Positions 1 through 64,000 of a DNA stretch of 64,000 nucleotides are shown here, piece after piece. A program made the translations under genes and the position numbers. The stretch lies in IMG/VR virus record IMGVR_UViG_3300012016_000001, positions 1 through 64,000 of that record; one strand, written 5' to 3'. Every line of letters starts with the position of its first letter. Positions within the stretch are counted from its first letter, which is position 1. The DNA is from a virus (Duplodnaviria; Heunggongvirae; Uroviricota; Caudoviricetes). The notes beneath the pieces are model-generated. The model was given only the letters and a program-made list of their open reading frames with translations. It did no database searches and was not told the origin of the DNA.

Positions 1-2
1 CA

Positions 3-809
3 GATGTTAAAAGTTTGTATCCAAAAACTTATCAAAGAGAATTGGTTAATAAACAATTTAATCAACTCATTGATGTAGCTAAACAGGATATGAATCGTCA
101 AACTGGCTTTATAGTGGCTCTTGATGTTTCAGGGTCAATGACCTCTAAAGCTCCAGGTACAGGACGTTCTGCTTATTCTGTTGGGCGTGCTATGGCATTG
201 TACTTCTCTGAATTATTAAAAGGTAAGTTTGCACATACATTCTTAGCTTTTAGTAATACAGTTGTGATAGATAGATTTGAAGGTAAAACTCCTTTAGAGA
301 AATATTACAATGGATATAGAAAGTATGATGCTTGTAACACTAACTTCTTCCAGATTGCTCAGTTGTTTGTGCAACTAAAGAATAGAGGATACAAAGAAGA
401 AGATTTTCCAACAGGTATCGTATGTATATCTGATGGAGAATTTGATAGACCTGGAGGAGACTGGAATAGTACTGGTGATTCTGATTGGAGATATAGAGGA
501 AAAGAAACCAGAGAGACAGTCTTTGAATCTTTTAAGAATCATTTAAAGAAAAATGGCTTCTCCGAAGAGTATGTTGATAACTTAAAAATGGTTCTTTGGG
601 ATGTTCCAAGCTATTACTATAGTTCTAGTCCAGATGTAAAGTTTGAAGCTCTTGCAGACACTCCAAACATTTTCCACATGAGTGGATATGACCCTGCAGG
701 TATTGCTTTCTTAACAGGAACATCACAAGTACAAGTAATTCCAAAAACTCCAGAGGAGTTATTTGAGGCTGCTATGCAGCAAGAGTTAATCCAATTGCTA
801 AACATTTGA
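3..809 (+). CDS. von Willebrand factor A (vWA) domain protein, 5' end outside window
   Basis: Frame is open to the window edge. MIDAS-like motif VALDVSGSM and downstream ISDGE motif. Confidence 0.6.
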   Translation, partial: DVKSLYPKTYQRELVNKQFNQLIDVAKQDMNRQTGFIVALDVSGSMTSKAPGTGRSAYSVGRAMALYFSELLKGKFAHTFLAFSNTVVIDRFEGKTPLEKYYNGYRKYDACNTNFFQIAQLFVQLKNRGYKEEDFPTGIVCISDGEFDRPGGDWNSTGDSDWRYRGKETRETVFESFKNHLKKNGFSEEYVDNLKMVLWDVPSYYYSSSPDVKFEALADTPNIFHMSGYDPAGIAFLTGTSQVQVIPKTPEELFEAAMQQELIQLLNI

Positions 810-819
810 ACCTTTTTAC

Positions 820-848
820 CCCTCCTGCTGTGAAGTCCGAGGGTTTTT
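820..848 (+). terminator. weak terminator-like hairpin
   Basis: CCCTC (820-824) pairs with GAGGG (839-843), followed by TTTTT. Confidence 0.3.
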
Positions 849-854
849 ACACTT

Positions 855-1259
855 ATGAATCCAGAGAAAATTCCTGTAGAGTTCTTGTTGAAGATGAGTA
901 GGCAAGAATGTGGCGCTTTGAAATCTTACATTCAAGAACTTGAGGATACTATCAAGGAAAAGGATGAAATAATTTTAAAGCAGGAGAAAAAAATTAAGAA
1001 ATTACAGAAAATAAGGCGTCTAAATTCTGTTGTACAACAAGTTGATACTCAAATAAGTAACATTCTTAGCACAAAGAACAGAATAGATGAAGCTCCTGAA
1101 TACAAAAGAGGTAAACGTAAAATTCAACTATATAATAGAATGGCTAAATGTTACAATGTTTGGTATTCGGGCTGTAAGATTCTTATCCCTCTCATGGATG
1201 AACTCGTGCATCCTAAAAAATACGAGAATCCTGAGCCGTCCTCTGAGACTACCACTTAA
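855..1259 (+). CDS. hypothetical protein (coiled-coil-like, Lys/Glu rich)
   Basis: + strand ORF in a packed co-directional array. Confidence 0.5.
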   Translation: MNPEKIPVEFLLKMSRQECGALKSYIQELEDTIKEKDEIILKQEKKIKKLQKIRRLNSVVQQVDTQISNILSTKNRIDEAPEYKRGKRKIQLYNRMAKCYNVWYSGCKILIPLMDELVHPKKYENPEPSSETTT

Positions 1260-1279
1260 CTGGAGCTTAGGAACAAGTT

Positions 1280-1567
1280 ATGCTAGTTTTTGTTACCACT
1301 TCCGCTGAAGATCGATTTGTGATCTTCTTAAAGACTAATGTATGTCAAGTAGTATATAATAAAAGAGAACTTCGGTTTGAATCTACTATAGACAAGTTAG
1401 TTACAATGAAAGATTTCTTGCTTAACTTTGGAGTAAATCAAATAGAATTACGAGAATATTCTTCTCCAGGTAAAGGAGCGATTATTATTAAAGATGATGT
1501 ATATATACAACTAGATGATAAAGATACTATTAGAGGTCTAACTGTTCCAGTGTTTACTATTATATGA
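1280..1567 (+). CDS. hypothetical protein
   Basis: + strand ORF whose stop overlaps the next start (ATGA). Confidence 0.45.
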   Translation: MLVFVTTSAEDRFVIFLKTNVCQVVYNKRELRFESTIDKLVTMKDFLLNFGVNQIELREYSSPGKGAIIIKDDVYIQLDDKDTIRGLTVPVFTII

Positions 1568-2565
1568 AACCTTCAGAATTAATAAAATCTTTAAGTCCTA
1601 ATGGTTATATAGATACTGGGTTAATGTATTCTAGTGGTGAACCATATGCTGTAGATATATGTAATCTTTATAAAGCTGGTGTTCCTATTGATATTTTAGA
1701 TACTCTTAAAGAATACAAGATGTATGATTTATTCTCCGTAGAAAATAATATGTCCTTACTAAAAAAAATAGAACACCCAAGTCAAATTACTGGAGGATTT
1801 GCAATATCTCCAAAATTGGCTGATACAATAACAAGTTTTTATGGTAGGGATAAATTATTAGAAACAGGAAGAGCAGTAAATCAACATGGGTATTATTCTG
1901 AAGAGGAATTAACAAGTTCAGTATTCTTAAAACATGCTTTAGAAAGGTCTTCAGATTATCTACCTTTTACATTGATTAGTAGTTTAGTTAGAACTAATAA
2001 GAATTGTGAAAGAAGTTTAGAAGCTGCTAAAAAGGCATATACCCTTTATAAAGGGAATGTGGACTTGTCCTATTTAAATAGGGAGCATCCATGTGGTACT
2101 GTATTCTTTATGAGAGATAATCTTATATCTTTAGATGCTTTTAGTATTATTGTTAGTATATATGGAAGAGTTGTTAAAGAGAAAATACAACTAAATATCG
2201 ATACTCTTCCAGATATAAATGATGCTTATAAAAAGTACAGGACAGAAAAAGCACCTATTCCTTCAAACTATATAAAGGAATCAGGTAGAAGTATTAATAG
2301 TTTATTTAATGTCTATTCAGAAAATGACTTAGAACCAACTGACTGGGAAATTGTTGATACTACATCTGGTTATCCAATGTATATAGCAAAGAATGGTGAC
2401 AAAACTGTTGCTACTATTGTAGGCAAGACTAATGAAGAAATATTAGAAGATATAAATAAGAAAATTGAAAGGAATAACGAGTTATATGGTGTTAATTTAA
2501 ATCCTGTGTTACTCTCAACTATAGGAGATTTTTTCTTGCCTACTGTCTTTACAGTTCACTGTTAA
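1564..2565 (+). CDS. hypothetical protein
   Basis: 333-aa ORF with ATGA overlap to the upstream gene. Confidence 0.55.
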   Translation: MKPSELIKSLSPNGYIDTGLMYSSGEPYAVDICNLYKAGVPIDILDTLKEYKMYDLFSVENNMSLLKKIEHPSQITGGFAISPKLADTITSFYGRDKLLETGRAVNQHGYYSEEELTSSVFLKHALERSSDYLPFTLISSLVRTNKNCERSLEAAKKAYTLYKGNVDLSYLNREHPCGTVFFMRDNLISLDAFSIIVSIYGRVVKEKIQLNIDTLPDINDAYKKYRTEKAPIPSNYIKESGRSINSLFNVYSENDLEPTDWEIVDTTSGYPMYIAKNGDKTVATIVGKTNEEILEDINKKIERNNELYGVNLNPVLLSTIGDFFLPTVFTVHC

Positions 2566-2638
2566 AGACTGTTAAAGTATTTGATACCAACACATAGAAA
2601 TTATATATTTACAACACCGACTTGGCAAGGAAAATTAA

Positions 2639-2710
2639 AGAGGTCTTACAGCAACTTGAAATCTAACTTATGCTTAATTTAGGAAGAAAGGAGTAGTTTT
2701 TCAGACCTCT
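2639..2710 (+). ncRNA. CAGCAA-box long-range-helix element, copy E1
   Basis: AGAGGTCT (2639-2646) pairs with AGACCTCT (2703-2710). CAGCAA lies at 2649-2654, 2 nt after the 5' arm. Confidence 0.5.
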
Positions 2711-2738
2711 GCTTAATTGAATCTAGCAATAGGTTCAT

Positions 2739-2813
2739 GGGTGGTTAGCTCAGCTGGCTGGTAGCAAATGACTGTTAATCATTAGGCCGTGGGTTCGAGT
2801 CCCACACCGCCCT
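2739..2813 (+). tRNA. tRNA-Asn(GTT)
   Basis: Hand-folded cloverleaf: acceptor GGGTGGT/ACCGCCC, anticodon loop CTGTTAA, T-arm GTGGG-TTCGAGT-CCCAC. Confidence 0.85.
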
Positions 2814-2818
2814 CTTAA

Positions 2819-2931
2819 AGGTGTGCTGCGTCCTTATGGACTACTCAGCAAATTTATTTCCTACGATCATAAATTTGTAAAATTAACACGAATGAAGGGT
2901 AAATGGATCAATCGAGGCAGGAGGCACACCT
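2819..2931 (+). ncRNA. CAGCAA-box long-range-helix element, copy E11 (variant with an extra inserted hairpin)
   Basis: AGGTGTGC (2819-2826) pairs with GCACACCT (2924-2931). CAGCAA at 2846-2851 follows a GTCC-ttat-GGAC hairpin. A second 10-bp helix, GAAGGGTAAA (2894-2903) with TTTACCCTTC (2963-2972), interleaves with it. Confidence 0.4.
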
Positions 2932-2976
2932 GTTAAATCAAAATCTGTATTAGAAAGTGAAGTTTACCCTTCTAAT

Positions 2977-3050
2977 GCTCCTTTAGCTCAGTTGGATAGA
3001 GCAATAGCCTTCTAAGCTATGGGTCGTTGGTTCGAATCCAACAGGGAGTA
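2977..3050 (+). tRNA. tRNA-Arg(TCT)
   Basis: Acceptor GCTCCTT/AGGGAGT, D-arm GCTC..GAGC, loop CTTCTAA, T-arm GTTGG-TTCGAAT-CCAAC. Confidence 0.85.
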
Positions 3051-3055
3051 CTAGT

Positions 3056-3178
3056 ATGAAAGAAAAATTAAGACAATGGTTCTATTCAATTAATGTCAAT
3101 AAGTATAGACATTATTTTGAGGAATGGTATTCCAATTTAACTCCTCAACAATTAAGATGGTATGAAAAAATATTCTAG
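3056..3178 (+). CDS. small hypothetical protein (40 aa) ending in TAG; would extend to 3208 if TAG is read through
   Basis: ATG at 3056, TAG at 3176-3178, next in-frame stop TGA at 3206-3208. Confidence 0.3.
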   Translation: MKEKLRQWFYSINVNKYRHYFEEWYSNLTPQQLRWYEKIF

Positions 3179-3210
3179 ATTAGACGAATTAAAGTAAAAA
3201 ATAAGTGAAA

Positions 3211-3834
3211 ATGAAGAAATTTTTAGTACTCATGTTTGCCTTACTAATGGCTATTAGTTTTTAGAGTTGCACCAACTGTAGTGGTAATCCCAGTCTAAAC
3301 AGTCCTGTTAAAACTGAACTTGTAGTGGATCAAGCTATTAGCTTAGATAACTAGTACATGTTCATGAATTATGGTGAGAACTATCGTTGGTTTGAAACTT
3401 GCGTTCTTATGGACGATTTCCTAGATGAGGAAACTGATGGAAGTGTTAATATGGTTGTTAATATCTATCAGGTTGCAAAAGGTGATGATAAATCTTTCGA
3501 TGTTAAAGTATTCAAGTTTCAACACTTAAAAGATGGAACTGTTTTGAAAGATTCTGTTGCTGGTTTTTGGATAGAAGATAATCCTTTGAATGATTCAACT
3601 ATAAAGATTGATTACAAGGAAGCCTTTAATCTTGTTCAAAAGGTAAATCTACCTAAACCACATACTAGAAATGCTATTCTAAGGAATCCTCTTGGTCCTC
3701 TAGACACTAATCCACAGTGGGTGTTCGGAAATATCCGTGAACAAATATGGGTGGATGCAACCACAGGAGAAATTAGAAAATCAAATCCAGCATTTCCTGA
3801 TGAATTAAAAATGCCTCTTGGTGAATGGCCCTGA
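3211..3834 (+). CDS. putative lipoprotein containing two in-frame TAG codons (3262-3264 and 3352-3354)
   Basis: ATG at 3211 encodes MKKFLVLMFALLMAISF-TAG-SC, a signal peptide plus Cys. It is in frame with track ORF 3358-3834, and the only interruptions are two TAGs. Confidence 0.55.
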
Positions 3835-3919
3835 TTTCACTCTTTGAGCTAGTTGGGAAACTAGCATGTAAAACCGATATTTTTCATAAATTATTAGGAG
3901 CTACGAGTTAGCTCCATTT

Positions 3920-3993
3920 GGGGGTAGTGGTGTAAATGGCTAACACATAATCCTTGCAAGATTAAATTTAGGGTTCGAGTCCCTCTACTTCCA
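3920..3993 (+). tRNA. tRNA-Ala(TGC)
   Basis: Acceptor GGGGGTA/TACTTCC with a G3:U70 wobble (Ala identity), loop CTTGCAA, T-loop TTCGAGT. Confidence 0.8.
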
Positions 3994-3997
3994 CATA

Positions 3998-4065
3998 CAG
4001 AAGACACACAGCAAGTGCTTTATAATAAAAAATTTTAGGGAAATTTAATAATTATAAGTCTTCTG
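3998..4065 (+). ncRNA. CAGCAA-box long-range-helix element, copy E2
   Basis: CAGAAGAC (3998-4005) pairs with GTCTTCTG (4058-4065). CAGCAA at 4009-4014. Confidence 0.5.
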
Positions 4066-4070
4066 ATTTT

Positions 4071-4146
4071 GGCTTGTTGAGCCCACTGGAGTGGGAACTT
4101 GACTGTCACTCAAGTAAAACAAAGGGATCGATACCCTTGCAGGCCG
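4071..4146 (+). tRNA. tRNA-Asp(GTC), atypical D-arm and T-loop
   Basis: Acceptor GGCTTGT/GCAGGCC, anticodon arm CTTGA-CTGTCAC-TCAAG, T-arm AAGGG-ATCGATA-CCCTT with A at position 54. Confidence 0.55.
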
Positions 4147-4203
4147 CTAAATCAAAACTAATGAGTCTCTAAAGTATTTTTAAACAATTAAAGTGTAACC
4201 TGT

Positions 4204-4461
4204 ATGATTAACTCGATTCCTATAATGGACCAGAAGATTATTGATAAGTATTTTCCTGGCCAAGCAGTCAAGTCAATCATGCGTACACCGTTAAAGTCTG
4301 TGAGAGGCTATTCACTTGAAGGAAACAAAGGATTGCTTATAAGCACTCCGAAACTTAAACACCTTCTTGCTCTTTATGCTTCTCAGATAGCGTTACAAAC
4401 AAAATGGAATACTTCCCTTAATAAGGAAGGAGACCATTTGATTTGTCTCTTGTACCCTTAA
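4204..4461 (+). CDS. hypothetical protein (85 aa) between tRNA genes
   Basis: Track ORF. It is preceded by the 15-mer AACAATTAAAGTGTA, which recurs at 8315. Coding status is uncertain. Confidence 0.3.
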   Translation: MINSIPIMDQKIIDKYFPGQAVKSIMRTPLKSVRGYSLEGNKGLLISTPKLKHLLALYASQIALQTKWNTSLNKEGDHLICLLYP

Positions 4462-4472
4462 ATGGGTAATAC

Positions 4473-4543
4473 TGGTCCTTAGTTTAGTGGTAAAACGATG
4501 GTCTCCAAAACCATTGTCATCTGTTCGATTCAGATAGGGCCTG
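4473..4543 (+). tRNA. tRNA-Trp(CCA)
   Basis: Anticodon arm ATGGT-CTCCAAA-ACCAT, T-arm ATCTG-TTCGATT-CAGAT. The acceptor has one mismatch in either register. Confidence 0.7.
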
Positions 4544-4576
4544 CAATCACTAAAGGGAAAAGAAACTGTAGTTTAT

Positions 4577-4647
4577 GGGCAATTGTCCGAGCGATTAGGT
4601 GGCGGACTGCAAATCCGTCTAGACAGGTTTGACTCCTGTATTGCCTT
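4577..4647 (+). tRNA. tRNA-Cys(GCA)
   Basis: Acceptor GGGCAAT/ATTGCCT, anticodon arm GCGGA-CTGCAAA-TCCGT, T-arm ACAGG-TTTGACT-CCTGT. Confidence 0.75.
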
Positions 4648-4685
4648 CATCAAATGATGTTGATTTTTTGCATATTAATGACTTT

Positions 4686-4713
4686 AGTGTCTGGTTCGTG
4701 AGAATAGGACACT
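4686..4713 (+). ncRNA. conserved-loop hairpin H1 (loop TGGTTCGTGAGAATAG), 9 nt upstream of a tRNA
   Basis: Stem AGTGTC/GACACT. The loop is shared with H2-H4 while the stems differ. Confidence 0.5.
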
Positions 4714-4721
4714 TTTTACAT

Positions 4722-4793
4722 CGCAGGGTAGAGCAGTGGTAGCTCGCAAGTTTCATAAGCTTGAAGTCGTTAGTTCGAATCTAACCCCTGCAA
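4722..4793 (+). tRNA. initiator-like tRNA-fMet(CAT)
   Basis: CGCAGGG..CCCTGCA gives a C1-A72 mismatch as in bacterial tRNA-fMet, and overall similarity to E. coli tRNA-fMet in the acceptor and D-arm. The anticodon stem CAAGT/GCTTG lacks the three G-C pairs. Confidence 0.75.
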
Positions 4794-4799
4794 CAAATT

Positions 4800-4883
4800 G
4801 GGAGTTTATTCCGTAAGTGGTAGCGGGGCTGACTGTAAATCAGCTTGCTTTTGCATCGGGGTGTTCGACTCACTCAGCTCCCA
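4800..4883 (+). tRNA. tRNA-Tyr(GTA), long variable arm
   Basis: Acceptor GGGAGTT/AGCTCCC, anticodon arm GCTGA-CTGTAAA-TCAGC, long variable arm, T-arm GGGTG-TTCGACT-CACTC. Confidence 0.8.
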
Positions 4884-4887
4884 CTTT

Positions 4888-4959
4888 GGCCTTATAGTTC
4901 TAATGGTAAAACACCGCACTTGTAATGCGGATTTCTCAGTTCGATTCTGGGTAGGGCCT
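4888..4959 (+). tRNA. tRNA-Thr(TGT)
   Basis: Acceptor GGCCTTA/TAGGGCC, anticodon arm CCGCA-CTTGTAA-TGCGG, T-arm CTCAG-TTCGATT-CTGGG. Confidence 0.8.
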
Positions 4960-5027
4960 CTATGCATCGGCTTAGGACTGTTGCGTTACGCTTCCTCATG
5001 GTGATACCTTTAAGGTAGAGGAAGAAA

Positions 5028-5086
5028 GGAGTACACACAGCAATGTTTTTATACAGTTATGATATTGCAGAGTTGTTTTGTACTCC
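5028..5086 (+). ncRNA. CAGCAA-box long-range-helix element, copy E3
   Basis: GGAGTACA (5028-5035) pairs with TGTACTCC (5079-5086). CAGCAA at 5038-5043. Confidence 0.5.
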
Positions 5087-5090
5087 GTAT

Positions 5091-5116
5091 GAGGTTGGCT
5101 TTGTCCAACCTCTTTT
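5091..5116 (+). terminator. terminator-like hairpin abutting the next tRNA
   Basis: GAGGTTGG (5091-5098) pairs with CCAACCTC (5105-5112), followed by TTTT. It could instead be a processing hairpin. Confidence 0.4.
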
Positions 5117-5205
5117 GCCCTCATCGTATATCGGTCAGTGCTGGAAACAGACGATTACCCCTGCCTTTTAAGCAGGTAAGCATGGTTCGACTCCATGTGG
5201 GGGCA
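5117..5205 (+). tRNA. tRNA-Lys(TTT) with about 17-nt expansion of the D-arm (89 nt)
   Basis: Acceptor GCCCTCA/TGGGGGC, anticodon arm CCTGC-CTTTTAA-GCAGG, T-arm CATGG-TTCGACT-CCATG. The D region is GTA-T-ATCG...CTG-GAAA-CAG...CGAT-TAC, an extended helix carrying a GAAA-capped hairpin. Confidence 0.6.
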
Positions 5206-5244
5206 CTATAAAAATCAAGACAATAAAAGTAGTTTTTAAGAAAT

Positions 5245-5376
5245 AAAGAAGTCTTACAGCAATAACAATTAATCTAAGTTTACCAAAAAGCGCTGAACTT
5301 GTAGTTCAATGGTAGAATACCTTTTTATTAAAAAGGAGATGACGGTTCGAATCCGTGTGGCAAAAAAGACTTCTTT
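5245..5376 (+). ncRNA. CAGCAA-box element, copy E4, enclosing a tRNA-like core without a conventional acceptor stem
   Basis: AAAGAAGTCTT (5245-5255) pairs with AAGACTTCTTT (5366-5376). CAGCAA at 5257-5262. Inside are a D-arm GTTC-AATGGTA-GAAT, the hairpin CCTTT-TTATTAA-AAAGG, and a T-arm ACGG-TTCGAAT-CCGT. Confidence 0.5.
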
Positions 5377-5379
5377 TAT

Positions 5380-5452
5380 AGAGCTATCCTCTAATAGGTT
5401 AGGAGACGTGACTGATAATCACGCAATCCCAGTTCAAGTCTGGGTAGCTCTA
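5380..5452 (+). tRNA. tRNA-Ile(GAT)
   Basis: Acceptor AGAGCTA/TAGCTCT, anticodon arm CGTGA-CTGATAA-TCACG, T-arm CCCAG-TTCAAGT-CTGGG. Confidence 0.85.
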
Positions 5453-5526
5453 CAATCGTCCAAACAAAAAGTAATACAAACAAACATTTATCAAACTAAA
5501 CATTCAGCAAAACACAATAAGAATAT

Positions 5527-5550
5527 TTCTGCTTAGGCAGAAGTGTTTTT
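5527..5550 (+). terminator. small rho-independent terminator-like hairpin
   Basis: TTCTGC-ttag-GCAGAA followed by GTGTTTTT. Confidence 0.45.
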
Positions 5551-5558
5551 AGTGTAAA

Positions 5559-5595
5559 CTCCTGGAGTACGTGTACTCTGGGAGGGTTTTGTTTT
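5559..5595 (+). terminator. rho-independent terminator
   Basis: 12-bp stem CTCCTGGAGTAC/GTACTCTGGGAG (with G-U pairs) followed by GGTTTTGTTTT. Confidence 0.65.
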
Positions 5596-5601
5596 GGACT
5601 C

Positions 5602-5631
5602 AGCCTCATCTAGTTGCAAATAGGTGAGGCT
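5602..5631 (+). ncRNA. conserved-loop hairpin H4 (loop TCTAGTTGCAAATAGG), 4 nt upstream of a tRNA
   Basis: Stem AGCCTCA/TGAGGCT. The loop is related to those of H1-H3. Confidence 0.4.
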
Positions 5632-5634
5632 TTA

Positions 5635-5709
5635 GGGGCAGTAGCGCAGGTGGTCAGTTCGCGCCAGTCTGAAAAACTGGAGATCGTGGTTCAACTCCAC
5701 GCTGCCCCA
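5635..5709 (+). tRNA. tRNA-Phe(GAA)
   Basis: Acceptor GGGGCAG/CTGCCCC, D-stem GCGC/GCGC, anticodon arm CCAGT-CTGAAAA-ACTGG, T-arm CGTGG-TTCAACT-CCACG. Confidence 0.85.
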
Positions 5710-5729
5710 CAGAATAGTATATTACTATA

Positions 5730-5798
5730 AAGAGGGCTCACAGCAAATTCATTCTAATTTTTTTCGCCATTATAAGTTTGATTAGCTAAAGCCCTCTT
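5730..5798 (+). ncRNA. CAGCAA-box long-range-helix element, copy E5
   Basis: AAGAGGGCT (5730-5738) pairs with AGCCCTCTT (5790-5798). CAGCAA at 5741-5746. Confidence 0.5.
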
Positions 5799-5805
5799 AA
5801 ATATA

Positions 5806-5869
5806 CAGGGTACAGACAGCAAACTTTATTTTAGGTTCGAACTTTTAACTCGATGTGTCTAGTACCCTG
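5806..5869 (+). ncRNA. CAGCAA-box long-range-helix element, copy E6
   Basis: CAGGGTAC (5806-5813) pairs with GTACCCTG (5862-5869), extended by AGAC/GTCT across a 1-nt bulge. CAGCAA at 5817-5822. Confidence 0.5.
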
Positions 5870-5874
5870 CCTAT

Positions 5875-5947
5875 AAAGGAGTCCTACAGCAAATTTGTCT
5901 TACATTCCGAATTGTCATTTCAGAAGAAAAAGAAAATGGACTCCTTT
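5875..5947 (+). ncRNA. CAGCAA-box long-range-helix element, copy E7
   Basis: AAAGGAGTCC (5875-5884) pairs with GGACTCCTTT (5938-5947). CAGCAA at 5887-5892. Confidence 0.55.
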
Positions 5948-5979
5948 TTAAATGAATAACCAATTATAAAATATATTAA

Positions 5980-6043
5980 GGAGGGCATGCAGCAAAAAGT
6001 TTGTAAATAGCGTGTCTGTGTAACATACTTAACAGTGCCCTCC
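5980..6043 (+). ncRNA. CAGCAA-box long-range-helix element, copy E8
   Basis: GGAGGGCA (5980-5987) pairs with TGCCCTCC (6036-6043). CAGCAA at 5990-5995. Confidence 0.5.
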
Positions 6044-6081
6044 GTTTTTATGAAAATGTTTTAACTATTTAAATAGTAACT

Positions 6082-6876
6082 ATGCAAAAATTAAATGTTT
6101 TATTAGCTCTTAGAGAGAAGTTAGCTAATCGTTATGCCCAAATGAACGGTGACTATACTTCATTCTTTAAGAACAAGCAAGGAGCGTTTCAAGGTACGCT
6201 CAAGACACACTCTCCTTTAGATGGGTATGCAGTAGATTCTACTAAAGTAGCTAATGTGAGAGTTATTACCACAGTCAATGAAAAAATGGATTGGTGGTTG
6301 AAAGAAGCTCTAGACTATTTTAACACAGCTTTGGCTATTGAAGCATCTAATGGGCAAGGTGCTCCTACAGTTGAACTAGAATTCGATGGAAGAACTTACG
6401 GTCCTTTCCCAGCTACTGTGTTATTAAGGCTTCGTGGCATTATAGAGAACGATAAGTTCGCTACAATGCTTGGTAATATTCCTGTTAGAGAGGAGACCAA
6501 AGTTTGGTTGCCTATTGATCAGGATGAAGATTACAAGAGAAGAGGTAATATCTTCCAAACAGAAAGACAAGAAGGTGAGACTCGTACTACAGAAACACAT
6601 GATGAAATCTTGAAAGATCCTAACTTAGATCCAGCTCATCTTCCTTCTAATTACCGTGCTCAAGTAACTCAAGTTAAGAGAACAGTTAAGACTGGAGATT
6701 ATACTACTCAGTCATTTACTGGTGAATGGACACATCAGCAACGTGCTAATCTTTTAAAAAGAAGAAGTGCATTGCTCGATGCTATCAATGTTGCCTTACA
6801 AAAAGTCAATGACCGTGAGGCAATTGAGTGTAAAGTAGATGATCTATTCAGACATCTCATTTATGGACAAAATTAA
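6082..6876 (+). CDS. hypothetical protein embedded in the tRNA array
   Basis: 264-aa ORF with no recognised motif. Confidence 0.55.
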   Translation: MQKLNVLLALREKLANRYAQMNGDYTSFFKNKQGAFQGTLKTHSPLDGYAVDSTKVANVRVITTVNEKMDWWLKEALDYFNTALAIEASNGQGAPTVELEFDGRTYGPFPATVLLRLRGIIENDKFATMLGNIPVREETKVWLPIDQDEDYKRRGNIFQTERQEGETRTTETHDEILKDPNLDPAHLPSNYRAQVTQVKRTVKTGDYTTQSFTGEWTHQQRANLLKRRSALLDAINVALQKVNDREAIECKVDDLFRHLIYGQN

Positions 6877-7010
6877 ACTTTAAATATTGACCCTAGCTTT
6901 AGCTTCACACTTTAGCTTTACAGAATCCTAGATAGTAAGCATCAATGTTGTGGTCAAAAGCTTTAGCGAAGTTGATTACAGTGTATTACTTACCTTGACG
7001 ACTATTATCG

Positions 7011-7154
7011 CTCGGTAATCGCGGGTTCAAATCCCGTCCCGCCCTCAAACAGAGTTCTTCTGAACTCTGCCCTTTCATGTTACTTTAGTCATTGCTTGTG
7101 AAAGTAGTGACTATATGGGCGGGTCGTCTAGTGGTTAAGACTCCGGGTTTTTAA
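7011..7154 (+). tRNA. circularly permuted tRNA-Lys(UUU)-like gene: 3' half (7011-7045) lies upstream of the 5' half (7117-7154)
   Basis: The 3' half is CTCGG-TAATC-GCGGG-TTCAAAT-CCCGT-CCCGCCC-T. The 5' half is GGGCGGG-TC-GTCT-AGTGGTTA-AGAC-T-CCGGG-TTTTTAA. Acceptor and anticodon stems are complementary only between the two halves. Neither half has a partner in the normal gene order. Confidence 0.55.
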
Positions 7155-7228
7155 GCATCAGCATTATAGGGTAAAATGTAATACGCAAAAGTTCATGGAT
7201 TAGTAAGACGGATTTGTCGCTAATCCTA

Positions 7229-7301
7229 GGGAGAGTAGCTCAGTGGTTAAAGCAATAGTCGCTAAAACTATCGATCGAGGGTTCGAATCCCTCCTCTCCT
7301 G
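7229..7301 (+). tRNA. amber-suppressor tRNA, anticodon CTA (reads UAG), with G at position 33
   Basis: A 73-nt canonical cloverleaf: acceptor GGGAGAG/CTCTCCT, anticodon arm ATAGT-CGCTAAA-ACTAT, T-arm GAGGG-TTCGAAT-CCCTC. Confidence 0.75.
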
Positions 7302-7364
7302 CTTATGTTACCATATTATATTATTTTTTCGTTAGTATCTGTCTGTGAAGATCGATACTAAGTC

Positions 7365-7459
7365 AGCGGGTTATGCAAATGGTAAAGCAGTAGTTTATCT
7401 ATGTGAGTACGTATAGTTCTAGGCCAGTACTCTTGGGAGTTCGAGTCTCTCACCCGCTA
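7365..7459 (+). tRNA. 95-nt tRNA-like gene, anticodon undetermined
   Basis: Perfect acceptor AGCGGGT/ACCCGCT, D-arm TGC-AAATGGTAAA-GCA, T-arm GGGAG-TTCGAGT-CTCTC. The 44-nt central region has no canonical 5-7-5 anticodon arm. Its best helices are GAGTAC/GTACTC and CTATG-(8 nt)-TATAG. Confidence 0.4.
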
Positions 7460-7498
7460 CAAATTAATTTAAAACAAATTGGGTAAAAAATAACCTAT

Positions 7499-7646
7499 AA
7501 AGGAGACGAACAGCAATTTCAACGTTTTGCATTTTGGTTGCCGAAGTTAGGGTTCGAATCCCTAGTCCTCCCTAATGGGAGGATTAGTGTAACTGGTAAG
7601 TGTGAAGTTAAGCACACGATAGCACGCGTTTTTGTTGGTCTCCTTT
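7499..7646 (+). ncRNA. CAGCAA-box element, copy E9, enclosing tRNA-Ser-like pieces in permuted order
   Basis: AAAGGAGAC (7499-7507) pairs with GTCTCCTTT (7638-7646). CAGCAA at 7511-7516. Inside, the T-arm TAGGG-TTCGAAT-CCCTA and GTCCTCC are followed after 6 nt by GGAGGAT, the same acceptor as the tRNA-Ser at 7851. Confidence 0.45.
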
Positions 7647-7850
7647 TAAAATATTTTCCCTCTTAAAGGTTTTGCTAGGAATCTAGCTTATCAGGGTATG
7701 CTCTAAGCTCTTAGTTACGGTGCACACGTTCTGAGTTTGAGTAGTGTATTATAAGTTCACCCATAACTGCAGATAAAAGTGAATGAAATTTACACGTCCT
7801 TAGGATTACTAAGAGGGATAAGGGAGAGATTTATTAATCTCTCCCCGAAT

Positions 7851-7940
7851 GGAGGATTAAGCCTAATTGCTAAGGCAGCGGTCTTGAAAACCGCCAGTAG
7901 TCGGTAAAACGACGTGTGGGTTGGAGTCCCACATCCTCCT
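7851..7940 (+). tRNA. tRNA-Ser(TGA), long variable arm
   Basis: Acceptor GGAGGAT/ATCCTCC, anticodon arm GCGGT-CTTGAAA-ACCGC, long variable arm, T-arm GTGGG-TTGGAGT-CCCAC. Confidence 0.85.
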
Positions 7941-7942
7941 CT

Positions 7943-8233
7943 ATGAGTAAATGTAAGACAAGTAAATGTAATGCAGCATGTTGTTACAACATCTGCTTTA
8001 AAGAGAATGAGCTTGAACGATTTTCTGTACGTATTGTAAATCCTGTTATAGATACTATTCCACTTCCTTGGGGAACTATGGCTAAAACTAATGAGAATAT
8101 GGATTTAAATAAATGTCCATTTCTTAGAAAGGATTTAAAGTGCAATATATACGAAAATCGTCCAGAGGTGTGTAGGTTGATGGGAGTTATTCCTAAGATG
8201 CCATGTAAGTATTTAAAGGAGAGTAAACCTTGA
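7943..8233 (+). CDS. YkgJ-like CxxCxxCC zinc/iron-chelating domain protein
   Basis: Motifs KCNAACCY and CPFL..KCNIYENRPEVCR. ATG at 7943; the track ORF N-terminus (7916) overlaps the tRNA-Ser. Confidence 0.6.
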   Translation: MSKCKTSKCNAACCYNICFKENELERFSVRIVNPVIDTIPLPWGTMAKTNENMDLNKCPFLRKDLKCNIYENRPEVCRLMGVIPKMPCKYLKESKP

Positions 8234-8303
8234 GGGTGATAGGGGCTGTTTGCTAAACAGTACGCTCGCTTCGGCGGGTGCGGATCGAGACCGCTGCTCT
8301 CCT
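8218..8303 (+). tRNA. tRNA-Ser(GCT), long variable arm; overlaps the last 16 nt of the upstream CDS
   Basis: Acceptor GGAGAGT/GCTCTCC, anticodon arm GCTGT-TTGCTAA-ACAGT, variable arm containing CGC-TTCG-GCG, T-arm TGCGG-ATCGAGA-CCGCT (49-65 mismatch). Confidence 0.65.
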
Positions 8304-8328
8304 CGCTAACTTTTAACAATTAAAGTGT

Positions 8329-8445
8329 ATGGAAGATTTAAATTACAAGTATGAAAAACCTGATAAACCAATTCAGGTTAATGTTCCAAGTAAACCACGA
8401 TTTAAAGTCAACCAAGAAGGTGGCGACACGCGTTGGTATACATGA
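8329..8445 (+). CDS. possible 38-aa ORF (coding status doubtful)
   Basis: ATG directly after the repeated 15-mer AACAATTAAAGTGTA. The region downstream looks structured rather than coding. Confidence 0.2.
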   Translation: MEDLNYKYEKPDKPIQVNVPSKPRFKVNQEGGDTRWYT

Positions 8446-8669
8446 ACTCCGACCATCCACAATGTCGTAAACTTAGGTGGCGTAGGAAAAGAAACTACTT
8501 TCCTGTTAGGTACGAGAACCTAATTTAGCTTTGTCAGTTTCGCTGAGGAAGAAACGACTATGTGACCTAGTCAGAAAATTAGGCAGAACTGTGGACGCAC
8601 AGCGAATAGAAGGTGGGTAAGATTGCGACTTGAGAACTCTATATGTCTTATAAACCTGCCTTCTCTTTA

Positions 8670-8743
8670 GGGCCTCTAGCACAATAGGTTAGTGCAACAG
8701 ACTCATAATCTGTAGGTTCCGAGTTCAAGCCTCGGGGGGCCCA
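8670..8743 (+). tRNA. tRNA-Met(CAT), either elongator or tRNA-Ile2 type
   Basis: Acceptor GGGCCTC/GGGGCCC, D-stem GCAC/GTGC, anticodon arm ACAGA-CTCATAA-TCTGT, T-arm CCGAG-TTCAAGC-CTCGG. Confidence 0.85.
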
Positions 8744-8759
8744 CTAAACACCTTTAAAT

Positions 8760-9554
8760 ATGAAATTAATAAGTAAAGAACGGACTGGCGGAAATCCAGC
8801 TATTGAAATTGAAATGGACAAGGTGGATAACCTAAGAGTTTTAGATATTATCCATTCTTTGGTTGATGCTCAAGGTAGAATCTATCCAATACCATTCTCC
8901 TTTATAAAGAATGATAATGAGGATACCTTGAACGTGGTAATGCAAGTGTTAGGTTTGTATACCTTTCCAACTCTTGAACTAACTGAATGGTTAGAAGAAC
9001 AAATAGATGAATACACTGAAGGTTACGAGCCTGCTATAGAAATATGTGCAGGAAGTGGATGGATAGGTAGACAACTTCAAATACCTACTACTGATGCCAA
9101 AATCCAAGAAGATCCTAAAGTGCGGAATCTATATTTAATGAGTAGTCAAATTCCTATGATATATCAGGATGATGTTGAAAAGATAGAAGCTCTTGAGGCA
9201 GTTAAAAAGTATAATCCTGAATATGTAATAGGTAGCTACGTTACTTCTACTGAAAGAATTAAGAAAAATAATAAAAGAAAGACTATCTATTTAAATATAC
9301 CTTTACCAAGCGGAGGATTTATAAAACAAAATATGATGGAGCTTGCAGAAAAGGAGATTCCGTTTTTTGGAGTTAATGTTCAAGCTATAATAAGGAGAGT
9401 GCATAAGACTTTCTTAGTTATAAATGAAAGAACCCATTATAACGAATCTTACTTGAGTATGCCACATAAGTCATATAAGTTTCCTTGGCTTGTAACTAGA
9501 GGTGATATTAAAAAAGGTCGTGTTTTAATATATGAGAACAAAGGATGGACTTGA
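8760..9554 (+). CDS. hypothetical protein, possible SAM-dependent methyltransferase fold
   Basis: AIEICAGSGWIG resembles methyltransferase motif I (weak). Confidence 0.45.
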   Translation: MKLISKERTGGNPAIEIEMDKVDNLRVLDIIHSLVDAQGRIYPIPFSFIKNDNEDTLNVVMQVLGLYTFPTLELTEWLEEQIDEYTEGYEPAIEICAGSGWIGRQLQIPTTDAKIQEDPKVRNLYLMSSQIPMIYQDDVEKIEALEAVKKYNPEYVIGSYVTSTERIKKNNKRKTIYLNIPLPSGGFIKQNMMELAEKEIPFFGVNVQAIIRRVHKTFLVINERTHYNESYLSMPHKSYKFPWLVTRGDIKKGRVLIYENKGWT

Positions 9555-9775
9555 AGTTTAGACGTTGCAAATGTTCACTTTCTCCAAAGGATATGGTTTT
9601 TACTTTTAAAACTCCAGTTAAACTCTGCGAGTATGAAGGTAAACAGTATATCATTATGGGGAGATTGAAAGAAACAAATAGAGAAAGTAAGAAATTATTA
9701 GAATTTCTATTTGGAGACGAAATTGTGTATACAAAACAATTAATATTAGTTCCAAGAGATTTCTTTTTCATCTAA
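9545..9775 (+). CDS. hypothetical protein
   Basis: 76-aa ORF overlapping the upstream stop by 10 nt. Confidence 0.4.
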   Translation: MDLKFRRCKCSLSPKDMVFTFKTPVKLCEYEGKQYIIMGRLKETNRESKKLLEFLFGDEIVYTKQLILVPRDFFFI

Positions 9776-9834
9776 GGGAGATGTGTCAGCAATTATTAAC
9801 TTTCTTATTGGTTTTAGTTTTTGGTTAGTCTCCC
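9776..9834 (+). ncRNA. CAGCAA-box long-range-helix element, copy E10
   Basis: GGGAGA (9776-9781) pairs with TCTCCC (9829-9834). CAGCAA at 9787-9792. Confidence 0.4.
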
Positions 9835-9841
9835 GTAACCT

Positions 9842-9879
9842 GGGGATAGGGTAAATGTTTACCCTTCCCCTATAATTTT
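9842..9879 (+). terminator. terminator-like hairpin
   Basis: GGGGATAGGGTAA pairs with TTACCCTTCCCC (one bulge), followed by tataatttt. Confidence 0.45.
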
Positions 9880-9886
9880 CTTAATA

Positions 9887-10696
9887 ATGTTAAATTTTGG
9901 TTTAAAACATTGTCATTCTTCTAATTGGCACAAGAAGTTTCCAAGAAAGAAGATTGAACATGAGGACCCAAAGCATCTAGGGATGCATCAACACCTTAGA
10001 CTACGTAATGAGTGGTTTGAGGGAAGACAAGGTTTTCTTTCCATTAAAGAGATTCGTAAGTTCTTGGAAGCAAATCTTGGTAAGAATGTAGATGAAGTAT
10101 TCTCTGAATTTGTTAAACGTGCTAAAAGATATAAGCATGATGTTAGTCTTAGAGAAAGATTCTTTGCACAGTTAGACCCAGACACTAGGTATGGTTCTGG
10201 TTATACTTTAGATATACAAAACAAAATAGTAAAGGTTAAAGAAATTAAAGTTCACAGGATACGTGACAACGAAGCTCGTGTATTTAATGAAGTAGCTTAT
10301 CCTTATAATATTAATCAGTATTTAAGAGAAACGGAACTTACTTATATAGGAGATTTTTATCTAAGAACTAGACATTGGAATTGGGTAAAAGCACCTGTGT
10401 ATGTATGTAGTAAGGAATGGTATAACTTAGTACTGACATATGGAGTAGGCAAGAAATATACTAAAATGAATGAAATGCAAAGGATACATATATTCTTTAA
10501 TAAGTATATTGCTGTAGGAGTTCCAAAGAAAGGATATGCTACTCGTGCTGAACCTACTGGTAATACTATATGTATCTGTAATCACGAAATGCGAGAGTAT
10601 AAACACGTTAAGTATCCATATACAACAATGGATTGCGAGTCTGATTATATCTTCCTTACTAAGGGAGGAGAAGATACTAATTGGTACGTATATTAA
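9887..10696 (+). CDS. hypothetical protein
   Basis: 269-aa ORF. Confidence 0.55.
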   Translation: MLNFGLKHCHSSNWHKKFPRKKIEHEDPKHLGMHQHLRLRNEWFEGRQGFLSIKEIRKFLEANLGKNVDEVFSEFVKRAKRYKHDVSLRERFFAQLDPDTRYGSGYTLDIQNKIVKVKEIKVHRIRDNEARVFNEVAYPYNINQYLRETELTYIGDFYLRTRHWNWVKAPVYVCSKEWYNLVLTYGVGKKYTKMNEMQRIHIFFNKYIAVGVPKKGYATRAEPTGNTICICNHEMREYKHVKYPYTTMDCESDYIFLTKGGEDTNWYVY

Positions 10697-10704
10697 ATAG
10701 ATTA

Positions 10705-11063
10705 GGGCCTGACCGGATTTGACGGCTTCTGAAGGTAAATCACTCACTCATGACTGATGGAAAGACATCAAAAAAATTAAACGGAGAAAATAACACAACT
10801 CCCCGCGCTAAAGTTGTTAGCATCGTTTATAGAGCTGCAGCTTGATCGACGCCTGGTAAAAGGGTAACCAAGGAACATAATACCCTTAATTTCTTTATTT
10901 TTAGCCAATAATATTCTGCGCCTATCGGAGATATAACTAAATAGGCTGGTGGAAAGTCAGACAACAGTCTGCCCCAGAGAAGGAAACTCTTATAAAACCT
11001 ATGAGTGTAAGAATGTGATGAGAATAGGATTCGCGGACGAGGGTTCGACTCCCTCCAGGTCCA
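10705..11063 (+). ncRNA. ssrA: tmRNA (SsrA), one-piece
   Basis: The 5' end GGGCCTGACCGGATTTGACGG and the 3' end GGACGAGGGTTCGACTCCCTCCAGGTCCA closely resemble bacterial tmRNA termini. Acceptor GGGCCTG/CAGGTCC has a G3:U70 pair. Internal tag ORF at 10783-10845. Confidence 0.88.
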
Positions 11064-11317
11064 CTTGTTAAATAATGTTAAATTTATTGTGGATTTATAT
11101 TGTTATTTATATATTTAATCCTGTAAAAACGTTCATTATAGTAAAGATAAAATGTTCCAGCACTCACGGCTACAAACTGAGTGACTAGTGTTCAACAAGA
11201 GCGCAGTATTACTATCACAGCTGAACTATAGAGGCAGTGAAGACTTTATGGTCGAACTGAGGGCAGTTTAGTCTGGAACAATCTAAGCTGTTCTCTTTAC
11301 TTGTGAAATTCATAAAT

Positions 11318-11345
11318 ACCTTTCGGTTCGTGAGAATAGAAAGGT
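11318..11345 (+). ncRNA. conserved-loop hairpin H2 (loop GGTTCGTGAGAATA), 4 nt upstream of a tRNA
   Basis: Stem ACCTTTC/GAAAGGT. The loop core is identical to H1. Confidence 0.5.
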
Positions 11346-11348
11346 TAT

Positions 11349-11421
11349 GGCGGAATGATGTTTAATGGTAGCATGCTACTTTTGGGAAGTAGTCGAGTCG
11401 GTTCGAGTCCGGTTTCTGCCA
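11349..11421 (+). tRNA. tRNA-Pro(TGG)
   Basis: Acceptor GGCGGAA/TTCTGCC, anticodon arm CTACT-TTTGGGA-AGTAG, T-loop TTCGAGT. Confidence 0.8.
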
Positions 11422-11429
11422 CTATTGTT

Positions 11430-11502
11430 GCAACGTTAGTGTTAATGGTTAGCAAGAGGCCTTGCCAAGGCTTAAGAGTGAGTTCGAATCTCATACGCTG
11501 CT
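11430..11502 (+). tRNA. tRNA-Gly(GCC)
   Basis: Acceptor GCAACGT/ACGCTGC (one A-C mismatch), anticodon arm AGGCC-TTGCCAA-GGCTT, T-arm GTGAG-TTCGAAT-CTCAT. Confidence 0.75.
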
Positions 11503-11646
11503 CTCCACCGTCGAAATGGCTGAGACGTTAAGTAATTGCCAGACAGATACCCTTACTAAAGCAACAAGGGCGTGAATTATAGGTAACCAACGAGAAGAGA
11601 ACCTTTTGAAAGAGCCCCAACCCTAAGTGGAACTGGGTGGGGACCT

Positions 11647-11717
11647 GCGGGATTCGTTCAATGGTAGGACACTAGCCTTCCAAGCCTGTGATGTCGGTTC
11701 GATTCCGGTATCCCGCA
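11647..11717 (+). tRNA. tRNA-Gly(TCC) with a weak anticodon stem
   Basis: Acceptor GCGGGAT/ATCCCGC, loop CTTCCAA. The stem CTAGC/GCCTG has two central mismatches. Confidence 0.6.
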
Positions 11718-11887
11718 CCTACAGACTATTATTGCTGCAGAAGTAATAGTATCGAAGCAGCCCATACCCTCCGTCCGGCTGGGAGAAATCGTTCGTTCCG
11801 TACCTGAGCACCGAGGTATCTGTAGAAGCGTTAGTTAGAGTTACCTATGAGGGACGAGATGCCCTGTTGAAACTCGAAGGTGTACAT

Positions 11888-11961
11888 GGTGTAGATGGCC
11901 GAGTGGTTTAGGCGCAAGTTTGTGGCACTTGTTTACGCAGGTTCGAATCCTGTTCTACACC
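11888..11961 (+). tRNA. tRNA-His(GTG) with a G-1:C73 pair
   Basis: G-1 plus acceptor GTGTAGA/TCTACAC plus C73. Anticodon arm CAAGT-TTGTGGC-ACTTG, T-arm GCAGG-TTCGAAT-CCTGT. Confidence 0.85.
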
Positions 11962-11979
11962 CAATTAAATATTTTAATT

Positions 11980-12183
11980 ATGAAAGAAAGAATAAGAAAG
12001 ATTATTGAAAGAATTACTGAACGTAAAATTACAAATGATGATGAGCCTATAGAGATGGATAGTATAGACACTATGGAAGTTATAGTAAGTCTAGAGTATG
12101 AATATGACATCCATATAGATACTATTATAAAGGAGGATTTATCATTAAATGATTACGTTGAGTTAGTTAGGAGCATGGTGTAA
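11980..12183 (+). CDS. acyl carrier protein-like small protein
   Basis: 67 aa with EMDSIDTMEVIVSLEYEY, which matches the ACP DSLD phosphopantetheine-site helix. The track ORF N-terminus overlaps tRNA-His. Confidence 0.55.
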   Translation: MKERIRKIIERITERKITNDDEPIEMDSIDTMEVIVSLEYEYDIHIDTIIKEDLSLNDYVELVRSMV

Positions 12184-12252
12184 TGGTAGCACATCTGACT
12201 TTGACTCAGAAGGGAGCGTGAGCCACTGCAGGTTCGAGTCCTGCTGCTCCTA
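12169..12252 (+). tRNA. tRNA-Gln(TTG) with a 17-nt variable region; overlaps the last 15 nt of the ACP-like CDS
   Basis: Acceptor AGGAGCA/TGCTCCT, anticodon arm TCTGA-CTTTGAC-TCAGA, variable region AGGGAGCGTGAGCCACT (GC-GTGA-GC mini-hairpin), T-arm GCAGG-TTCGAGT-CCTGC. Confidence 0.7.
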
Positions 12253-12290
12253 CTTGTCTCCATTAAGGAGAATTTTAAAGGTGTTTGTTC

Positions 12291-12320
12291 AACTCACTGG
12301 TTTGCGAAAATAGGTGAGTT
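12291..12320 (+). ncRNA. conserved-loop hairpin H3 (loop TGGTTTGCGAAAATAG), 6 nt upstream of a tRNA
   Basis: Stem AACTCAC/GTGAGTT. Confidence 0.5.
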
Positions 12321-12325
12321 TAAAT

Positions 12326-12410
12326 GCTGCGTTCGACTAGTGGCTTAGGTCACAAGACTTTCAATCTTGTAGGATGAAAATCCTCAGGGGTTCGAATCCC
12401 CTACGCAGTA
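12326..12410 (+). tRNA. tRNA-Glu(TTC) with a 16-nt variable arm
   Basis: Acceptor GCTGCGT/ACGCAGT, anticodon arm CAAGA-CTTTCAA-TCTTG, variable arm T-AGGAT-GAAA-ATCCT-C, T-arm AGGGG-TTCGAAT-CCCCT. Confidence 0.75.
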
Positions 12411-12414
12411 CTAA

Positions 12415-12488
12415 GGGAGCTTAGTTCAGTGGTTTAGAACACTGCCCCTACAAGGCAGGAGTCGATAGTTCGAATCTATCAGTTCCCA
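12415..12488 (+). tRNA. tRNA-Val(TAC) with C at position 33
   Basis: Acceptor GGGAGCT/AGTTCCC, anticodon arm CTGCC-CCTACAA-GGCAG, T-arm GATAG-TTCGAAT-CTATC. Confidence 0.8.
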
Positions 12489-12515
12489 CGACAACTTTGT
12501 AAATCAACTGGGAAA

Positions 12516-12556
12516 AGCCTGGACAGTGCGAAATATCATTGTCTAGGCTTTTATTG
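12516..12556 (+). terminator. rho-independent terminator closing the tRNA array
   Basis: AGCCTGGAC (12516-12524) pairs with GTCTAGGCT (12541-12549), followed by TTTTATT. Confidence 0.65.
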
Positions 12557-12591
12557 TGTTATGTTTATCTTAATATTAGTACTTTGCCTTG

Positions 12592-12627
12592 TTTGGTTTA
12601 TTTACCAATTATTAGAGATTAGATTTG
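12592..12627 (+). promoter_or_regulatory. possible Bacteroidota-type promoter (-33 TTTG, -7 TAGATTTG)
   Basis: TAGATTTG at 12620-12627 matches TAnnTTTG. An upstream TTTG lies at 12592-12595, a spacing somewhat longer than the consensus. Confidence 0.25.
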
Positions 12628-12688
12628 ATATGCCTTTTATATGGTTTACATGGAAAGGTAATAGAAATTATATTAGATTATTTTAACT

Positions 12689-13108
12689 ATGTTAGATTAT
12701 GAGATTTACACTGATGGTGCTTATAGCAACACCAGAAATCAAGGCGGAATTGGAATTGTAATAATTAAAGATGGAGAATACGTATATAAGTATTCTAAAG
12801 GCTTTGAGAATACAACCAATAATCGAATGGAAATGATGGCAGTAATGGCAGCATTAAATGCTATTAAAAATCCAATCAATTCTTTAGTTATCTATACAGA
12901 TAGTCAGTATGTTATAGGATGTGCTACTCTTGGATGGAAACGTAAAAAGAATGTAGAATTGTGGATGAAGTTCGATAAGGTATTTGAGCAGGCTACGAAG
13001 CTTGTCAAAACTCCAATTCGTTTTGAGCATGTAAAAGGTCATGCTGATAACGTTTATAATAATCTTTGTGACGAGATAGCAGTAAATGCTTCTCACGAGG
13101 TATTATAA
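12689..13108 (+). CDS. rnhA: ribonuclease HI
   Basis: YTDGA...MEMMAVMAAL...IYTDSQYV...VKGHADNVYN, the RNase H DEDD-type motif order. Confidence 0.85.
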   Translation: MLDYEIYTDGAYSNTRNQGGIGIVIIKDGEYVYKYSKGFENTTNNRMEMMAVMAALNAIKNPINSLVIYTDSQYVIGCATLGWKRKKNVELWMKFDKVFEQATKLVKTPIRFEHVKGHADNVYNNLCDEIAVNASHEVL

Positions 13109-13150
13109 ACGGGGGTGCCAGGAAAATCCTGGTGCCCCCGTCAACTTTTG
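13109..13150 (+). terminator. rho-independent terminator-like hairpin
   Basis: 15-bp stem ACGGGGGTGCCAGGA/TCCTGGTGCCCCCGT followed by a weak T-run. Confidence 0.55.
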
Positions 13151-13154
13151 TTAA

Positions 13155-13364
13155 ATGGCAAAATTTATTATGAAACAATACATAGACAAAGACGCTTTAG
13201 TAGCGGAGATAAAAAGAAGAATGGATGAGAACCGAGAAAAACAGTCATTACCTCAATATTTTGGTATGATTGAAGAAGATTTAAACATTCTTTCTTTCCT
13301 TGACACCCTCGAAGTGAAAGAGGTAGACTTAGAGGAAGAAAATAAAAAAGTATATAAAAGATAA
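13155..13364 (+). CDS. hypothetical protein
   Basis: 69-aa ORF. Confidence 0.45.
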   Translation: MAKFIMKQYIDKDALVAEIKRRMDENREKQSLPQYFGMIEEDLNILSFLDTLEVKEVDLEEENKKVYKR

Positions 13365-13380
13365 TACTTGTGGTTACTGT

Positions 13381-13611
13381 GTGCCAGGAACTGAAGAATC
13401 TTCCAAATATTTTTTTGAACTTGGGCTTCAAACAAGAATTGATAAAGAACTTGTTAAAGAATTATATTCTCATATTGATAGTATTAAAGATACTGCCGAT
13501 AGAATGACAAGTGGTAATTTTATGCACAATAGAGCAGCAATCAAGTTTTCAGCAAACACTATTGCAAAAGTATTAGAACTGATGGGTCTTAAAGTACAGA
13601 AAGGAGAATAA
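13381..13611 (+). CDS. hypothetical protein (GTG start)
   Basis: 76-aa ORF with no ATG start available. Confidence 0.35.
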   Translation: MPGTEESSKYFFELGLQTRIDKELVKELYSHIDSIKDTADRMTSGNFMHNRAAIKFSANTIAKVLELMGLKVQKGE

Positions 13612-13614
13612 GTT

Positions 13615-13812
13615 ATGAAACAAGATAATAAAGATTTATGTAAAACTTGTAAACATTATTGGAAAGATTTTCCATTACCTTTAGATAGGGTTATATCTCA
13701 TTGTGAAATTCTCGATGAAAAATATGGATTATCTATAAACATGGATGATAAAGTTCCATATCCTTGTTTAAAATGCCCATTTAATTCATATATTAAAAAT
13801 GAAAAGTTATGA
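13615..13812 (+). CDS. small Cys-rich (zinc-binding-like) protein
   Basis: CKTCKHY...CEILD...CLKCPF. Confidence 0.45.
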   Translation: MKQDNKDLCKTCKHYWKDFPLPLDRVISHCEILDEKYGLSINMDDKVPYPCLKCPFNSYIKNEKL

Positions 13813-14264
13813 ACCAAGAAGATAAAAAACTATTACTGAAAGACCTTTGTGCAAGATTGCCATATAGAGTAATTGTAGATTATGCTTATAATACCTTCAA
13901 AAATGGGTTAAAAGAGGGTAAATTAACTATTCTTACTTGTAATCTATTAAGCACATTCATATCACCTAGAATGAATGAGACTAATGAATATATTAAGCCA
14001 TATCTCCGTCCAATGTCTTTAATGACTGAAGGAGAATTTAAAAAACTAAAAGAGTATAGTGGATTGAAATATGAACAACTTGATTTAGCTTCATTTCAAA
14101 ATGGTACATATAAATGCCTTGATTTCTATTTATCAGAAGTGCCATCTTATATTGTAATATTAGTATTTGATTGGCTCAATGCACACCATTTTGACTATAG
14201 AGATCTGATTAAGCGTAATTTAGCAATTGCTGTAACAGAAGAGAATAACCCTTATGAGAATTAA
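13809..14264 (+). CDS. hypothetical protein, paralog family A (copy 1)
   Basis: Shares MxQEDKxLLLKDLxARLPY and NxHHFDYRxLI with ORF 14484-14873. Confidence 0.55.
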   Translation: MNQEDKKLLLKDLCARLPYRVIVDYAYNTFKNGLKEGKLTILTCNLLSTFISPRMNETNEYIKPYLRPMSLMTEGEFKKLKEYSGLKYEQLDLASFQNGTYKCLDFYLSEVPSYIVILVFDWLNAHHFDYRDLIKRNLAIAVTEENNPYEN

Positions 14265-14487
14265 AATTGGACACGGAACAAATGGCTATATTTTTGAAGA
14301 GATAGAAAAAGTAAAAGCTTGTAATTATTGTATACATTTTAAAGGTTATGGTTTACATGCTTGCAGTGGTCATTGTTCCAAGTTTGGTAAAGATGTTAAT
14401 GGAGGTTATATTGGTGTTTACTCTGAAACAGCAATAGAGTGTGGTGATTTTGAAGTAAGACCTGAACTATTAAAAATAAATATATGA
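14254..14487 (+). CDS. hypothetical protein
   Basis: 77-aa ORF. Confidence 0.4.
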   Translation: MRIKIGHGTNGYIFEEIEKVKACNYCIHFKGYGLHACSGHCSKFGKDVNGGYIGVYSETAIECGDFEVRPELLKINI

Positions 14488-14873
14488 AACAAGAAGATAA
14501 AGAACTACTATTAAAAGACCTTAGTGCAAGATTACCTTATGGAGTAAAGGTACAAGTCGGCGAGGATATGTGTATGACACTTAGGCAAATTGATTCTAAT
14601 TGTTTTTGCGAGTGTTGGGGAAATGAAGATTTTAAATGTCATTCAAGGTGGATGCTTCCATTCCTCCGCCCAATGTCAAGCATGACTGAGGAAGAAAAAG
14701 AAGAATATATTAGTATTAAACAAGGAGAATGCAATGGTTGTGTTCTTACAGGAAAAGGTGACCAGAATACAGAATTTTTATTGGTAGATTTTTTCAATTC
14801 TCATCATTTTGACTATCGTGGTCTAATTGAGAAAGGTCTTGCGTTAGAAGCACCTGAAGGAATGTATAAATGA
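14484..14873 (+). CDS. hypothetical protein, paralog family A (copy 2)
   Basis: See 13809-14264. Confidence 0.55.
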   Translation: MKQEDKELLLKDLSARLPYGVKVQVGEDMCMTLRQIDSNCFCECWGNEDFKCHSRWMLPFLRPMSSMTEEEKEEYISIKQGECNGCVLTGKGDQNTEFLLVDFFNSHHFDYRGLIEKGLALEAPEGMYK

Positions 14874-15046
14874 TTGTTATGATTACAATAATTAAAAATT
14901 ATATTCAATGTGATGAGTGTAATACACACTTATCTTATGATAATAAAGATACTTATATTTCTTACAATTGGAATCATACACATCAGGTCTTATATGTAGA
15001 CTGTCCGAAATGTGGTAATACAATTGCAATAAAACGAATTGAATAA
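14870..15046 (+). CDS. small zinc-ribbon-like protein (58 aa, below track cutoff)
   Basis: ATGA overlap with the upstream gene. CDEC...CPKC motif pair. Stop lies 2 nt before the next ATG. Confidence 0.4.
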   Translation: MIVMITIIKNYIQCDECNTHLSYDNKDTYISYNWNHTHQVLYVDCPKCGNTIAIKRIE

Positions 15047-15048
15047 CT

Positions 15049-15396
15049 ATGGCAACAATTAAGAAAGAAGAATATCCAATAAAAAATAATGGATTTTATT
15101 GTTTAGGTAAATACTATGACTGTAAATTTGCAATTAAGCGGGATATTAAAATGATTCTGCAAGAAGCCAAAGCGTCTCATAAAGATACTTTTGATGAACT
15201 TTATGACAGGAGTACATTAAAGGCAAATAAAATTCAAATATTTGTAGATGAAGATGATGTTCCTATTTATGGAATGATTGTATATCTTATAGACTATAGC
15301 AACGGAAAAAATAGTAGGTATGCTTGTGGTGGATATTACCCATTTTGGGATGATAAACTTTTTCCGCATCCATATCAAGAAAGCATTTGTTGGTAA
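15049..15396 (+). CDS. hypothetical protein
   Basis: 115-aa ORF. Confidence 0.5.
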   Translation: MATIKKEEYPIKNNGFYCLGKYYDCKFAIKRDIKMILQEAKASHKDTFDELYDRSTLKANKIQIFVDEDDVPIYGMIVYLIDYSNGKNSRYACGGYYPFWDDKLFPHPYQESICW

Positions 15397-15411
15397 TAAA
15401 ATAGAATAATT

Positions 15412-15843
15412 ATGACAACAATTAAATCATATACAGATATAGAGCAAAGCTGTAAATTAGCAAAATTTCTGCCAATAGAAAGTGCAGATATGAAAATATT
15501 ACCTTTTACAGAGGAAGAGTATAGAGTGGTATTAATTAAAGATATCGCTGTATGTAATAGAGAGGATGAAATTCCATGTTGGTCACTCGCTGCATTACTA
15601 AATTTATTGCCAAGTGAGTTTACAGAAAAAGGTAAATATTCTACAACCACATATAAAATTAATATACGTAAATATAAGTTTACTGATGAAGTAGATTTAC
15701 ATCAAATTGCTTATGGTAGTTATAAATGGTATGAAGATGGCGGCTATACATGGAAAGATATGATAAACACTGGCGAAAAAGAAAATTTAATTGATGCTGC
15801 ATTTCAAATGATTTGTTGGTTAAAAGAAAATAATAAGTTATGA
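15412..15843 (+). CDS. hypothetical protein, paralog family B (copy 1)
   Basis: Shares KSYTDIEQSxKLAxxLPIESADM and PCWSLAxLL with 15840-16184. Confidence 0.55.
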   Translation: MTTIKSYTDIEQSCKLAKFLPIESADMKILPFTEEEYRVVLIKDIAVCNREDEIPCWSLAALLNLLPSEFTEKGKYSTTTYKINIRKYKFTDEVDLHQIAYGSYKWYEDGGYTWKDMINTGEKENLIDAAFQMICWLKENNKL

Positions 15844-16184
15844 AAAGTTATACAGACATAGAACAATCAAAGAAACTTGCAGAAATTTTACCAATTGAAA
15901 GTGCAGACATGTACTACCGTAACAATGGAATAGATGCAAAACTTATGTGGGAACACAATACTCCAGAGGTGAAATATCCTTGTTGGAGTCTTGCTGTACT
16001 ACTTAGTATTTTACCAGATTCAATATATAACAATACAAATGAGTTTAGTCAGCTGGAATTTTCAAAAAGAAGTGTTGCCTATCACGATATGAATGATGGA
16101 ATTAAAGTTGGTTCAATTAAAGACAATTTAGTTGATGCATGCTATGAAATGATTATCAAGCTACATAAATTAAATTTATTGTGA
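15840..16184 (+). CDS. hypothetical protein, paralog family B (copy 2)
   Basis: See 15412-15843. Confidence 0.55.
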   Translation: MKSYTDIEQSKKLAEILPIESADMYYRNNGIDAKLMWEHNTPEVKYPCWSLAVLLSILPDSIYNNTNEFSQLEFSKRSVAYHDMNDGIKVGSIKDNLVDACYEMIIKLHKLNLL

Positions 16185-17311
16185 TTATGGAAGAACTTAC
16201 TATAGAACAGAAAGCAAAAGCCTATGATGAGGCTTTAGAAAGGGCAAGAAAAGAACTACATATATGTGGTTCCATTGATTGTGATGCAACAAGACAAATA
16301 TTCAGATTTTTCCCCGAACTCAAAGAGAGCGAGGATGAGAAGATAAGAAAGTCATTACTTGAATATCTACATACGCTTCCAAATCATTATGCTCATAATG
16401 GTGTTTGTGCCCCTGAATGGATTGCTTGGCTTGAAGAGCAAGTTCCAGTTCATCTAAGTCATGATGATGAAATCATGATTAGGCAACTCACTGAGTATTT
16501 TACAACAGGTAAAGGATTGCAAAATACTAATGACACTGTTGTAGAATGGCTTACAGATATTAAAAGGAAACTTGAAAAGCAAGGCAAGCAGAAATCTATT
16601 GATGACTTAACTCAACAAGAGGCTATGGATATTGCTGTTGGCAAATGCTTTGAACAAGGTGAACAGAAAACTACAGACAAGGTCGAACCAAAGTTTAAGG
16701 TTCGTGATTGGGTAGTAGATAAGAATGGAATAGTTAAACAAATCTTATCTTATAAGGATGGTGTATATAGGCACACAGACGGCTATTCTGCAACAATATT
16801 TGAAGATGAGTGGAGAATGTGGGACATTATCCAAGACGCAAAAGATGGGGATATACTTGTTACTATGGATGATGAACGTCCATTTATATATAAAGGTTGT
16901 CTTGATTCTAACCATCCAGATTCACCTGTTGCATATTGCGGAATTAACAGTGAAGGACATTTTCAAATAGGTGGAGATAAGTTTGCCACTTGGTGGACAG
17001 ATAGAAAAGTTCAACCAGCAACTAAAGAACAGTGTGATACTCTACTTAAAGCAATGGCTAATGCAGGATATACATTTGACTTTGAAAAGAAAGAGTTGAA
17101 GAAGATTGAACAAAGTTCTACTTGGAGTAAAGAAGATAAACAATACTTCAATTTTCTTGAAAAACTATTAGAAAATCTACAAGTAAAATCAACAGAAAAT
17201 GAGATTAAAAAAGGAACTGTTAATAATAGCGAATATTATTATAAAGTCATACAATGGCTAAAATCTATCAAAGATAGATATACTTGGAAGTCTGACAAGA
17301 CTTTAAAATAA
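16181..17311 (+). CDS. hypothetical protein
   Basis: 376-aa ORF. Confidence 0.55.
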   Translation: MIMEELTIEQKAKAYDEALERARKELHICGSIDCDATRQIFRFFPELKESEDEKIRKSLLEYLHTLPNHYAHNGVCAPEWIAWLEEQVPVHLSHDDEIMIRQLTEYFTTGKGLQNTNDTVVEWLTDIKRKLEKQGKQKSIDDLTQQEAMDIAVGKCFEQGEQKTTDKVEPKFKVRDWVVDKNGIVKQILSYKDGVYRHTDGYSATIFEDEWRMWDIIQDAKDGDILVTMDDERPFIYKGCLDSNHPDSPVAYCGINSEGHFQIGGDKFATWWTDRKVQPATKEQCDTLLKAMANAGYTFDFEKKELKKIEQSSTWSKEDKQYFNFLEKLLENLQVKSTENEIKKGTVNNSEYYYKVIQWLKSIKDRYTWKSDKTLK

Positions 17312-17312
17312 C

Positions 17313-17537
17313 ATGCCAAAACAATTAACTTTTTTCCCAGAACTAGCTTTGAAACTAGTAACAGATTTAGATGAACTTGCAACTAAGTATTCTTCTAACA
17401 TTCCTATTCCACCTGAAATAGAAGATATAGCTGCTTGGAAAAAGAACACAGAGGAGCATTTTAAAGATGGTGCTAAGATGGTTCTTGCAGATGTTATAGA
17501 TTTGTTAAAAAAGTACACTAATTTACACGAAGTATGA
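17313..17537 (+). CDS. hypothetical protein
   Basis: 74-aa ORF. Confidence 0.45.
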   Translation: MPKQLTFFPELALKLVTDLDELATKYSSNIPIPPEIEDIAAWKKNTEEHFKDGAKMVLADVIDLLKKYTNLHEV

Positions 17538-17647
17538 AGTACAAGAAAATGGAGGCTTATTTAGAAGGTAAGCAAGCATGGTTTGATAAATTACCACAGA
17601 GTGTCAAGAACGGATTGAAAAGACCTGGTTCAGTAAAAACAAGATGA
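17534..17647 (+). CDS. small hypothetical protein (37 aa)
   Basis: ATGA overlaps at both ends fill the gap between track ORFs. Confidence 0.3.
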   Translation: MKYKKMEAYLEGKQAWFDKLPQSVKNGLKRPGSVKTR

Positions 17648-18072
17648 TAAACAGAGTTAAGAATACTATTACCCCTGGATTTACAAAGGAGAATCGAAGC
17701 TCTTTTACATATTGGTTTGCCCACTGGTGTGCTTTCCAAATGACTGCTCTTAATCTTAAAAAATGGAAACCTAAGTATCTCTTTCATGATTGGGAAAAGC
17801 CTTGGATGCGATTATTCTGTAGTTATTCTACGGTACAGAAATGGCATCGATATCATAGAAGGCATCATCCAGAATATGGATTAAAAAATGGATGGGATAA
17901 AGTAGATTGGGACGAAATGATTATAGATTGGGAATCTTGTCATTATACAAAAATAGCGCAACCCTTAAATGTTATAGAAACTTTGAATTCTTTATATTGG
18001 GATAAGCCATATTTTTATATAATGCAAGATAATATTCTACCACGAGTAAAGAAACTAATAATTAATAATTAA
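17644..18072 (+). CDS. hypothetical protein (His-rich WHRYHRRHHPEY segment)
   Basis: 142-aa ORF. Confidence 0.5.
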   Translation: MINRVKNTITPGFTKENRSSFTYWFAHWCAFQMTALNLKKWKPKYLFHDWEKPWMRLFCSYSTVQKWHRYHRRHHPEYGLKNGWDKVDWDEMIIDWESCHYTKIAQPLNVIETLNSLYWDKPYFYIMQDNILPRVKKLIINN

Positions 18073-18074
18073 AT

Positions 18075-18275
18075 ATGAAATTAACTTGGACAAACGCTGT
18101 CTATTTACTAATATGGTTTGTATTAGTTATATTAGGTTTAGATTTAGCACTAGGATGGTTAAACCTTCCTAGTACTTTGGCTAACATCGGAGGATTATTC
18201 CTAATTTTCTCTATAGTTTTTATCTCTGTTAAAACAAAATTATTTACAAATTTTAAAAACCTATTTAAAAAATGA
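18075..18275 (+). CDS. small membrane protein
   Basis: Two hydrophobic segments. Confidence 0.45.
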   Translation: MKLTWTNAVYLLIWFVLVILGLDLALGWLNLPSTLANIGGLFLIFSIVFISVKTKLFTNFKNLFKK

Positions 18276-19057
18276 AGAAAATTTTAATTGGTGTAGTCAT
18301 GGCCTTAATGGCCTTAACTAGTTTAACTAGTTGTGAGCGTGTTGACGCTGGTTGTGAAGGTATCAAGGTATCTCTTTATGGAGATGATCGTGGTATCGGT
18401 GATGTAAATCTGTGTACTGGATGGGTATTCTATAACCCTTGGACAACTCAGATTTACGAGTATCCTACTTATGTCCAGACCGTTGATTATGAACCGTTTC
18501 AAATCAATGCGAAGGATGGATCTAAATTTACAATTGATCCGAATATTAACATTAAAATTGAGGATGGTAAGAGTCCACAAGTCTTCAAAAAGTATCGAAA
18601 AGAGTTAGTTGATGTCATTAATGGGCCTGTACTCAAGTACATTAAAGATGCTTGCCGTATTGAAATCAATAAATTCACTACTGATGAAATTGTATCTAAT
18701 AGAGAATCAGTTGAGAATGCTATTGAAAGAAGATTGGCTGCATCTTTAGTTAAGGAAGGTTTCATTCTTGACCAGTTTACTTCAGGACTGCAATATCCAG
18801 AAACTATCGTTGAGGCTATTAATGCAAAGAACAAAGCTGTACAAGAAGCACAAAAGGCTGAAAACGAAGTAAAGGTTGCAGAAGCTGAAGCTCGTAAGTT
18901 GGTTGTAGCAGCTCAAGCAGAAAAAGAAGCTAATGAACTGAGACAGCAAGCTCTAACTCCGGAGATATTGCAAAAGATGTGGATTGAAAAATGGGATGGC
19001 AACTTACCTACTACTTTAGCAGGTCAGAGTTCTGTTCTATATATTCCCACAAAGTAA
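18272..19057 (+). CDS. SPFH/band-7 (prohibitin/HflC-like) domain lipoprotein
   Basis: Signal peptide with lipobox LTSC. C-terminal Ala/Glu/Lys-rich coiled coil typical of the SPFH family. Confidence 0.6.
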   Translation: MKKILIGVVMALMALTSLTSCERVDAGCEGIKVSLYGDDRGIGDVNLCTGWVFYNPWTTQIYEYPTYVQTVDYEPFQINAKDGSKFTIDPNINIKIEDGKSPQVFKKYRKELVDVINGPVLKYIKDACRIEINKFTTDEIVSNRESVENAIERRLAASLVKEGFILDQFTSGLQYPETIVEAINAKNKAVQEAQKAENEVKVAEAEARKLVVAAQAEKEANELRQQALTPEILQKMWIEKWDGNLPTTLAGQSSVLYIPTK

Positions 19058-19080
19058 CTATTTAAAAAGGAAAATTAGGA

Positions 19081-19314
19081 ATGATAATTAGTTTGGTTAT
19101 TTCAATCATATTGCTTCATATAGCAAATAATACCAAGATAGATGGACAACCACTTCCTTATTGGGCTATGGTTTGCATGGTAGCAATTAGCTTAGCCTCT
19201 TGGCAATCAGCTATTGTAATGCTCTTTATTGCAATTGTAACCCTTTATAAAGGTATTAAAACCGGAGAGATTAGTACTTTAGAATGGATTGAAGACCTTG
19301 TAAATGATCGATGA
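19081..19314 (+). CDS. small membrane protein
   Basis: Two transmembrane-like segments. Confidence 0.45.
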   Translation: MIISLVISIILLHIANNTKIDGQPLPYWAMVCMVAISLASWQSAIVMLFIAIVTLYKGIKTGEISTLEWIEDLVNDR

Positions 19315-19726
19315 TTTTGTTATTCTATCTAGTACCGAAATAGTAAGGTACAAAAATAAACCTTGGTTCAATACAGAAGTTTTCAAACTAACTAGCTTTT
19401 GTGGATACGAGAGTTATATAGTTCCAAAATCAAGACTGGAAGAAAAAGATCCAGAACTTATTGATGAGCTTATTGAAGATTTCGATTGGAACAAGGTAAA
19501 AAGAATAATGGAAGAGTTAAATTGGACATGGTGGGGTAGTGATAATCCTCCTACTATTGAAGAAATGCAAGAGATGGTTCGTAGTTTATATTCTAGTATA
19601 AAAAATAGAGTAGAAAATAACGAATATTGTTTTTGCTCTTCAGGAGGATTTAATCTTACTTTTAATCCAGATAATGAACTTTCTTTAGTTTTTGAAGCTG
19701 TAACAGGCGCAGTCTATAAAGAGTAA
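19304..19726 (+). CDS. hypothetical protein
   Basis: 140-aa ORF. Confidence 0.5.
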   Translation: MIDDFVILSSTEIVRYKNKPWFNTEVFKLTSFCGYESYIVPKSRLEEKDPELIDELIEDFDWNKVKRIMEELNWTWWGSDNPPTIEEMQEMVRSLYSSIKNRVENNEYCFCSSGGFNLTFNPDNELSLVFEAVTGAVYKE

Positions 19727-19727
19727 T

Positions 19728-20204
19728 ATGAGCCTCTCGAAAAGACAGGAGTATAAAAGATTGAAGACTAGTCTTGATAGACTATTTGTATTTCTTCACA
19801 AAAACTATAATATTAATTATGGTGGATGTTGCTGGCTGTCATATTGTTTAGCAAATAATTTAGAAAGATTAGGCATTAATTACGATCTTATTTTATATAC
19901 AGACGAGGATTATACAGAAAAAGATGCTTACTACAACATTAAAGATAGAGTTGAAAATGAATTTCCTACTGGGGATGAAACAACTAATCACTATACTCTT
20001 AGGGTAAGAGGTATGGGAATCCTTAACAAGGACCCAGGTGAACCCTTTATTGTTGTACATGGTATTGATTCTGAAGACCTTAAATGGATATATGATAATG
20101 GAGATTGGAATAAATGCTACAACCCAAAGATTAATTATGAAATTAAAAACTTAGTAGACATAACCTTCAGAATTTATGAAGAAGAAACCAGAGAAATTGC
20201 TTGA
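19728..20204 (+). CDS. hypothetical protein
   Basis: 158-aa ORF. Confidence 0.5.
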   Translation: MSLSKRQEYKRLKTSLDRLFVFLHKNYNINYGGCCWLSYCLANNLERLGINYDLILYTDEDYTEKDAYYNIKDRVENEFPTGDETTNHYTLRVRGMGILNKDPGEPFIVVHGIDSEDLKWIYDNGDWNKCYNPKINYEIKNLVDITFRIYEEETREIA

Positions 20205-20205
20205 C

Positions 20206-20412
20206 ATGCAATGTAAGCGTTGTGGGAAAGTGACCCACCACTACCTCTCTAAAAATGGAGAGATTGGCGAGTACAAATGTGTACGTTGTCAAACAACTAA
20301 TAAAACAATTAAAGTGAAGCCTGAACGTAAAGTTGTCTTTGAAATGGATGCTGAATTTGAGGCTGAACTTAACGCTGGACAAGCTAATGTCAATAATCCC
20401 AGTTCAATCTAA
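20206..20412 (+). CDS. small zinc-ribbon protein
   Basis: CKRCG...CVRCQ. The internal ATG at 20206 follows the upstream stop. Confidence 0.45.
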   Translation: MQCKRCGKVTHHYLSKNGEIGEYKCVRCQTTNKTIKVKPERKVVFEMDAEFEAELNAGQANVNNPSSI

Positions 20413-20423
20413 ATTTACAAAGT

Positions 20424-20909
20424 ATGATTAACAACTCGAATTCTCCTGCTCCTAAAGTAGTTCGGGCAGATGATGAAGATCGTTGGATTGATATCCACGA
20501 TCACGACCTGATGGTATCCCTAGGTATACAACAGCCTTTTTATGAAGGACGTGACCCTTCTGTATGGAGTAAGACTCCAGATGAAAAGGAAAAACTCAGA
20601 GTCTTAAAAGACCGTTGTACTACTATATTACCACGTCCTTGGCCCTATATAGAGCCAAGAGTACCCTTCTATGGTAAGCTTATTGTTCGTATTCGTCCTA
20701 GCAATAAGTTTAAATTCTTCGATAAGCACAAGAACGAACAGAAGAAGACCTACTTCTCTCATAAGCACGTGTGCATATCAGACATTCCTAACATACTGGC
20801 TCAATACTATGTATGGAAGGACAAAGCCCGTCAGACGTTGGTAATATCGTATACTTGGAATGGCAAAACCTACTCCTACAACGAGTTACCTAACTCCAGA
20901 TGGAAGTAG
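20424..20909 (+). CDS. hypothetical protein (TAG stop)
   Basis: 161-aa ORF. Confidence 0.5.
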   Translation: MINNSNSPAPKVVRADDEDRWIDIHDHDLMVSLGIQQPFYEGRDPSVWSKTPDEKEKLRVLKDRCTTILPRPWPYIEPRVPFYGKLIVRIRPSNKFKFFDKHKNEQKKTYFSHKHVCISDIPNILAQYYVWKDKARQTLVISYTWNGKTYSYNELPNSRWK

Positions 20910-21195
20910 AATTTATCCAGCTTCATTCTTTCTTTATGAAGTAGTAACATACAAATTTTTTAATGAAAAGCAGATTAAAGGTAGAGTGGAGTTGGTCAAT
21001 TCTAAATTCTTTAAATCTTCCAAGCCCCTAAAACTAGGGTATAAGATTAAAAGAGAAAAAGATTACTCATTGGAAATGTCTATAGTTTGGGTAGGCGCAC
21101 CAATGGAATATATCAGAGATAATGATTTAAAAATTTATGATCCAAAGAAAAATGAAAAAGGACGTCGTAATGTATCAAAAAGGAGTCATCACTGA
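20860..21195 (+). CDS. hypothetical protein
   Basis: 111-aa ORF overlapping the upstream gene by 50 nt. Start is uncertain. Confidence 0.35.
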   Translation: MAKPTPTTSYLTPDGSRIYPASFFLYEVVTYKFFNEKQIKGRVELVNSKFFKSSKPLKLGYKIKREKDYSLEMSIVWVGAPMEYIRDNDLKIYDPKKNEKGRRNVSKRSHH

Positions 21196-21748
21196 CTTCA
21201 AGGGTGTAGAACATCCATTTATTGTTTGTGCTCTTAGCACTAGTTCATTTAACGAAGACCCCGACTATGATGTCGCACTGACAGTCTATGATGAGGAGTT
21301 GGCAGATTACTGTGCAGATGCTCCTCTTCCTCGTGCTGTGTTCCTTGGAGTTGCAGTGTGTAATCCTGGATCTGATACGAAGGCTGGAGATGAATGGGAT
21401 GAAGAAAAAGGTAAGATGATTGCTCTTGCAAAGGCTAAGGGATTTAAGTTTCTCAAGCCAGAGAAAGCTGCAGCTATCTTCGCCACTCGTCCTGGACTTA
21501 TCAGTGAAATTCTTGTGTCCGCTCTCCTTACTAAGGAGGTCGAACATATAAAGGATTCCCCAGAAAGTGTGATTCCTGGTTACAATCAAATGAAGGCGCG
21601 TTGGGAGCAACAACAAGCTGCTAAGAAGTATCTGAGTGAAACCCCAGAACCACTCTTAGAGCTTGGAGATAAACTCTCTTCCCTCAAAGGAGACGAGGTT
21701 GAGAGAGTAATCAACGTTGCTCTAATTAAGTCTAATGAACAGCAATAA
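21170..21748 (+). CDS. hypothetical protein
   Basis: Track ORF 21137-21748. The internal ATG at 21170 reduces the overlap. Confidence 0.5.
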   Translation: MYQKGVITDFKGVEHPFIVCALSTSSFNEDPDYDVALTVYDEELADYCADAPLPRAVFLGVAVCNPGSDTKAGDEWDEEKGKMIALAKAKGFKFLKPEKAAAIFATRPGLISEILVSALLTKEVEHIKDSPESVIPGYNQMKARWEQQQAAKKYLSETPEPLLELGDKLSSLKGDEVERVINVALIKSNEQQ

Positions 21749-22097
21749 GTTCGTTATAGGCACTTTCATATGTAGTTTCATAGTCTTAGGATGCCTATAT
21801 TATTGGGTAGTCAACTTTTCTCCATGTGTAGTAACTCCAGAGGATATACTACTGAGGAAGGTTGACTCCCTCACTATTAAAGTAGACTCTATAAATAGAG
21901 CTAATGATAGTATAAAAGTAATTATAGACACTACTGAAATTGAAATTCAACATACATATGAAAAGTATATCGAAATTCGTGATCGCATTACTTATCAGTC
22001 TGTCTATTCCGATTGTATGTTCTTCTCAAATTACTTATCCCAGGATAGTCAACGATTCATTGATACTATTAACTTCCAGACAGTTGAAGCATACTAA
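21735..22097 (+). CDS. membrane-anchored protein (N-terminal transmembrane segment)
   Basis: FVIGTFICSFIVLGCLYYWVV hydrophobic segment. Confidence 0.45.
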   Translation: MNSNKFVIGTFICSFIVLGCLYYWVVNFSPCVVTPEDILLRKVDSLTIKVDSINRANDSIKVIIDTTEIEIQHTYEKYIEIRDRITYQSVYSDCMFFSNYLSQDSQRFIDTINFQTVEAY

Positions 22098-22365
22098 TCT
22101 TATATTTGCTGAACATGAAATGCTGTTAAAAAAAGTTGACCTATTAGAAAGTCAAAATCGGCAATTTAGGGTTCTTATGTTCAACTATGAACAACAAGAT
22201 TCTTTAAAAAATAATCTTATTGAAGTTAATAAAGAGTTATACGAAAGTACCATTTATAAGTTAAATGAAAACCTAAAAAAAGAAACTCGTAAGAGAAAAC
22301 TTAGTCAATTAGGTTTATATGGAACTATTGTGGCTGCTTTAGCAACTCTTTTAATTATTAAATGA
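21958..22365 (+). CDS. putative lipoprotein with a C-terminal transmembrane segment (unimolecular-spanin-like topology)
   Basis: MKSISKFVIALLISLSIPIVC lipobox-like signal, central coiled-coil-like region, C-terminal LGLYGTIVAALATLLII. Overlaps 21735-22097 by 140 nt in another frame. Confidence 0.4.
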   Translation: MKSISKFVIALLISLSIPIVCSSQITYPRIVNDSLILLTSRQLKHTNLIFAEHEMLLKKVDLLESQNRQFRVLMFNYEQQDSLKNNLIEVNKELYESTIYKLNENLKKETRKRKLSQLGLYGTIVAALATLLIIK

Positions 22366-22517
22366 AATATACTCGATTAGATAGGGATTCTGAAGGAGTA
22401 CATTATAAGTATCTCGATAGGTCTTGTAAGCAATGCATACGCTATCCATGTTTTGAAGGTATAGAGAATTGTAAGTCTGACTTTGCCAAATACGGTTGTA
22501 AAGATTATAAGGAATGA
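22362..22517 (+). CDS. small Cys-rich protein (51 aa)
   Basis: ATGA overlaps at both ends. Confidence 0.35.
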   Translation: MKYTRLDRDSEGVHYKYLDRSCKQCIRYPCFEGIENCKSDFAKYGCKDYKE

Positions 22518-22819
22518 CTACTATTCTTGCTATATTAGAGGACAAGCTCGACGAAGGTATGGGCTATACCACCTATATATTTAGAAATCTAGAAGAAAAT
22601 AAATGGAATCTAAAATATAAGATGGTAACACGATGCCCTAACTGGGACCATCGTGCAATTAATATAGGCGAGGAAGGGTTTTTAACTTATCAGGACTGCA
22701 AGGCAGGTGAGACTACTTGGTATGATGGAAAAGATTTCCATTATTATAAAACCACTATGTCTCAATTCATGAAATTTATTGCTAGACCTAAACAAGTTAG
22801 TACAGATTACGTAATGTGA
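22514..22819 (+). CDS. hypothetical protein
   Basis: 101-aa ORF. Confidence 0.5.
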   Translation: MTTILAILEDKLDEGMGYTTYIFRNLEENKWNLKYKMVTRCPNWDHRAINIGEEGFLTYQDCKAGETTWYDGKDFHYYKTTMSQFMKFIARPKQVSTDYVM

Positions 22820-22882
22820 GTAAGGACTCACTTAAAAAATAAAGATTATGAAAAATTAAAAAATTGAAAATGTAAGAATTTA

Positions 22883-23773
22883 ATGGGAATTTTAGGTGAC
22901 AAATTGACAGCAGCTAAGGAAGCAAAAAGTAATAACATCAATACTTTCGTTTGGAAAGGTCCTAAGAAAGAGGTTGATGGTAAAGTAGTACAGGAAGAGG
23001 TGATGTTGAAAGACGCCACCGAGGCACAACTGAGAGAGTTCTATGCCCACTGTATGTCAATGTTACATAGCCAAGACAAGGTTAATCCCGGAAGATATAC
23101 ACTTCTTGGTATTATTAAAGAACAAAGAGATTGTTGTAATGCTGAACTTTTCGTGAGATGGCTTGAGAACAAGTATAAGAAAGATAATCCTGTGCGTAAG
23201 GAGTATCATAGATATTTGTATCTTCAGGATTTGCGCACTATCCTTAATAACAATAGGGAACAGTTTGATCTTAGCCATCTAGACCAGTATGCTATTGAGA
23301 CAGTTACGCAGGGAGCTCCAATGGAGTTTCGTGATGTAACTATAGCTAAGGCACAAAGTGCTTGTCTGGACACTCTTGGAGAGTTTAATAAGAAGCATCT
23401 TTCTCTTAACTTTATTACCAAGTTAGGATTGTGGTTTACTCCCGCTGAAATCAAAGACCTTACGGAAAAAGATGAAAACGGAAAGACCAAGGATAGATTA
23501 GCAGTTATTCGTGAACGTCACGGGTTGAAGGCTAGTATTAAGCTTTATATCAATCCAAAGGGACTCAACTATACAGAACTTCGTGCTATGCTTAATTTAA
23601 AGAGCAAGAGTCGTAAGTATTCTGACCTCACTACAGACCAGCTTGTTACTTTACGTGACAAGGTGTTGTTCCGTTTTGAGGAAGAGGTTGATTTCCACAT
23701 CCAGCAATGGGAAGAGCGTATCGAACAGCTCAAGAAAGTTGCTGAAATGAAAGGAATAAATTTGGATGAATAG
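22883..23773 (+). CDS. hypothetical protein
   Basis: 296-aa ORF. Confidence 0.55.
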   Translation: MGILGDKLTAAKEAKSNNINTFVWKGPKKEVDGKVVQEEVMLKDATEAQLREFYAHCMSMLHSQDKVNPGRYTLLGIIKEQRDCCNAELFVRWLENKYKKDNPVRKEYHRYLYLQDLRTILNNNREQFDLSHLDQYAIETVTQGAPMEFRDVTIAKAQSACLDTLGEFNKKHLSLNFITKLGLWFTPAEIKDLTEKDENGKTKDRLAVIRERHGLKASIKLYINPKGLNYTELRAMLNLKSKSRKYSDLTTDQLVTLRDKVLFRFEEEVDFHIQQWEERIEQLKKVAEMKGINLDE

Positions 23774-23842
23774 AGTTCAGCTGGGAGAGGTTCTTTTGAA
23801 TCTCTCCCTTAATCTGCCCCTTGAGACGTTAGTATATTTGCT

Positions 23843-25132
23843 ATGCGGAGTGGGACAGATGATTTGTTTGTAATAGCTGATAGAACAGCACGACAAGAAG
23901 AATGTAGAAGAAAATGGATACAACATAAATGTGTTGGAACTATAGTTGCAGCAACTGGCTTTGGTAAAACCAGAGTTGGAATGAACTGCATAGAAACTAT
24001 AGTAAAGCATTATCCTAACTTCCGTTGTTTAGTAGTAGTTCCTACAGACACACTACAGAAACAATGGAAGAGTCAACTAGATGAAAAAGGTTTAGGTCTT
24101 AACTGTGATGTATTAGTAATAAACACAGCTGTAAAAGAGAAAAGGCAATATCATTTAGTTGTTCTGGATGAAGTACATAGATATGCTAGTGATGTATTTT
24201 CTCAAATATTTAAGCAAGTGGGATTTAAATACATTTTAGGTTTAACTGCAACCTTTGAAAGACTAGATGGAAAGGAAATATTACTATCCAAACATTGTCC
24301 TGTAATAGATTCTATTACTTTGCAGGATGCTATAATGAATGGATGGGTATCTCCTTTTACAGAGTATGAGGTGCTTTTACAAGTAGATAATATAGAAGAA
24401 TATGAACTCCTTAATAAGGAATTCACTGAACACTTTGAATTCTTCAATTTTGATTTTAATTTAGCTATGCTCATGGTTGGTAAAGATGGATGGAAGAATC
24501 GACAGGCGTATCGTGATAAAATATGCCCTAAAGATGCTTCAGCCTCAGACAAAAAATTCCTTTTGTCTAATATAACATATCACGCAATGGGATTTATGAG
24601 GACCATACAAGCCAGAAAGAAATTTATAAATGAGCATCCTAAAAAGATTGAAATTGCTAATAAGATTATTGAAGCAAGAATGGATAAGAAAATAGTTACT
24701 TTTTCAAAGAAAGTATCTATGGCTGAACAGATAAAATATGGTGAAGTATATACAGGAAAAACTTCTAAGAAAAGGAGTGCTACAGTACTTGAAGACTTCA
24801 ACCAATATGCTACAGGAGTACTCAATACTTGTGAAAAAGTAAATGAAGGACTTGATGTACATGGTTTATCTGTCGCTATCATCCTAGGACTAGATTCGGC
24901 ACACCTTAAGGCTATTCAAAGAGTAGGAAGAGTAATTAGACATGAAGCCGGAAAGAAAGCGGAAATATTTAATCTTATCATTGACAAGACTGTTGAAACA
25001 AAGTGGTTTAGTACTTCCCATCCCGAAGGGAGTTATAAAGTCATAGATGAACAAGGACTAGAAAAAGTGTTAAGAGGAGAAGATCCTGGAGAATATGTCA
25101 GACCAGCAACTAAATTCGTATTTAGGTTCTAA
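23843..25132 (+). CDS. superfamily 2 DEAD/DEAH-box helicase
   Basis: Walker A ATGFGKT, motif II LDEVH, later helicase motifs (TATF, QRVGRVIR). Confidence 0.75.
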   Translation: MRSGTDDLFVIADRTARQEECRRKWIQHKCVGTIVAATGFGKTRVGMNCIETIVKHYPNFRCLVVVPTDTLQKQWKSQLDEKGLGLNCDVLVINTAVKEKRQYHLVVLDEVHRYASDVFSQIFKQVGFKYILGLTATFERLDGKEILLSKHCPVIDSITLQDAIMNGWVSPFTEYEVLLQVDNIEEYELLNKEFTEHFEFFNFDFNLAMLMVGKDGWKNRQAYRDKICPKDASASDKKFLLSNITYHAMGFMRTIQARKKFINEHPKKIEIANKIIEARMDKKIVTFSKKVSMAEQIKYGEVYTGKTSKKRSATVLEDFNQYATGVLNTCEKVNEGLDVHGLSVAIILGLDSAHLKAIQRVGRVIRHEAGKKAEIFNLIIDKTVETKWFSTSHPEGSYKVIDEQGLEKVLRGEDPGEYVRPATKFVFRF

Positions 25133-25163
25133 TTTTTGGAAAATAGTTTCAGAAGTCTCTATC

Positions 25164-25301
25164 ATGTTAGCCATAGGAGGCAAATGGTTTTGGAGAGTAG
25201 AACCTAGAGATGGTGCATTAGAATTTTCAGATAAATATTTTATAAGTGCAGCAGATGCAGAACAAGATTTAATAACTTTTCTAAAAAATAAGGTAGTATG
25301 A
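25164..25301 (+). CDS. YegP/DUF1508-like small protein
   Basis: GKWFWRVEPRDGALEFSDKYFISAADAEQDL resembles the DUF1508 repeat. Start chosen at an internal ATG. Confidence 0.4.
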   Translation: MLAIGGKWFWRVEPRDGALEFSDKYFISAADAEQDLITFLKNKVV

Positions 25302-25480
25302 AAGGTTCGGAAATGGTGGAATTGCTTATTCTTGAGCAAATAGTATCAACATATCAAAGTGCACAATTTAAGGGTTTATATGACAAAATGTATGATATGG
25401 AAAAGTTATTAGCTAGATACAATGAGCTATCCATGCTCTTTATGAAACCCTATGTAAAGAATTCCGACTCGGGAGAGTAA
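25298..25480 (+). CDS. hypothetical protein
   Basis: 60-aa ORF. Confidence 0.4.
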   Translation: MKGSEMVELLILEQIVSTYQSAQFKGLYDKMYDMEKLLARYNELSMLFMKPYVKNSDSGE

Positions 25481-25534
25481 TACATCTTTTACAGTAAGAG
25501 ATTAGAACTTCAAAAATCTTAATCTTGAACTGTT

Positions 25535-26152
25535 TTGAATAAATATAACTTAAACATTGATGAGGAGATAGCTATGCTAGAGAAGTATCAGCTAACTCCT
25601 AATGAACTTTTTGTAGTTAGATTGATACTGGTTACCAAAGAAGGTTATCCAGAAAATTATCTCTTTAAGTTTCTTCAAATTAATGATTGTAAGGAAGGTT
25701 TTAGACCAACTTTAGTATCTCTTCAGAACAAAGGAGTAATTCTAAAGAGTTATAAGATTCCTGATAAAGGACAATCTTTTGACCCAGCTGCTATACCTTT
25801 TAGTAAGAACTTTGAAACTGCTTTATATAGGTCAGCTTTTGATATGGGTCAAGAACTCTACGAAGCATATCCAATGTTTGCAGAGATACAAGGTGCTACA
25901 GTTTCTATAAGAGGAATATCTAAAAAGTTTAATACTCTTGAAGATGCTTTTCGTTATTATGGAAAACAAATTAGATGGAATCAAGATACGCACAAGCATA
26001 TTCTTGAACTTCTAGATTGGGCACAAAACAATACTTCTTTCATTAACTTCTCTCTTGCTACATTTTTAGTAGATAGGAAATGGGAAGAGATAGAAGCTTT
26101 GAAGAATGGAGATATTACCAATGTAAACTATAACTCTATGCGCTCCATATGA
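25535..26152 (+). CDS. hypothetical protein (upstream of the replicative helicase)
   Basis: 205-aa ORF with a TTG start or an ATG at 25574. Confidence 0.5.
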   Translation: MNKYNLNIDEEIAMLEKYQLTPNELFVVRLILVTKEGYPENYLFKFLQINDCKEGFRPTLVSLQNKGVILKSYKIPDKGQSFDPAAIPFSKNFETALYRSAFDMGQELYEAYPMFAEIQGATVSIRGISKKFNTLEDAFRYYGKQIRWNQDTHKHILELLDWAQNNTSFINFSLATFLVDRKWEEIEALKNGDITNVNYNSMRSI

Positions 26153-26298
26153 TTACCGAATCAGTATTGGAGTTGATTAAAAGAGGACGTGAAGGGCATA
26201 ACCAAGGTATATCTATAGGTATGCCTAAGTTAGAAAGCATAATAGATGGACTTACTAGGTCTACCTATTATCTACTCTTTGGAGGCACTGGTAGTGGT
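26149..26298 (+). CDS. DnaB-like replicative helicase, exon 1
   Basis: ATGA overlap with the upstream gene. The reading frame ends LLFGGTGSGK-R-stop, so it breaks inside the Walker A loop. Confidence 0.65.
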
Positions 26299-27551
26299 AA
26301 ACGTTAAAATTTCTTAAGGACTGGTTTTGATGATTCATATTTTCTATATTAGTTATAATAAAATTATAACAATATGGAAATTAATGAAAAAATTGAAACT
26401 GGAGTCAAAATGTACCTGAATGGTGATGGCACATTAACACAATTACAGAGTATACTTGGAATTAGTAAAGATTTAATAGTAGCTAGATTAAAGGAATTAG
26501 GATATACAATTAAAAGAGGCTATAAACTATCTACAGTAATAGGGTTAAAGGCTGCTACTGAAGAATATTTAGCTAATTATAATAATAATCCTAGTTTGAC
26601 TCAAATAGCTGCTAAACATGGAATAAAAAGACAAACTCTTTCTTCACACGTTAAAGAATTAGGTTATGAAGTTATTAATCATCAAGATAGATTGAAATTT
26701 GATAACACTATATTTGATAGCATTGATACAGAAGAAAAGGCTTATTGGTTAGGATTTATATTTGCAGATGGATATGTAAGTGATAATAATGATTTTGAAG
26801 TATCTTTAAGTATTAAAGATTTTACTCACTTAAATTTATTGCATTTATTTATGAAGACTGAAAAGCCTGTCGGATTTAATGAGACTAGATGTAGACTATG
26901 TGTGAGAGATACTCACTTAGTAAATACTCTTAAGTCTTATGGTTGTATACCAAGAAAATCCTTAGTCTTAGAATTTCCAGAAGAAAAAATCTTTAAAGAT
27001 ATTAAACTTATAAGACATTTTATAAGAGGATTTGTTGATGGGGATGGATGCATTACTTACATCAATAAGGAACATACAAAGCCTCAACTCTCTATTTTAG
27101 GAACAGAGCAATTTCTAAATAAACTTCAGGAGTATTTACCTATTGATTTTATACATCAATTAGGATATAATAATAAATCTAAGAGTTTAGTAACTAGAGT
27201 TTTATCCTTTAATGGAAGTACTGCTTACAATGTTTGTAAGTTTCTATATCAAAATTCTAAAGTGTACCTAGATAGAAAATATGAGAAATTTTTAGAAATT
27301 TGCCGTTCAGAGGAGGAATCTTCTGAATTATTACTGGGCAAAAACGGTGAAGGCTGTGATGCTCCCGCCGTGGTAAATTCAGAAATTGCGAAAGGTTCTG
27401 AATCACCGTACAGCGTAGAGAGTGAATAAATATAATCTCTCCAAGAGTGCCTGGCACCCCAACTGAAATAAGTGGGTGAAAACGTACGCGGGACTTAAGC
27501 AAATAAGAAGCTTAAGAAACTAAGATAAAAAGCTTAGTGGTAACAAAATCG
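26299..27551 (+). mobile_element. group I intron carrying a LAGLIDADG homing endonuclease gene
   Basis: Splicing GGT|...tcG|AAG ACT ACC restores GGTGSGKTTF. The 5' exon ends in T and the intron ends in G. GC-rich paired segments occur near the ORF 3' end and downstream of it. Confidence 0.6.
26374..27429 (+). CDS. LAGLIDADG homing endonuclease (double motif) with N-terminal HTH-like repeats
   Basis: YWLGFIFADGYV and IRGFVDGDGCI motifs. Confidence 0.8.
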   Translation: MEINEKIETGVKMYLNGDGTLTQLQSILGISKDLIVARLKELGYTIKRGYKLSTVIGLKAATEEYLANYNNNPSLTQIAAKHGIKRQTLSSHVKELGYEVINHQDRLKFDNTIFDSIDTEEKAYWLGFIFADGYVSDNNDFEVSLSIKDFTHLNLLHLFMKTEKPVGFNETRCRLCVRDTHLVNTLKSYGCIPRKSLVLEFPEEKIFKDIKLIRHFIRGFVDGDGCITYINKEHTKPQLSILGTEQFLNKLQEYLPIDFIHQLGYNNKSKSLVTRVLSFNGSTAYNVCKFLYQNSKVYLDRKYEKFLEICRSEEESSELLLGKNGEGCDAPAVVNSEIAKGSESPYSVESE

Positions 27552-28490
27552 AAGACTACCTTTGCCTTATATTCCTTTATATATAGGCCTTTAGTCGAAA
27601 ATTTAGACAATGACGACTTTCGAGTCATATACTATTCATTAGAGATGTCTGCTGATATGTTGTTCTTAAAACTATTATGCATGCATATATGGGATGAATA
27701 TCATATTGAAGTATCTCCTAAAGAATTAATGTCTAGAAAGAAAAACTATATTCTTGATGAAGACCTATATAAAATAGTGCTAGAATGTCAACCTTGGCTA
27801 ACTAAAGTAGAACAGAAAATTACTGTCTATGATAGAGCATTAAATGCACAAGTTCTCTATGCTAATTTACATAGTGAATTAGAAAAAGAAGGAGAATTTA
27901 TCAATACTGATAAGCGTATCCTTTTTAAAGCAAAGAATCCAGATAAAATCATTCTTGTATGTATGGACCATATTGGTCTAGTTCGTCCAGGACAAGGATC
28001 TACTCTTAAAAATGAGATAGATTTATGTAGTAAGTATCTCTTAACCTTTAGAAACATATGTGGTATTAGTCCACTTGTTCTAATGCAAATCAATAGAGAT
28101 TCTACTTCTACTGATAGACGAAAACTAGATATGATTGACCTCAAGTTGAGTGATATCAAAGATAGTGGTAATCCATCTCAGGATGCTGAAGTTATTCTAG
28201 GTATTCTTTCTCCACATAGAGAGCAACTAAATAAGTACAGAAAATATGATATTACTCAACTAGAGGACAAGTTTAGAAGTATTTCTATTCTTAAATCTAG
28301 GTATGGTGAATCTGAAATACAAATTGGAAGTGCATTTTATGGTAAGGCTGGATTATTTAAGGAATTACCAAAGGGTGAGCAGATAACTTGTTATGACCCT
28401 TATATGGACGTTAGTTATATGTTGTCAGATGAAATTACACAAAATGAAAGAATAGATGAAAACGTAGTCAATTTTAATTTTACGATGTAA
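27552..28490 (+). CDS. DnaB-like replicative helicase, exon 2
   Basis: Continues KTTFALYSF...YYSLEMS...DHIGLV...QINRD, a RecA-like helicase core. Confidence 0.65.
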   Translation, partial: KTTFALYSFIYRPLVENLDNDDFRVIYYSLEMSADMLFLKLLCMHIWDEYHIEVSPKELMSRKKNYILDEDLYKIVLECQPWLTKVEQKITVYDRALNAQVLYANLHSELEKEGEFINTDKRILFKAKNPDKIILVCMDHIGLVRPGQGSTLKNEIDLCSKYLLTFRNICGISPLVLMQINRDSTSTDRRKLDMIDLKLSDIKDSGNPSQDAEVILGILSPHREQLNKYRKYDITQLEDKFRSISILKSRYGESEIQIGSAFYGKAGLFKELPKGEQITCYDPYMDVSYMLSDEITQNERIDENVVNFNFTM

Positions 28491-29189
28491 ATGGCTGAAT
28501 TAATCGCTATTGTTGGTGAATCTGGAAGTGGTAAGACCACTTCAATTAGAAATTTAAATCCAGAAGAGACATTTATTATTTCTACTACAGGTAAAAGACC
28601 TGGTATTAAAGGTGCTAAGAAAAAGTATCCAGATTTTAAGGTAGATAAAGAAACTAAGCAAATGAGTGGCAACTTTTATACTTCTTCAAACATCGACTCT
28701 ATAAAGCAGATGATGAAGATAGTTAATTTAAGAATGCCTAATGTTAAAGTTCTTATTATAGATGATTTTCAGTATTTGCAAGCGTTTGAGGCAATGGCTC
28801 GTGTAGACGAGAAAGGCTATGGTAAGTTTACTGACATGGCTAAACATGCTTATGAAGCGCTTAAGACTGGTATGGATATGAGAGATGACTTGTTCATTGT
28901 AGTATCCACTCATAGTGAAAATACTGGAGATAATCTAAATCCTTACTATAAGATTAAGACACAGGGCAAGATGTTGGATTCTGTGATTACTCTTGAGGGT
29001 CTTTTTACTTATGTATTCTTTACTAGAGTAGTTAATGATGATTCTGCTGGAGTTCAGTATAAATTTCTAACTAACTCAGATGGAACCTGCACAGCTAAAT
29101 CCCCGATGGGACTATTTGAAGATCTACTTATTGACAATGATTTAGATTATGTTATTAAGAAAATCACTGAATATAACGAAGGAGAATGA
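28491..29189 (+). CDS. AAA ATPase (AAA_24/Sak4-like)
   Basis: N-terminal Walker A IVGESGSGKTT and Walker B LIIDDF. Confidence 0.6.
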   Translation: MAELIAIVGESGSGKTTSIRNLNPEETFIISTTGKRPGIKGAKKKYPDFKVDKETKQMSGNFYTSSNIDSIKQMMKIVNLRMPNVKVLIIDDFQYLQAFEAMARVDEKGYGKFTDMAKHAYEALKTGMDMRDDLFIVVSTHSENTGDNLNPYYKIKTQGKMLDSVITLEGLFTYVFFTRVVNDDSAGVQYKFLTNSDGTCTAKSPMGLFEDLLIDNDLDYVIKKITEYNEGE

Positions 29190-29773
29190 TTCAGACATTC
29201 AAGGTGCTCTTTACATATGAGCAAGACGATGAGACCGGTGAAGTGAAGGTAGTAAATAGAGAGGTTGTCAATGACGACCTTCCTAAGGCTAAGAAGACAA
29301 GTAGTAAAACTACTAAGAAAACAGATGAAGACCCAGAACCAAAGGTTACTCTTGAAGATAATAAATATAGTCTGAATGCTGCTGCACTTACTTTGTTAGG
29401 TGTAGAAGCTGATGATCGTATTGATATTAAATTCGAAAAGAGAGAAAAGGGCAGAGTTCCTGTAATAGGGAATAATGTTTACTTTGGAACCCAGGGAGGT
29501 AATAGATTAACTAAATCTGGAACTGTAAGTTATAGAGGTAAAAATCATGACTTGCTAGAAGAATATGGCACAGTATTCACTCTCAAGGCAACTGATAAAG
29601 AAGGTATCTTTGAGATGATTGGTGACAAACCTATTCCAGAAGAAAAGAAAGATGAAAATGTTAAGATTGAAGATGAAGAGGTAGAGGAAATCGGAAGACC
29701 AGAAGATTTAATCGGACTGGTTGATGGTGATGCTACTGAAGCAAATGCAGAAGATCTTGATTTCAATTTCTAA
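29186..29773 (+). CDS. hypothetical acidic protein
   Basis: 195-aa ORF. Confidence 0.5.
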   Translation: MIQTFKVLFTYEQDDETGEVKVVNREVVNDDLPKAKKTSSKTTKKTDEDPEPKVTLEDNKYSLNAAALTLLGVEADDRIDIKFEKREKGRVPVIGNNVYFGTQGGNRLTKSGTVSYRGKNHDLLEEYGTVFTLKATDKEGIFEMIGDKPIPEEKKDENVKIEDEEVEEIGRPEDLIGLVDGDATEANAEDLDFNF

Positions 29774-29791
29774 TTCAAATTTGGTTAAATT

Positions 29792-30523
29792 ATGGCAAAT
29801 GGATTTGTTTTTGGTCCGATAGACAAAGTACAAGCAACAGCTGGTGGTAATCGTCGTTTACGTCCTTGGGATACATATGAAGTTAAGTTTGTAGATGTAA
29901 AGTATGATACTATTAAAGGTAAGAAAGATGAGACTAAGACCTATGAAATGCTGATAGTAAGGTTTGAAAGTGAAGATGGTTACTATGAAGAGCGTATCTT
30001 CAATCCTGGAGAAAAGGGAAATGAAAGATTTGAGAACACGAATAAGGAAGGTCATAAGTACTATTCCGCATCTCCAATGGAGAGACTTCGTATTTTCATT
30101 GCTCAGATGTTGACCGTCCTCAATCCTGATGGAATGAAAAAGATGGTAAAGTTAGCTCCGAAAATCGGCAGCTTTAAGCAATTATGTGAAGTATTTGCTA
30201 AGCTGATGGAGCCAGCTAAGGGTAAAACCACACATCTAAAGTTGGTGGGTCGTACCAATTCTCAGACCAATCGGGTAGAACCTTGTCTTCCAAAATTTGC
30301 TGGTGTCAGCAAGAATGGAGACTTGTTTACTGCAGATAACTTTATAGGAGATAAACTTTTCTTCTCTCCGTATGAGGAAGAGCAGAAGCAGAAGTATTTA
30401 GCTGCTAAGCCTACCAATATGGATGCTGTAGAACCTCCGGTGGAAGCAAGTGTTGACGAACTACCTGCAACAGAAGCTCCCAAAGAGGAAATAGACGACT
30501 TTGAAGGTCTACTAAACAATTGA
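29792..30523 (+). CDS. possible single-stranded DNA-binding protein
   Basis: Sits in the replication module and has an acidic C-terminal tail EEIDDFEGLL. Confidence 0.35.
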   Translation: MANGFVFGPIDKVQATAGGNRRLRPWDTYEVKFVDVKYDTIKGKKDETKTYEMLIVRFESEDGYYEERIFNPGEKGNERFENTNKEGHKYYSASPMERLRIFIAQMLTVLNPDGMKKMVKLAPKIGSFKQLCEVFAKLMEPAKGKTTHLKLVGRTNSQTNRVEPCLPKFAGVSKNGDLFTADNFIGDKLFFSPYEEEQKQKYLAAKPTNMDAVEPPVEASVDELPATEAPKEEIDDFEGLLNN

Positions 30524-30534
30524 TTACGTTTCCT

Positions 30535-30562
30535 GCAGAGGGCCTAGTGCCCTCTGCTTTTA
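30535..30562 (+). terminator. rho-independent terminator
   Basis: GCAGAGGGC-ctagt-GCCCTCTGC followed by TTTT. Confidence 0.8.
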
Positions 30563-30605
30563 TATTAAAGAAAAAAGTCTTATATTTGGGTGTCAATAAG
30601 AATTT

Positions 30606-31631
30606 ATGAGTATGGATTTTAGTTTTTATCTTGAACCTAAAATTACTAAAGACTTTCTTCTTTCTTATAATAAAGAAGAAGTTTACATGTCCTTCTACTT
30701 AGGTATTCCTATTAAAAAGGGATTATTTTGTTCTCCGTTAAGAAAGGATAATACTCCAACTTGTTCTTTCTATAGGAATAAACAAGGTGATTTAATCTTT
30801 AAGGATTTTAATGGTTCTTTTTATGGTAACTTTATTTCAGTAGTAATGTACAAGTACAGCATTGGTTATAATGAGGCTTTAAGAACTATAGCCAATGATT
30901 TTAGCCTTATACATACTCCTGGATATGTAAAGCATAAGGGAATTGTTCGTGATAATATTCCGACTTTTGAAACTCCAGAAACTGCACTCATTCAAGTAGA
31001 AATACAAGAATTTCTTGATTCTGAACTTGAGTGGTGGGCAAGTTATGGAATTACTTCTAAGTTGTTGAAGAAGTATCATGTATACTCTTGTAAGAATATC
31101 TTTTTAAATGGGAATTACTTTATGGCCTCAACCAAATCATGTCCTGCGTATGGTTATTATGGAGGCAAAGAAGACAATGTAGAACTTTGGAGAATATACT
31201 TTCCAAAGAAAAAACAGTATAGATTCCTCACTAATTGGAAAGCTAAACAAGTACAAGGTTATCAGCAATTACCTAAAGAAGGAAAGTTATTAGTAATTAC
31301 AAAATCAATGAAAGATGTAATGTGTCTTGCAGGACTAGGCATTAAAGCTATTGCCCCAAATAGTGAAAATTTATTTATACCAGATAAAATGTTAGAAGAA
31401 TTAAAACAGCGTTTTTCATATATAGCCGTACTATATGATAACGATCTTCCAGGCATTAGTAATATGAATAAGATTAAAAAACAACACCCTGAACTTAAAT
31501 ATCTATGGATTCCTCGTAAGTATGGGGCTAAAGATATTTCTGATTTTAGAAAGAAGTACGGTGAGAAAGTTACTAAACAATTTATTAAAGAAACTATTAT
31601 TAAGGTATGGAAGAGCTCTTTGAAACTGTAG
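30606..31631 (+). CDS. DNA primase (zinc finger plus Toprim)
   Basis: CSPLRKDNTPTCSF zinc-finger-like segment and Toprim LYDNDLPG. Confidence 0.65.
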   Translation: MSMDFSFYLEPKITKDFLLSYNKEEVYMSFYLGIPIKKGLFCSPLRKDNTPTCSFYRNKQGDLIFKDFNGSFYGNFISVVMYKYSIGYNEALRTIANDFSLIHTPGYVKHKGIVRDNIPTFETPETALIQVEIQEFLDSELEWWASYGITSKLLKKYHVYSCKNIFLNGNYFMASTKSCPAYGYYGGKEDNVELWRIYFPKKKQYRFLTNWKAKQVQGYQQLPKEGKLLVITKSMKDVMCLAGLGIKAIAPNSENLFIPDKMLEELKQRFSYIAVLYDNDLPGISNMNKIKKQHPELKYLWIPRKYGAKDISDFRKKYGEKVTKQFIKETIIKVWKSSLKL

Positions 31632-31849
31632 AGTTAATGAATAGTTCTAGCTATAAAGACAGATTTATAGCTGAATACTGGCAGAATAAGATAAGGTATG
31701 ATAAATTGCAGAATATGGTAAATAATTGGGACAGCTTAAAGTTTAAGCCTACGTGTCCGTTATCTATTTATCTATTGCAGTTAGAATATATGGAAAAGTA
31801 TATTGCTATACTTGAAATGAGAGCAGTTGCAGAAGGCATTGTATTATGA
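31607..31849 (+). CDS. hypothetical protein
   Basis: 80-aa ORF. Confidence 0.4.
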   Translation: MEELFETVELMNSSSYKDRFIAEYWQNKIRYDKLQNMVNNWDSLKFKPTCPLSIYLLQLEYMEKYIAILEMRAVAEGIVL

Positions 31850-31860
31850 AAAAGTAGGAA

Positions 31861-32397
31861 ATGAATACTTCCTGTAGAGCTACATTTAAAAATGGCACTA
31901 CTAAAGACTTCGCTTCCATTGAAGAAGCGGCACAGGAAACAGGACTCACTGTTGCGTCAATCAAAATCAGATGTAACAAACCTGGATGTGGAGGAAAAGA
32001 CAAAACCACATTCGAATGGTTAGATGAACACACTAAACGTTCCTATCAAGCAAAGAAATCTAGAAGTAAAGGAGCTTCTTGGGAACGTGAAGTTATAAAT
32101 AGGTTAAAAGAAATAGGATTTACTGGTTGTGTAACCTCCAGAGGAGAATCTAAAAAGGTTGATAATAACAAAATTGACATAATAGATACTGAAGGAAAGT
32201 TACCAATTAATATACAATGTAAACAGTATCAAAATACTCCTTCTTATTTTACTATAAGAGATGCTTGTACTGATAAGTCAAAACCTTTTGTAGTCATGTG
32301 GAAGAAATCACCTGAAGGTGGTGAAAATAGTAAAGGAGCTATTGCTATGGTAGATGCAGATTATTTCTATTATCTTTTATCCCTAACAAATAAATGA
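31861..32397 (+). CDS. possible Holliday-junction-resolvase-like nuclease with an N-terminal DNA-binding module
   Basis: GASWEREVINRLKEIGF...DIID...IQCK resembles the archaeal Hjc/PD-(D/E)XK pattern (weak). Confidence 0.35.
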   Translation: MNTSCRATFKNGTTKDFASIEEAAQETGLTVASIKIRCNKPGCGGKDKTTFEWLDEHTKRSYQAKKSRSKGASWEREVINRLKEIGFTGCVTSRGESKKVDNNKIDIIDTEGKLPINIQCKQYQNTPSYFTIRDACTDKSKPFVVMWKKSPEGGENSKGAIAMVDADYFYYLLSLTNK

Positions 32398-32609
32398 GTA
32401 ACTATGTTTATGCTGTAGCTTATGACGATAACGTCATGAGAAGTATCTCTGCAAGTTCTATAAGAAATGCAGAAGACAAAATTATAGATAGGTTTAGAGA
32501 CGATTACGAGATTGAAAAAGAATTTAATAATTATCGTGAATTTAAGGATTACATGTGGGATAACTATGAAGTATTAGTTTCTAACCCACAAGATATTGAA
32601 GCCCTATGA
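32394..32609 (+). CDS. hypothetical protein
   Basis: 71-aa ORF. Confidence 0.45.
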   Translation: MSNYVYAVAYDDNVMRSISASSIRNAEDKIIDRFRDDYEIEKEFNNYREFKDYMWDNYEVLVSNPQDIEAL

Positions 32610-33124
32610 GAATTGGATTAGATTTAGATGGAACTATAGATGATTTCATGAATCCTTATTTAAAAAGGTTTGGATATCCTAAAAAGAGTGATTCTGAAAT
32701 AACACATAATGTACAACGTATACTTTCTAAAGATAAGAATTTCTGGTTATCTCTTCCAGTACTTAGGACTATAGATTTTATTCCAGAACTATATTGTACC
32801 AAACGAGTGAATCCAAAACAATGGACTCGTAAATGGTTAATATCTAATGGTTTTCCAAATCGTCCTATATATCAAATGTATTATCAACATGGCAATAAAG
32901 CAACTATGATTAAAGGACGGGTGGATGTATTCGTGGATGATTCTATATCTAACTTTATAAAGTTAAATTTATCTGGAGTTCCATGTCTACTGATAGACCA
33001 GCCTGATAATCAAGAATGGGGGCCTATAGGTAGAATCTTTACCCTTAATAAAGAAGAAATAATAGATGCATACAATTTACTTATAGATACTGGAATGTTC
33101 GATAACTTTAAGAACCTGTTATGA
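32606..33124 (+). CDS. HAD-family 5'(3')-deoxyribonucleotidase-like protein
   Basis: N-terminal DLDGT (DxDxT) motif. Confidence 0.5.
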   Translation: MRIGLDLDGTIDDFMNPYLKRFGYPKKSDSEITHNVQRILSKDKNFWLSLPVLRTIDFIPELYCTKRVNPKQWTRKWLISNGFPNRPIYQMYYQHGNKATMIKGRVDVFVDDSISNFIKLNLSGVPCLLIDQPDNQEWGPIGRIFTLNKEEIIDAYNLLIDTGMFDNFKNLL

Positions 33125-34194
33125 TAGACGTATATAGTGCAGTCAAATTAAAGCCCCTAACTGATTCCATCATTATAAAGGATATTTCTGATGCAGAATA
33201 TTTCTCCAAATCTTATAGCGATTATATCAGTAATTCTAGATTAAAACTTATCAATCCAGATGAAAAAGGCACTCCAAAGAAATTCTTTGAAGGATTAAAT
33301 AATAATAAGATATATTCTGATGCTCTTATATTCGGTAGCGCTGTACATGAACTTACATTACAGCCTACCGAATTTGTTTTATCTGATATAGATAGACCTA
33401 CAGCAAAAGCTGGATTCATGGCTGACTATATATATGACAACTACATAGGACCCTGCGGAGATAATGTGGGAGAAGTAATAGCAGCTCTTGAGGATTCTGT
33501 ATTTATAGAGGCTTCTGATGAAGTTGACTATTATAAAGGAAAAATGAATGAAGATAAGATTAGTGCACTAAGAGAAAAATGTGAACTATATTGGGTTAAT
33601 AGAGCACTTTTTGAAGAAGACTATACGGGCCCAACTCCAATATATCTCCCATCTAAAATGAGAGAGCAGTTAAATTCTGTTCTCGAATCCTTTAATAAAA
33701 ACAAGAGATTTAAAGAATTATTACATCCTACTGGTCTATTAGAAGATCCTATATCTATGAATGAGACCACTATCTTAATGGACATGGAATATACAGTAAC
33801 ACTACCTGAAGGTCAACAGGAAGGAATACTACATCTAAAGTCCAAGTTAGATAATTTTACTATAGACAATGAAAATAACACTATTACTGTAAATGATGTT
33901 AAGACTACTGGAAAGTATATTACTGAGTTTGCTAGTAGTGCTTTTAATTTCTTTCATTATTATAGAGAGTTAGGAATGTATACTTGGTTGCTTAGACATG
34001 CAGCTGCTAAATATTATAACATATTTAACCCTATTATTAAGAGTAATTGCTTAGTAATAGAAACTTTCCCAGGATATTTTACTAAGACTTATGAACTTAC
34101 TAAAATGGACTTGGCAAGAGGTATGCAAGAATTTGGTTGGTTGTTACGTCAAGTAGCTTATTTCAAGGCTAAATATGACTTACAAGGAGCTTGA
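33121..34194 (+). CDS. PD-(D/E)XK family nuclease
   Basis: GSAVHELTLQP and VNDVKTT motifs. Confidence 0.5.
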   Translation: MIDVYSAVKLKPLTDSIIIKDISDAEYFSKSYSDYISNSRLKLINPDEKGTPKKFFEGLNNNKIYSDALIFGSAVHELTLQPTEFVLSDIDRPTAKAGFMADYIYDNYIGPCGDNVGEVIAALEDSVFIEASDEVDYYKGKMNEDKISALREKCELYWVNRALFEEDYTGPTPIYLPSKMREQLNSVLESFNKNKRFKELLHPTGLLEDPISMNETTILMDMEYTVTLPEGQQEGILHLKSKLDNFTIDNENNTITVNDVKTTGKYITEFASSAFNFFHYYRELGMYTWLLRHAAAKYYNIFNPIIKSNCLVIETFPGYFTKTYELTKMDLARGMQEFGWLLRQVAYFKAKYDLQGA

Positions 34195-34501
34195 AGCAAT
34201 TTATAATAAATATTTTAGCTTAGGAAACTTAAATATTAATATAAACAATAAGTTTGCACTTATATCTTTGATATGTTATATAACTACTTCGATGCAAAAA
34301 AAGAAACCTGATGTTACTTATTATCAAGTAGTATATAAGATATGCGATACACTCGGATTTGAGGAAGACTTTATAAAAGGATTAGCAATAATGTGTGAAA
34401 ATTTTGGATATGGTTGTAAAGACTTTCCTACATTCAATATTGCTCCAAAAGATATGGTTCAAACTTGTCGTGACATATTAAAAACTTATATGCCATTTTG
34501 A
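34175..34501 (+). CDS. hypothetical protein
   Basis: 108-aa ORF. Confidence 0.45.
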   Translation: MTYKELEAIYNKYFSLGNLNININNKFALISLICYITTSMQKKKPDVTYYQVVYKICDTLGFEEDFIKGLAIMCENFGYGCKDFPTFNIAPKDMVQTCRDILKTYMPF

Positions 34502-34640
34502 CCGAAAACGAATTGTTAAAAATTGTAAAATTTTGGCAATTCATTTGAGATTAGAACTAGAAGTTAGTAGATTTGTTTCACCAACCTTCGGGAAGGAGAA
34601 AGTTCAAAGATGAACTTAATTTTAGATTAATTAACATTCA

Positions 34641-34676
34641 TTTAGTTGTCCGTTAGGATGAGCAAATGTATATTTG
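34641..34676 (+). promoter_or_regulatory. Bacteroidota-type promoter candidate (-33 TTTAGTTG, -7 TATATTTG)
   Basis: TATATTTG at 34669-34676 matches TAnnTTTG. A TTG ends at 34648, 20 nt upstream. Lies in a 223-nt intergenic region ahead of 34725. Confidence 0.4.
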
Positions 34677-34724
34677 TTTAGATGAAGATGATTAATACGA
34701 ATTAATGTTAAAACTAATTGAATT

Positions 34725-35273
34725 ATGGAAACAAAAGTAATTAATTTCAAGAAACTAGAAGTTACAGGTGCTACAAAAGAAGAGGCTATAGCAAAGGCTC
34801 CATTCCAGATTATAGGTGATGCTACTCAGGCTTTCAAGAATTGGAAGAAGAAACAGACTGATGGTATTACAGATGCAATGATTAAGGCTTTCTGTCTTGA
34901 GTATATCGAGAAGAAGTCTAAGAGTGCCGCTGGTATTGGATATTCGATTACCGTCGAAGCTGCTGTTGCTGACACTCGCGAGCGTCCTTACAAGATCAAT
35001 GATGTCAAGAATGAGAAGGGTAAGAGAAAGTACGTTACTACATATGAGCTTGTTGATGATGTGACAGGTGAGGTAGTAGGTATGACTCAAGAGACAAAGG
35101 CTGTTGCTAAAGAGCAGGCAAAGGAACTTTACAAGAAAGGCTTTAAGCATAATATTACTTGTAAGTACACCAAGCAAGTTCTAGATGGCGAACCCATTGC
35201 ATTCACTGCCGAGTATACTCCCTCAAAGAGTTCTAAGGTAGGTACATATATGGTCTTTGGCGTCGAGGCCTAA
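34725..35273 (+). CDS. hypothetical protein (stand-alone unit with its own promoter and strong terminator)
   Basis: 182-aa Lys/Glu-rich ORF. Confidence 0.6.
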   Translation: METKVINFKKLEVTGATKEEAIAKAPFQIIGDATQAFKNWKKKQTDGITDAMIKAFCLEYIEKKSKSAAGIGYSITVEAAVADTRERPYKINDVKNEKGKRKYVTTYELVDDVTGEVVGMTQETKAVAKEQAKELYKKGFKHNITCKYTKQVLDGEPIAFTAEYTPSKSSKVGTYMVFGVEA

Positions 35274-35297
35274 TAACTTCTAACATATAAGTTTTGT

Positions 35298-35337
35298 TGG
35301 GAGTCTGCTTTAACGAGCGGGCTCCCATTTTTTTTTT
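35298..35337 (+). terminator. rho-independent terminator
   Basis: TGGGAGTCTGC pairs with GCGGGCTCCCA, followed by T10. Confidence 0.85.
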
Positions 35338-35348
35338 CTATTCCAACA

Positions 35349-35930
35349 GTGGAAACTGTCTCAATGAAAGTAAGCAATTTTATTCATGTTAATGGTCTAG
35401 AGATACTAGACCAAATATTTGACGAAGAACATAACGATTTTGAACTGGAAGAGGTAATTGAAGATGTATATAAGATGATGACTTATAAAGCTAGTAATAT
35501 GCAAATTATGACCGTCAAAAAAGGTTTCTATAAATCTAGAGAAAAGACTGATGGTTATATGAATTTTGGAGATAATTTTTATGGACTGCAAGAAGTCAAA
35601 AGAAAAGTAACCAATACTAAGAACCAATATAAAAAGCAATTATTACAATCTCTTAGGTATTTATGGTTATATAGGAATGACCCTTCTATAAAGGTATTTA
35701 TACTAAATTCTGAGAAATTTTATGTATATGTACTTAGAGAGGATATAGAGGATTTAATAAATGCTCTTGCTCCTTTATTTGCTAAGTCTACTAAGTCAGC
35801 TTGTAGAACTTGGGATGATATAGATTTAAGAGTTACAATTCAGAAATGGAATGTCCCTTTTCATTCTGTATTATTAAGGGATTTATCTTTAGATACTACA
35901 CTAAAAGAAATTTGTAAACAAATAGCATGA
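35349..35930 (+). CDS. hypothetical protein
   Basis: 193-aa ORF (GTG start or ATG at 35364). Confidence 0.5.
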   Translation: METVSMKVSNFIHVNGLEILDQIFDEEHNDFELEEVIEDVYKMMTYKASNMQIMTVKKGFYKSREKTDGYMNFGDNFYGLQEVKRKVTNTKNQYKKQLLQSLRYLWLYRNDPSIKVFILNSEKFYVYVLREDIEDLINALAPLFAKSTKSACRTWDDIDLRVTIQKWNVPFHSVLLRDLSLDTTLKEICKQIA

Positions 35931-36637
35931 TTACTAGAGATGAAGTACTGATTAGAGCAAGTATGGATTGCTTAAAAGATCTTTATAAGTTAGCACAACC
36001 ATCCGTAGATTGGGATGACTTTATGCAAGAGAATAAAGAATATGCTATAAAGTATAAAGAGTGGGATGATTGGAAAATTAAGAAAGTACCTCATCCAGAA
36101 TGGGAAGGCAAGTCTATGATAGAAATTCTTGGACCTCGTCCTTATGAGTTTCATTACCTTCCCAAAGATATAATGAAAGAAATAACAGACTCTTATGTTA
36201 GAGCTTATAGAATAGATACACAACAAGAACTTCTTAATACAATAGAAATCTTGAAAAGTTATTGTAAAGATACTATCATAGATAAATATATAGATGAACA
36301 TATTGATGAAAGTGGAAATTGGCATCCTGGATATAGAGGTTATGAACATCCTGATAATTTAGAAAAAGAACTATATCAAGTGCTTAAAGAATATTTTGAT
36401 GATTCTGAAACCGATACAAATGTTGTTGCTAAAGAATTACAAGATAAATTCTTTGGATTTCTTGATATGGCAGGGAAGTTTTATAGTTGGAATAGAGACT
36501 TGAATGCCTTTAATACTACTGTTTACTTAGGTCCAAGTCCAAGTTCTAACAAACAAGCTGTTATAGATAATTGGAAGAAATATAGAAATAAAGATATTAC
36601 TATAGATGACTCTATTTATGAAAATGAAGAGGAATAA
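35927..36637 (+). CDS. hypothetical protein
   Basis: 236-aa ORF. Confidence 0.55.
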   Translation: MITRDEVLIRASMDCLKDLYKLAQPSVDWDDFMQENKEYAIKYKEWDDWKIKKVPHPEWEGKSMIEILGPRPYEFHYLPKDIMKEITDSYVRAYRIDTQQELLNTIEILKSYCKDTIIDKYIDEHIDESGNWHPGYRGYEHPDNLEKELYQVLKEYFDDSETDTNVVAKELQDKFFGFLDMAGKFYSWNRDLNAFNTTVYLGPSPSSNKQAVIDNWKKYRNKDITIDDSIYENEEE

Positions 36638-37416
36638 TGGAAGTAACTATTGAACAACTATTACAGGGAAAAGGAACCCTTATTAAGAACAAGGAGTATT
36701 GGCCTACTGAGGCTTATGTATCTCCCTTTATAAAGAGATTACAACCTATAATAAAGAAATTTGAAATAAAGGTGGAAACTCCATCTCAAATTACTCTTAC
36801 TCAGGATGGTCAAATAAATACTAAAGATATAACCTATAATAGAGTTTGGATTCAAGGTGTACTTCCAGATGAATATCAAATTGATAACCATGATGATGTA
36901 ATTGGTATGGTTTATGGTCTTGATGTTCGTAAACCTGTCGTTAAGTTTTATAGAGGAGGACTTAACAGGGCTTGTACCAACTTATGTGTATTTAATCCAG
37001 ATTCGTTAGTAGTTAGAGAACTTAAAAATGAAGAAGCAATAGACTTTAGACCTGTAGATGCCCTTATTAAGCAAGCTAATGAACTAAAGGTATTTTTACA
37101 GAAATTACATAGTACAACATTCTCTAGAGATCCTCAGAACCTTAACGAGCACCTGGGTCTATGGATGAGAAGGTCTTGGTCTATGGAATATAATAATGGA
37201 GTATCTAAAGCGTCTCTTGCATCTAGTGTAGTAGAAGGAGCATTTAAACTTTTGTTTGAGAAAGAAGACTCTGATTACTTTGTTTCTCCAAATGAAAATA
37301 CTAATATGTTTAATGTTTATAATGCTTTTACTCAACTTATATCTAATGACAGAGACAAGGATATAATGAATAAAGTAGAGAAGACTTTATTACTTAAAAG
37401 CATTCTGGATGTATGA
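36637..37416 (+). CDS. hypothetical protein
   Basis: 259-aa ORF. Confidence 0.55.
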   Translation: MEVTIEQLLQGKGTLIKNKEYWPTEAYVSPFIKRLQPIIKKFEIKVETPSQITLTQDGQINTKDITYNRVWIQGVLPDEYQIDNHDDVIGMVYGLDVRKPVVKFYRGGLNRACTNLCVFNPDSLVVRELKNEEAIDFRPVDALIKQANELKVFLQKLHSTTFSRDPQNLNEHLGLWMRRSWSMEYNNGVSKASLASSVVEGAFKLLFEKEDSDYFVSPNENTNMFNVYNAFTQLISNDRDKDIMNKVEKTLLLKSILDV

Positions 37417-37733
37417 TTAACTTTCTTATTCTTTACTTTTGCAATTTAGTCTTAGATTATCCCTTACAAGGTACTTTCTTAGCTGAGTATAAATGTAAAA
37501 ACAATTATATTTTGTTTGTACATTGTGCCATATGGGCATTAGGACTATCCATAGTTCTTATTCCACTTGGATTATTTGCTTGGTGGAAAGTGGTAATGTT
37601 ATTAGTAGGTCATTATGTTATTGACTATTGGAAATGTAGAGGACTTTATAAAAAATGGAATATAAAAGATTGGACATCATTGTATATTGATCAAGCATTA
37701 CACGTAGGACAACTCCTATTGTGTTTATTTTGA
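37413..37733 (+). CDS. small integral membrane protein
   Basis: Three hydrophobic segments. Confidence 0.5.
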   Translation: MINFLILYFCNLVLDYPLQGTFLAEYKCKNNYILFVHCAIWALGLSIVLIPLGLFAWWKVVMLLVGHYVIDYWKCRGLYKKWNIKDWTSLYIDQALHVGQLLLCLF

Positions 37734-37782
37734 TCTTGAGAATTACATAATTATTTATTATATTTAATATCTTGTGTTAAAT

Positions 37783-39474
37783 ATGGAAATAATGAAAGTA
37801 ATTAAACGTGATGGAAAATTGGAGGAATTTGATGCCTCTAAAATAAAGGCAGCTATTAGGGCTGCCTTTAAAAGTGCAGATGAAGAATTTGACGAAGAAT
37901 TAATAGATGATATATTCAATGATCTTCCTTTATGGGATGAAATGACTATTGATTCTATAGAAGATCAAATAATTGAAGTTCTGAATGACTTTAACTATGA
38001 AAATGTAGCTAGAGAGTATCTATTCTATAAATGGGAACACCAGAAAGCTCGTAATTTAGCAGAGAGCAAGAGGTCCTTTATAGAAAGATATAAAGAAGCT
38101 ACTAATACTGCAAATGCTACTATAGATGACAATAGTAATGTCGGGAATAAGAATATAGGTATACTTAATGCAGAAGGCCACAAGACTGAGAATATTTTAG
38201 TTAGTAGGGCAATGATAAAGAGTAAACTTAAAAGCTTGTTTCTTGACTTTGATGCTAAACAGTATGTAAGAGACTTGAAAAGTCATATAATTTATAAGCA
38301 TGACGAGTCTAGTTTTATGGGTGCTATTGCTCCTTACTGCTGTTCTATATCTATGTATCCTTTCCTCATAGGAGGAATAAAGGGTATAGGTGGTCTTTCT
38401 GCAGCTCCTAAGAATCTTGATAGTTATTGTGGAATGTATGTTAATCTTATATTTGCAATAGCTGGGCAGTTTGCTGGAGCAGTTGCTACTCCTGAATTTT
38501 TATTGTATTTTGACTATTTTGCACGTAAACAATGGGGAGATTTATATTATCAAAAACCTAATGTTCAGACTACCAGTGATTATGTACTACGTAAAATGAC
38601 AATACAAAAGGAAATACATCAATATTTTCAACAAGTTATTTATAGTATTAATCAACCAGCAGCTGCAAGAGGTATGCAATCTGCATTTGTGAACTTTGCA
38701 TATTTTGATAAACCATTTTTTGAAGCAATGTTTGGAAATTTTGTATTTCCAGATATGTCTACTCCTAAGTGGGAATCTCTAAATTGGTTACAAAAAGAGT
38801 TTATGCGATGGTTTAATTCAGAAAGATGTAAATGTATTCTAACTTTCCCTGTAGAATCTTTTGCTCTTATTTATAAAGATGGTAAGTTCTTAGATGAGGA
38901 AAATGCAAAGTTTGTTGCAGAAGAATACTCTAATGGTCATAGCTTTTTTACATATATTTCTGATACTGCTGATAGTTTGTCTTCTTGTTGCCGCCTCAAA
39001 AACAAAGTGGATACAAAAGAATTTAACTTTACCAATGGAAACATGGGTGTGGAGACGGGCTCAAAGAGTGTTATAACTCTTAATTTAAATAGGATTATAC
39101 AAGATTGGTGTAAGTTTATAGGAGGAGTTCCGAAAGTGGGAAATCAATATGACAGTTTACGTCTTTATTTAAGAAATATTCTTCAAAGAGTATATAAATA
39201 TCATATAGCATATAATGAATGCTTATGGGATATGTATGATGCTGGATTACTTCCAGTTTATTCCAATGGATTTATATCTCTTAACAAGCAATATCTAACT
39301 ATCGGACTTAATGGACTTAACCAGGCAGCAGAATTCTTAGGCATTGAGTGTAATGTAAATCAAGAATATCAAGACTTCTGCCAAGCTGTATTCTCTATCA
39401 TAAAGGAAGCTAATTCTGAAGCTAATGGAAAATACTTTGGACACAAAGTTACATTTAATACTGAATGTGTCCCT
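37783..39474 (+). CDS. nrdD: anaerobic ribonucleoside-triphosphate reductase NrdD, exon 1
   Basis: N-terminal ATP-cone (VIKRDGKLEEFDASKI) and class III RNR core ending FNTECVP at the predicted 5' splice site. Confidence 0.8.
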
Positions 39475-40504
39475 AGACTCAGTGGGGACGTTAAACCTCT
39501 ATTGATTGACTTGGAAGCCCCTAGAGGGCAACAGGGCGCAAGCAGAAGCGTTTGTAAGTTTCGTGCAGCGTGAACGACTAAGTATAGAGGCTCCTTAAGT
39601 TACTGCAGTGATGCAGTTCTTTTGGGAGATGCGATAGTCTGAACTCTATGGTAACATAGAGAGGAAATTTGAAGAAATTTCCCATCCAAACTTGTTTTCT
39701 CATAAAACACTTATTAAGTTTGTTCTATGTAATAAATGAAAATGTTATTTAAAATTTTTATGAAAATGGAACAAGAAGTACGTAAGTGTTGTATTTGTGG
39801 AGCGTCAGTAGGAAATGGAACTGACAAAGTTTACAAATTTTCAGATGGAAATATGTATTGCAAGAAGCACTATCTTCAGATGTATAGACATGGACATATA
39901 ATAGAAAGAACTATATATGATCCAAATGAATATATAGAATATGAAGATTATGCAGAATGTATATGTTATGATAAATCTGGAAATGAGAAAGGAAGAGTAA
40001 AAATAGATCTAGATAAAGTTTCTTTAATAAAAAAGCATAAAGTGTACATAAGAAAACAAAATGACAAAATTTATGCAGCGATTTCCATTGATAATAAAAA
40101 GGTAATGCTCCATAGATATTTAATGGAAATAATTAATGAAGAATATTCTATTAATAAAGTTGTTGATCATATAAATGGAGATTCTTTAGATAATAGGATT
40201 TCTAATTTAAGAATTTGTACACATAAACAAAATATGCAAAATATAAGAAAGAAAAATAAAATAGTAGGAGTATCTAAAAGTCCTAATAAAAATAATAGAT
40301 GGATTGCAAGAATAATGCATAATTATAAAACTATTAATTTAGGATATTTTGATACTTATGCAGAGGCCACTTTAGCTCGTATACAAAAAGAAAAGGAAAT
40401 CTGTGGAGAGTATGGGCCTAACAAGGATTTATTTTACGTTTTGGATCTCCCTTCTCCATTGGAAGAATTACAAAAATTTGTTCCAGAAGGGGTGTAACAG
40501 AATG
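39475..40504 (+). mobile_element. group I intron carrying an HNH-AP2 homing endonuclease gene
   Basis: Splicing CCT|...aatG|GCT GAA restores the conserved VPAE. The 5' exon ends in T and the intron ends in G. A GC-rich structured 260 nt, including GATAGTCTGAAC (group I core-like), precedes the ORF. Confidence 0.65.
39736..40497 (+). CDS. HNH homing endonuclease with an AP2-like DNA-binding domain
   Basis: VDHINGDSLDNRISNLRICTHKQN (HNH) and NRWIARIMHNYKTINLGYFDTYAEA (AP2-like). Confidence 0.75.
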   Translation: MKMLFKIFMKMEQEVRKCCICGASVGNGTDKVYKFSDGNMYCKKHYLQMYRHGHIIERTIYDPNEYIEYEDYAECICYDKSGNEKGRVKIDLDKVSLIKKHKVYIRKQNDKIYAAISIDNKKVMLHRYLMEIINEEYSINKVVDHINGDSLDNRISNLRICTHKQNMQNIRKKNKIVGVSKSPNKNNRWIARIMHNYKTINLGYFDTYAEATLARIQKEKEICGEYGPNKDLFYVLDLPSPLEELQKFVPEGV

Positions 40505-40978
40505 GCTGAAAGTTTAGCTGCTAAGAATTATAATTGGGATAAAGAAGATGGATATTGGGTACCTGAAGATACTAATCTATACGCATCTTATATATTTAAG
40601 CCTAATGATAAGTCTGTAAGTATTCTAGATAAAATTACATTACATGGTTCTAATTATATAGGAGATTATTTAGACGGAGGAAGTGCTGCACATATTAATC
40701 TAGCAGACCATCCTTCTTTCTTCCAAGCCTGGAAAATTCTAAATTTTGCAGCAGAACAAGGATGTCAGTATTTTACTTTTAATGTTCCTAATTCTGAGTG
40801 TCAAGATTGTGGATGGATAGGTAAAAAACCAGTAAAAGTATGTCCTAGATGTGGTTCTACGCATATAGATTACTATGATAGAATTATTGGTTATTTAACT
40901 AAAATACGTAATTGGGCAGATTGCCGTAAAATTGAACAAAAAACTAGAGTTTATGAAAAATTCGAAGATAGAGCCTGA
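40505..40978 (+). CDS. nrdD: NrdD, exon 2 (zinc ribbon and glycyl-radical motif)
   Basis: CQDCG...CPRCG zinc ribbon and DRIIGYL glycyl-radical-type C-terminus. Confidence 0.8.
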   Translation, partial: AESLAAKNYNWDKEDGYWVPEDTNLYASYIFKPNDKSVSILDKITLHGSNYIGDYLDGGSAAHINLADHPSFFQAWKILNFAAEQGCQYFTFNVPNSECQDCGWIGKKPVKVCPRCGSTHIDYYDRIIGYLTKIRNWADCRKIEQKTRVYEKFEDRA

Positions 40979-41004
40979 AGGAAAAACTCCTCCAGGCTTT
41001 TTTA
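40972..41004 (+). terminator. rho-independent terminator
   Basis: AGCCTGAAGGA pairs with TCCTCCAGGCT (one mismatch), followed by TTTTTT. Confidence 0.75.
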
Positions 41005-41070
41005 TTGGATGTCCAGAACAAGAGTTCTATTTAGAGATGAATAAAAGTAAAGCTAATAAAATAGAAGAAT

Positions 41071-41337
41071 ATGTTAACAGCTAAAGAAGCTAAGGATATA
41101 TCTGAAAATCCTATTTCTTGGTTAGAATCTCATATATTAAAAGAAGCTAGAAAAGGAAGAACTTCATTAGTTCTAGATTTTTCAATACCTCCGGAATATG
41201 AGAGTCTGCTAGGGAAACTAGGTTATACTGTTACACAAATTCAAGAAGATATATTTGGAGAAACTCCCTATGGATACACAGATGAAGTGATTAGTTGTAA
41301 ATTTAAAACAATTATACAATGGACGGATCCGAAGTAA
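41071..41337 (+). CDS. hypothetical protein
   Basis: 88-aa ORF. Confidence 0.5.
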   Translation: MLTAKEAKDISENPISWLESHILKEARKGRTSLVLDFSIPPEYESLLGKLGYTVTQIQEDIFGETPYGYTDEVISCKFKTIIQWTDPK

Positions 41338-41660
41338 AGAGAAGAAGAAAGGAACTTGAACAATACTTTGAATCTCTTTATGATAAAGACAAAATCTTTA
41401 TAATAGAGAAAGCTAAAGAGTATTCCAACGGAAATAAAGAAATTGCTCAAGCATATCTAGATGGATATAAAGAGTCCATTAGAAATCCTCATACTCGTAT
41501 AATACGTTTAATAGTAATGTATACTCTTGACTATATTCCTTACTATAGAAAGATTCCTACTATTAAACATATAACTACTTGTATAAGAGATATATTTAGA
41601 AACAAACTGTACCCTAAGGAATCATTTAACGAAACAAATGAAGATTCTGATAATTCCTGA
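41319..41660 (+). CDS. hypothetical protein
   Basis: 113-aa ORF. Confidence 0.45.
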   Translation: MDGSEVKRRRKELEQYFESLYDKDKIFIIEKAKEYSNGNKEIAQAYLDGYKESIRNPHTRIIRLIVMYTLDYIPYYRKIPTIKHITTCIRDIFRNKLYPKESFNETNEDSDNS

Positions 41661-42375
41661 TGTACATGGCCGGAGATTCTGGAGAGAACCATGTGAAGAC
41701 ATGTCCCAATGGGATAAAGTAATATTCTTAGGAGATTATGTTGATCCTTATGAAGGAGAAGCTACTAAAAAAGATACTGTAGAAGAGCTTAAATCTATTA
41801 TAGCTCTTAAAGAGATATATAAGGATAAAGTAATATTACTCTGGGGAAATCATGACTTATTTTATTGGTGTAAACCGTACAGGGAAATGCTTGAGTACTG
41901 GTCCAGGCATGACTATAACAGACACGACGAGATACAAACCATTTTTAACCAAGCAAACAGCCTCTTTCAGTTTGCCTATTCGGAAGGTGACATATTATTT
42001 ACTCATGCAGGAGTAAACAATTCTTTTGCACGTTTCTTGGTAGATGATTGTGGATATGACTGTATAAATGCAAAGCATATTAATGATTACTTTGGTAAGG
42101 AAGAAAATCAAAAAGAACTTGCTAAAGTATCTATGTATAGGTGGGGACCAGATAGATATGGAAGTATAGTATGGAGTGATATTCGTGAAATTTATGGGCA
42201 AACCCCTTGTCTAGATTTAGAAGGTATATTCCAAATATTTGGGCATACATATGCAAAAACTTATATTATGACTAAATATTTCGCTATGCTTGACATGGGA
42301 AGAGAGTGGTTTCAACTGTTAGATGGAGTATTATTAGATAAGGATAATAATTTACTAAAAATTACAAAACTATGA
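41638..42375 (+). CDS. metallophosphoesterase (Ser/Thr phosphatase-like)
   Basis: IIPDVHGR, GDYVDPY, GNHD, GHT motifs. Confidence 0.7.
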   Translation: MKILIIPDVHGRRFWREPCEDMSQWDKVIFLGDYVDPYEGEATKKDTVEELKSIIALKEIYKDKVILLWGNHDLFYWCKPYREMLEYWSRHDYNRHDEIQTIFNQANSLFQFAYSEGDILFTHAGVNNSFARFLVDDCGYDCINAKHINDYFGKEENQKELAKVSMYRWGPDRYGSIVWSDIREIYGQTPCLDLEGIFQIFGHTYAKTYIMTKYFAMLDMGREWFQLLDGVLLDKDNNLLKITKL

Positions 42376-42743
42376 TTACTGGTATTGAAAATCTTCCACG
42401 TACAAAACAGAAGGCTGTTTTAGAATTTATTTCTTCAGAATTTGATCTTGATGAGGCTATAAAAATAGATGAAGAAGATGATGATATTATCTTAATTAAT
42501 GATAACAGATATTTTGTTATTCATCCTTATGAAGAAAATGAGTTAATAGATGATGTTAACGATAATAGATTTGAAGCTGCTTTTGAAAATCTATCTGAAG
42601 AACAAAGAAGTTATGTAGACAAAGATAAATGGATAGAGGACAAAGGTTTACAAGATTTTATAGACTACCTTAAATATGAACTAGATGAAATGCCATCTAA
42701 AGATTACTTAGTATTTGGTGGTTATCATTTCTATGAACTTTAA
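42372..42743 (+). CDS. hypothetical acidic protein
   Basis: 123-aa ORF. Confidence 0.5.
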   Translation: MITGIENLPRTKQKAVLEFISSEFDLDEAIKIDEEDDDIILINDNRYFVIHPYEENELIDDVNDNRFEAAFENLSEEQRSYVDKDKWIEDKGLQDFIDYLKYELDEMPSKDYLVFGGYHFYEL

Positions 42744-43204
42744 TGAAGTTTACTGAATATGAAGTCGTTTTAAGGGAAATTCCTGACGAAATAACTTTAG
42801 CTATTAACATAAGTAATTGTCCTTTCCATTGTGAGGGTTGTCATAGCCCTCACTTATGGGAGGATGTAGGAATGAAACTAACTGCCCCTCTTTTATATCA
42901 AATGATTAAGAGGAATAATGGTATTACTTGTGTATCATTTATGGGAGGCCCATTTAAAGAAGTTAGTGTATGGTCGGACTGGATTCACAAAGTGTTTCCT
43001 GATTTAAAAACTGCATGGTATACTGGAGATTCTACTCTTCCCATATTTGAAAATTCATTAGATTATATAAAAGTAGGAAAATATATAAAAGACTTAGGTC
43101 CACTTAATAGTCCTACTACTAATCAAAGACTATATAAGATAGTTAAACTAGAAAGTGGATTTAAAGGAGTTATGAATATTACTCCACGTTTATGGAAAAA
43201 TTAG
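42743..43204 (+). CDS. nrdG: anaerobic RNR activating protein NrdG (radical SAM)
   Basis: CPFHCEGC (CxxxCxxC) motif. Located near nrdD. Confidence 0.75.
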   Translation: MKFTEYEVVLREIPDEITLAINISNCPFHCEGCHSPHLWEDVGMKLTAPLLYQMIKRNNGITCVSFMGGPFKEVSVWSDWIHKVFPDLKTAWYTGDSTLPIFENSLDYIKVGKYIKDLGPLNSPTTNQRLYKIVKLESGFKGVMNITPRLWKN

Positions 43205-43524
43205 AAATGCGATTAATTAAGCCTCTATATGTAAGTTCAAGATATGGATGGCATGAATTCATTCCATTTACAAATAGATGGGATGGACTTGGCGAAGAAA
43301 AACTTCGTCCTGACCAGCAAGAATTTATGATTCCAGAATCTTATTATAGGATAATAGGAGAAGATTTCACTGCTCCTGAATCTTTAGACTTAGACGGAGG
43401 CCCATTTATATCTATAGGAAGTATAATAGAAGATATATTTTATTCAAAAGATAATAGATACAGAATAGATAAATTTGATTGCCGTGGTAAATATCCAATA
43501 CTTATATGCAGCAAATTGCAGTAA
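43192..43524 (+). CDS. hypothetical protein
   Basis: 110-aa ORF. Confidence 0.45.
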   Translation: MEKLEMRLIKPLYVSSRYGWHEFIPFTNRWDGLGEEKLRPDQQEFMIPESYYRIIGEDFTAPESLDLDGGPFISIGSIIEDIFYSKDNRYRIDKFDCRGKYPILICSKLQ

Positions 43525-43673
43525 TTGACTATACATTAGGATGTATAGATATATATACTATTCCAAGGGAAGAAGATCCTCAAGAATGGTTAGACAAGAA
43601 TAATAAATGGAATCCTAGTAGTTGTGAATGGATAGGACACGATGGTATTTTACCTATTACTATTCATGCTTGA
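43506..43673 (+). CDS. small hypothetical protein (55 aa)
   Basis: Fills the gap between track ORFs. Its stop overlaps the helicase start. Confidence 0.3.
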   Translation: MQQIAVIDYTLGCIDIYTIPREEDPQEWLDKNNKWNPSSCEWIGHDGILPITIHA

Positions 43674-45072
43674 TTTTACTAAATTAACTGAAGAACTTAA
43701 GAAACCTAAAAGAGAATTTGAGCTTGGAGAAGAACAACTCCAGGCTCTTTCCCTTATTAAGGACTTTATAAAGAATAGTAAAGATATTGCTTTTTCCTTA
43801 TGTGGTTCTGCAGGAACTGGAAAAACAACGTTGGAAAAAGAAATAATAGATTTTCTAAATGATGAATGGATTGATTATTCATTATGCGCTCCAACACATA
43901 AAGCTGCATTAGTTATGCGTCAAACTACAAAAGAAGATGCTATTACTTTGCATAAGTTATTAGCATTATCTCCTAATGTTGAAATACTTGATTTAGACTT
44001 TAGAGAGTTACAATTTAAAACTTCTAGAGTAGTTAATGCTATAATTCCAAAAAGTGTAGTTATATGTGATGAAGCTTCAATGATTAATGATGATTTATTC
44101 GATCTTCTTATTCAAAAATGTTCAGATAAGAAAGCTAAGATTATATTTTTAAGTGATAGTAAGCAACTTAACCCTGTTAAAAGTAGAAAGTGTTCAAAAG
44201 TATATGATTTACCTAACCAGTTTGAGTTGACTCATATATATAGGCAAGCCCAGGAAAGTGCCCTTACACCGCTTCTAGCAAGGCTCAGAGAGCATAAACT
44301 AGGTCACCTGGACAGTAAGCAAGGTGAGGCAGGAAACCTCATTGTAACCTCTAATATGAAGGAATTTTTAGAGGCAGCTAAAGTGCAATTTTTGGAAGCA
44401 ATTGATACACGAAATATATTGCAAACTAAAATTGCTGCCTATACTAATACGAGAGTATCTCTCTTTAATCAAGCTATTCGTAACTTTTTATGGAATGATG
44501 AAGAGCCCTATCATAAGGGTGAATTTTTAACTTCTTACGAAAATGCTGATTTTGAAGGTACAATGTTCTATAACTCAATGGATTACGTAGTTGCAAATGA
44601 ACCTGAAGAAGTTACTACTGAACTTCCTCACTTCTATGCAAAGGTAAAAGGTTATCTTTTAGATTTATGGGATGCCTATGATAAATACACAAAAGAGTGT
44701 TTTATTCTATCTAAAGATAATCCAGAAATTGTTTTTGAACAATTAGCATCTATCCTTGAAGCGATAAGATTCAAAGCAATTGAATCCAAACAAACTAGTT
44801 CCTTTAAAGCCTCTTTATATTGGAAACAATATTATGAATTACTTCATAGTTTTGTGACTCCTATACCATTGGTTTATGAAGGGAGAGTTGTTAGAAAGAA
44901 GTCTTTTGATTACGGTTATGCTTCTACTTCACATAAGTTACAAGGTTCCACTTATAATACGATATTCGTAGATTTAAGGAATATTAATACTTGTACTGAT
45001 GAAGCTGTTAAAAAACAATTACAATATGTAGCTTTATCTAGGACTAGAACTGATGCTTATGTATTACAATGA
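43666..45072 (+). CDS. Dda/RecD-like superfamily 1 DNA helicase
   Basis: GSAGTGKTT, CAPTHKAA, VICDEASMI, SHKLQGSTY, YVALSRTR motifs. Confidence 0.8.
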   Translation: MLDFTKLTEELKKPKREFELGEEQLQALSLIKDFIKNSKDIAFSLCGSAGTGKTTLEKEIIDFLNDEWIDYSLCAPTHKAALVMRQTTKEDAITLHKLLALSPNVEILDLDFRELQFKTSRVVNAIIPKSVVICDEASMINDDLFDLLIQKCSDKKAKIIFLSDSKQLNPVKSRKCSKVYDLPNQFELTHIYRQAQESALTPLLARLREHKLGHLDSKQGEAGNLIVTSNMKEFLEAAKVQFLEAIDTRNILQTKIAAYTNTRVSLFNQAIRNFLWNDEEPYHKGEFLTSYENADFEGTMFYNSMDYVVANEPEEVTTELPHFYAKVKGYLLDLWDAYDKYTKECFILSKDNPEIVFEQLASILEAIRFKAIESKQTSSFKASLYWKQYYELLHSFVTPIPLVYEGRVVRKKSFDYGYASTSHKLQGSTYNTIFVDLRNINTCTDEAVKKQLQYVALSRTRTDAYVLQ

Positions 45073-45254
45073 TAGCTACTATTAATGTAAGTGAAGACAT
45101 ATTAAAAAGATTTAAAGGTTTTGAAATTCACTCATACTATGATAACTTTAGTATACCTATAGCTTATATAGAAGAAGCTGGACAGATAAAATTCATAATT
45201 TACAATGCCGATTATGATAGAATTAGTGCTTGTATCAAAAAACTTAGAGGATGA
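45069..45254 (+). CDS. hypothetical protein
   Basis: 61-aa ORF. Confidence 0.4.
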   Translation: MIATINVSEDILKRFKGFEIHSYYDNFSIPIAYIEEAGQIKFIIYNADYDRISACIKKLRG

Positions 45255-45495
45255 ACAGAAAGTCTTGTCTAGAGAATCTCCTAGCGGGTATTATTTTTCT
45301 TTTCTTGATCTTGGCTCTAAGTTATGCAGGACTGATGCTTTTGCATTAAAAAGTGAGTGGGGAGCAAGAGAAGACCCGTTTGCCTTAGTAAAAGATAAAG
45401 ATAAAGTACTTAGATGTTTTTATAGCGAAAAAGGTAATAATGTAATAGATGAGGCTTTAGAATTTATAAAATGTTTACAGGAAAGTTATGATTGA
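45205..45495 (+). CDS. hypothetical protein (start uncertain)
   Basis: 96-aa ORF overlapping the upstream gene by 50 nt. Confidence 0.4.
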
Positions 45496-45919
45496 AGTTC
45501 TTGTTAAAAAAGATGACTCTATTGAGTATCCAAAGTATGAAACTCCTCAAAGTGCTGGAGCTGATCTTAGAAGTAAAATAGATACAATCGTACCTGCTAA
45601 TGGCAGAGTATTAATTCCAACTGGACTATTTATTACTTTGCCAAATGGTTATGAAGCACAAGTAAGACCTCGTAGTGGCTTAGCTCTTAAAAAAGGAATT
45701 ACAGTACTTAATACTCCAGGTACTATAGATGCTGATTATAGAGGAGAAGTAGGAGTTATTCTATTTAATACTACAAATAAAGATTTCCCTGTAGCAAAAG
45801 GAGATAGAATTGCTCAATTAGTCCTTAATAAGGTAGAACAGATTAAATGGATTGAAGTGAACGAACTGGATAAAACAGAACGTGGAGATGGTGGTTTTGG
45901 TTCAACTAAAATTAAGTAA
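45488..45919 (+). CDS. dut: dUTP pyrophosphatase
   Basis: [46 protein letters not shown] motifs. Confidence 0.9.
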
Positions 45920-45921
45920 TT

Positions 45922-46278
45922 ATGAAAAAGTTTCAAGAATTAATTTCGGATAATACAAGTGCCTCACTAAAGCGTCGTGCTGCTCAAATTTCAACAAGTG
46001 CTGAAATTGCACAACAAAACTTAGTCAATGCTTTAAAGCAAGAAAAAACTAATGTAGAATTAAAGATTGCTAGTCTTACTGATTTAGCTCCAGATTCAAC
46101 TGAGTCATTACGTCCAGGTTCAAAGGACTGGGATGCAGTAACTTGGGTAAAGAATCTACAAAATGCCAAACAAGAACTTTATCAAATTGAGATTCAACTT
46201 AAGCTTGCCCAAGAAACATTTGACGAATATTTTACTGATAAAGAATGGATGGTATATCTTGTCAAGAAGAACTCATAA
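45922..46278 (+). CDS. hypothetical protein
   Basis: 118-aa ORF. Confidence 0.5.
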   Translation: MKKFQELISDNTSASLKRRAAQISTSAEIAQQNLVNALKQEKTNVELKIASLTDLAPDSTESLRPGSKDWDAVTWVKNLQNAKQELYQIEIQLKLAQETFDEYFTDKEWMVYLVKKNS

Positions 46279-46709
46279 CTGAACGTTATGATTATCTTAA
46301 AAAGAATATGACTCCAGACTCCCATCTTTCTATATTCAGTATAGCAAACTGGAAAGACCCATGGGGGTTTGGAAGAGATAATGTAGTAAAAGCTGATGAC
46401 TTATACGCTGAAGTATTACTTTCACTTGGATACGTATCTAATCTTAATGAATGTAATACTTTAAGTGAAGACGAAGATAGTGGTCTTATATTTATTACAT
46501 TAAAATCAAAAGATCAATTTGGAATAGTATATATAGTTGATAGTTATTCAGATCTTCCAGAGTATATTGAGGATTTGTTTAATCACGTTGCTGTTCAAGT
46601 TCCTAATAAAGTTCCAGTTCAACTTAAACAAGTATCTAAACCTAATAAACCAGATAATCTTGTTATTAACAGAATGAAATTATTCAATAATGACTTACCA
46701 ACTCTTTAG
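46245..46709 (+). CDS. hypothetical protein (alternative start at 46308; TAG-TAA tandem stop)
   Basis: 154-aa ORF. Confidence 0.45.
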   Translation: MDGISCQEELITERYDYLKKNMTPDSHLSIFSIANWKDPWGFGRDNVVKADDLYAEVLLSLGYVSNLNECNTLSEDEDSGLIFITLKSKDQFGIVYIVDSYSDLPEYIEDLFNHVAVQVPNKVPVQLKQVSKPNKPDNLVINRMKLFNNDLPTL

Positions 46710-46989
46710 TAAGGGTATTAAAAAATACCAAGATTTCAATGAAATCTTGGATAAATTGGATGACTTAGGTCTTCATTTAGTTGAATCTAATCTGATAGAA
46801 GATGCATATTCAATATTTGATATTTGGATAGAAAGTATTCTTAATGAAGAAGGTCAAGATTTAATCTATTGGTGGTTATTTGAAGATGTAGAAAAGATTA
46901 TATATGAAGATGGAAAGTCTGATATTAATGTTGAAAAACTAGAAGACTTATATACATATATGCACTCTTTAAATATGTTTAAGTTATAA
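46690..46989 (+). CDS. hypothetical protein
   Basis: 99-aa ORF. Confidence 0.45.
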   Translation: MTYQLFSKGIKKYQDFNEILDKLDDLGLHLVESNLIEDAYSIFDIWIESILNEEGQDLIYWWLFEDVEKIIYEDGKSDINVEKLEDLYTYMHSLNMFKL

Positions 46990-47002
46990 CAATGGGAGAA
47001 AA

Positions 47003-47503
47003 TTGAATATGCTAGACATTGATAACATACATGTTGATTTAGATATAGTATTATCTAAAAAGACTACATTAAAGCAGTTACTTAATCCAACTGAGTTAGC
47101 TTCTTTAAAGTCTAAAGCTATTAAAAACCACTATGATGATGCAGCCATAATGGAAGCAGCTCATAGGCTTATTAAAGAGAACATTGCAGATTACTTAGAT
47201 AATTCTGATTTTCTTGATGCTAATGTAATATTAGAAACAGACCCTTATATAATTAAGGCTATGGAACTAATGCAAGCTAGTCAACGAGACGCTGGAATAT
47301 TACTTGTAGAAAAAGAGTATAAATATCCGGGATGTTGGGTAAATGATATAGCTAATGCATTAAGAGAACTTAAATGTAGTAGTGATATGTATAACACATT
47401 GGTATGGGATGCTTATTATGTACATAATTATACTAATAATGAAAATATCCCGGGATGGAAAAACCTTCAAGATGTGTTAGAAGATTACTATGACACACTA
47501 TGA
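47003..47503 (+). CDS. hypothetical protein
   Basis: 166-aa ORF (TTG start or ATG at 47009). Confidence 0.5.
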   Translation: MNMLDIDNIHVDLDIVLSKKTTLKQLLNPTELASLKSKAIKNHYDDAAIMEAAHRLIKENIADYLDNSDFLDANVILETDPYIIKAMELMQASQRDAGILLVEKEYKYPGCWVNDIANALRELKCSSDMYNTLVWDAYYVHNYTNNENIPGWKNLQDVLEDYYDTL

Positions 47504-48708
47504 CATTAGTTACTAGAGACAGTAAAGGTAAAATCAGAGTCGTTGATATATGGACGAATCACGACTCTGATTCCTCTACTATATGTAGAGAGACTTACCA
47601 ATATCTAGGAAAACATACAAGACAACCTGATATTGTAATAGAAGCTGGAAAAGCTGGGCGTGATATTGCAGCACAATGTGAATTACAATTTATGTCTCAG
47701 TTAAAAAGTTATAAAGATAAAGGTTATAAAGAATTAGAAAAAGACATATCTAAGTATACAGAAAAAGAACTAAATGAAATAGTTGGAGATACTATTACTA
47801 ATCAGCATGGTGTACAAAAACCCATGTTAGCTAAGCAAGCTGACAAAGTGTCTCAAAAGGCTATTGATAAAGTTCCTTACTGGTACGCGAGCAGAAAAAT
47901 AGATGGAGTACGCTGTTCTTTCTATTTAGATGGGGATACTATAAGAACATCTAGTAGAGGAGGAGAGGACTACGATTGTGCTTGTATGCACTTTATAAAT
48001 AATGAAAAATTAAAGAAATTCTATGAAAGGCATCCTGGAATAGTCTTAGATGGTGAACTATATAAACACGGACGGAGCCTTCAACAAATCTCAGGCGCTG
48101 CAAGACTTGAAAAGAATGCTGTAGACTGTGACTGGCTAGAATATTATATTTATGACATCGTAGACACTAACAGAACGTTTGAAGAAAGACTTAAAGTGTT
48201 GGCTGCAATTAAATATGAACTTGGACTCGGATTCAATCCAGAAAGAGAATGGAAAGAAGGAGAACTACAGTTCCAAATGGTTCCACAACAAAAGGTGTCT
48301 GGCTTCAAGAATATAAATATACTTCACGATATTTATGTATCAGAAGGATGGGAAGGAGTCGTTATCAGAGACCCATCTAAAGTGTATAGACCTAATGGGC
48401 GTACCAATGATATGATAAAATTTAAGAAGTATAAAGATGCAGAATTTTTAGTTATAGATTATGAACTAGGTCTTAGAGGTACTGAAGATATGACCTTTAC
48501 TTGTACTACTCCTGCTGGACTAGAGTTTAAGGCTAAGCCTTGGGGAGATAGAGCTATTAAAGAGGAATATGTAAAGAACTTTAAAACTAAGTATCAATAT
48601 AAGTTAGCAAAGATTAAGTTTTTCTATTATTCTAACGGAAATAATGAAAAGACTGGAGTTCCACTTCAACCATCACTTATATGTTTCCGTGATAAATCTG
48701 ATATGTAA
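47500..48708 (+). CDS. ATP-dependent DNA ligase
   Basis: Nucleotidyltransferase motifs: I SRKIDGVRC, III LDGELY, IV EGVVIRD, V MIKFKKYKD. Confidence 0.7.
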   Translation: MTLVTRDSKGKIRVVDIWTNHDSDSSTICRETYQYLGKHTRQPDIVIEAGKAGRDIAAQCELQFMSQLKSYKDKGYKELEKDISKYTEKELNEIVGDTITNQHGVQKPMLAKQADKVSQKAIDKVPYWYASRKIDGVRCSFYLDGDTIRTSSRGGEDYDCACMHFINNEKLKKFYERHPGIVLDGELYKHGRSLQQISGAARLEKNAVDCDWLEYYIYDIVDTNRTFEERLKVLAAIKYELGLGFNPEREWKEGELQFQMVPQQKVSGFKNINILHDIYVSEGWEGVVIRDPSKVYRPNGRTNDMIKFKKYKDAEFLVIDYELGLRGTEDMTFTCTTPAGLEFKAKPWGDRAIKEEYVKNFKTKYQYKLAKIKFFYYSNGNNEKTGVPLQPSLICFRDKSDM

Positions 48709-48890
48709 TGTTTATAACTATTAGTGATTTTGATGGAAATGTTATAAAGTTAAATAAATCTTTAATAAATAGATTGTTTCCTAATGCCTGTGTAGATATT
48801 AATAGTTATGAAAAAGCTATGGAAACTCTAGGTATTGAATCTTTTGATAAGGTTATAGACGGAAAAATAAAATTACATATTAGAAAATGA
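48708..48890 (+). CDS. hypothetical protein
   Basis: 60-aa ORF. Confidence 0.4.
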   Translation: MFITISDFDGNVIKLNKSLINRLFPNACVDINSYEKAMETLGIESFDKVIDGKIKLHIRK

Positions 48891-49162
48891 TTCCTTCTAA
48901 GTTTAAAATTGGAGCACAGTGGTTTACTGTAGAATTTGTAGATGAATTAGATGAAGAATATGGAGAATTTAGCTATACTCCTCCTATTATAAAGATAGCG
49001 AAAACATTAGACGGAGAGGAAATTCCTCAAAACCAGCTAGAAGCAACTTTCTGGCATGAATTTTTTCATGCTTTTCAGTACATGTTTAATTGTGAGACCG
49101 ATGAAACACAAGCTCAATGTTTTTCTAACTTTATGATGGAGTTTTTAGAAACTAGACAATGA
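48887..49162 (+). CDS. small HExxH motif protein (metallopeptidase-like)
   Basis: FWHEFFHAF. Confidence 0.4.
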   Translation: MIPSKFKIGAQWFTVEFVDELDEEYGEFSYTPPIIKIAKTLDGEEIPQNQLEATFWHEFFHAFQYMFNCETDETQAQCFSNFMMEFLETRQ

Positions 49163-50553
49163 AATTACAAGTAAGTAAAAATGCAAACGTAAACTACCTT
49201 TCTAAGGTAATAGAAATAAAAGAATTTGTTAAGCATCCAGATCCCAAAGTTGAAAGAATTAAGTGTGCCGTAGTAGATGGATTTATAATTACAATAGGAA
49301 TAGATAGTCAGCCTGGTAAATATGTCTATTTTCCTGTGTTATCACAGATAAATCCTAATCTATTACAATATCTTAATTTATATAGGAATGCTGAAAAGAA
49401 TAAAGACCCAGAGAAAACTGGATATTTTGAAGATAAAGGAATAGTAAAAGCAATCAACTTAAGAGGTGTAAAATCGGAAGGTTTCCTACTTCCCTTAGTA
49501 GACTTACAAAACTTTATTATAGACCAAGTTAATGTTGATTTAGGAGATGTAGAGGCTAATGTTGAATTTGATGAAGTAGAACATGAAGGTAAAACGTTCT
49601 GGATATCGAAAAAGTACGTCGTCCCTGTTAGAGGTGAAGGAACTCAATCACAAGGTGGAAAAGTACGCAAGCAAAAGAAAGGACTCGATAAAATTATTGA
49701 CTCCCAATTTAGATTCCATTATGACACAGTTATTCTTAAGAAATGTCCTTACGTAATTCAACCCGATGACCTTATACACATTAGCAGCAAGTGGCACGGC
49801 ACTTCTGGTATATCTGCTTACGTGCTATGTCATAAGAAACTTAACTGGAAAGAACGCATCGCTAGATGGTTAACTGGAGAATCATTTGATACTTATGACT
49901 ATATATATGCTTCTCGTACTGTAATTAAAAATAAATATTACAATGAGGGAGTAACGTCAGGTTATTATGATTGCGATGTATGGAAATACGCAGATGAATA
50001 TATTAGACCTTTTCTAGATAAAGGAATGACTGCCTATTATGAAATAGTCGGCTATCTTCCTAATGGAAAAATGATACAAAAAGATTATGATTATGGATGT
50101 GTTCCTCCTGTAAAAATAATTGACCCAAATACAGGTAAAGAGGTAGTTCAATATAAACAAGGAAAACAATTTAAGGTATATGTTTATAGAATAACTCTTA
50201 CTAATGTAGATGGTAAAGTACACGAATTTTCTGCACATGAAGTACAAATATGGTGTAAACAGAGGAGCATTATGCCAGTTCTAGAATACTATTATGGTTA
50301 TGCCAGGGATTTATATCCAGATGCTGTCGGAGATAATTGGTCTGTTAATTTCATGGATAATCTTGCCAATGATAAGAATTTTCATATGGAGCAGAATTCG
50401 CCTGAGTGCATTAATAAAGTTCCTCATGAAGGATTAGTCATTAAGAAAGAATCTATGAAATCAGAGGCTTGGAAAGTTAAGTGTTTTAAATTCTTAGGTA
50501 AAGAACAAGACGCTGCTCTTGCTGGAGAGACTAATATTGAGGACAATGCGTGA
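49159..50553 (+). CDS. RNA ligase (Rnl2-like nucleotidyltransferase)
   Basis: Motif I-like SSKWHGTSG (compare KxHGxN of T4 Rnl2), motif IV HEGLVIK, motif V WKVKCFKF. Confidence 0.5.
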   Translation: MKLQVSKNANVNYLSKVIEIKEFVKHPDPKVERIKCAVVDGFIITIGIDSQPGKYVYFPVLSQINPNLLQYLNLYRNAEKNKDPEKTGYFEDKGIVKAINLRGVKSEGFLLPLVDLQNFIIDQVNVDLGDVEANVEFDEVEHEGKTFWISKKYVVPVRGEGTQSQGGKVRKQKKGLDKIIDSQFRFHYDTVILKKCPYVIQPDDLIHISSKWHGTSGISAYVLCHKKLNWKERIARWLTGESFDTYDYIYASRTVIKNKYYNEGVTSGYYDCDVWKYADEYIRPFLDKGMTAYYEIVGYLPNGKMIQKDYDYGCVPPVKIIDPNTGKEVVQYKQGKQFKVYVYRITLTNVDGKVHEFSAHEVQIWCKQRSIMPVLEYYYGYARDLYPDAVGDNWSVNFMDNLANDKNFHMEQNSPECINKVPHEGLVIKKESMKSEAWKVKCFKFLGKEQDAALAGETNIEDNA

Positions 50554-51395
50554 AACAAATAACGATTAAACAAAGTATTACCAATAGAGATAGGGATTCT
50601 GTTAATCTTTATCTCAAGGATATTGGTAAAGTAAAGCTCTTATCTGCTGAACAAGAAAAAGAAATAGCTCGTAAGGCTAAGGCAGGAGATAAGAGAGCAA
50701 GAGATAGACTTATTGCAGCTAATACTAGATTTGTTATTACAGTAGCTAAACAATATCAAGGACAAGGTCTAGATTTAGAAGATTTAATAAGTGAAGGTAA
50801 TATAGGTCTTATTAAGGCAGCTGATAAATTTGACCCAGATAAAGGATATAAATTTATTTCCTATGCTGTATGGTGGATAAGACAATCTATATTACAAGCA
50901 TTATCAGATAAATCTAGAACTATAAGATTACCTTTAAATCAAGTGGCTATGCTTAATAAAGTAAGAAAAGCTATTTCTGAATTTGCAGGTAAAAATGAAA
51001 GAGACCCTTCAATGAAGGAACTTTCTGAAATTACTGGTATAAATGAATCTAAAATTACTAGTATTCTTAATATGTCAGTACATATGTTATCTGTAGATTC
51101 TCCATTTAAAGATGAAGAAGAAGGTACTCTTATTGATATTATCCCAAATAATAATAGTCCAAAAGCTGATGCAGCACTTATAAAAGCATCTAAAGAGCAT
51201 GACCTTGTTAAGATATTATCTATACTTGGTCCACGTTCTCATGATATAATTCGTATGTACTTTGGACTGGGGGTTAGAGAAATGACTCTAGATGAAATAG
51301 GAAATAAATTTGGAGTTACTAGTGAAAGAATAAGACAGTTAAAGGAAAAAGCGTTAGATGCTATTAAACCAAATGTTCAAAAATATCTAAAGTGA
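50550..51395 (+). CDS. sigma-70 family RNA polymerase sigma factor
   Basis: Region 2 (FVITVAKQYQGQGLDLEDLISEGNIGLIKAADKFDP...YAVWWIRQ) and region 4.2 (TLDEIGNKFGVTSERIRQL). Confidence 0.85.
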   Translation: MKQITIKQSITNRDRDSVNLYLKDIGKVKLLSAEQEKEIARKAKAGDKRARDRLIAANTRFVITVAKQYQGQGLDLEDLISEGNIGLIKAADKFDPDKGYKFISYAVWWIRQSILQALSDKSRTIRLPLNQVAMLNKVRKAISEFAGKNERDPSMKELSEITGINESKITSILNMSVHMLSVDSPFKDEEEGTLIDIIPNNNSPKADAALIKASKEHDLVKILSILGPRSHDIIRMYFGLGVREMTLDEIGNKFGVTSERIRQLKEKALDAIKPNVQKYLK

Positions 51396-51598
51396 GATTC
51401 TTAGTCGAATTTGAAGAAAATATAACTACTCGTAGAATGGTAAGAGCTATAATAGAAGCTGATTCAGAGAAGGATATCAAAGATGAGATATTTGAAGGTA
51501 ACTATGAAGTAGATGATTGTTTTGATTGTTATGATACAGATTGGGAATTCATAAATATAAATAGTATTAAACCTTATGATAAAAACGTGGAAAGTTAA
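51392..51598 (+). CDS. hypothetical protein
   Basis: 68-aa ORF with GTGA overlap. Confidence 0.4.
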   Translation: MRFLVEFEENITTRRMVRAIIEADSEKDIKDEIFEGNYEVDDCFDCYDTDWEFININSIKPYDKNVES

Positions 51599-51914
51599 AA
51601 TTTATTGTCCTTACGGAGAGGAAGTTTTTGTTGCTTATGCAGAAGAAAACCCAATAGATAATGAATTAATTTCTTGGGATGAACTGAGGGAGATATATCA
51701 AGAATTATGGGATAGTTATGGATATATAGTAACAGACCATACTGATGCAGATCCAGATGAAGAAGCTTATGAAGAAGAGTGTGAACAACTGTATGAAGAC
51801 TTTATGTGTGATACAGGAGCATCTGCAGAAGAAATGCCTATAGAGAAGATTAAATTATATACATCTAATGGTTCTGACCCAGAAATAATTTACGACGAAC
51901 GAAATGAAAAGTAA
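51576..51914 (+). CDS. hypothetical acidic protein
   Basis: 112-aa ORF. Confidence 0.45.
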   Translation: MIKTWKVKIYCPYGEEVFVAYAEENPIDNELISWDELREIYQELWDSYGYIVTDHTDADPDEEAYEEECEQLYEDFMCDTGASAEEMPIEKIKLYTSNGSDPEIIYDERNEK

Positions 51915-52584
51915 TTTTATCCATGTTTGCTTTATTATTGATGAAAGTTCATCAATGTACAACTCTGTAAGTGACGTAAAAGGAGGATTCAAGAAGATTA
52001 TAGATGAACAAAAAGCTAATAAAGAAGGTTCTTGTGCTATCTCTATATTTAGATTTGCAACAACTCCAAAAGAGGCTGACTTTATAATGAAAGATGTTAA
52101 CGAAATAGAAGGAAATATAGAATATAATCCTTCTGGTTGTACAGCAATGTATGATGGAATAGGAGTAGCTATAGATGAAATTGGAGAACGTTTAGCCACT
52201 ATGCCTGAAGATGAACGTCCTGAAAAGAACCTTATAGTTATTATGACTGATGGAGAAGAGAACTCTTCCCATATTTATCAACCTTCTAAAGTACATGAGA
52301 TGATTAAGCACCAAGAGCAAAAGTATAATTGGACATTCCTTTATATAGGCACTGATATTACTAATGCTAATGATGCTGATAGAGTAGGAATTGGACGTAA
52401 ATTTGCCACTACAAGAAATAAGATGTATAAAGGTTATAATACTATAAGTAGTATGACTTCTTGTTATAGAGCTACTAAGGGAATGGCAGAAAACAGATAT
52501 GCTGTTATGGACATGTATCTTGATGCTGCAGTTACTGATAGTAATGCGGAATATAAAGCTGATACTGGAATTGAAATAAAATGA
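51904..52584 (+). CDS. vWA domain protein
   Basis: MIDAS-like FIIDESSSM and MTDGEEN. Confidence 0.65.
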   Translation: MKSNFIHVCFIIDESSSMYNSVSDVKGGFKKIIDEQKANKEGSCAISIFRFATTPKEADFIMKDVNEIEGNIEYNPSGCTAMYDGIGVAIDEIGERLATMPEDERPEKNLIVIMTDGEENSSHIYQPSKVHEMIKHQEQKYNWTFLYIGTDITNANDADRVGIGRKFATTRNKMYKGYNTISSMTSCYRATKGMAENRYAVMDMYLDAAVTDSNAEYKADTGIEIK

Positions 52585-52760
52585 CCTACAGAGTTCATTG
52601 TCACGAGCTAGTCTGGATGAACACTATATATGAAGTAGAAGCAGATTCTCCAGAAGATATAGAAGATATAATACTCTCAGGAGAGGCAAACGAAGTTCAA
52701 GCAGATTTTGATTGTTTAGATCAATGTGATATAGAAAGTATAATACCTATTGATGAATAA
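52581..52760 (+). CDS. small acidic protein (59 aa)
   Basis: ATGA overlap. Fills the gap between track ORFs. Confidence 0.3.
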   Translation: MTYRVHCHELVWMNTIYEVEADSPEDIEDIILSGEANEVQADFDCLDQCDIESIIPIDE

Positions 52761-53649
52761 AATTATATTATGTCAAGGCATTCAAGGCTCAGGTAAATCT
52801 ACCTGGGCCAAAGCCTGGGCTAAGGAAAACCCAGAGCATAGAGTAAGACTCAATTATGATGACCTACGTAACATGTTAGGAGTTTATTGGGTACCATCTA
52901 GGGAAGATATGCTTAAAGCTATAGAAGAAGCCTTTCTTACTAAGGCTGCAACAAAGAATTGGGATATTGTTATAGATAATATGAACTTGAATCCAAAAAC
53001 TATTGCTAAATATGAGGAATGGGCAGCAGTTAATGGTTATCAACTTGAAAAGGTTCTATTTGATACTCCAGTAGAAGAATGTATAAGAAGAGATGCTATG
53101 CGCCCTAATCCTATTGGTGAAGTAGTTATCAAACGTACTTGGAATACCTATAGAAACTATATAATACAAGAGAGTATTAAAAAGATGAAAGAAAGAGAAC
53201 TTAAACAAGATCCTAATCTTCCACACTGTATTCTTGTAGATATGGATGCTACTCTCTTTTTAAATACTAGTGGGCGTCCTTTTTATGGAGATAATTTGGA
53301 ACCTACTGATATATTAAAAGATGAACCTATTCCAGGTACTATAGCCTTAGTAAAGGCTTATCAAGCTAGTGGTAATCTAGTATTTGGATTAAGTGGGCGC
53401 GAAGATATACAAGGTATTCGTTTGAACACTGAAAAACAATGTGCTAACCAAGGAATATATCTTGATAAATTATTCTTACGTCCAAAAGGTTCTCGTAAAA
53501 AGGGAGACGAGCAAAAGAAAGAACTATTTGAAAAATACATTAAAGGGCAGTTTTATGTAGACTTTGTTCTTGAGGATTCTTCTAAAGTAGTTAAAATGTA
53601 TAGAGATTTAGGACTTACTGTTCTACAACCAAATGAAGGAAAGTTCTAA
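52753..53649 (+). CDS. polynucleotide 5'-kinase/3'-phosphatase (T4 Pnkp-like)
   Basis: N-terminal IILCQGIQGSGKSTWAKAW closely matches the T4 Pnk P-loop. C-terminal HAD motif LVDMDATL. Confidence 0.8.
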   Translation: MNKIILCQGIQGSGKSTWAKAWAKENPEHRVRLNYDDLRNMLGVYWVPSREDMLKAIEEAFLTKAATKNWDIVIDNMNLNPKTIAKYEEWAAVNGYQLEKVLFDTPVEECIRRDAMRPNPIGEVVIKRTWNTYRNYIIQESIKKMKERELKQDPNLPHCILVDMDATLFLNTSGRPFYGDNLEPTDILKDEPIPGTIALVKAYQASGNLVFGLSGREDIQGIRLNTEKQCANQGIYLDKLFLRPKGSRKKGDEQKKELFEKYIKGQFYVDFVLEDSSKVVKMYRDLGLTVLQPNEGKF

Positions 53650-53660
53650 ACCAATCTATC

Positions 53661-53789
53661 ATGAATAAGATCTATCAAGGATTTATAAATAAAGGATACA
53701 ATAAGGCTCTTAAAGAACTTTTAGAGATTGCTGAGGATATTGATGATACCTATATGATAGAAATTATAAAAAATAAGTTAAAATGGTAG
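53661..53789 (+). CDS. small hypothetical protein (42 aa, TAG stop)
   Basis: Fills the gap between track ORFs. Confidence 0.25.
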   Translation: MNKIYQGFINKGYNKALKELLEIAEDIDDTYMIEIIKNKLKW

Positions 53790-54370
53790 TTATTAAATCA
53801 CAAAGTCAGGTATTCGATAACGGAGCACTTGATATGGCAATGAACCTTTTACACGTACAACAAGGTGAATGGAGTAATTGTCCAAAAGAAAATCTATTTC
53901 TAGACTTTAGAGGAAATCTCTATAAAGATGAAAAAGATAAGTGGAAAATTACGGGATTTGAACTTGATGAAGAGTTTGTAGAAAGAGACTATAAAACTAA
54001 TGAAGTTAAAGGTCCAGCCCACGAATTAGATATGTTTCCAATTGAGAAACTTATTAAATGGGACTTAGACGGTTATATAAAATATCCTCTTATCAATATA
54101 AAATCTATCAAATTCTATTCAGATACATGTAAGAGTTGGAGAGAAAATATTCCTTGTATTACTATAGAAATTGAATCTGATAATGATGAAGCTATAAGAG
54201 AAATCTTTACAATGCTAGCAGGTCTTGCTAATGGTGGTCACTGCTGTGGAGGATATATTAGAGTTAATAAAGATCAAATGTTACATGGTGGGCATGTAGC
54301 TAACTTTGGACTAGATGGAGACGGTTCAGATAGAATATATTATGTCGATGATAAAGAAATGCCCTTATGA
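53783..54370 (+). CDS. hypothetical protein
   Basis: 195-aa ORF. Confidence 0.5.
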   Translation: MVVIKSQSQVFDNGALDMAMNLLHVQQGEWSNCPKENLFLDFRGNLYKDEKDKWKITGFELDEEFVERDYKTNEVKGPAHELDMFPIEKLIKWDLDGYIKYPLINIKSIKFYSDTCKSWRENIPCITIEIESDNDEAIREIFTMLAGLANGGHCCGGYIRVNKDQMLHGGHVANFGLDGDGSDRIYYVDDKEMPL

Positions 54371-54636
54371 AAAATACAGTAACCATTGAACAAGTAAAAG
54401 AAAATATGCAAGATGTAATAGTACGTACTTTAGATGACTTTGGTAAGCCTTGTACTTATGTAACAGTACGTATGAAGAATGGATTTACACTACGTGAATC
54501 TACTACTTGTGTAGATCCAGCTAACTATAACGAAGAAATCGGAAAAGAAATTTGTTTAAGAAAAATTGAAGATAAGATTTGGTTTTTACTTGGATACCAA
54601 CTTCAAGAAGACTTATACCGTAGTGGAGTACTATGA
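54367..54636 (+). CDS. N4 Gp49/Sf6 gp66-like phage protein
   Basis: NGFTLRESTTCVDPANYNEEIGKEICLRKIEDKIWFLLGY fits that family's pattern. Confidence 0.5.
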   Translation: MKNTVTIEQVKENMQDVIVRTLDDFGKPCTYVTVRMKNGFTLRESTTCVDPANYNEEIGKEICLRKIEDKIWFLLGYQLQEDLYRSGVL

Positions 54637-54764
54637 AAATGAGAAATTGCTTCGGATGTGGTTATCATAGAATAGAAAAAGATGAGAATGGAATACCATA
54701 TCATTACTGTCACGATAGAGATTGTAGAGTAAACCCACATGAGCCTGAATGTAATTACGACTAA
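54633..54764 (+). CDS. small Cys/His-rich protein (43 aa)
   Basis: CFGCG...HYCHDRDC...C. Confidence 0.3.
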   Translation: MKMRNCFGCGYHRIEKDENGIPYHYCHDRDCRVNPHEPECNYD

Positions 54765-54783
54765 AGGAAACTTATTGAAGAAG

Positions 54784-55134
54784 ATGACTAAAGAAGAATT
54801 TTTATCTAAACGTACACCAGTATTTGTAGACCCAGAGATTGGGACTATAACACTGGTTAATAATTCTAATTTGAAAGATAAAGATTTTGCAGAAATATTT
54901 TCAAATATAAAAATTAGTTGGCTAGACACAACAAGAGGATACCTACTAGATGATTTTCTGATGTTGTATATAAACGATTATGAAATTCCACGTTTTCATA
55001 TAGGTTGTTGTACTTACTTTTTCAATATGTTTCCTAATATAAACTGGTTAGGATTAGGGTGCAATAAAGGTAAACCTGGAGAAATATGGATACCAAAATT
55101 AATAGTTAGTAAAGGTGATATATGTAGTCTCTAA
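54784..55134 (+). CDS. hypothetical protein
   Basis: Track ORF 54739-55134. The internal ATG at 54784 avoids overlap. Confidence 0.45.
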   Translation: MTKEEFLSKRTPVFVDPEIGTITLVNNSNLKDKDFAEIFSNIKISWLDTTRGYLLDDFLMLYINDYEIPRFHIGCCTYFFNMFPNINWLGLGCNKGKPGEIWIPKLIVSKGDICSL

Positions 55135-57388
55135 TCAAACATCTTTCTATTCTAGATTTTCTAGAATTTCTATAAAAGAATCTTTAGATATTATAAAACA
55201 ATGGGAAAGTATTCAATATGACTCTGAGACTCTTGGTAAGGATGCTCACTGTGGTAAACCTCTTTCTGCGCAATTTGGTTCTCCTAAAAAGGATATTCAA
55301 ATTGTAGTTGATTGGACAACAGTAGATGCTCGTAATTATAAGGAAGTTTTAGAAAGTAAACTAATTGTAGGTCAGAATTTAAAGTTTGATTTACAATGGT
55401 TATATAACTATAGTATTACTCCCTTAAGAGTATATGATACTATGATTGCTGAGCAACTCATTTATTTAGGATTTCCTCCTGCAGGTAAACCAGGAGGAAT
55501 ATCCTATGCTTTGAATGAAATTGCGATGCGTTATCTTGGTAAGTATATTGATAAAACTGTTAGAGGTCAGATTCAGTGGAGAGGATTAGATGATGACGTA
55601 ATAGAATATGCAGCAAACGATGTAGTAGACCTAGTAGATATAGCTAAAAAGCAAATAGAGATATGTAAAGAACGTAAATGTATGCGAGCTCTTCAAATTG
55701 AAATGTCTTTTGTTCCTGTTATAGCTTACTTAGAGTGGTGTGGAATTAAATTAGACGTTACTAAATGGAAAGCTAAGATGCAAAAAGACGAAAATAATAG
55801 ACTTAATAGACTTGAAAAATTAAATCAATTCCTTGTTAAATGGTATCAAGATAATAATGGAAAAGATAATATGGTTAGTGTTCCGTATATAGTATCTTCC
55901 TTTATAAAGGAGAATATACAAGAACCTCCACCTAATGCTAAACCTACTTCTCGCCCATATAAAAAGGAGGGAAATGAAGACGATCTTTTCCAGAATTATT
56001 CTATTCCATTCTATATTACAAATAAAAGTGGAAAGATAATCCCATTTATAAAAATAGATTTACAAGGTGATTTATTTCTAGGTTTTAATACCGGTCCACA
56101 ATGTGTACTTAATTGGGATAGTTCTGACCAAGTTATTTATTTCTGTCAACTACTAGGATTTAATACTAAAGTAGAAGATAAAGTTACTGGTGAAGATAAA
56201 GATTCTGTAGTGGAAAAGGCTCTAAAAGTCCAAAAAGGAATAAATGATGAATTTTTAAATCTATATTTTGATTATAAAGAAGCATCTAAAGTGTGTAGTA
56301 CTTATGGTCAAACATATCTAAATGCAATTAATCCTAATACAGGAAGAATTCATACTAACTTTAAGCAATTAGGAGCTTCATCAGGAAGAATGGCATGTGG
56401 AAGTAAACAAGCTAATGATGATTTAGCTAAACTTAAACACGAAGAACTTTCTAAACTACCTTCTAAATTAAGAAAATGTGGTTATCCACAATTACAAAAT
56501 CTTCCAGCTGACCATGATACTAGAGGGGCATTTGTACCTGAAAAAGGAAATCTAATGTGTTCTTGTGATTATTCTGCTCTAGAAAGTAGACTTGGTGCAG
56601 ATATATATCAAGAACAATCTATGATAGATGAATATCTATATGGTACTGGAGATATTCATTCTTTAACAGCTAAACATTGTTTTCCTAAAGAACTAGAAGG
56701 TATTGAAATTAAAGATATTAAGAAACTTAGACCTGATTTGAGAAGTAGAGCTAAGCCAGTAGAATTTTCTCAACAATTTGGAGGAAGTGCAAAAGCTATT
56801 CAAAGTGCTTTAGGTTGTACTGCAGCAGAGGCAAAAGAAATAGCAGAAGCATATAACAGTGGTTTTGCTGGTATAGCACGCTTCAAAGATATAGGGTTTA
56901 AGAAAGTATGTAGAGATGGTTATGTTCTTATATGTAAATATACTGGACATAGAACTTATATGCCAGATTGGCCAGAGTGGAGAAAGGCTATGGATGATGA
57001 AGAATTTTGGGATGAATATGATGCTGCTAAAGACACTTTACCATATAAAGAGTTTAGTAAAACAGCAGTCTATCATAAAGCTTCTGAATTAAGAAAAACT
57101 TCTTCTAAATGGTCTAGACTAGCTCTTAATTCTCCTACTCAAGGTACTGGCATTATCATTTTAAAAGATGCTATGTCTAACTTCTTTAAATGGATAATTG
57201 ATAATAAGTTATTCAATATAGTTAAAATATGTGATTTAGTACATGATGAAGCTGTAATCGAATATCCAAAATCTATGCCAGAAGTAGCTAACATTCTCAA
57301 GGATATAATGGAAAAGTCCGCAGAAAAATTCTGTAAGGCTTTACCTATTCCTGCTGCTCCAGAAGTTGGAATGTGCTGGTTGCATTAA
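55115..57388 (+). CDS. family A DNA polymerase with 3'-5' exonuclease domain
   Basis: Exo motif YDSETLG. Polymerase motifs DYSALESRL (A), RSRAKPVEFSQQFGG (B), LVHDEAV (C). Confidence 0.85.
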   Translation: MIYVVSNQTSFYSRFSRISIKESLDIIKQWESIQYDSETLGKDAHCGKPLSAQFGSPKKDIQIVVDWTTVDARNYKEVLESKLIVGQNLKFDLQWLYNYSITPLRVYDTMIAEQLIYLGFPPAGKPGGISYALNEIAMRYLGKYIDKTVRGQIQWRGLDDDVIEYAANDVVDLVDIAKKQIEICKERKCMRALQIEMSFVPVIAYLEWCGIKLDVTKWKAKMQKDENNRLNRLEKLNQFLVKWYQDNNGKDNMVSVPYIVSSFIKENIQEPPPNAKPTSRPYKKEGNEDDLFQNYSIPFYITNKSGKIIPFIKIDLQGDLFLGFNTGPQCVLNWDSSDQVIYFCQLLGFNTKVEDKVTGEDKDSVVEKALKVQKGINDEFLNLYFDYKEASKVCSTYGQTYLNAINPNTGRIHTNFKQLGASSGRMACGSKQANDDLAKLKHEELSKLPSKLRKCGYPQLQNLPADHDTRGAFVPEKGNLMCSCDYSALESRLGADIYQEQSMIDEYLYGTGDIHSLTAKHCFPKELEGIEIKDIKKLRPDLRSRAKPVEFSQQFGGSAKAIQSALGCTAAEAKEIAEAYNSGFAGIARFKDIGFKKVCRDGYVLICKYTGHRTYMPDWPEWRKAMDDEEFWDEYDAAKDTLPYKEFSKTAVYHKASELRKTSSKWSRLALNSPTQGTGIIILKDAMSNFFKWIIDNKLFNIVKICDLVHDEAVIEYPKSMPEVANILKDIMEKSAEKFCKALPIPAAPEVGMCWLH

Positions 57389-57418
57389 CTTGTTTTAACA
57401 CATTAAACTTTAAATATT

Positions 57419-58009
57419 ATGAACAAAAGATGTAGATTACTTTTAACAGCTAAGTGTCCTAACAACTGTCCATTATGTTGCAATAAGCAATTCAATTTGG
57501 AAAAGGACGTTCCCGTCATTGATAGATGGGATTACGATGAATTTATCCTTACGGGTGGAGAACCTTTACAATTCCCTATTTCAGTTATTGAAACTATTCA
57601 TAACATTAGTGCTGTAACTGATTATATGGGAATTAACCCTAAGTTTTATCTGTATACGTCAATTTGTAATCCTATAGTATGGAATGAATTACTTTCATAT
57701 TTAAATGGGATTACTTATACGACTCATACTAGGGCTAATGCTAAAGAACTGATTCAATTGATTGGAGTATTTAAGAATCTTAATGCCGGTTATGATGAAG
57801 TTCTTCCAAACCTCTGTAACATTCAAAATAAGTCTGTATGGTTAAATCTATTCCCAGAAGCCAAAGACTTAATTGATACAGAATTAGCTATGACCTCATA
57901 TAGTTGGGATGACATATCCAGGTATTTTCGTATTAAACCAATGGAATGGCTAGAAAACTGTCCAGTTCCTGAAGGTGAAGACTTTAGAAGAATTAATAAT
58001 CTTTGGTAA
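57419..58009 (+). CDS. small radical SAM protein (second one in the window)
   Basis: CPNNCPLC (CxxxCxxC) and LTGGEPLQF. Confidence 0.55.
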   Translation: MNKRCRLLLTAKCPNNCPLCCNKQFNLEKDVPVIDRWDYDEFILTGGEPLQFPISVIETIHNISAVTDYMGINPKFYLYTSICNPIVWNELLSYLNGITYTTHTRANAKELIQLIGVFKNLNAGYDEVLPNLCNIQNKSVWLNLFPEAKDLIDTELAMTSYSWDDISRYFRIKPMEWLENCPVPEGEDFRRINNLW

Positions 58010-58012
58010 AAT

Positions 58013-58222
58013 ATGTGGATAGCACGTGATTATGATGGTAGTCTTTACATGGGTAAAGATAAACCTACCAGAGGTACTAGAAAAATGTGGCTGTGGAAGG
58101 ATCAACCTTCCCAGTCTATTCTAATGGAAGGTTTTCCTTTTGAAGATCTTCCTAACTTTATAAAAGAGTTAGAATGGAAAGATGCTCCTATCCAAGTTAA
58201 ATTTGAAATCAAGAAAAAATGA
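58013..58222 (+). CDS. hypothetical protein
   Basis: 69-aa ORF. Confidence 0.45.
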   Translation: MWIARDYDGSLYMGKDKPTRGTRKMWLWKDQPSQSILMEGFPFEDLPNFIKELEWKDAPIQVKFEIKKK

Positions 58223-58344
58223 CAGTACAAGTCATCATTAGTAAAGATATTGAAGATACTTCTGTAGAAGAAATATCTGAATACTTGGATCTGAGATATT
58301 TAATTACACATGGTTGGATTATAGATAATATTAGTTCTATATGA
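58219..58344 (+). CDS. small acidic protein (41 aa)
   Basis: ATGA overlap. Confidence 0.3.
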   Translation: MTVQVIISKDIEDTSVEEISEYLDLRYLITHGWIIDNISSI

Positions 58345-58496
58345 TAAATATAATTTTAACTATCATTGGGATACTACTAATCATTAATTTAGTATCGTTT
58401 GCTTGGGCTATATATAAAGCCCCATATATGGAAGATTATGAAGATTATCTTATTAGGACAGAATCTAATTATTTAGGACAACGGATTAAAGAATGA
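58341..58496 (+). CDS. small membrane protein (51 aa)
   Basis: IILTIIGILLIINLVSFAW hydrophobic segment. ATGA overlaps at both ends. Confidence 0.35.
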   Translation: MINIILTIIGILLIINLVSFAWAIYKAPYMEDYEDYLIRTESNYLGQRIKE

Positions 58497-59458
58497 ATTT
58501 TATTGAACCTTCTGTTGAAATTATCCAGCAAGAGCCTGGAATTGATGGAATGATGAAGATTATTGAATTAGCAGGTAGAACTGCTTATAAGTCAGAAGAT
58601 CATATAACAGAAGATTCAGCAATAAAATTCGTTAAGATGTTAAAGCAAAGAGACCATGGTGCTGCTTTAGAACATGGTACTTGTTATCTTGCTATTCCAA
58701 GAGATAAATGGAAAGAAATTGTAGATGATTTTAAAACTCCATATAAGTGGAATGGATTTGATCATAGAAACTCAGATTTCGTTTATCTAACTACTAATTA
58801 TAGAGTATTAGTAGAGAATAATCATGAACAATTACTAGATTTTATAGTAACTCCAACTGAAGATGAATTCCAATGGAATGATGGTGTGTATCAGCATTTT
58901 CATAGGAGAATTACTGTAAAGTTTATATGTGATAGAGGAGTAAGCCATGAATTTGTTAGACATCGTGTATTTAGTTTCCTACAAGAAAGTACTAGATACT
59001 GTAATTATAGTAAAGATAAGTTTGGAGGAGTGACATATGTTATTCCTAGATGGATACATGATTTGCAACAAGAAGAGGCTAAATATGTAGATTCTCTTAC
59101 TGGAGTACCAAGAGATCATGTATTAAATGAGGAAGGAATTGCTCTCGTAATGACTCTAGCAGTATTAGATAGAACAGGTGCTGACTTTGTAAATGCATTA
59201 GAACAAGCAGAACGTTCTTATCTAAATATGTTAGGAGGATATGACGGGTATAAGTTAACTCCTCAACAAGCTCGCCAGGTCCTTCCTAATGCTCTTAAAA
59301 CTGAACTAATAATGACAGGTACTATAGAACAATGGGAAGGATTTTTCAAGCTAAGATGCGCACCTAATGCACATCCTGATGCTAGATATTTAGCTATGCA
59401 ACTACGTACTATGTTTGAAGAAAATGGTTATATTAAAAAATTACCTGAACAAGATTAA
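58493..59458 (+). CDS. thyX: flavin-dependent thymidylate synthase ThyX
   Basis: RHRVFSFLQESTRY (RHRxxSxxxxSxR). Confidence 0.85.
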   Translation: MNFIEPSVEIIQQEPGIDGMMKIIELAGRTAYKSEDHITEDSAIKFVKMLKQRDHGAALEHGTCYLAIPRDKWKEIVDDFKTPYKWNGFDHRNSDFVYLTTNYRVLVENNHEQLLDFIVTPTEDEFQWNDGVYQHFHRRITVKFICDRGVSHEFVRHRVFSFLQESTRYCNYSKDKFGGVTYVIPRWIHDLQQEEAKYVDSLTGVPRDHVLNEEGIALVMTLAVLDRTGADFVNALEQAERSYLNMLGGYDGYKLTPQQARQVLPNALKTELIMTGTIEQWEGFFKLRCAPNAHPDARYLAMQLRTMFEENGYIKKLPEQD

Positions 59459-59693
59459 ATGGTGGTGGAGAAATCATAAGTGGATAGACAAAAGAAAATT
59501 TTACGTATTGCCTAAGGAGTATGACGTATTTTGGTTAAATTCTTGGCAGAAGGAAAAAGCAAAAAGTTTTAAAAAAGAACATAAATCCAACTTCTACCAG
59601 TATAGATTTACTCCTGGACCAATAGGTGTAGGCTGTAGTATTTGGTGTGAAGATTGTGACCCTTATGATATAACTGATTATGATATATGGTAA
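59415..59693 (+). CDS. hypothetical protein (start uncertain)
   Basis: 92-aa ORF overlapping thyX by 44 nt. Confidence 0.4.
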   Translation: MKKMVILKNYLNKIKWWWRNHKWIDKRKFYVLPKEYDVFWLNSWQKEKAKSFKKEHKSNFYQYRFTPGPIGVGCSIWCEDCDPYDITDYDIW

Positions 59694-59929
59694 ATGAAGA
59701 AAAACAACAAAAAGTAGAAGCAATGCAGGAACTTCTTGAAAATGAAGATATTAAAAGAATGTGGCTGAAAATGCACACTCCTTGGATACATACAGATAAA
59801 AAGGTAGGACGTAATGAAATATGTCCCTTCTGTGATTCAGGAAAGAAGTATAAGCATTGTGAATGCTATAAGAAGAAAGATGTAGCTAAATTCAGATTAG
59901 ATACAAAACATACAAAAGGATGGAACTAA
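59687..59929 (+). CDS. SEC-C motif small protein
   Basis: NEICPFCDSGKKYKHCEC. Confidence 0.5.
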   Translation: MVNEEKQQKVEAMQELLENEDIKRMWLKMHTPWIHTDKKVGRNEICPFCDSGKKYKHCECYKKKDVAKFRLDTKHTKGWN

Positions 59930-60537
59930 TAAAGAAATATGAGAATGGGGACAACCTGTTCTTTACATCTGATACCCACTTCTATCATGCCAACATTATA
60001 AAGTTTTGTGGTCGTCCATTTGAAGACGTAGAAGAAATGAATAAAACTTTAATAGACAACTGGAACAAAACTGTTGGAAAGAATGATATTGTTTATCATC
60101 TTGGAGACTTTTGCTTTGCAGGTTCAGCTGCATGGTACTCTTTACTTAGTCAATTAAATGGAAGAATTCACTTAATAGTTGGAAATCATGATGAAAAGAA
60201 TCTTAGGCAGGGTTATTCCCAAATGTTTGAGTCAACATCCTATCAGCAGCGCTTACTTATTGAAGGTTATAATGTGTACCTTAATCATTATCCTTATCTG
60301 TGTTATCCAGGGTATAAGCCCTATACAATGCAGCTTTTTGGTCATATTCATAGTAGCCACAATAAGTTTGATGGAATGGACGCTCAAATTGCGAAAGCTC
60401 AGTTACAACCATCTCAATATGATGTGGGAGTAGATTGGAATAACTTTACTCCCATTAGTTGGGAAGAGATAAAACAAAAGATTATTAAACAAAAAGAAGA
60501 AAATGTTAATATGTACGGTAAATCCAAAAAATTATGA
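59920..60537 (+). CDS. metallophosphoesterase
   Basis: FFTSDTHF, LGDF, GNHD, GHIH motifs. Confidence 0.7.
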   Translation: MELIKKYENGDNLFFTSDTHFYHANIIKFCGRPFEDVEEMNKTLIDNWNKTVGKNDIVYHLGDFCFAGSAAWYSLLSQLNGRIHLIVGNHDEKNLRQGYSQMFESTSYQQRLLIEGYNVYLNHYPYLCYPGYKPYTMQLFGHIHSSHNKFDGMDAQIAKAQLQPSQYDVGVDWNNFTPISWEEIKQKIIKQKEENVNMYGKSKKL

Positions 60538-61103
60538 ACAAAACTCTAATTATCGTAGACCCACAGTATGACTTTATAGAAGGTGGAAAACTTCCAGTAG
60601 AAGGAGGTAAACAAGCGTTAGACAATGTTGTTGATTACCTTAATTCTGGAGAGGTATCTTTAGTCATCATCACACAAGATTGTCATAATGGAATGCATTG
60701 CTCATTTAAAGAGCAAGGAGGACCATGGCCAGAACATTGTGTTGAAGGAACTCATGGAGCAGAAATTTATAAACCTATATTAGATGCTATAGAGAAAAAC
60801 CATATTATGGTCTATTATCTACAGAAAGGACATTACTTAGAAGAGTATTCTGCTTTTCGTAGACAAACAGAAGGATATGCTCACTGGAAAGAGTATTCTA
60901 CAGAAGATGATAGAGAACCTTATATTCAGTTCCATGAAGATGAAATAGTTCAAATTTGTGGATTAGCTGGAGATGTTTGTGTTATGAGGACTGCTATAAT
61001 CCTTAAAGATATCAAACCCGTAATCATTGAAGATTTAACTGCTTCTTTAAATGCTGATAACTTTAGGAAACTTGCAGACATAAATGGAATTACAATAGTA
61101 TGA
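60534..61103 (+). CDS. pncA: nicotinamidase (isochorismatase family) PncA
   Basis: IIVDPQYDF (Asp), QDCHNGMHCSF (metal-site D-x-H...H-x-SF pattern), ICGLAGDVCV (catalytic Cys). Confidence 0.7.
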   Translation: MNKTLIIVDPQYDFIEGGKLPVEGGKQALDNVVDYLNSGEVSLVIITQDCHNGMHCSFKEQGGPWPEHCVEGTHGAEIYKPILDAIEKNHIMVYYLQKGHYLEEYSAFRRQTEGYAHWKEYSTEDDREPYIQFHEDEIVQICGLAGDVCVMRTAIILKDIKPVIIEDLTASLNADNFRKLADINGITIV

Positions 61104-61915
61104 TTAATAATCCAGTTTTAGGAGCAATCATAGGGGACATAATAGGTGTTCCCTATGAGTTCCTTCGAGTGCCTGGGACTAGTATTCCTAAGAATTTCCC
61201 ATTGTTCAAGAAAGATAGTCATTATTCAGATGATTCTGTAATGACTCTAGCTGTAGCAAGATGGTTATTAGAAAAAGATTTAAGTTCATCTGCCTTAATA
61301 AAGTGCATGCAGGAAGTTGGACAAGCACATCCAAATGCAGGTTATGGTGGAATGTTCAGAAGATGGCTATGGGATGAAAATCCAGTCCCATATAATAGTT
61401 GGGGAAATGGCTCAGCTATGCGTGTCAGTCCAGTTGCCTGTGCTTTTGATACAGAACAAGATGTCTTGAAATATGCAAAAATATCAGCTGATGTGTCACA
61501 TAATCACCCAGAAGGTGTAAAGGGTGCACAAGCTATTGCTTTTGCTATTTGGGCAGCACAAGATTGTTGGGGAAAAGATCCTATTAAATTTGAAGTAAGA
61601 GATTTTACTCAGTATGATTTAAATAGGACTCCTAGAGAAATCATAGATTCTGGATATTCTTTTGAAGTAAGTTGTCAAAAGTCTGTGCCTGAAGCAATAT
61701 GCTGTTTCTTAGATAGTAATTCTTATGAGGAGACTGTAAGAAAGGCTGTCTTACTTAAAGGAGATACAGATACTCAAGCTTGTATGGCTGGAGCTATAGC
61801 TGCAGCTTATTGGGGAATTCCAGAAGATATTGCAAGAAAAGGTATTGACTTACTTCCTGGAGACCTATTTGATATTTTGTATGATTTTAGTGACGAATTT
61901 AATTTACCATTATGA
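61100..61915 (+). CDS. ADP-ribosylglycohydrolase family protein
   Basis: GAIIGDIIGVPYEF, SDDSVMT, GDTDT motifs. Confidence 0.7.
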   Translation: MINNPVLGAIIGDIIGVPYEFLRVPGTSIPKNFPLFKKDSHYSDDSVMTLAVARWLLEKDLSSSALIKCMQEVGQAHPNAGYGGMFRRWLWDENPVPYNSWGNGSAMRVSPVACAFDTEQDVLKYAKISADVSHNHPEGVKGAQAIAFAIWAAQDCWGKDPIKFEVRDFTQYDLNRTPREIIDSGYSFEVSCQKSVPEAICCFLDSNSYEETVRKAVLLKGDTDTQACMAGAIAAAYWGIPEDIARKGIDLLPGDLFDILYDFSDEFNLPL

Positions 61916-63093
61916 TTTTAAGTATTTTAGACACTGATTTGTATAAGTTTACGACATCGTATGCTTATCAAAAGTTATACCCTAAAGCAATGGGTACGTT
62001 TGAGTATGTAGACAGAAATAACAACGTCTATGAGGATTCTTTTTTAATAGCCTTGAAAGAACAAATTAATATCCTAGAGACTATTAAATTAACACCTTCT
62101 GAATTCTTCAGTATACTTAATAATAAGTGGTTATCTAGATTTATTCCAACTTCTTATTGGGAATGGTTAAAGCAATTTAACTTTGAACCTAATAAGATTA
62201 AAGTCTGGCTTGATGAAAATAAACATTTACATATTACAGTTACTGATTACTTATATAAGGTGACTCTATATGAAGTTCCGTTACTTTATACAGTATCTGA
62301 ATGCTACTATAAGTACTATAATAAGTTAGCTAATTATGATTTGATGTTTGATAATTTAAAACAGAAAATCACTTTTGCTAATGAAGAAAATCTAATATTT
62401 TCTGAATTTGGCACTAGAAGAAGGTATTCTTCTAATATACATGAACAAGTTATTAAATATCTAAAAGATCATTCTAAAACTTGTGTAGGAACTTCTAATG
62501 TTTACTTTGCATTAAAATATGATATGATGCCCTGTGGTACTTTTCCACATGAATGGGTAATGTTCCATGGTGCAGTATGGGGATTTCAACAAGCTAATGA
62601 ACTTGCTATGAGAGACTGGGTAAGATGCTATGATGGAGATTTAGGAACTGTACTTGTAGATACATACACTACTAAATTTTTCTTAAAGCAATTCTCACGT
62701 AAGTATAGTAAGTTGTTTGATGGTCCTCGTATTGACTCTGGAGATGAAAGAGAGCTTGGAGATTTATTCATAGAGCATTATAAAGCTCTTAATATAAATC
62801 CACTTACTAAAACTTTAGTAATGAGTAATGCTCTTACATTTCCTAAGTTTAAAGAGATTAGAGATTATTTTGCTGGACGTATTAATGTTGTCGCTGGAAT
62901 AGGCACTAATCTTACCAATGACTGTGGAGTTGTACCACTCAATGAAGTTATGAAACTTATAGAATGCCAAGAATATGAAGGAGCACCTAAACTCCCTTGT
63001 ATTAAACGTTCTGATGATAAAGGTAAACGTCTGGGCAATGCTGTACAACATGATATCTTAGACCATATTTTATTAAATGCCTCGCAAGTCTAA
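61912..63093 (+). CDS. pncB: nicotinate phosphoribosyltransferase PncB
   Basis: N-terminal LDTDLYKFT, EFGTRRR, and C-terminal phosphoribosyltransferase core. Confidence 0.7.
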   Translation: MILSILDTDLYKFTTSYAYQKLYPKAMGTFEYVDRNNNVYEDSFLIALKEQINILETIKLTPSEFFSILNNKWLSRFIPTSYWEWLKQFNFEPNKIKVWLDENKHLHITVTDYLYKVTLYEVPLLYTVSECYYKYYNKLANYDLMFDNLKQKITFANEENLIFSEFGTRRRYSSNIHEQVIKYLKDHSKTCVGTSNVYFALKYDMMPCGTFPHEWVMFHGAVWGFQQANELAMRDWVRCYDGDLGTVLVDTYTTKFFLKQFSRKYSKLFDGPRIDSGDERELGDLFIEHYKALNINPLTKTLVMSNALTFPKFKEIRDYFAGRINVVAGIGTNLTNDCGVVPLNEVMKLIECQEYEGAPKLPCIKRSDDKGKRLGNAVQHDILDHILLNASQV

Positions 63094-63358
63094 TAAAAAG
63101 GAAAAGGTGGTTATGCCTACTAGACCAGTAGGTGTACCACCCAAGCCTAAAGAAAAGTTGACTCCTGGACAAGTCTTGTATTGTTGGTATCCTCCAACTA
63201 ATGAATTCTATAAGAGGGTATATTTAAGAGATTATAAGGGAGAAGATGAAATCTTATGCGCAGATCCAGATACTAAGCAGCAATGGATTTTAAATCAATC
63301 TCATTTACATAGTACAATTTTAACTGAAAAAGAGTATGTGGAACAAATGGATAAATGA
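63077..63358 (+). CDS. hypothetical protein
   Basis: 93-aa ORF. Confidence 0.45.
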   Translation: MPRKSNKKEKVVMPTRPVGVPPKPKEKLTPGQVLYCWYPPTNEFYKRVYLRDYKGEDEILCADPDTKQQWILNQSHLHSTILTEKEYVEQMDK

Positions 63359-64000
63359 ATCTGTAGAGTGCCTTAAATGGTATATAGAAAGAAACAAACT
63401 TAAGAGTGTAGTTCTAGGATTAAGTGGAGGTATTGATAGTACTGTATCTGCAGTAATTTGTCATCTAGCTACTAAAGATAATCCTAACTGTACGTTTATC
63501 GGTAGAAGTCTCCCAATTAAAAATGAAGGAGATGATACATCGATAGCTAAAAAGCTTGGACAAGTTCTTTGTAACGATTTTGCAGAAGTGAATTTGTATG
63601 ATTCTTATAAGTTCTTTAGAGATTCATTCTATAAAGAGGAAGAGGAATCAAAGGCTACTCCAATTTCAGATGGAAACATAATGGCTCGTATCCGTATGAT
63701 ATATCTTTATCAACTTGCTTCCCTTTATAAAGGAATGGTTATAGATACGGATAATTTAAGTGAACATCTTTTAGGTTTCTATACACTTCATGGAGATGTT
63801 GGTGACTATAACATAGGAATCAGATACCTCTATAAGCATGAAATATGGGAACTTGCAAAAGAACTGACTAGTTGGGTTCCAAATGCAAAGAAGTTCATAG
63901 AGGAATCTATGGCTCTTGATCCTACAGATGGTAATGTTGGTGGTACAGATATGGACCAGATTGCTCCTGGAATGACATATGCTGATGTTGATTACGTACT
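63336..64000 (+). CDS. nadE: NAD+ synthetase NadE, 3' end outside window
   Basis: ATG at 63336. GLSGGIDS PP-loop motif. Frame stays open to the window end, which is why it is absent from the ORF track. Confidence 0.7.
   Translation, partial: MWNKWINESVECLKWYIERNKLKSVVLGLSGGIDSTVSAVICHLATKDNPNCTFIGRSLPIKNEGDDTSIAKKLGQVLCNDFAEVNLYDSYKFFRDSFYKEEEESKATPISDGNIMARIRMIYLYQLASLYKGMVIDTDNLSEHLLGFYTLHGDVGDYNIGIRYLYKHEIWELAKELTSWVPNAKKFIEESMALDPTDGNVGGTDMDQIAPGMTYADVDYV

What the first reader, a model, noticed from the sequence alone, without database searches (positions are those of the whole stretch)
59920..64000. Phage NAD+ salvage island: PncA, PncB and NadE with an ADP-ribosylglycohydrolase and a metallophosphoesterase
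Five consecutive overlapping genes encode a metallophosphoesterase, nicotinamidase PncA (Asp/Cys catalytic and metal-site motifs present), an ADP-ribosylglycohydrolase, nicotinate phosphoribosyltransferase PncB, and (after one small ORF) NAD synthetase NadE (SGGIDS motif). These are three of the four Preiss-Handler steps from nicotinamide to NAD+. NadD may lie beyond the window. Nicotinamide and ADP-ribose are the products of NAD-depleting defence effectors (SIR2 and TIR domains). Published phage counter-defence routes use other enzymes (Nampt/Nmnat, or ADPR-pyrophosphate and nicotinamide ADPR-transferase pathways). A deamidating PncA-PncB-NadE route coupled to an ADP-ribosyl hydrolase would be a distinct solution (inference).
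Basis: partly seen in the sequence, partly recalled or inferred. Interest (0 to 1): 0.7.

Follow-up and report, generated by a model that had tools for sequence, protein, structure and literature searches.

The report
Phage nicotinamide-to-NAD salvage gene cluster
A large crAss-like gut phage packs into one gene array all four enzymes that turn nicotinamide back into NAD+, plus an ADP-ribose-type Nudix hydrolase and an ARH3-like hydrolase; the module is real and common in gut phages, but similar phage clusters have already been reported from metagenomes and its proposed counter-defence role is untested.

Summary
Window 59920-64000 encodes, on the + strand with overlapping stops and starts, a metallophosphoesterase, a nicotinamidase (PncA), an ARH3-like ADP-ribosylhydrolase, PncB, a 93-aa ORF and NH3-dependent NadE. 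The parent contig (about 194 kb, wolf gut) continues with NadD, an ADP-ribose-type Nudix, YqeY and a dNMP kinase, then a strong terminator.

The phage is a large crAss-like phage, probably of Bacteroidales. PncA-PncB-NadE-NadD-Nudix is a conserved phage module: 56 of 66 IMG/VR loci with full flanks carry all five, in at least six gene orders, with catalytic residues invariant. The nearest bacterial pncB genes (Bacteroides, 50-54%) stand alone, so the clustering arose in phages.

ARH is accessory. It lies inside the island only in this sub-clade and sits next to nrdD in related phages.

The best reading is a complete deamidating NAD+ re-synthesis module that supports replication and plausibly counters NAD-depleting defence. 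The phage also carries Sequestin-family and Acb4-family (anti-Thoeris and anti-CBASS sponge) genes.

Phage Preiss-Handler clusters were already reported bioinformatically (Li 2024). No experiment has tested this route, and it differs from NARP1-3. Verdict: a new member of a known kind, moderately interesting.

The parts
59920..60537 (+). Metallophosphoesterase 'MPE-A' (205 aa), aq_1665 / phrog_547 type. Membership in the NAD module is uncertain.
   Evidence: PF00149 at 7.8e-9. Best PDB match is 1XM7, hypothetical protein aq_1665: 1.8e-13 with the single sequence, 4.4e-31 with a profile. phrog_547 'phosphoesterase' at 2.8e-56. Metal-site residues D18, H20, D63, N89, H90, H123, H142 and H144 are conserved in 47-49 of 49 distinct phage homologues. 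The gene overlaps pncA by 4 nt.
60534..61103 (+). Nicotinamidase PncA (189 aa): nicotinamide + H2O -> nicotinate + NH3
   Evidence: PF00857 at 3.5e-12. The best PDB hits are nicotinamidases (1IM5/1ILW 1.2e-19, 3R2J, 3PL1, 2H0R, 2WT9). D9, D49, H51, H68 and C149 align to the P. horikoshii catalytic and Zn residues. D9, D49, H51, H68, K98 and C149 are invariant in 61-62 of 62 distinct phage homologues. The NCBIfam PncA equivalog scores only 46.9 bits against a cutoff of 174.
61100..61915 (+). ARH3-like ADP-ribosyl(glyco)hydrolase (271 aa); lineage-specific insert between pncA and pncB
   Evidence: PF03747 at 5.5e-40. Best PDB sequence hits are ARH3 (6G1P at 1.2e-18). The AlphaFold model has pLDDT 93.1, and its best Foldseek hits are ARH3 structures with TM 0.72-0.81. 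D13, E20, D44, D45, D222, D224 and T225 are invariant in 66-67 of 67 homologues. The gene is absent from the island in L003/L014 and in all more distant loci.
61912..63093 (+). Nicotinate phosphoribosyltransferase PncB (393 aa): nicotinate + PRPP (+ATP) -> NaMN
   Evidence: TIGR01514 at 344.8 bits (cutoff 269.55); PF04095 and PF17767. PDB 2IM5 at 1.3e-90. H213 in the GTFPHEW motif and R169-R171 are invariant in 66 homologues.
63077..63358 (+). Small ORF (93 aa, Lys/Pro-rich N-terminus), function unknown; present only in the close sub-clade
   Evidence: No Pfam, NCBIfam, PHROG or PADLOC match. There are 10 homologues, all in close relatives and all between pncB and nadE.
63336..64000 (+). NH3-dependent NAD+ synthetase NadE, cut by the window end. 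The full gene would end at 64154. In the parent contig it is followed by NadD (64156-64683), Nudix (64631-65299), YqeY (65292-65723), a dNMP kinase (65720-66307) and a terminator.
   Evidence: SGGIDS at residues 30-35. The full 272-aa protein scores 123.3 bits on TIGR00552 (cutoff 63.65) and 1.4e-38 on PF02540. The best PDB hits are NH3-dependent NAD synthetases 3P52 and 1XNG, and there is no glutaminase domain. Downstream genes come from locus L002. The terminator lies at L002 14402-14433.

Best explanation
The island is the front half of a phage-borne, complete deamidating NAD+ salvage and re-synthesis module.

Proposed chemistry:
- PncA deamidates nicotinamide to nicotinate.
- PncB makes NaMN from nicotinate and PRPP.
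- NadD adenylates NaMN to NaAD. NadD lies just past the window end.
- NH3-dependent NadE amidates NaAD to NAD+.
- An ADP-ribose-type Nudix that always travels with these genes most likely splits ADP-ribose into AMP and ribose-5-phosphate. This removes ADPR and feeds PRPP supply through the host Prs.

The genes are translationally coupled. They appear to be co-transcribed with the replication and nucleotide-metabolism genes (PolA, ThyX and others) of a roughly 194-kb crAss-like phage, probably of Bacteroidales.

The likely benefit is to keep NAD+ high in the infected cell. That includes rebuilding NAD+ from the nicotinamide released by SIR2/TIR-type NAD-depleting defences, which makes the module functionally analogous to NARP2 but by the deamidated route.

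The ARH3-like hydrolase and the metallophosphoesterase are accessory neighbours. They may process ADP-ribose conjugates or derivatives, but they are not core parts.

Shown here: gene identities, intact active sites, conserved clustering, and phage-specific assembly of the cluster. Inferred: enzymatic activities and substrate preferences, the Nudix substrate, co-transcription, and the counter-defence benefit.
For: - Identities and intact motifs for all four pathway enzymes.
- NadD and Nudix lie directly downstream in the parent contig.
- Gene junctions overlap or are 1 nt apart. The only strong terminator-like site in the scanned stretch lies after the dNMP kinase.
- Conservation: at least 249 IMG/VR stretches encode PncB relatives. 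Of 66 loci with at least 6 kb on both sides, 65 have PncA, 58 NadE, 57 NadD, 60 Nudix, and 56 have all four within 6 kb, in at least six gene orders.
- Catalytic residues are essentially invariant over 49-67 distinct homologues per family, down to about 35-50% identity.
- The nearest bacterial pncB genes (Bacteroides, Phocaeicola and other Bacteroidales, 50-54%) have none of the partner genes within 8 kb. The cluster was therefore assembled and kept in phages.
- The Nudix profile's best PDB matches are NrtR-family ADPR-binding Nudix domains (2FML, 3GZ5, 3GZ8) and the Nudix domain of bifunctional NadM (2QJT). The Nudix box is intact in 49 of 49 homologues.
- Defence context: the same phage encodes a Sequestin-family (PF21825, a 3'cADPR sponge family) and an Acb4-family (PF13876) protein.
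- NAD-depleting defences release nicotinamide and ADPR, and phage NAD+ rebuilding is a proven counter-measure by other routes.
- Island GC (0.34) matches the window (0.335), so these are long-resident genes.
Against: - No activity, expression or infection data exist for any of these proteins.
- The PncA and NadD scores are below the NCBIfam equivalog cutoffs (46.9 against 174; 108.6 against 112.45).
- The route needs several ATP and host PRPP, so it is a costly way to answer acute NAD+ collapse.
- Bacteroidales hosts already have pncB. The module could simply raise flux for replication, since it sits among ThyX, NrdD and dNMP kinase genes.
- Most supporting loci are related phages with shared synteny, so the counts are not independent events.
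- The Nudix substrate is inferred from distant profile matches only.
- The sigma-70 promoter scan was uninformative: 51 sites found against 59 expected.
Confidence: 0.62

Rival explanations
1. The module is a pure auxiliary metabolic module. It only boosts NAD(P) supply for phage DNA synthesis (ThyX needs NAD(P)H) and general host metabolism in the niacin-rich gut. It has no role against NAD-depleting immunity.
For: - The island is embedded in the replication and nucleotide-metabolism block: NrdD, dUTPase/dCTP deaminase, ligase, PNKP, PolA, ThyX and dNMP kinase.
- It duplicates functions the likely host already has.
- The route is ATP-costly.
- Li et al. 2024 also frame phage NAD synthesis partly as support for phage NAD-dependent enzymes.
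Against: - The phage ligase is ATP-dependent (PF01068), so there is no obvious phage NAD-consuming ligase in the window.
- The invariable inclusion of PncA and an ADPR-type Nudix fits the two NADase products.
- The phage carries Thoeris- and CBASS-sponge family genes.
- Other phage NAD pathways do counter defence.
Confidence: 0.28
2. The ARH, and perhaps the MPE, is an integral step. It frees ADP-ribose from ADP-ribosylated macromolecules or from ADPR-based immune signals and feeds it into the salvage module, making one integrated counter-defence pathway.
For: - In this sub-clade ARH is inserted between pncA and pncB with 4-nt overlaps on both sides.
- An unrelated 429-kb megaphage has NadM-like, MPE-A, NDT-like, PncB, ClpP and ARH genes together.
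- In 51 of 56 loci that carry it, a second MPE family (MPPED2-like) lies from -3 to +237 nt upstream of pncA.
- There is precedent for a ribose-ribose glycosidase (RyDEP) encoded beside NARP1 and feeding it.
- ARH3-like fold and intact active site. ARH3 structures exist with an ADP-ribose dimer bound.
Against: - ARH is absent from the island in 64 of 66 PncB loci with full flanks, and in the close relative L003/L014.
- In at least 9 related loci the orthologue lies directly upstream of nrdD, 18-22 kb from pncB.
- 74 of 80 ARH loci have no NAD gene within 10 kb.
- MPE-A is a very common phage family.
- The deamidating route cannot use ADPR directly.
Confidence: 0.2
3. The Nudix, ARH, MPE and YqeY genes belong to an RNA-repair or ADPR-by-product processing system, linked to the phage PNKP and ligase. 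The NAD enzymes are merely neighbours.
For: - YqeY is fused to a 'Swiss-army-knife' RNA-repair HAD phosphatase in the human-gut relatives.
- ARH lies next to HAD_SAK_2 in L144.
- PNKP and an RNA/DNA ligase are in the window.
- Iyer et al. 2022 link Nudix and calcineurin-like enzymes to ADPr products of RNA repair.
Against: - Nudix tracks PncA, PncB, NadE and NadD through at least six rearranged gene orders.
- Its closest structural-family relatives are NAD-regulon Nudix domains.
- PNKP and the ligase lie 6-12 kb away.
Confidence: 0.08

Closest known systems
Bacterial salvage-I plus universal NAD pathway (PncA-PncB-NadD-NadE), e.g. the NrtR-regulated operon nrtR-pncA-pncB-nadD-nadE of Clostridium acetobutylicum (Rodionov et al. 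2008, PMC2330246)
   Same: The same four enzyme families and the same predicted chemistry. Both also have a Nudix-family gene of the ADPR-recognising branch in the cluster.
   Different: - This one is encoded by a phage.
- The Nudix lacks a wHTH DNA-binding domain and keeps an intact catalytic box, so it is probably an enzyme rather than a repressor.
- The nearest bacterial pncB genes (Bacteroidales) are not clustered.
- Extra ARH and MPE genes are present.
'NAD-jumbo phage' Preiss-Handler gene clusters (pncB-nadD-nadE, e.g. Kuafu_71; Li et al. 2024, Microbiome, PMC11662467)
   Same: A phage-encoded, physically clustered Preiss-Handler pathway from gut metagenomes, with a counter-defence role proposed but untested.
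   Different: - The genome here is about 194 kb and crAss-like, below their 200-kb jumbo cutoff.
- The cluster always includes PncA and a Nudix.
- This sub-clade adds an ARH3-like gene.
- I could not check their supplementary tables for overlap.
NARP2 / KVP40 NadV-NatV (Nampt + Nmnat, the latter fused to Nudix in NatV and NadM)
   Same: Rebuilds NAD+ from nicotinamide using a phosphoribosyltransferase and an adenylyltransferase, accompanied by an ADPR-type Nudix. This route is a proven counter to NAD-depleting defence.
   Different: - The route here is deamidated: it adds PncA and NadE steps and passes through NaMN and NaAD.
- The PRTase is PncB (TIGR01514), not Nampt.
- The adenylyltransferase is NadD-type, not NadM or NadR-type.
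- It costs more ATP.
NARP1 (Adps + Namat), its extensions Adpp and RyDEP, and NARP3 (PnuC + NadR)
   Same: Phage operons that restore NAD+. The precedent of an accessory ADPR-releasing enzyme encoded next to the pathway (RyDEP, Adpp) resembles the ARH and MPE placement here.
   Different: No Adps, Namat, PnuC, NadR, Macro or RyR-domain genes are in the island. ADPR is not a direct substrate of this pathway.
ARH3 (ADPRHL2) / DraG family of ADP-ribosylhydrolases
   Same: Same fold and the same binuclear-metal acidic residues plus catalytic Glu. ARH3 is the best sequence and structure match.
   Different: The phage protein is shorter (271 aa against about 345 aa) and about 22-25% identical. Its substrate is unknown. 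It is a phage protein with a variable genomic position.

Membership tests
Nicotinamidase (PncA; isochorismatase superfamily) | Catalytic triad Asp-Lys-Cys | tested here: met
   D9, K98 and C149 align to P. horikoshii D10, K94 and C133 (residue roles from established knowledge). They are invariant in 61-62 of 62 phage homologues.
Nicotinamidase (PncA; isochorismatase superfamily) | Metal site Asp-His-His (DxH ... HC motif) | tested here: met
   D49, H51 and H68 are aligned to the Zn ligands of 1IM5. They are invariant in 62 of 62 homologues.
Nicotinamidase (PncA; isochorismatase superfamily) | Score above the curated equivalog cutoff (NF008623) | tested here: not met
   46.9 bits against a cutoff of 174. 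The sequence is divergent, so the call rests on motifs and on PDB neighbours that are all nicotinamidases.
Nicotinate phosphoribosyltransferase (PncB) | Score above the equivalog cutoff, both NAPRTase domains present, and a conserved phospho-His | tested here: met
   TIGR01514 at 344.8 bits against 269.55; PF17767 and PF04095. H213 is invariant. PDB 2IM5 at 1.3e-90.
NaMN adenylyltransferase (NadD) | (H/T)xGH motif and C-terminal SxTxxR-type motif; closest relatives are NadD rather than NadM or NadR | tested here: met
   - GSFNPPHYGH motif, with H14, G16 and H17 invariant and R143 present in 56 of 57 homologues.
- Best PDB hits are B. subtilis and B. anthracis NadD.
- NadR, NadM and archaeal models score far lower.
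- TIGR00482 is just under its cutoff (108.6 against 112.45).
NH3-dependent NAD+ synthetase (NadE) | PP-loop SGGxDS, score above cutoff, no glutaminase domain | tested here: met
   SGGIDS at residues 30-35. TIGR00552 at 123.3 bits against 63.65. The protein is a 272-aa single domain. Best PDB hits are NH3-dependent enzymes.
ADP-ribose pyrophosphatase-type Nudix (as in NadM / NrtR ancestry) | Intact Nudix box GX5EX7REUXEEXGU | tested here: met
   G72, E78, R86, E87, E90, E91 and G93 are invariant in 49 of 49 homologues.
ADP-ribose pyrophosphatase-type Nudix (as in NadM / NrtR ancestry) | Specific hydrolysis of ADP-ribose | not testable with these tools
   Only a profile affinity is available: NrtR (2FML at 3.8e-13, 3GZ8, 3GZ5) and NadM-Nudix (2QJT at 2.5e-10). 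No NCBIfam equivalog is reached.
ARH3 / DraG ADP-ribosylhydrolase family | PF03747 fold with binuclear-metal Asp/Thr ligands and a catalytic Glu | tested here: met
   PF03747 at 5.5e-40. D44/D45, D222/D224/T225 and E20 are conserved. The model has pLDDT 93 and TM 0.72-0.81 to ARH3.
NARP2 (Nampt + Nmnat) | A nicotinamide phosphoribosyltransferase (NadV/Nampt) making NMN directly | tested here: not met
   The only PRTase is PncB by equivalog score. PncA and NadE are present, so the route is deamidated.
NARP1 (Adps + Namat) and NARP3 (PnuC + NadR) | PRPS-like Adps with Namat, or a PnuC transporter with NadR | tested here: not met
   No such domains appear among the called genes of the island or the flanking 20 kb. 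The NadR model scores only 31 bits on NadD.
Phage Preiss-Handler 'NAD-jumbo phage' clusters (Li 2024) | pncB, nadD and nadE clustered on a phage genome | tested here: met
   The genome is about 194 kb, just under their 200-kb jumbo threshold.
Anti-defence NAD+ reconstitution system (functional class) | Restores NAD+ and phage replication in cells with NADase defence | not testable with these tools
   Only contextual support is available: Sequestin- and Acb4-family genes in the same phage.

The most novel reading that the evidence does not exclude
[quoted passage not shown] ARH3 does this to the 1''-2' bonds of poly(ADP-ribose), and RyDEP does it beside NARP1. Together with the Nudix and the PncA-PncB-NadD-NadE enzymes it would form a 'NARP4'-type system. 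That system would both silence TIR signalling and rebuild NAD+ by the deamidated route in crAss-like phages of Bacteroidales.
Probability: 0.12. Interest if true: 0.8.

Novelty: new member of a known kind. Interest (0 to 1): 0.5.

Why it matters
NAD+ depletion is a major bacterial anti-phage strategy. Three phage NAD+ rebuilding routes have been proven so far, none of them deamidating and none in the dominant human-gut crAss-like phages.

This analysis shows that a complete PncA-PncB-NadD-NadE-Nudix module is conserved, rearranged but kept together, and assembled specifically in large gut phages of Bacteroidales. That gives a concrete, cloneable candidate for a fourth route.

It also offers two accessory enzymes, the ARH3-like hydrolase and the MPEs, whose substrates could reveal new ADPR-signal chemistry.

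If the module is only a metabolic booster, it is still one of the larger multi-step cofactor pathways carried by phages below 200 kb.

Tried and rejected
- **Megablast of the island against GenBank phages:** no match. tblastn with PncB found only 13 records, so isolates are uninformative.
- **ARH as a core part of the pathway:** rejected by synteny.
- **The cluster as a copied host operon:** rejected for Bacteroidales, where pncB stands alone in the nearest genomes. Firmicutes and Pseudomonas do have similar operons in the literature.
- **The Nudix as an NrtR-like repressor:** unlikely. Most homologues are 158-190 aa with no wHTH, and the catalytic box is intact.
- **MPE-A as an NAD-specific enzyme:** not supported. 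It belongs to phrog_547 and the aq_1665 family of unknown function.
- **NARP1, NARP2 and NARP3 membership:** defining genes are absent.
- **PADLOC:** gave only marginal hits, nothing pointing to a defence system.
- **Sigma-70 promoter scan:** not enriched, and probably the wrong promoter type for this host.
- **Supplementary tables of Li 2024:** not held, so overlap with their phages could not be checked.
- **Look-up of window 43642-45072:** found no record, probably because the called start differs.
- **Literature:** no hit for 'NARP4', and no experimental test of phage PncA or PncB, in the held library.

Full report
**1. Observation**

- A 205-aa metallophosphoesterase at 59920-60537 (PF00149, 7.8e-9).
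- A 189-aa isochorismatase-family protein at 60534-61103 (PF00857, 3.5e-12).
- A 271-aa ADP-ribosylglycohydrolase at 61100-61915 (PF03747, 5.5e-40).
- A 393-aa PncB at 61912-63093 (TIGR01514, 344.8 bits against a cutoff of 269.55).
- A 93-aa ORF with no family at 63077-63358.
- NadE from 63336, cut by the window end, with SGGIDS at residues 30-35.

Successive genes overlap by 4, 4, 4, 17 and 23 nt. Island GC (0.34) equals the window average (0.335).

**2. Beyond the window**

An exact-protein look-up found the parent contigs: two assemblies of about 194 kb from a wolf-gut sample. NadE (272 aa) is followed by four genes.
- A 175-aa NadD-type adenylyltransferase, 1 nt downstream. It has the GSFNPPHYGH motif and scores 108.6 bits on TIGR00482 against a cutoff of 112.45. 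Its best PDB hits are B. subtilis and B. anthracis NadD.
- An overlapping 222-aa Nudix (PF00293, 2.9e-17).
- A YqeY-domain protein.
- A dNMP kinase.

A 14-bp-stem terminator with a T9 tail closes the array at L002 14402-14433, facing a convergent 1535-aa gene. The phage encodes every step from nicotinamide to NAD+.

**3. What the replicon is**

PolA is 50.9% identical to that of Kolpuevirus 'frurule', a crAss-like phage of Bacteroides cellulosilyticus. The next hits are other crAss-like phages. Several further features fit a large crAss-like phage of anaerobic Bacteroidales.
- 22 tRNAs, a tmRNA and an amber-suppressor tRNA.
- A crAss001_48/Sequestin-family gene and an Acb4-family gene.
- A split anaerobic RNR, ThyX, PNKP and an ATP-dependent ligase.
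- IMG/VR relatives of 160-190 kb.

PncB's nearest chromosomal relatives are Bacteroides and Phocaeicola at 50-54% identity.

**4. Are the enzymes what they seem?**

- **PncA.** All significant PDB hits are bona fide nicotinamidases. The alignment places D9, K98 and C149 on the catalytic triad, and D49, H51 and H68 on the metal ligands. The sequence is divergent, though, at 46.9 bits against the equivalog cutoff of 174.
- **PncB.** PDB 2IM5 at 1.3e-90, with an invariant H213.
- **NadE.** Nearest relatives are single-domain NH3-dependent synthetases.
- **ARH.** The best sequence hit is ARH3. An AlphaFold model with pLDDT 93.1 also matches ARH3 best, at TM 0.72-0.81. The Glu and the Asp/Thr metal ligands are conserved.

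Across 49-67 distinct phage homologues per family, the catalytic residues of all seven enzymes are essentially invariant. That argues for purifying selection on activity.

**5. Which genes belong together?**

A scan of IMG/VR with a PncB alignment found 249 relatives, of which 80 were kept. I annotated the loci with family HMMs built in-session.

Of 66 loci with at least 6 kb on both sides of pncB:

| Gene within 6 kb of pncB | Loci (of 66) |
|---|---|
| PncA | 65 |
| Nudix | 60 |
| NadE | 58 |
| NadD | 57 |
| All four | 56 |

At least six different gene orders occur, for example PncA-PncB-NadE-NadD-Nudix, Nudix-PncA-PncB-NadE-NadD, PncA-Nudix-PncB-NadE-NadD and NadE-PncA-PncB-Nudix-NadD. Rearrangement without dispersal is the strongest computational evidence for a functional unit.

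In 80 bacterial and archaeal genome loci, the nearest pncB genes (Bacteroidales) have none of these partners within 8 kb. The cluster is therefore a phage construction rather than a lifted host operon. Analogous operons do exist in Firmicutes and Pseudomonas (nrtR-pncA-pncB-nadD-nadE).

**6. The Nudix**

A profile of 15 phage homologues matches best to NrtR-family Nudix domains and to the Nudix domain of bifunctional NadM.
- 2FML at 3.8e-13, plus 3GZ8 and 3GZ5. Their identities were confirmed.
- 2QJT at 2.5e-10.

NrtR domains bind ADP-ribose, and NadM's Nudix is associated with NAD metabolism. The phage proteins have an intact catalytic box and mostly no extra domain. ADP-ribose pyrophosphatase is the most likely activity, but this is an inference.

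**7. The ARH**

ARH lies in the island only in the window's sub-clade. A close relative (L003/L014) lacks it there, and none of the more distant PncB loci has it.

In related large crAss-like phages the 52-60%-identical orthologue sits immediately upstream of nrdD. Three IMG/VR contigs carry both genes 18-22 kb apart. Of 80 ARH-anchored loci, 74 have no NAD gene within 10 kb. ARH is therefore a family gene that moved into the island.

Two independent hints of a link remain.
- A 429-kb megaphage has NadM-like, MPE-A, NDT-like, PncB, ClpP and ARH genes together.
- L144 has PncA 4 kb from ARH.

**8. The metallophosphoesterase**

MPE-A is aq_1665-like (1XM7) and belongs to phrog_547, a very common phage 'phosphoesterase' of unknown function.

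Unexpectedly, 56 of the 80 PncB loci carry a different MPE, and in 51 of them it lies from -3 to +237 nt upstream of pncA. It resembles MPPED2 (3RL4, 3.6e-9). The window's sub-clade lacks it and has MPE-A abutting pncA instead. An MPE next to pncA is thus recurrent, but its role is unknown.

**9. Mechanism**

The proposed pathway is as follows.
- Nicotinamide to nicotinate plus NH3 (PncA).
- Nicotinate to NaMN (PncB, with PRPP and ATP).
- NaMN to NaAD (NadD).
- NaAD to NAD+ (NadE, which uses NH3).
- ADPR to AMP plus ribose-5-phosphate (Nudix), which the host Prs can return to PRPP.

This uses exactly the two products of SIR2/TIR NADases.

Gene identities, active sites and clustering are shown. 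Substrates, expression and benefit are inferred.

The presence of Sequestin-family and Acb4-family genes in the same phage shows that it is equipped against signalling defences whose effectors include NADases. Sequestin is a 3'cADPR sponge family that cancels type I Thoeris, and Acb4 is an anti-CBASS sponge family. This supports, but does not prove, a counter-defence benefit. A purely metabolic role is the main rival.

**10. Comparison with the known**

- NARP1 (Adps/Namat), NARP2 (Nampt/Nmnat) and NARP3 (PnuC/NadR) use other enzymes.
- The 2022 survey of viral NAD/ADPr systems lists only NadV, NadM and NadR for phage NAD synthesis, and calls ARH domains rare in phages.
- Li et al. 2024 already reported Preiss-Handler clusters (pncB-nadD-nadE) in gut jumbo phages and suggested counter-defence.
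- The Lak megaphage preprint noted nicotinate/nicotinamide interconversion genes.
- PHROGs v4 has no PncB family and no NadD-type family.

I therefore rate this a new member of a known kind. It is a well-resolved, widespread, experimentally untested module, with a lineage-specific ARH insertion as its only unusual feature.

**11. Caveats**

- My ORF calling and HMMs are simple.
- Only the best 80 loci per scan were seen.
- Most loci are phylogenetically related, so the counts overstate independence.
- Whole genomes could not be inspected for ADP-ribosyltransferases or a second ARH copy.

Noticed in passing
window 2739-12489: A dense array of 22 tRNA genes plus a tmRNA at 10705-11064 (tag GENNTTPRAKVVSIVYRAAA). 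It includes a tRNA with anticodon CTA at 7229-7302, an amber suppressor, which hints at TAG recoding as described for some large gut phages.
   Followed up: no
window 31607-31849: An 80-aa protein of Pfam PF21825 (crAss001_48 / 'Sequestin', 2.1e-18). Members of this family were shown to sequester 3'cADPR and cancel type I Thoeris. It points to pressure from TIR/SIR2 NADase defence on this phage.
   Followed up: partly
window 54367-54636: An 89-aa protein of PF13876 (Phage_gp49_66, 4.5e-20), the family named Acb4, an anti-CBASS sponge, in bioRxiv 2025.07.12.664507.
   Followed up: partly
window 37792-40978: The anaerobic ribonucleotide reductase NrdD appears split into two ORFs (37792-39573 and 40502-40978) by an HNH_3 endonuclease gene at 39760-40497, which looks like a homing-endonuclease or intron-type insertion. 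A LAGLIDADG-like ORF at 26374-27429 lies just upstream of the DnaB-like helicase.
   Followed up: no
L001 6196-6900 and 55 further PncB loci (e.g. L023-L079): A second, unrelated metallophosphoesterase (234 aa; best PDB match MPPED2, 3RL4, 3.6e-9) occurs in 56 PncB loci. In 51 of them it lies from -3 to +237 nt upstream of pncA. It is absent from the window's sub-clade, where MPE-A abuts pncA instead.
   Followed up: partly
L138 5701-10801 (IMGVR_UViG_3300025030_000039, 429 kb): An unrelated megaphage has the following genes together: NadM-like NMNAT+Nudix, an unknown ORF, MPE-A homologue, nucleoside 2-deoxyribosyltransferase-like, PncB, ClpP and ARH. This is an independent co-localisation of ARH and MPE-A with NAD genes.
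   Followed up: partly
L010 7001-9723; L013 7001-10068; L097, L098, L100, L102-L105 near 10000-10900: In related large crAss-like phages the ARH orthologue lies immediately upstream of nrdD, with the order ARH, NrdD, MPE2, ligase conserved. This looks like the ancestral position.
   Followed up: yes
L001 14129-15034; also L144 10819-11280: In human-gut relatives, YqeY is fused to a HAD_SAK_2 'Swiss-army-knife' RNA-repair phosphatase. In L144 a HAD_SAK_2 gene follows ARH directly. YqeY follows the NAD module in most loci, and its role is unknown.
   Followed up: no
L201 (ONIZ01000001.1, 410-kb contig labelled 'uncultured Firmicutes bacterium RUG343'): This is the only 'genome' locus with PncA-PncB and NadE together at 51% PncB identity. 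Its size matches the roughly 412-kb IMG/VR megaphage contigs (L080, L083, L089), so it may be a phage contig binned into a bacterial MAG.
   Followed up: no
window 41638-42375: A third metallophosphoesterase (245 aa, PF00149 at 7.2e-11) sits in the nucleotide-metabolism block between NrdD and the Pif1 helicase. Its position is conserved in relatives.
   Followed up: no
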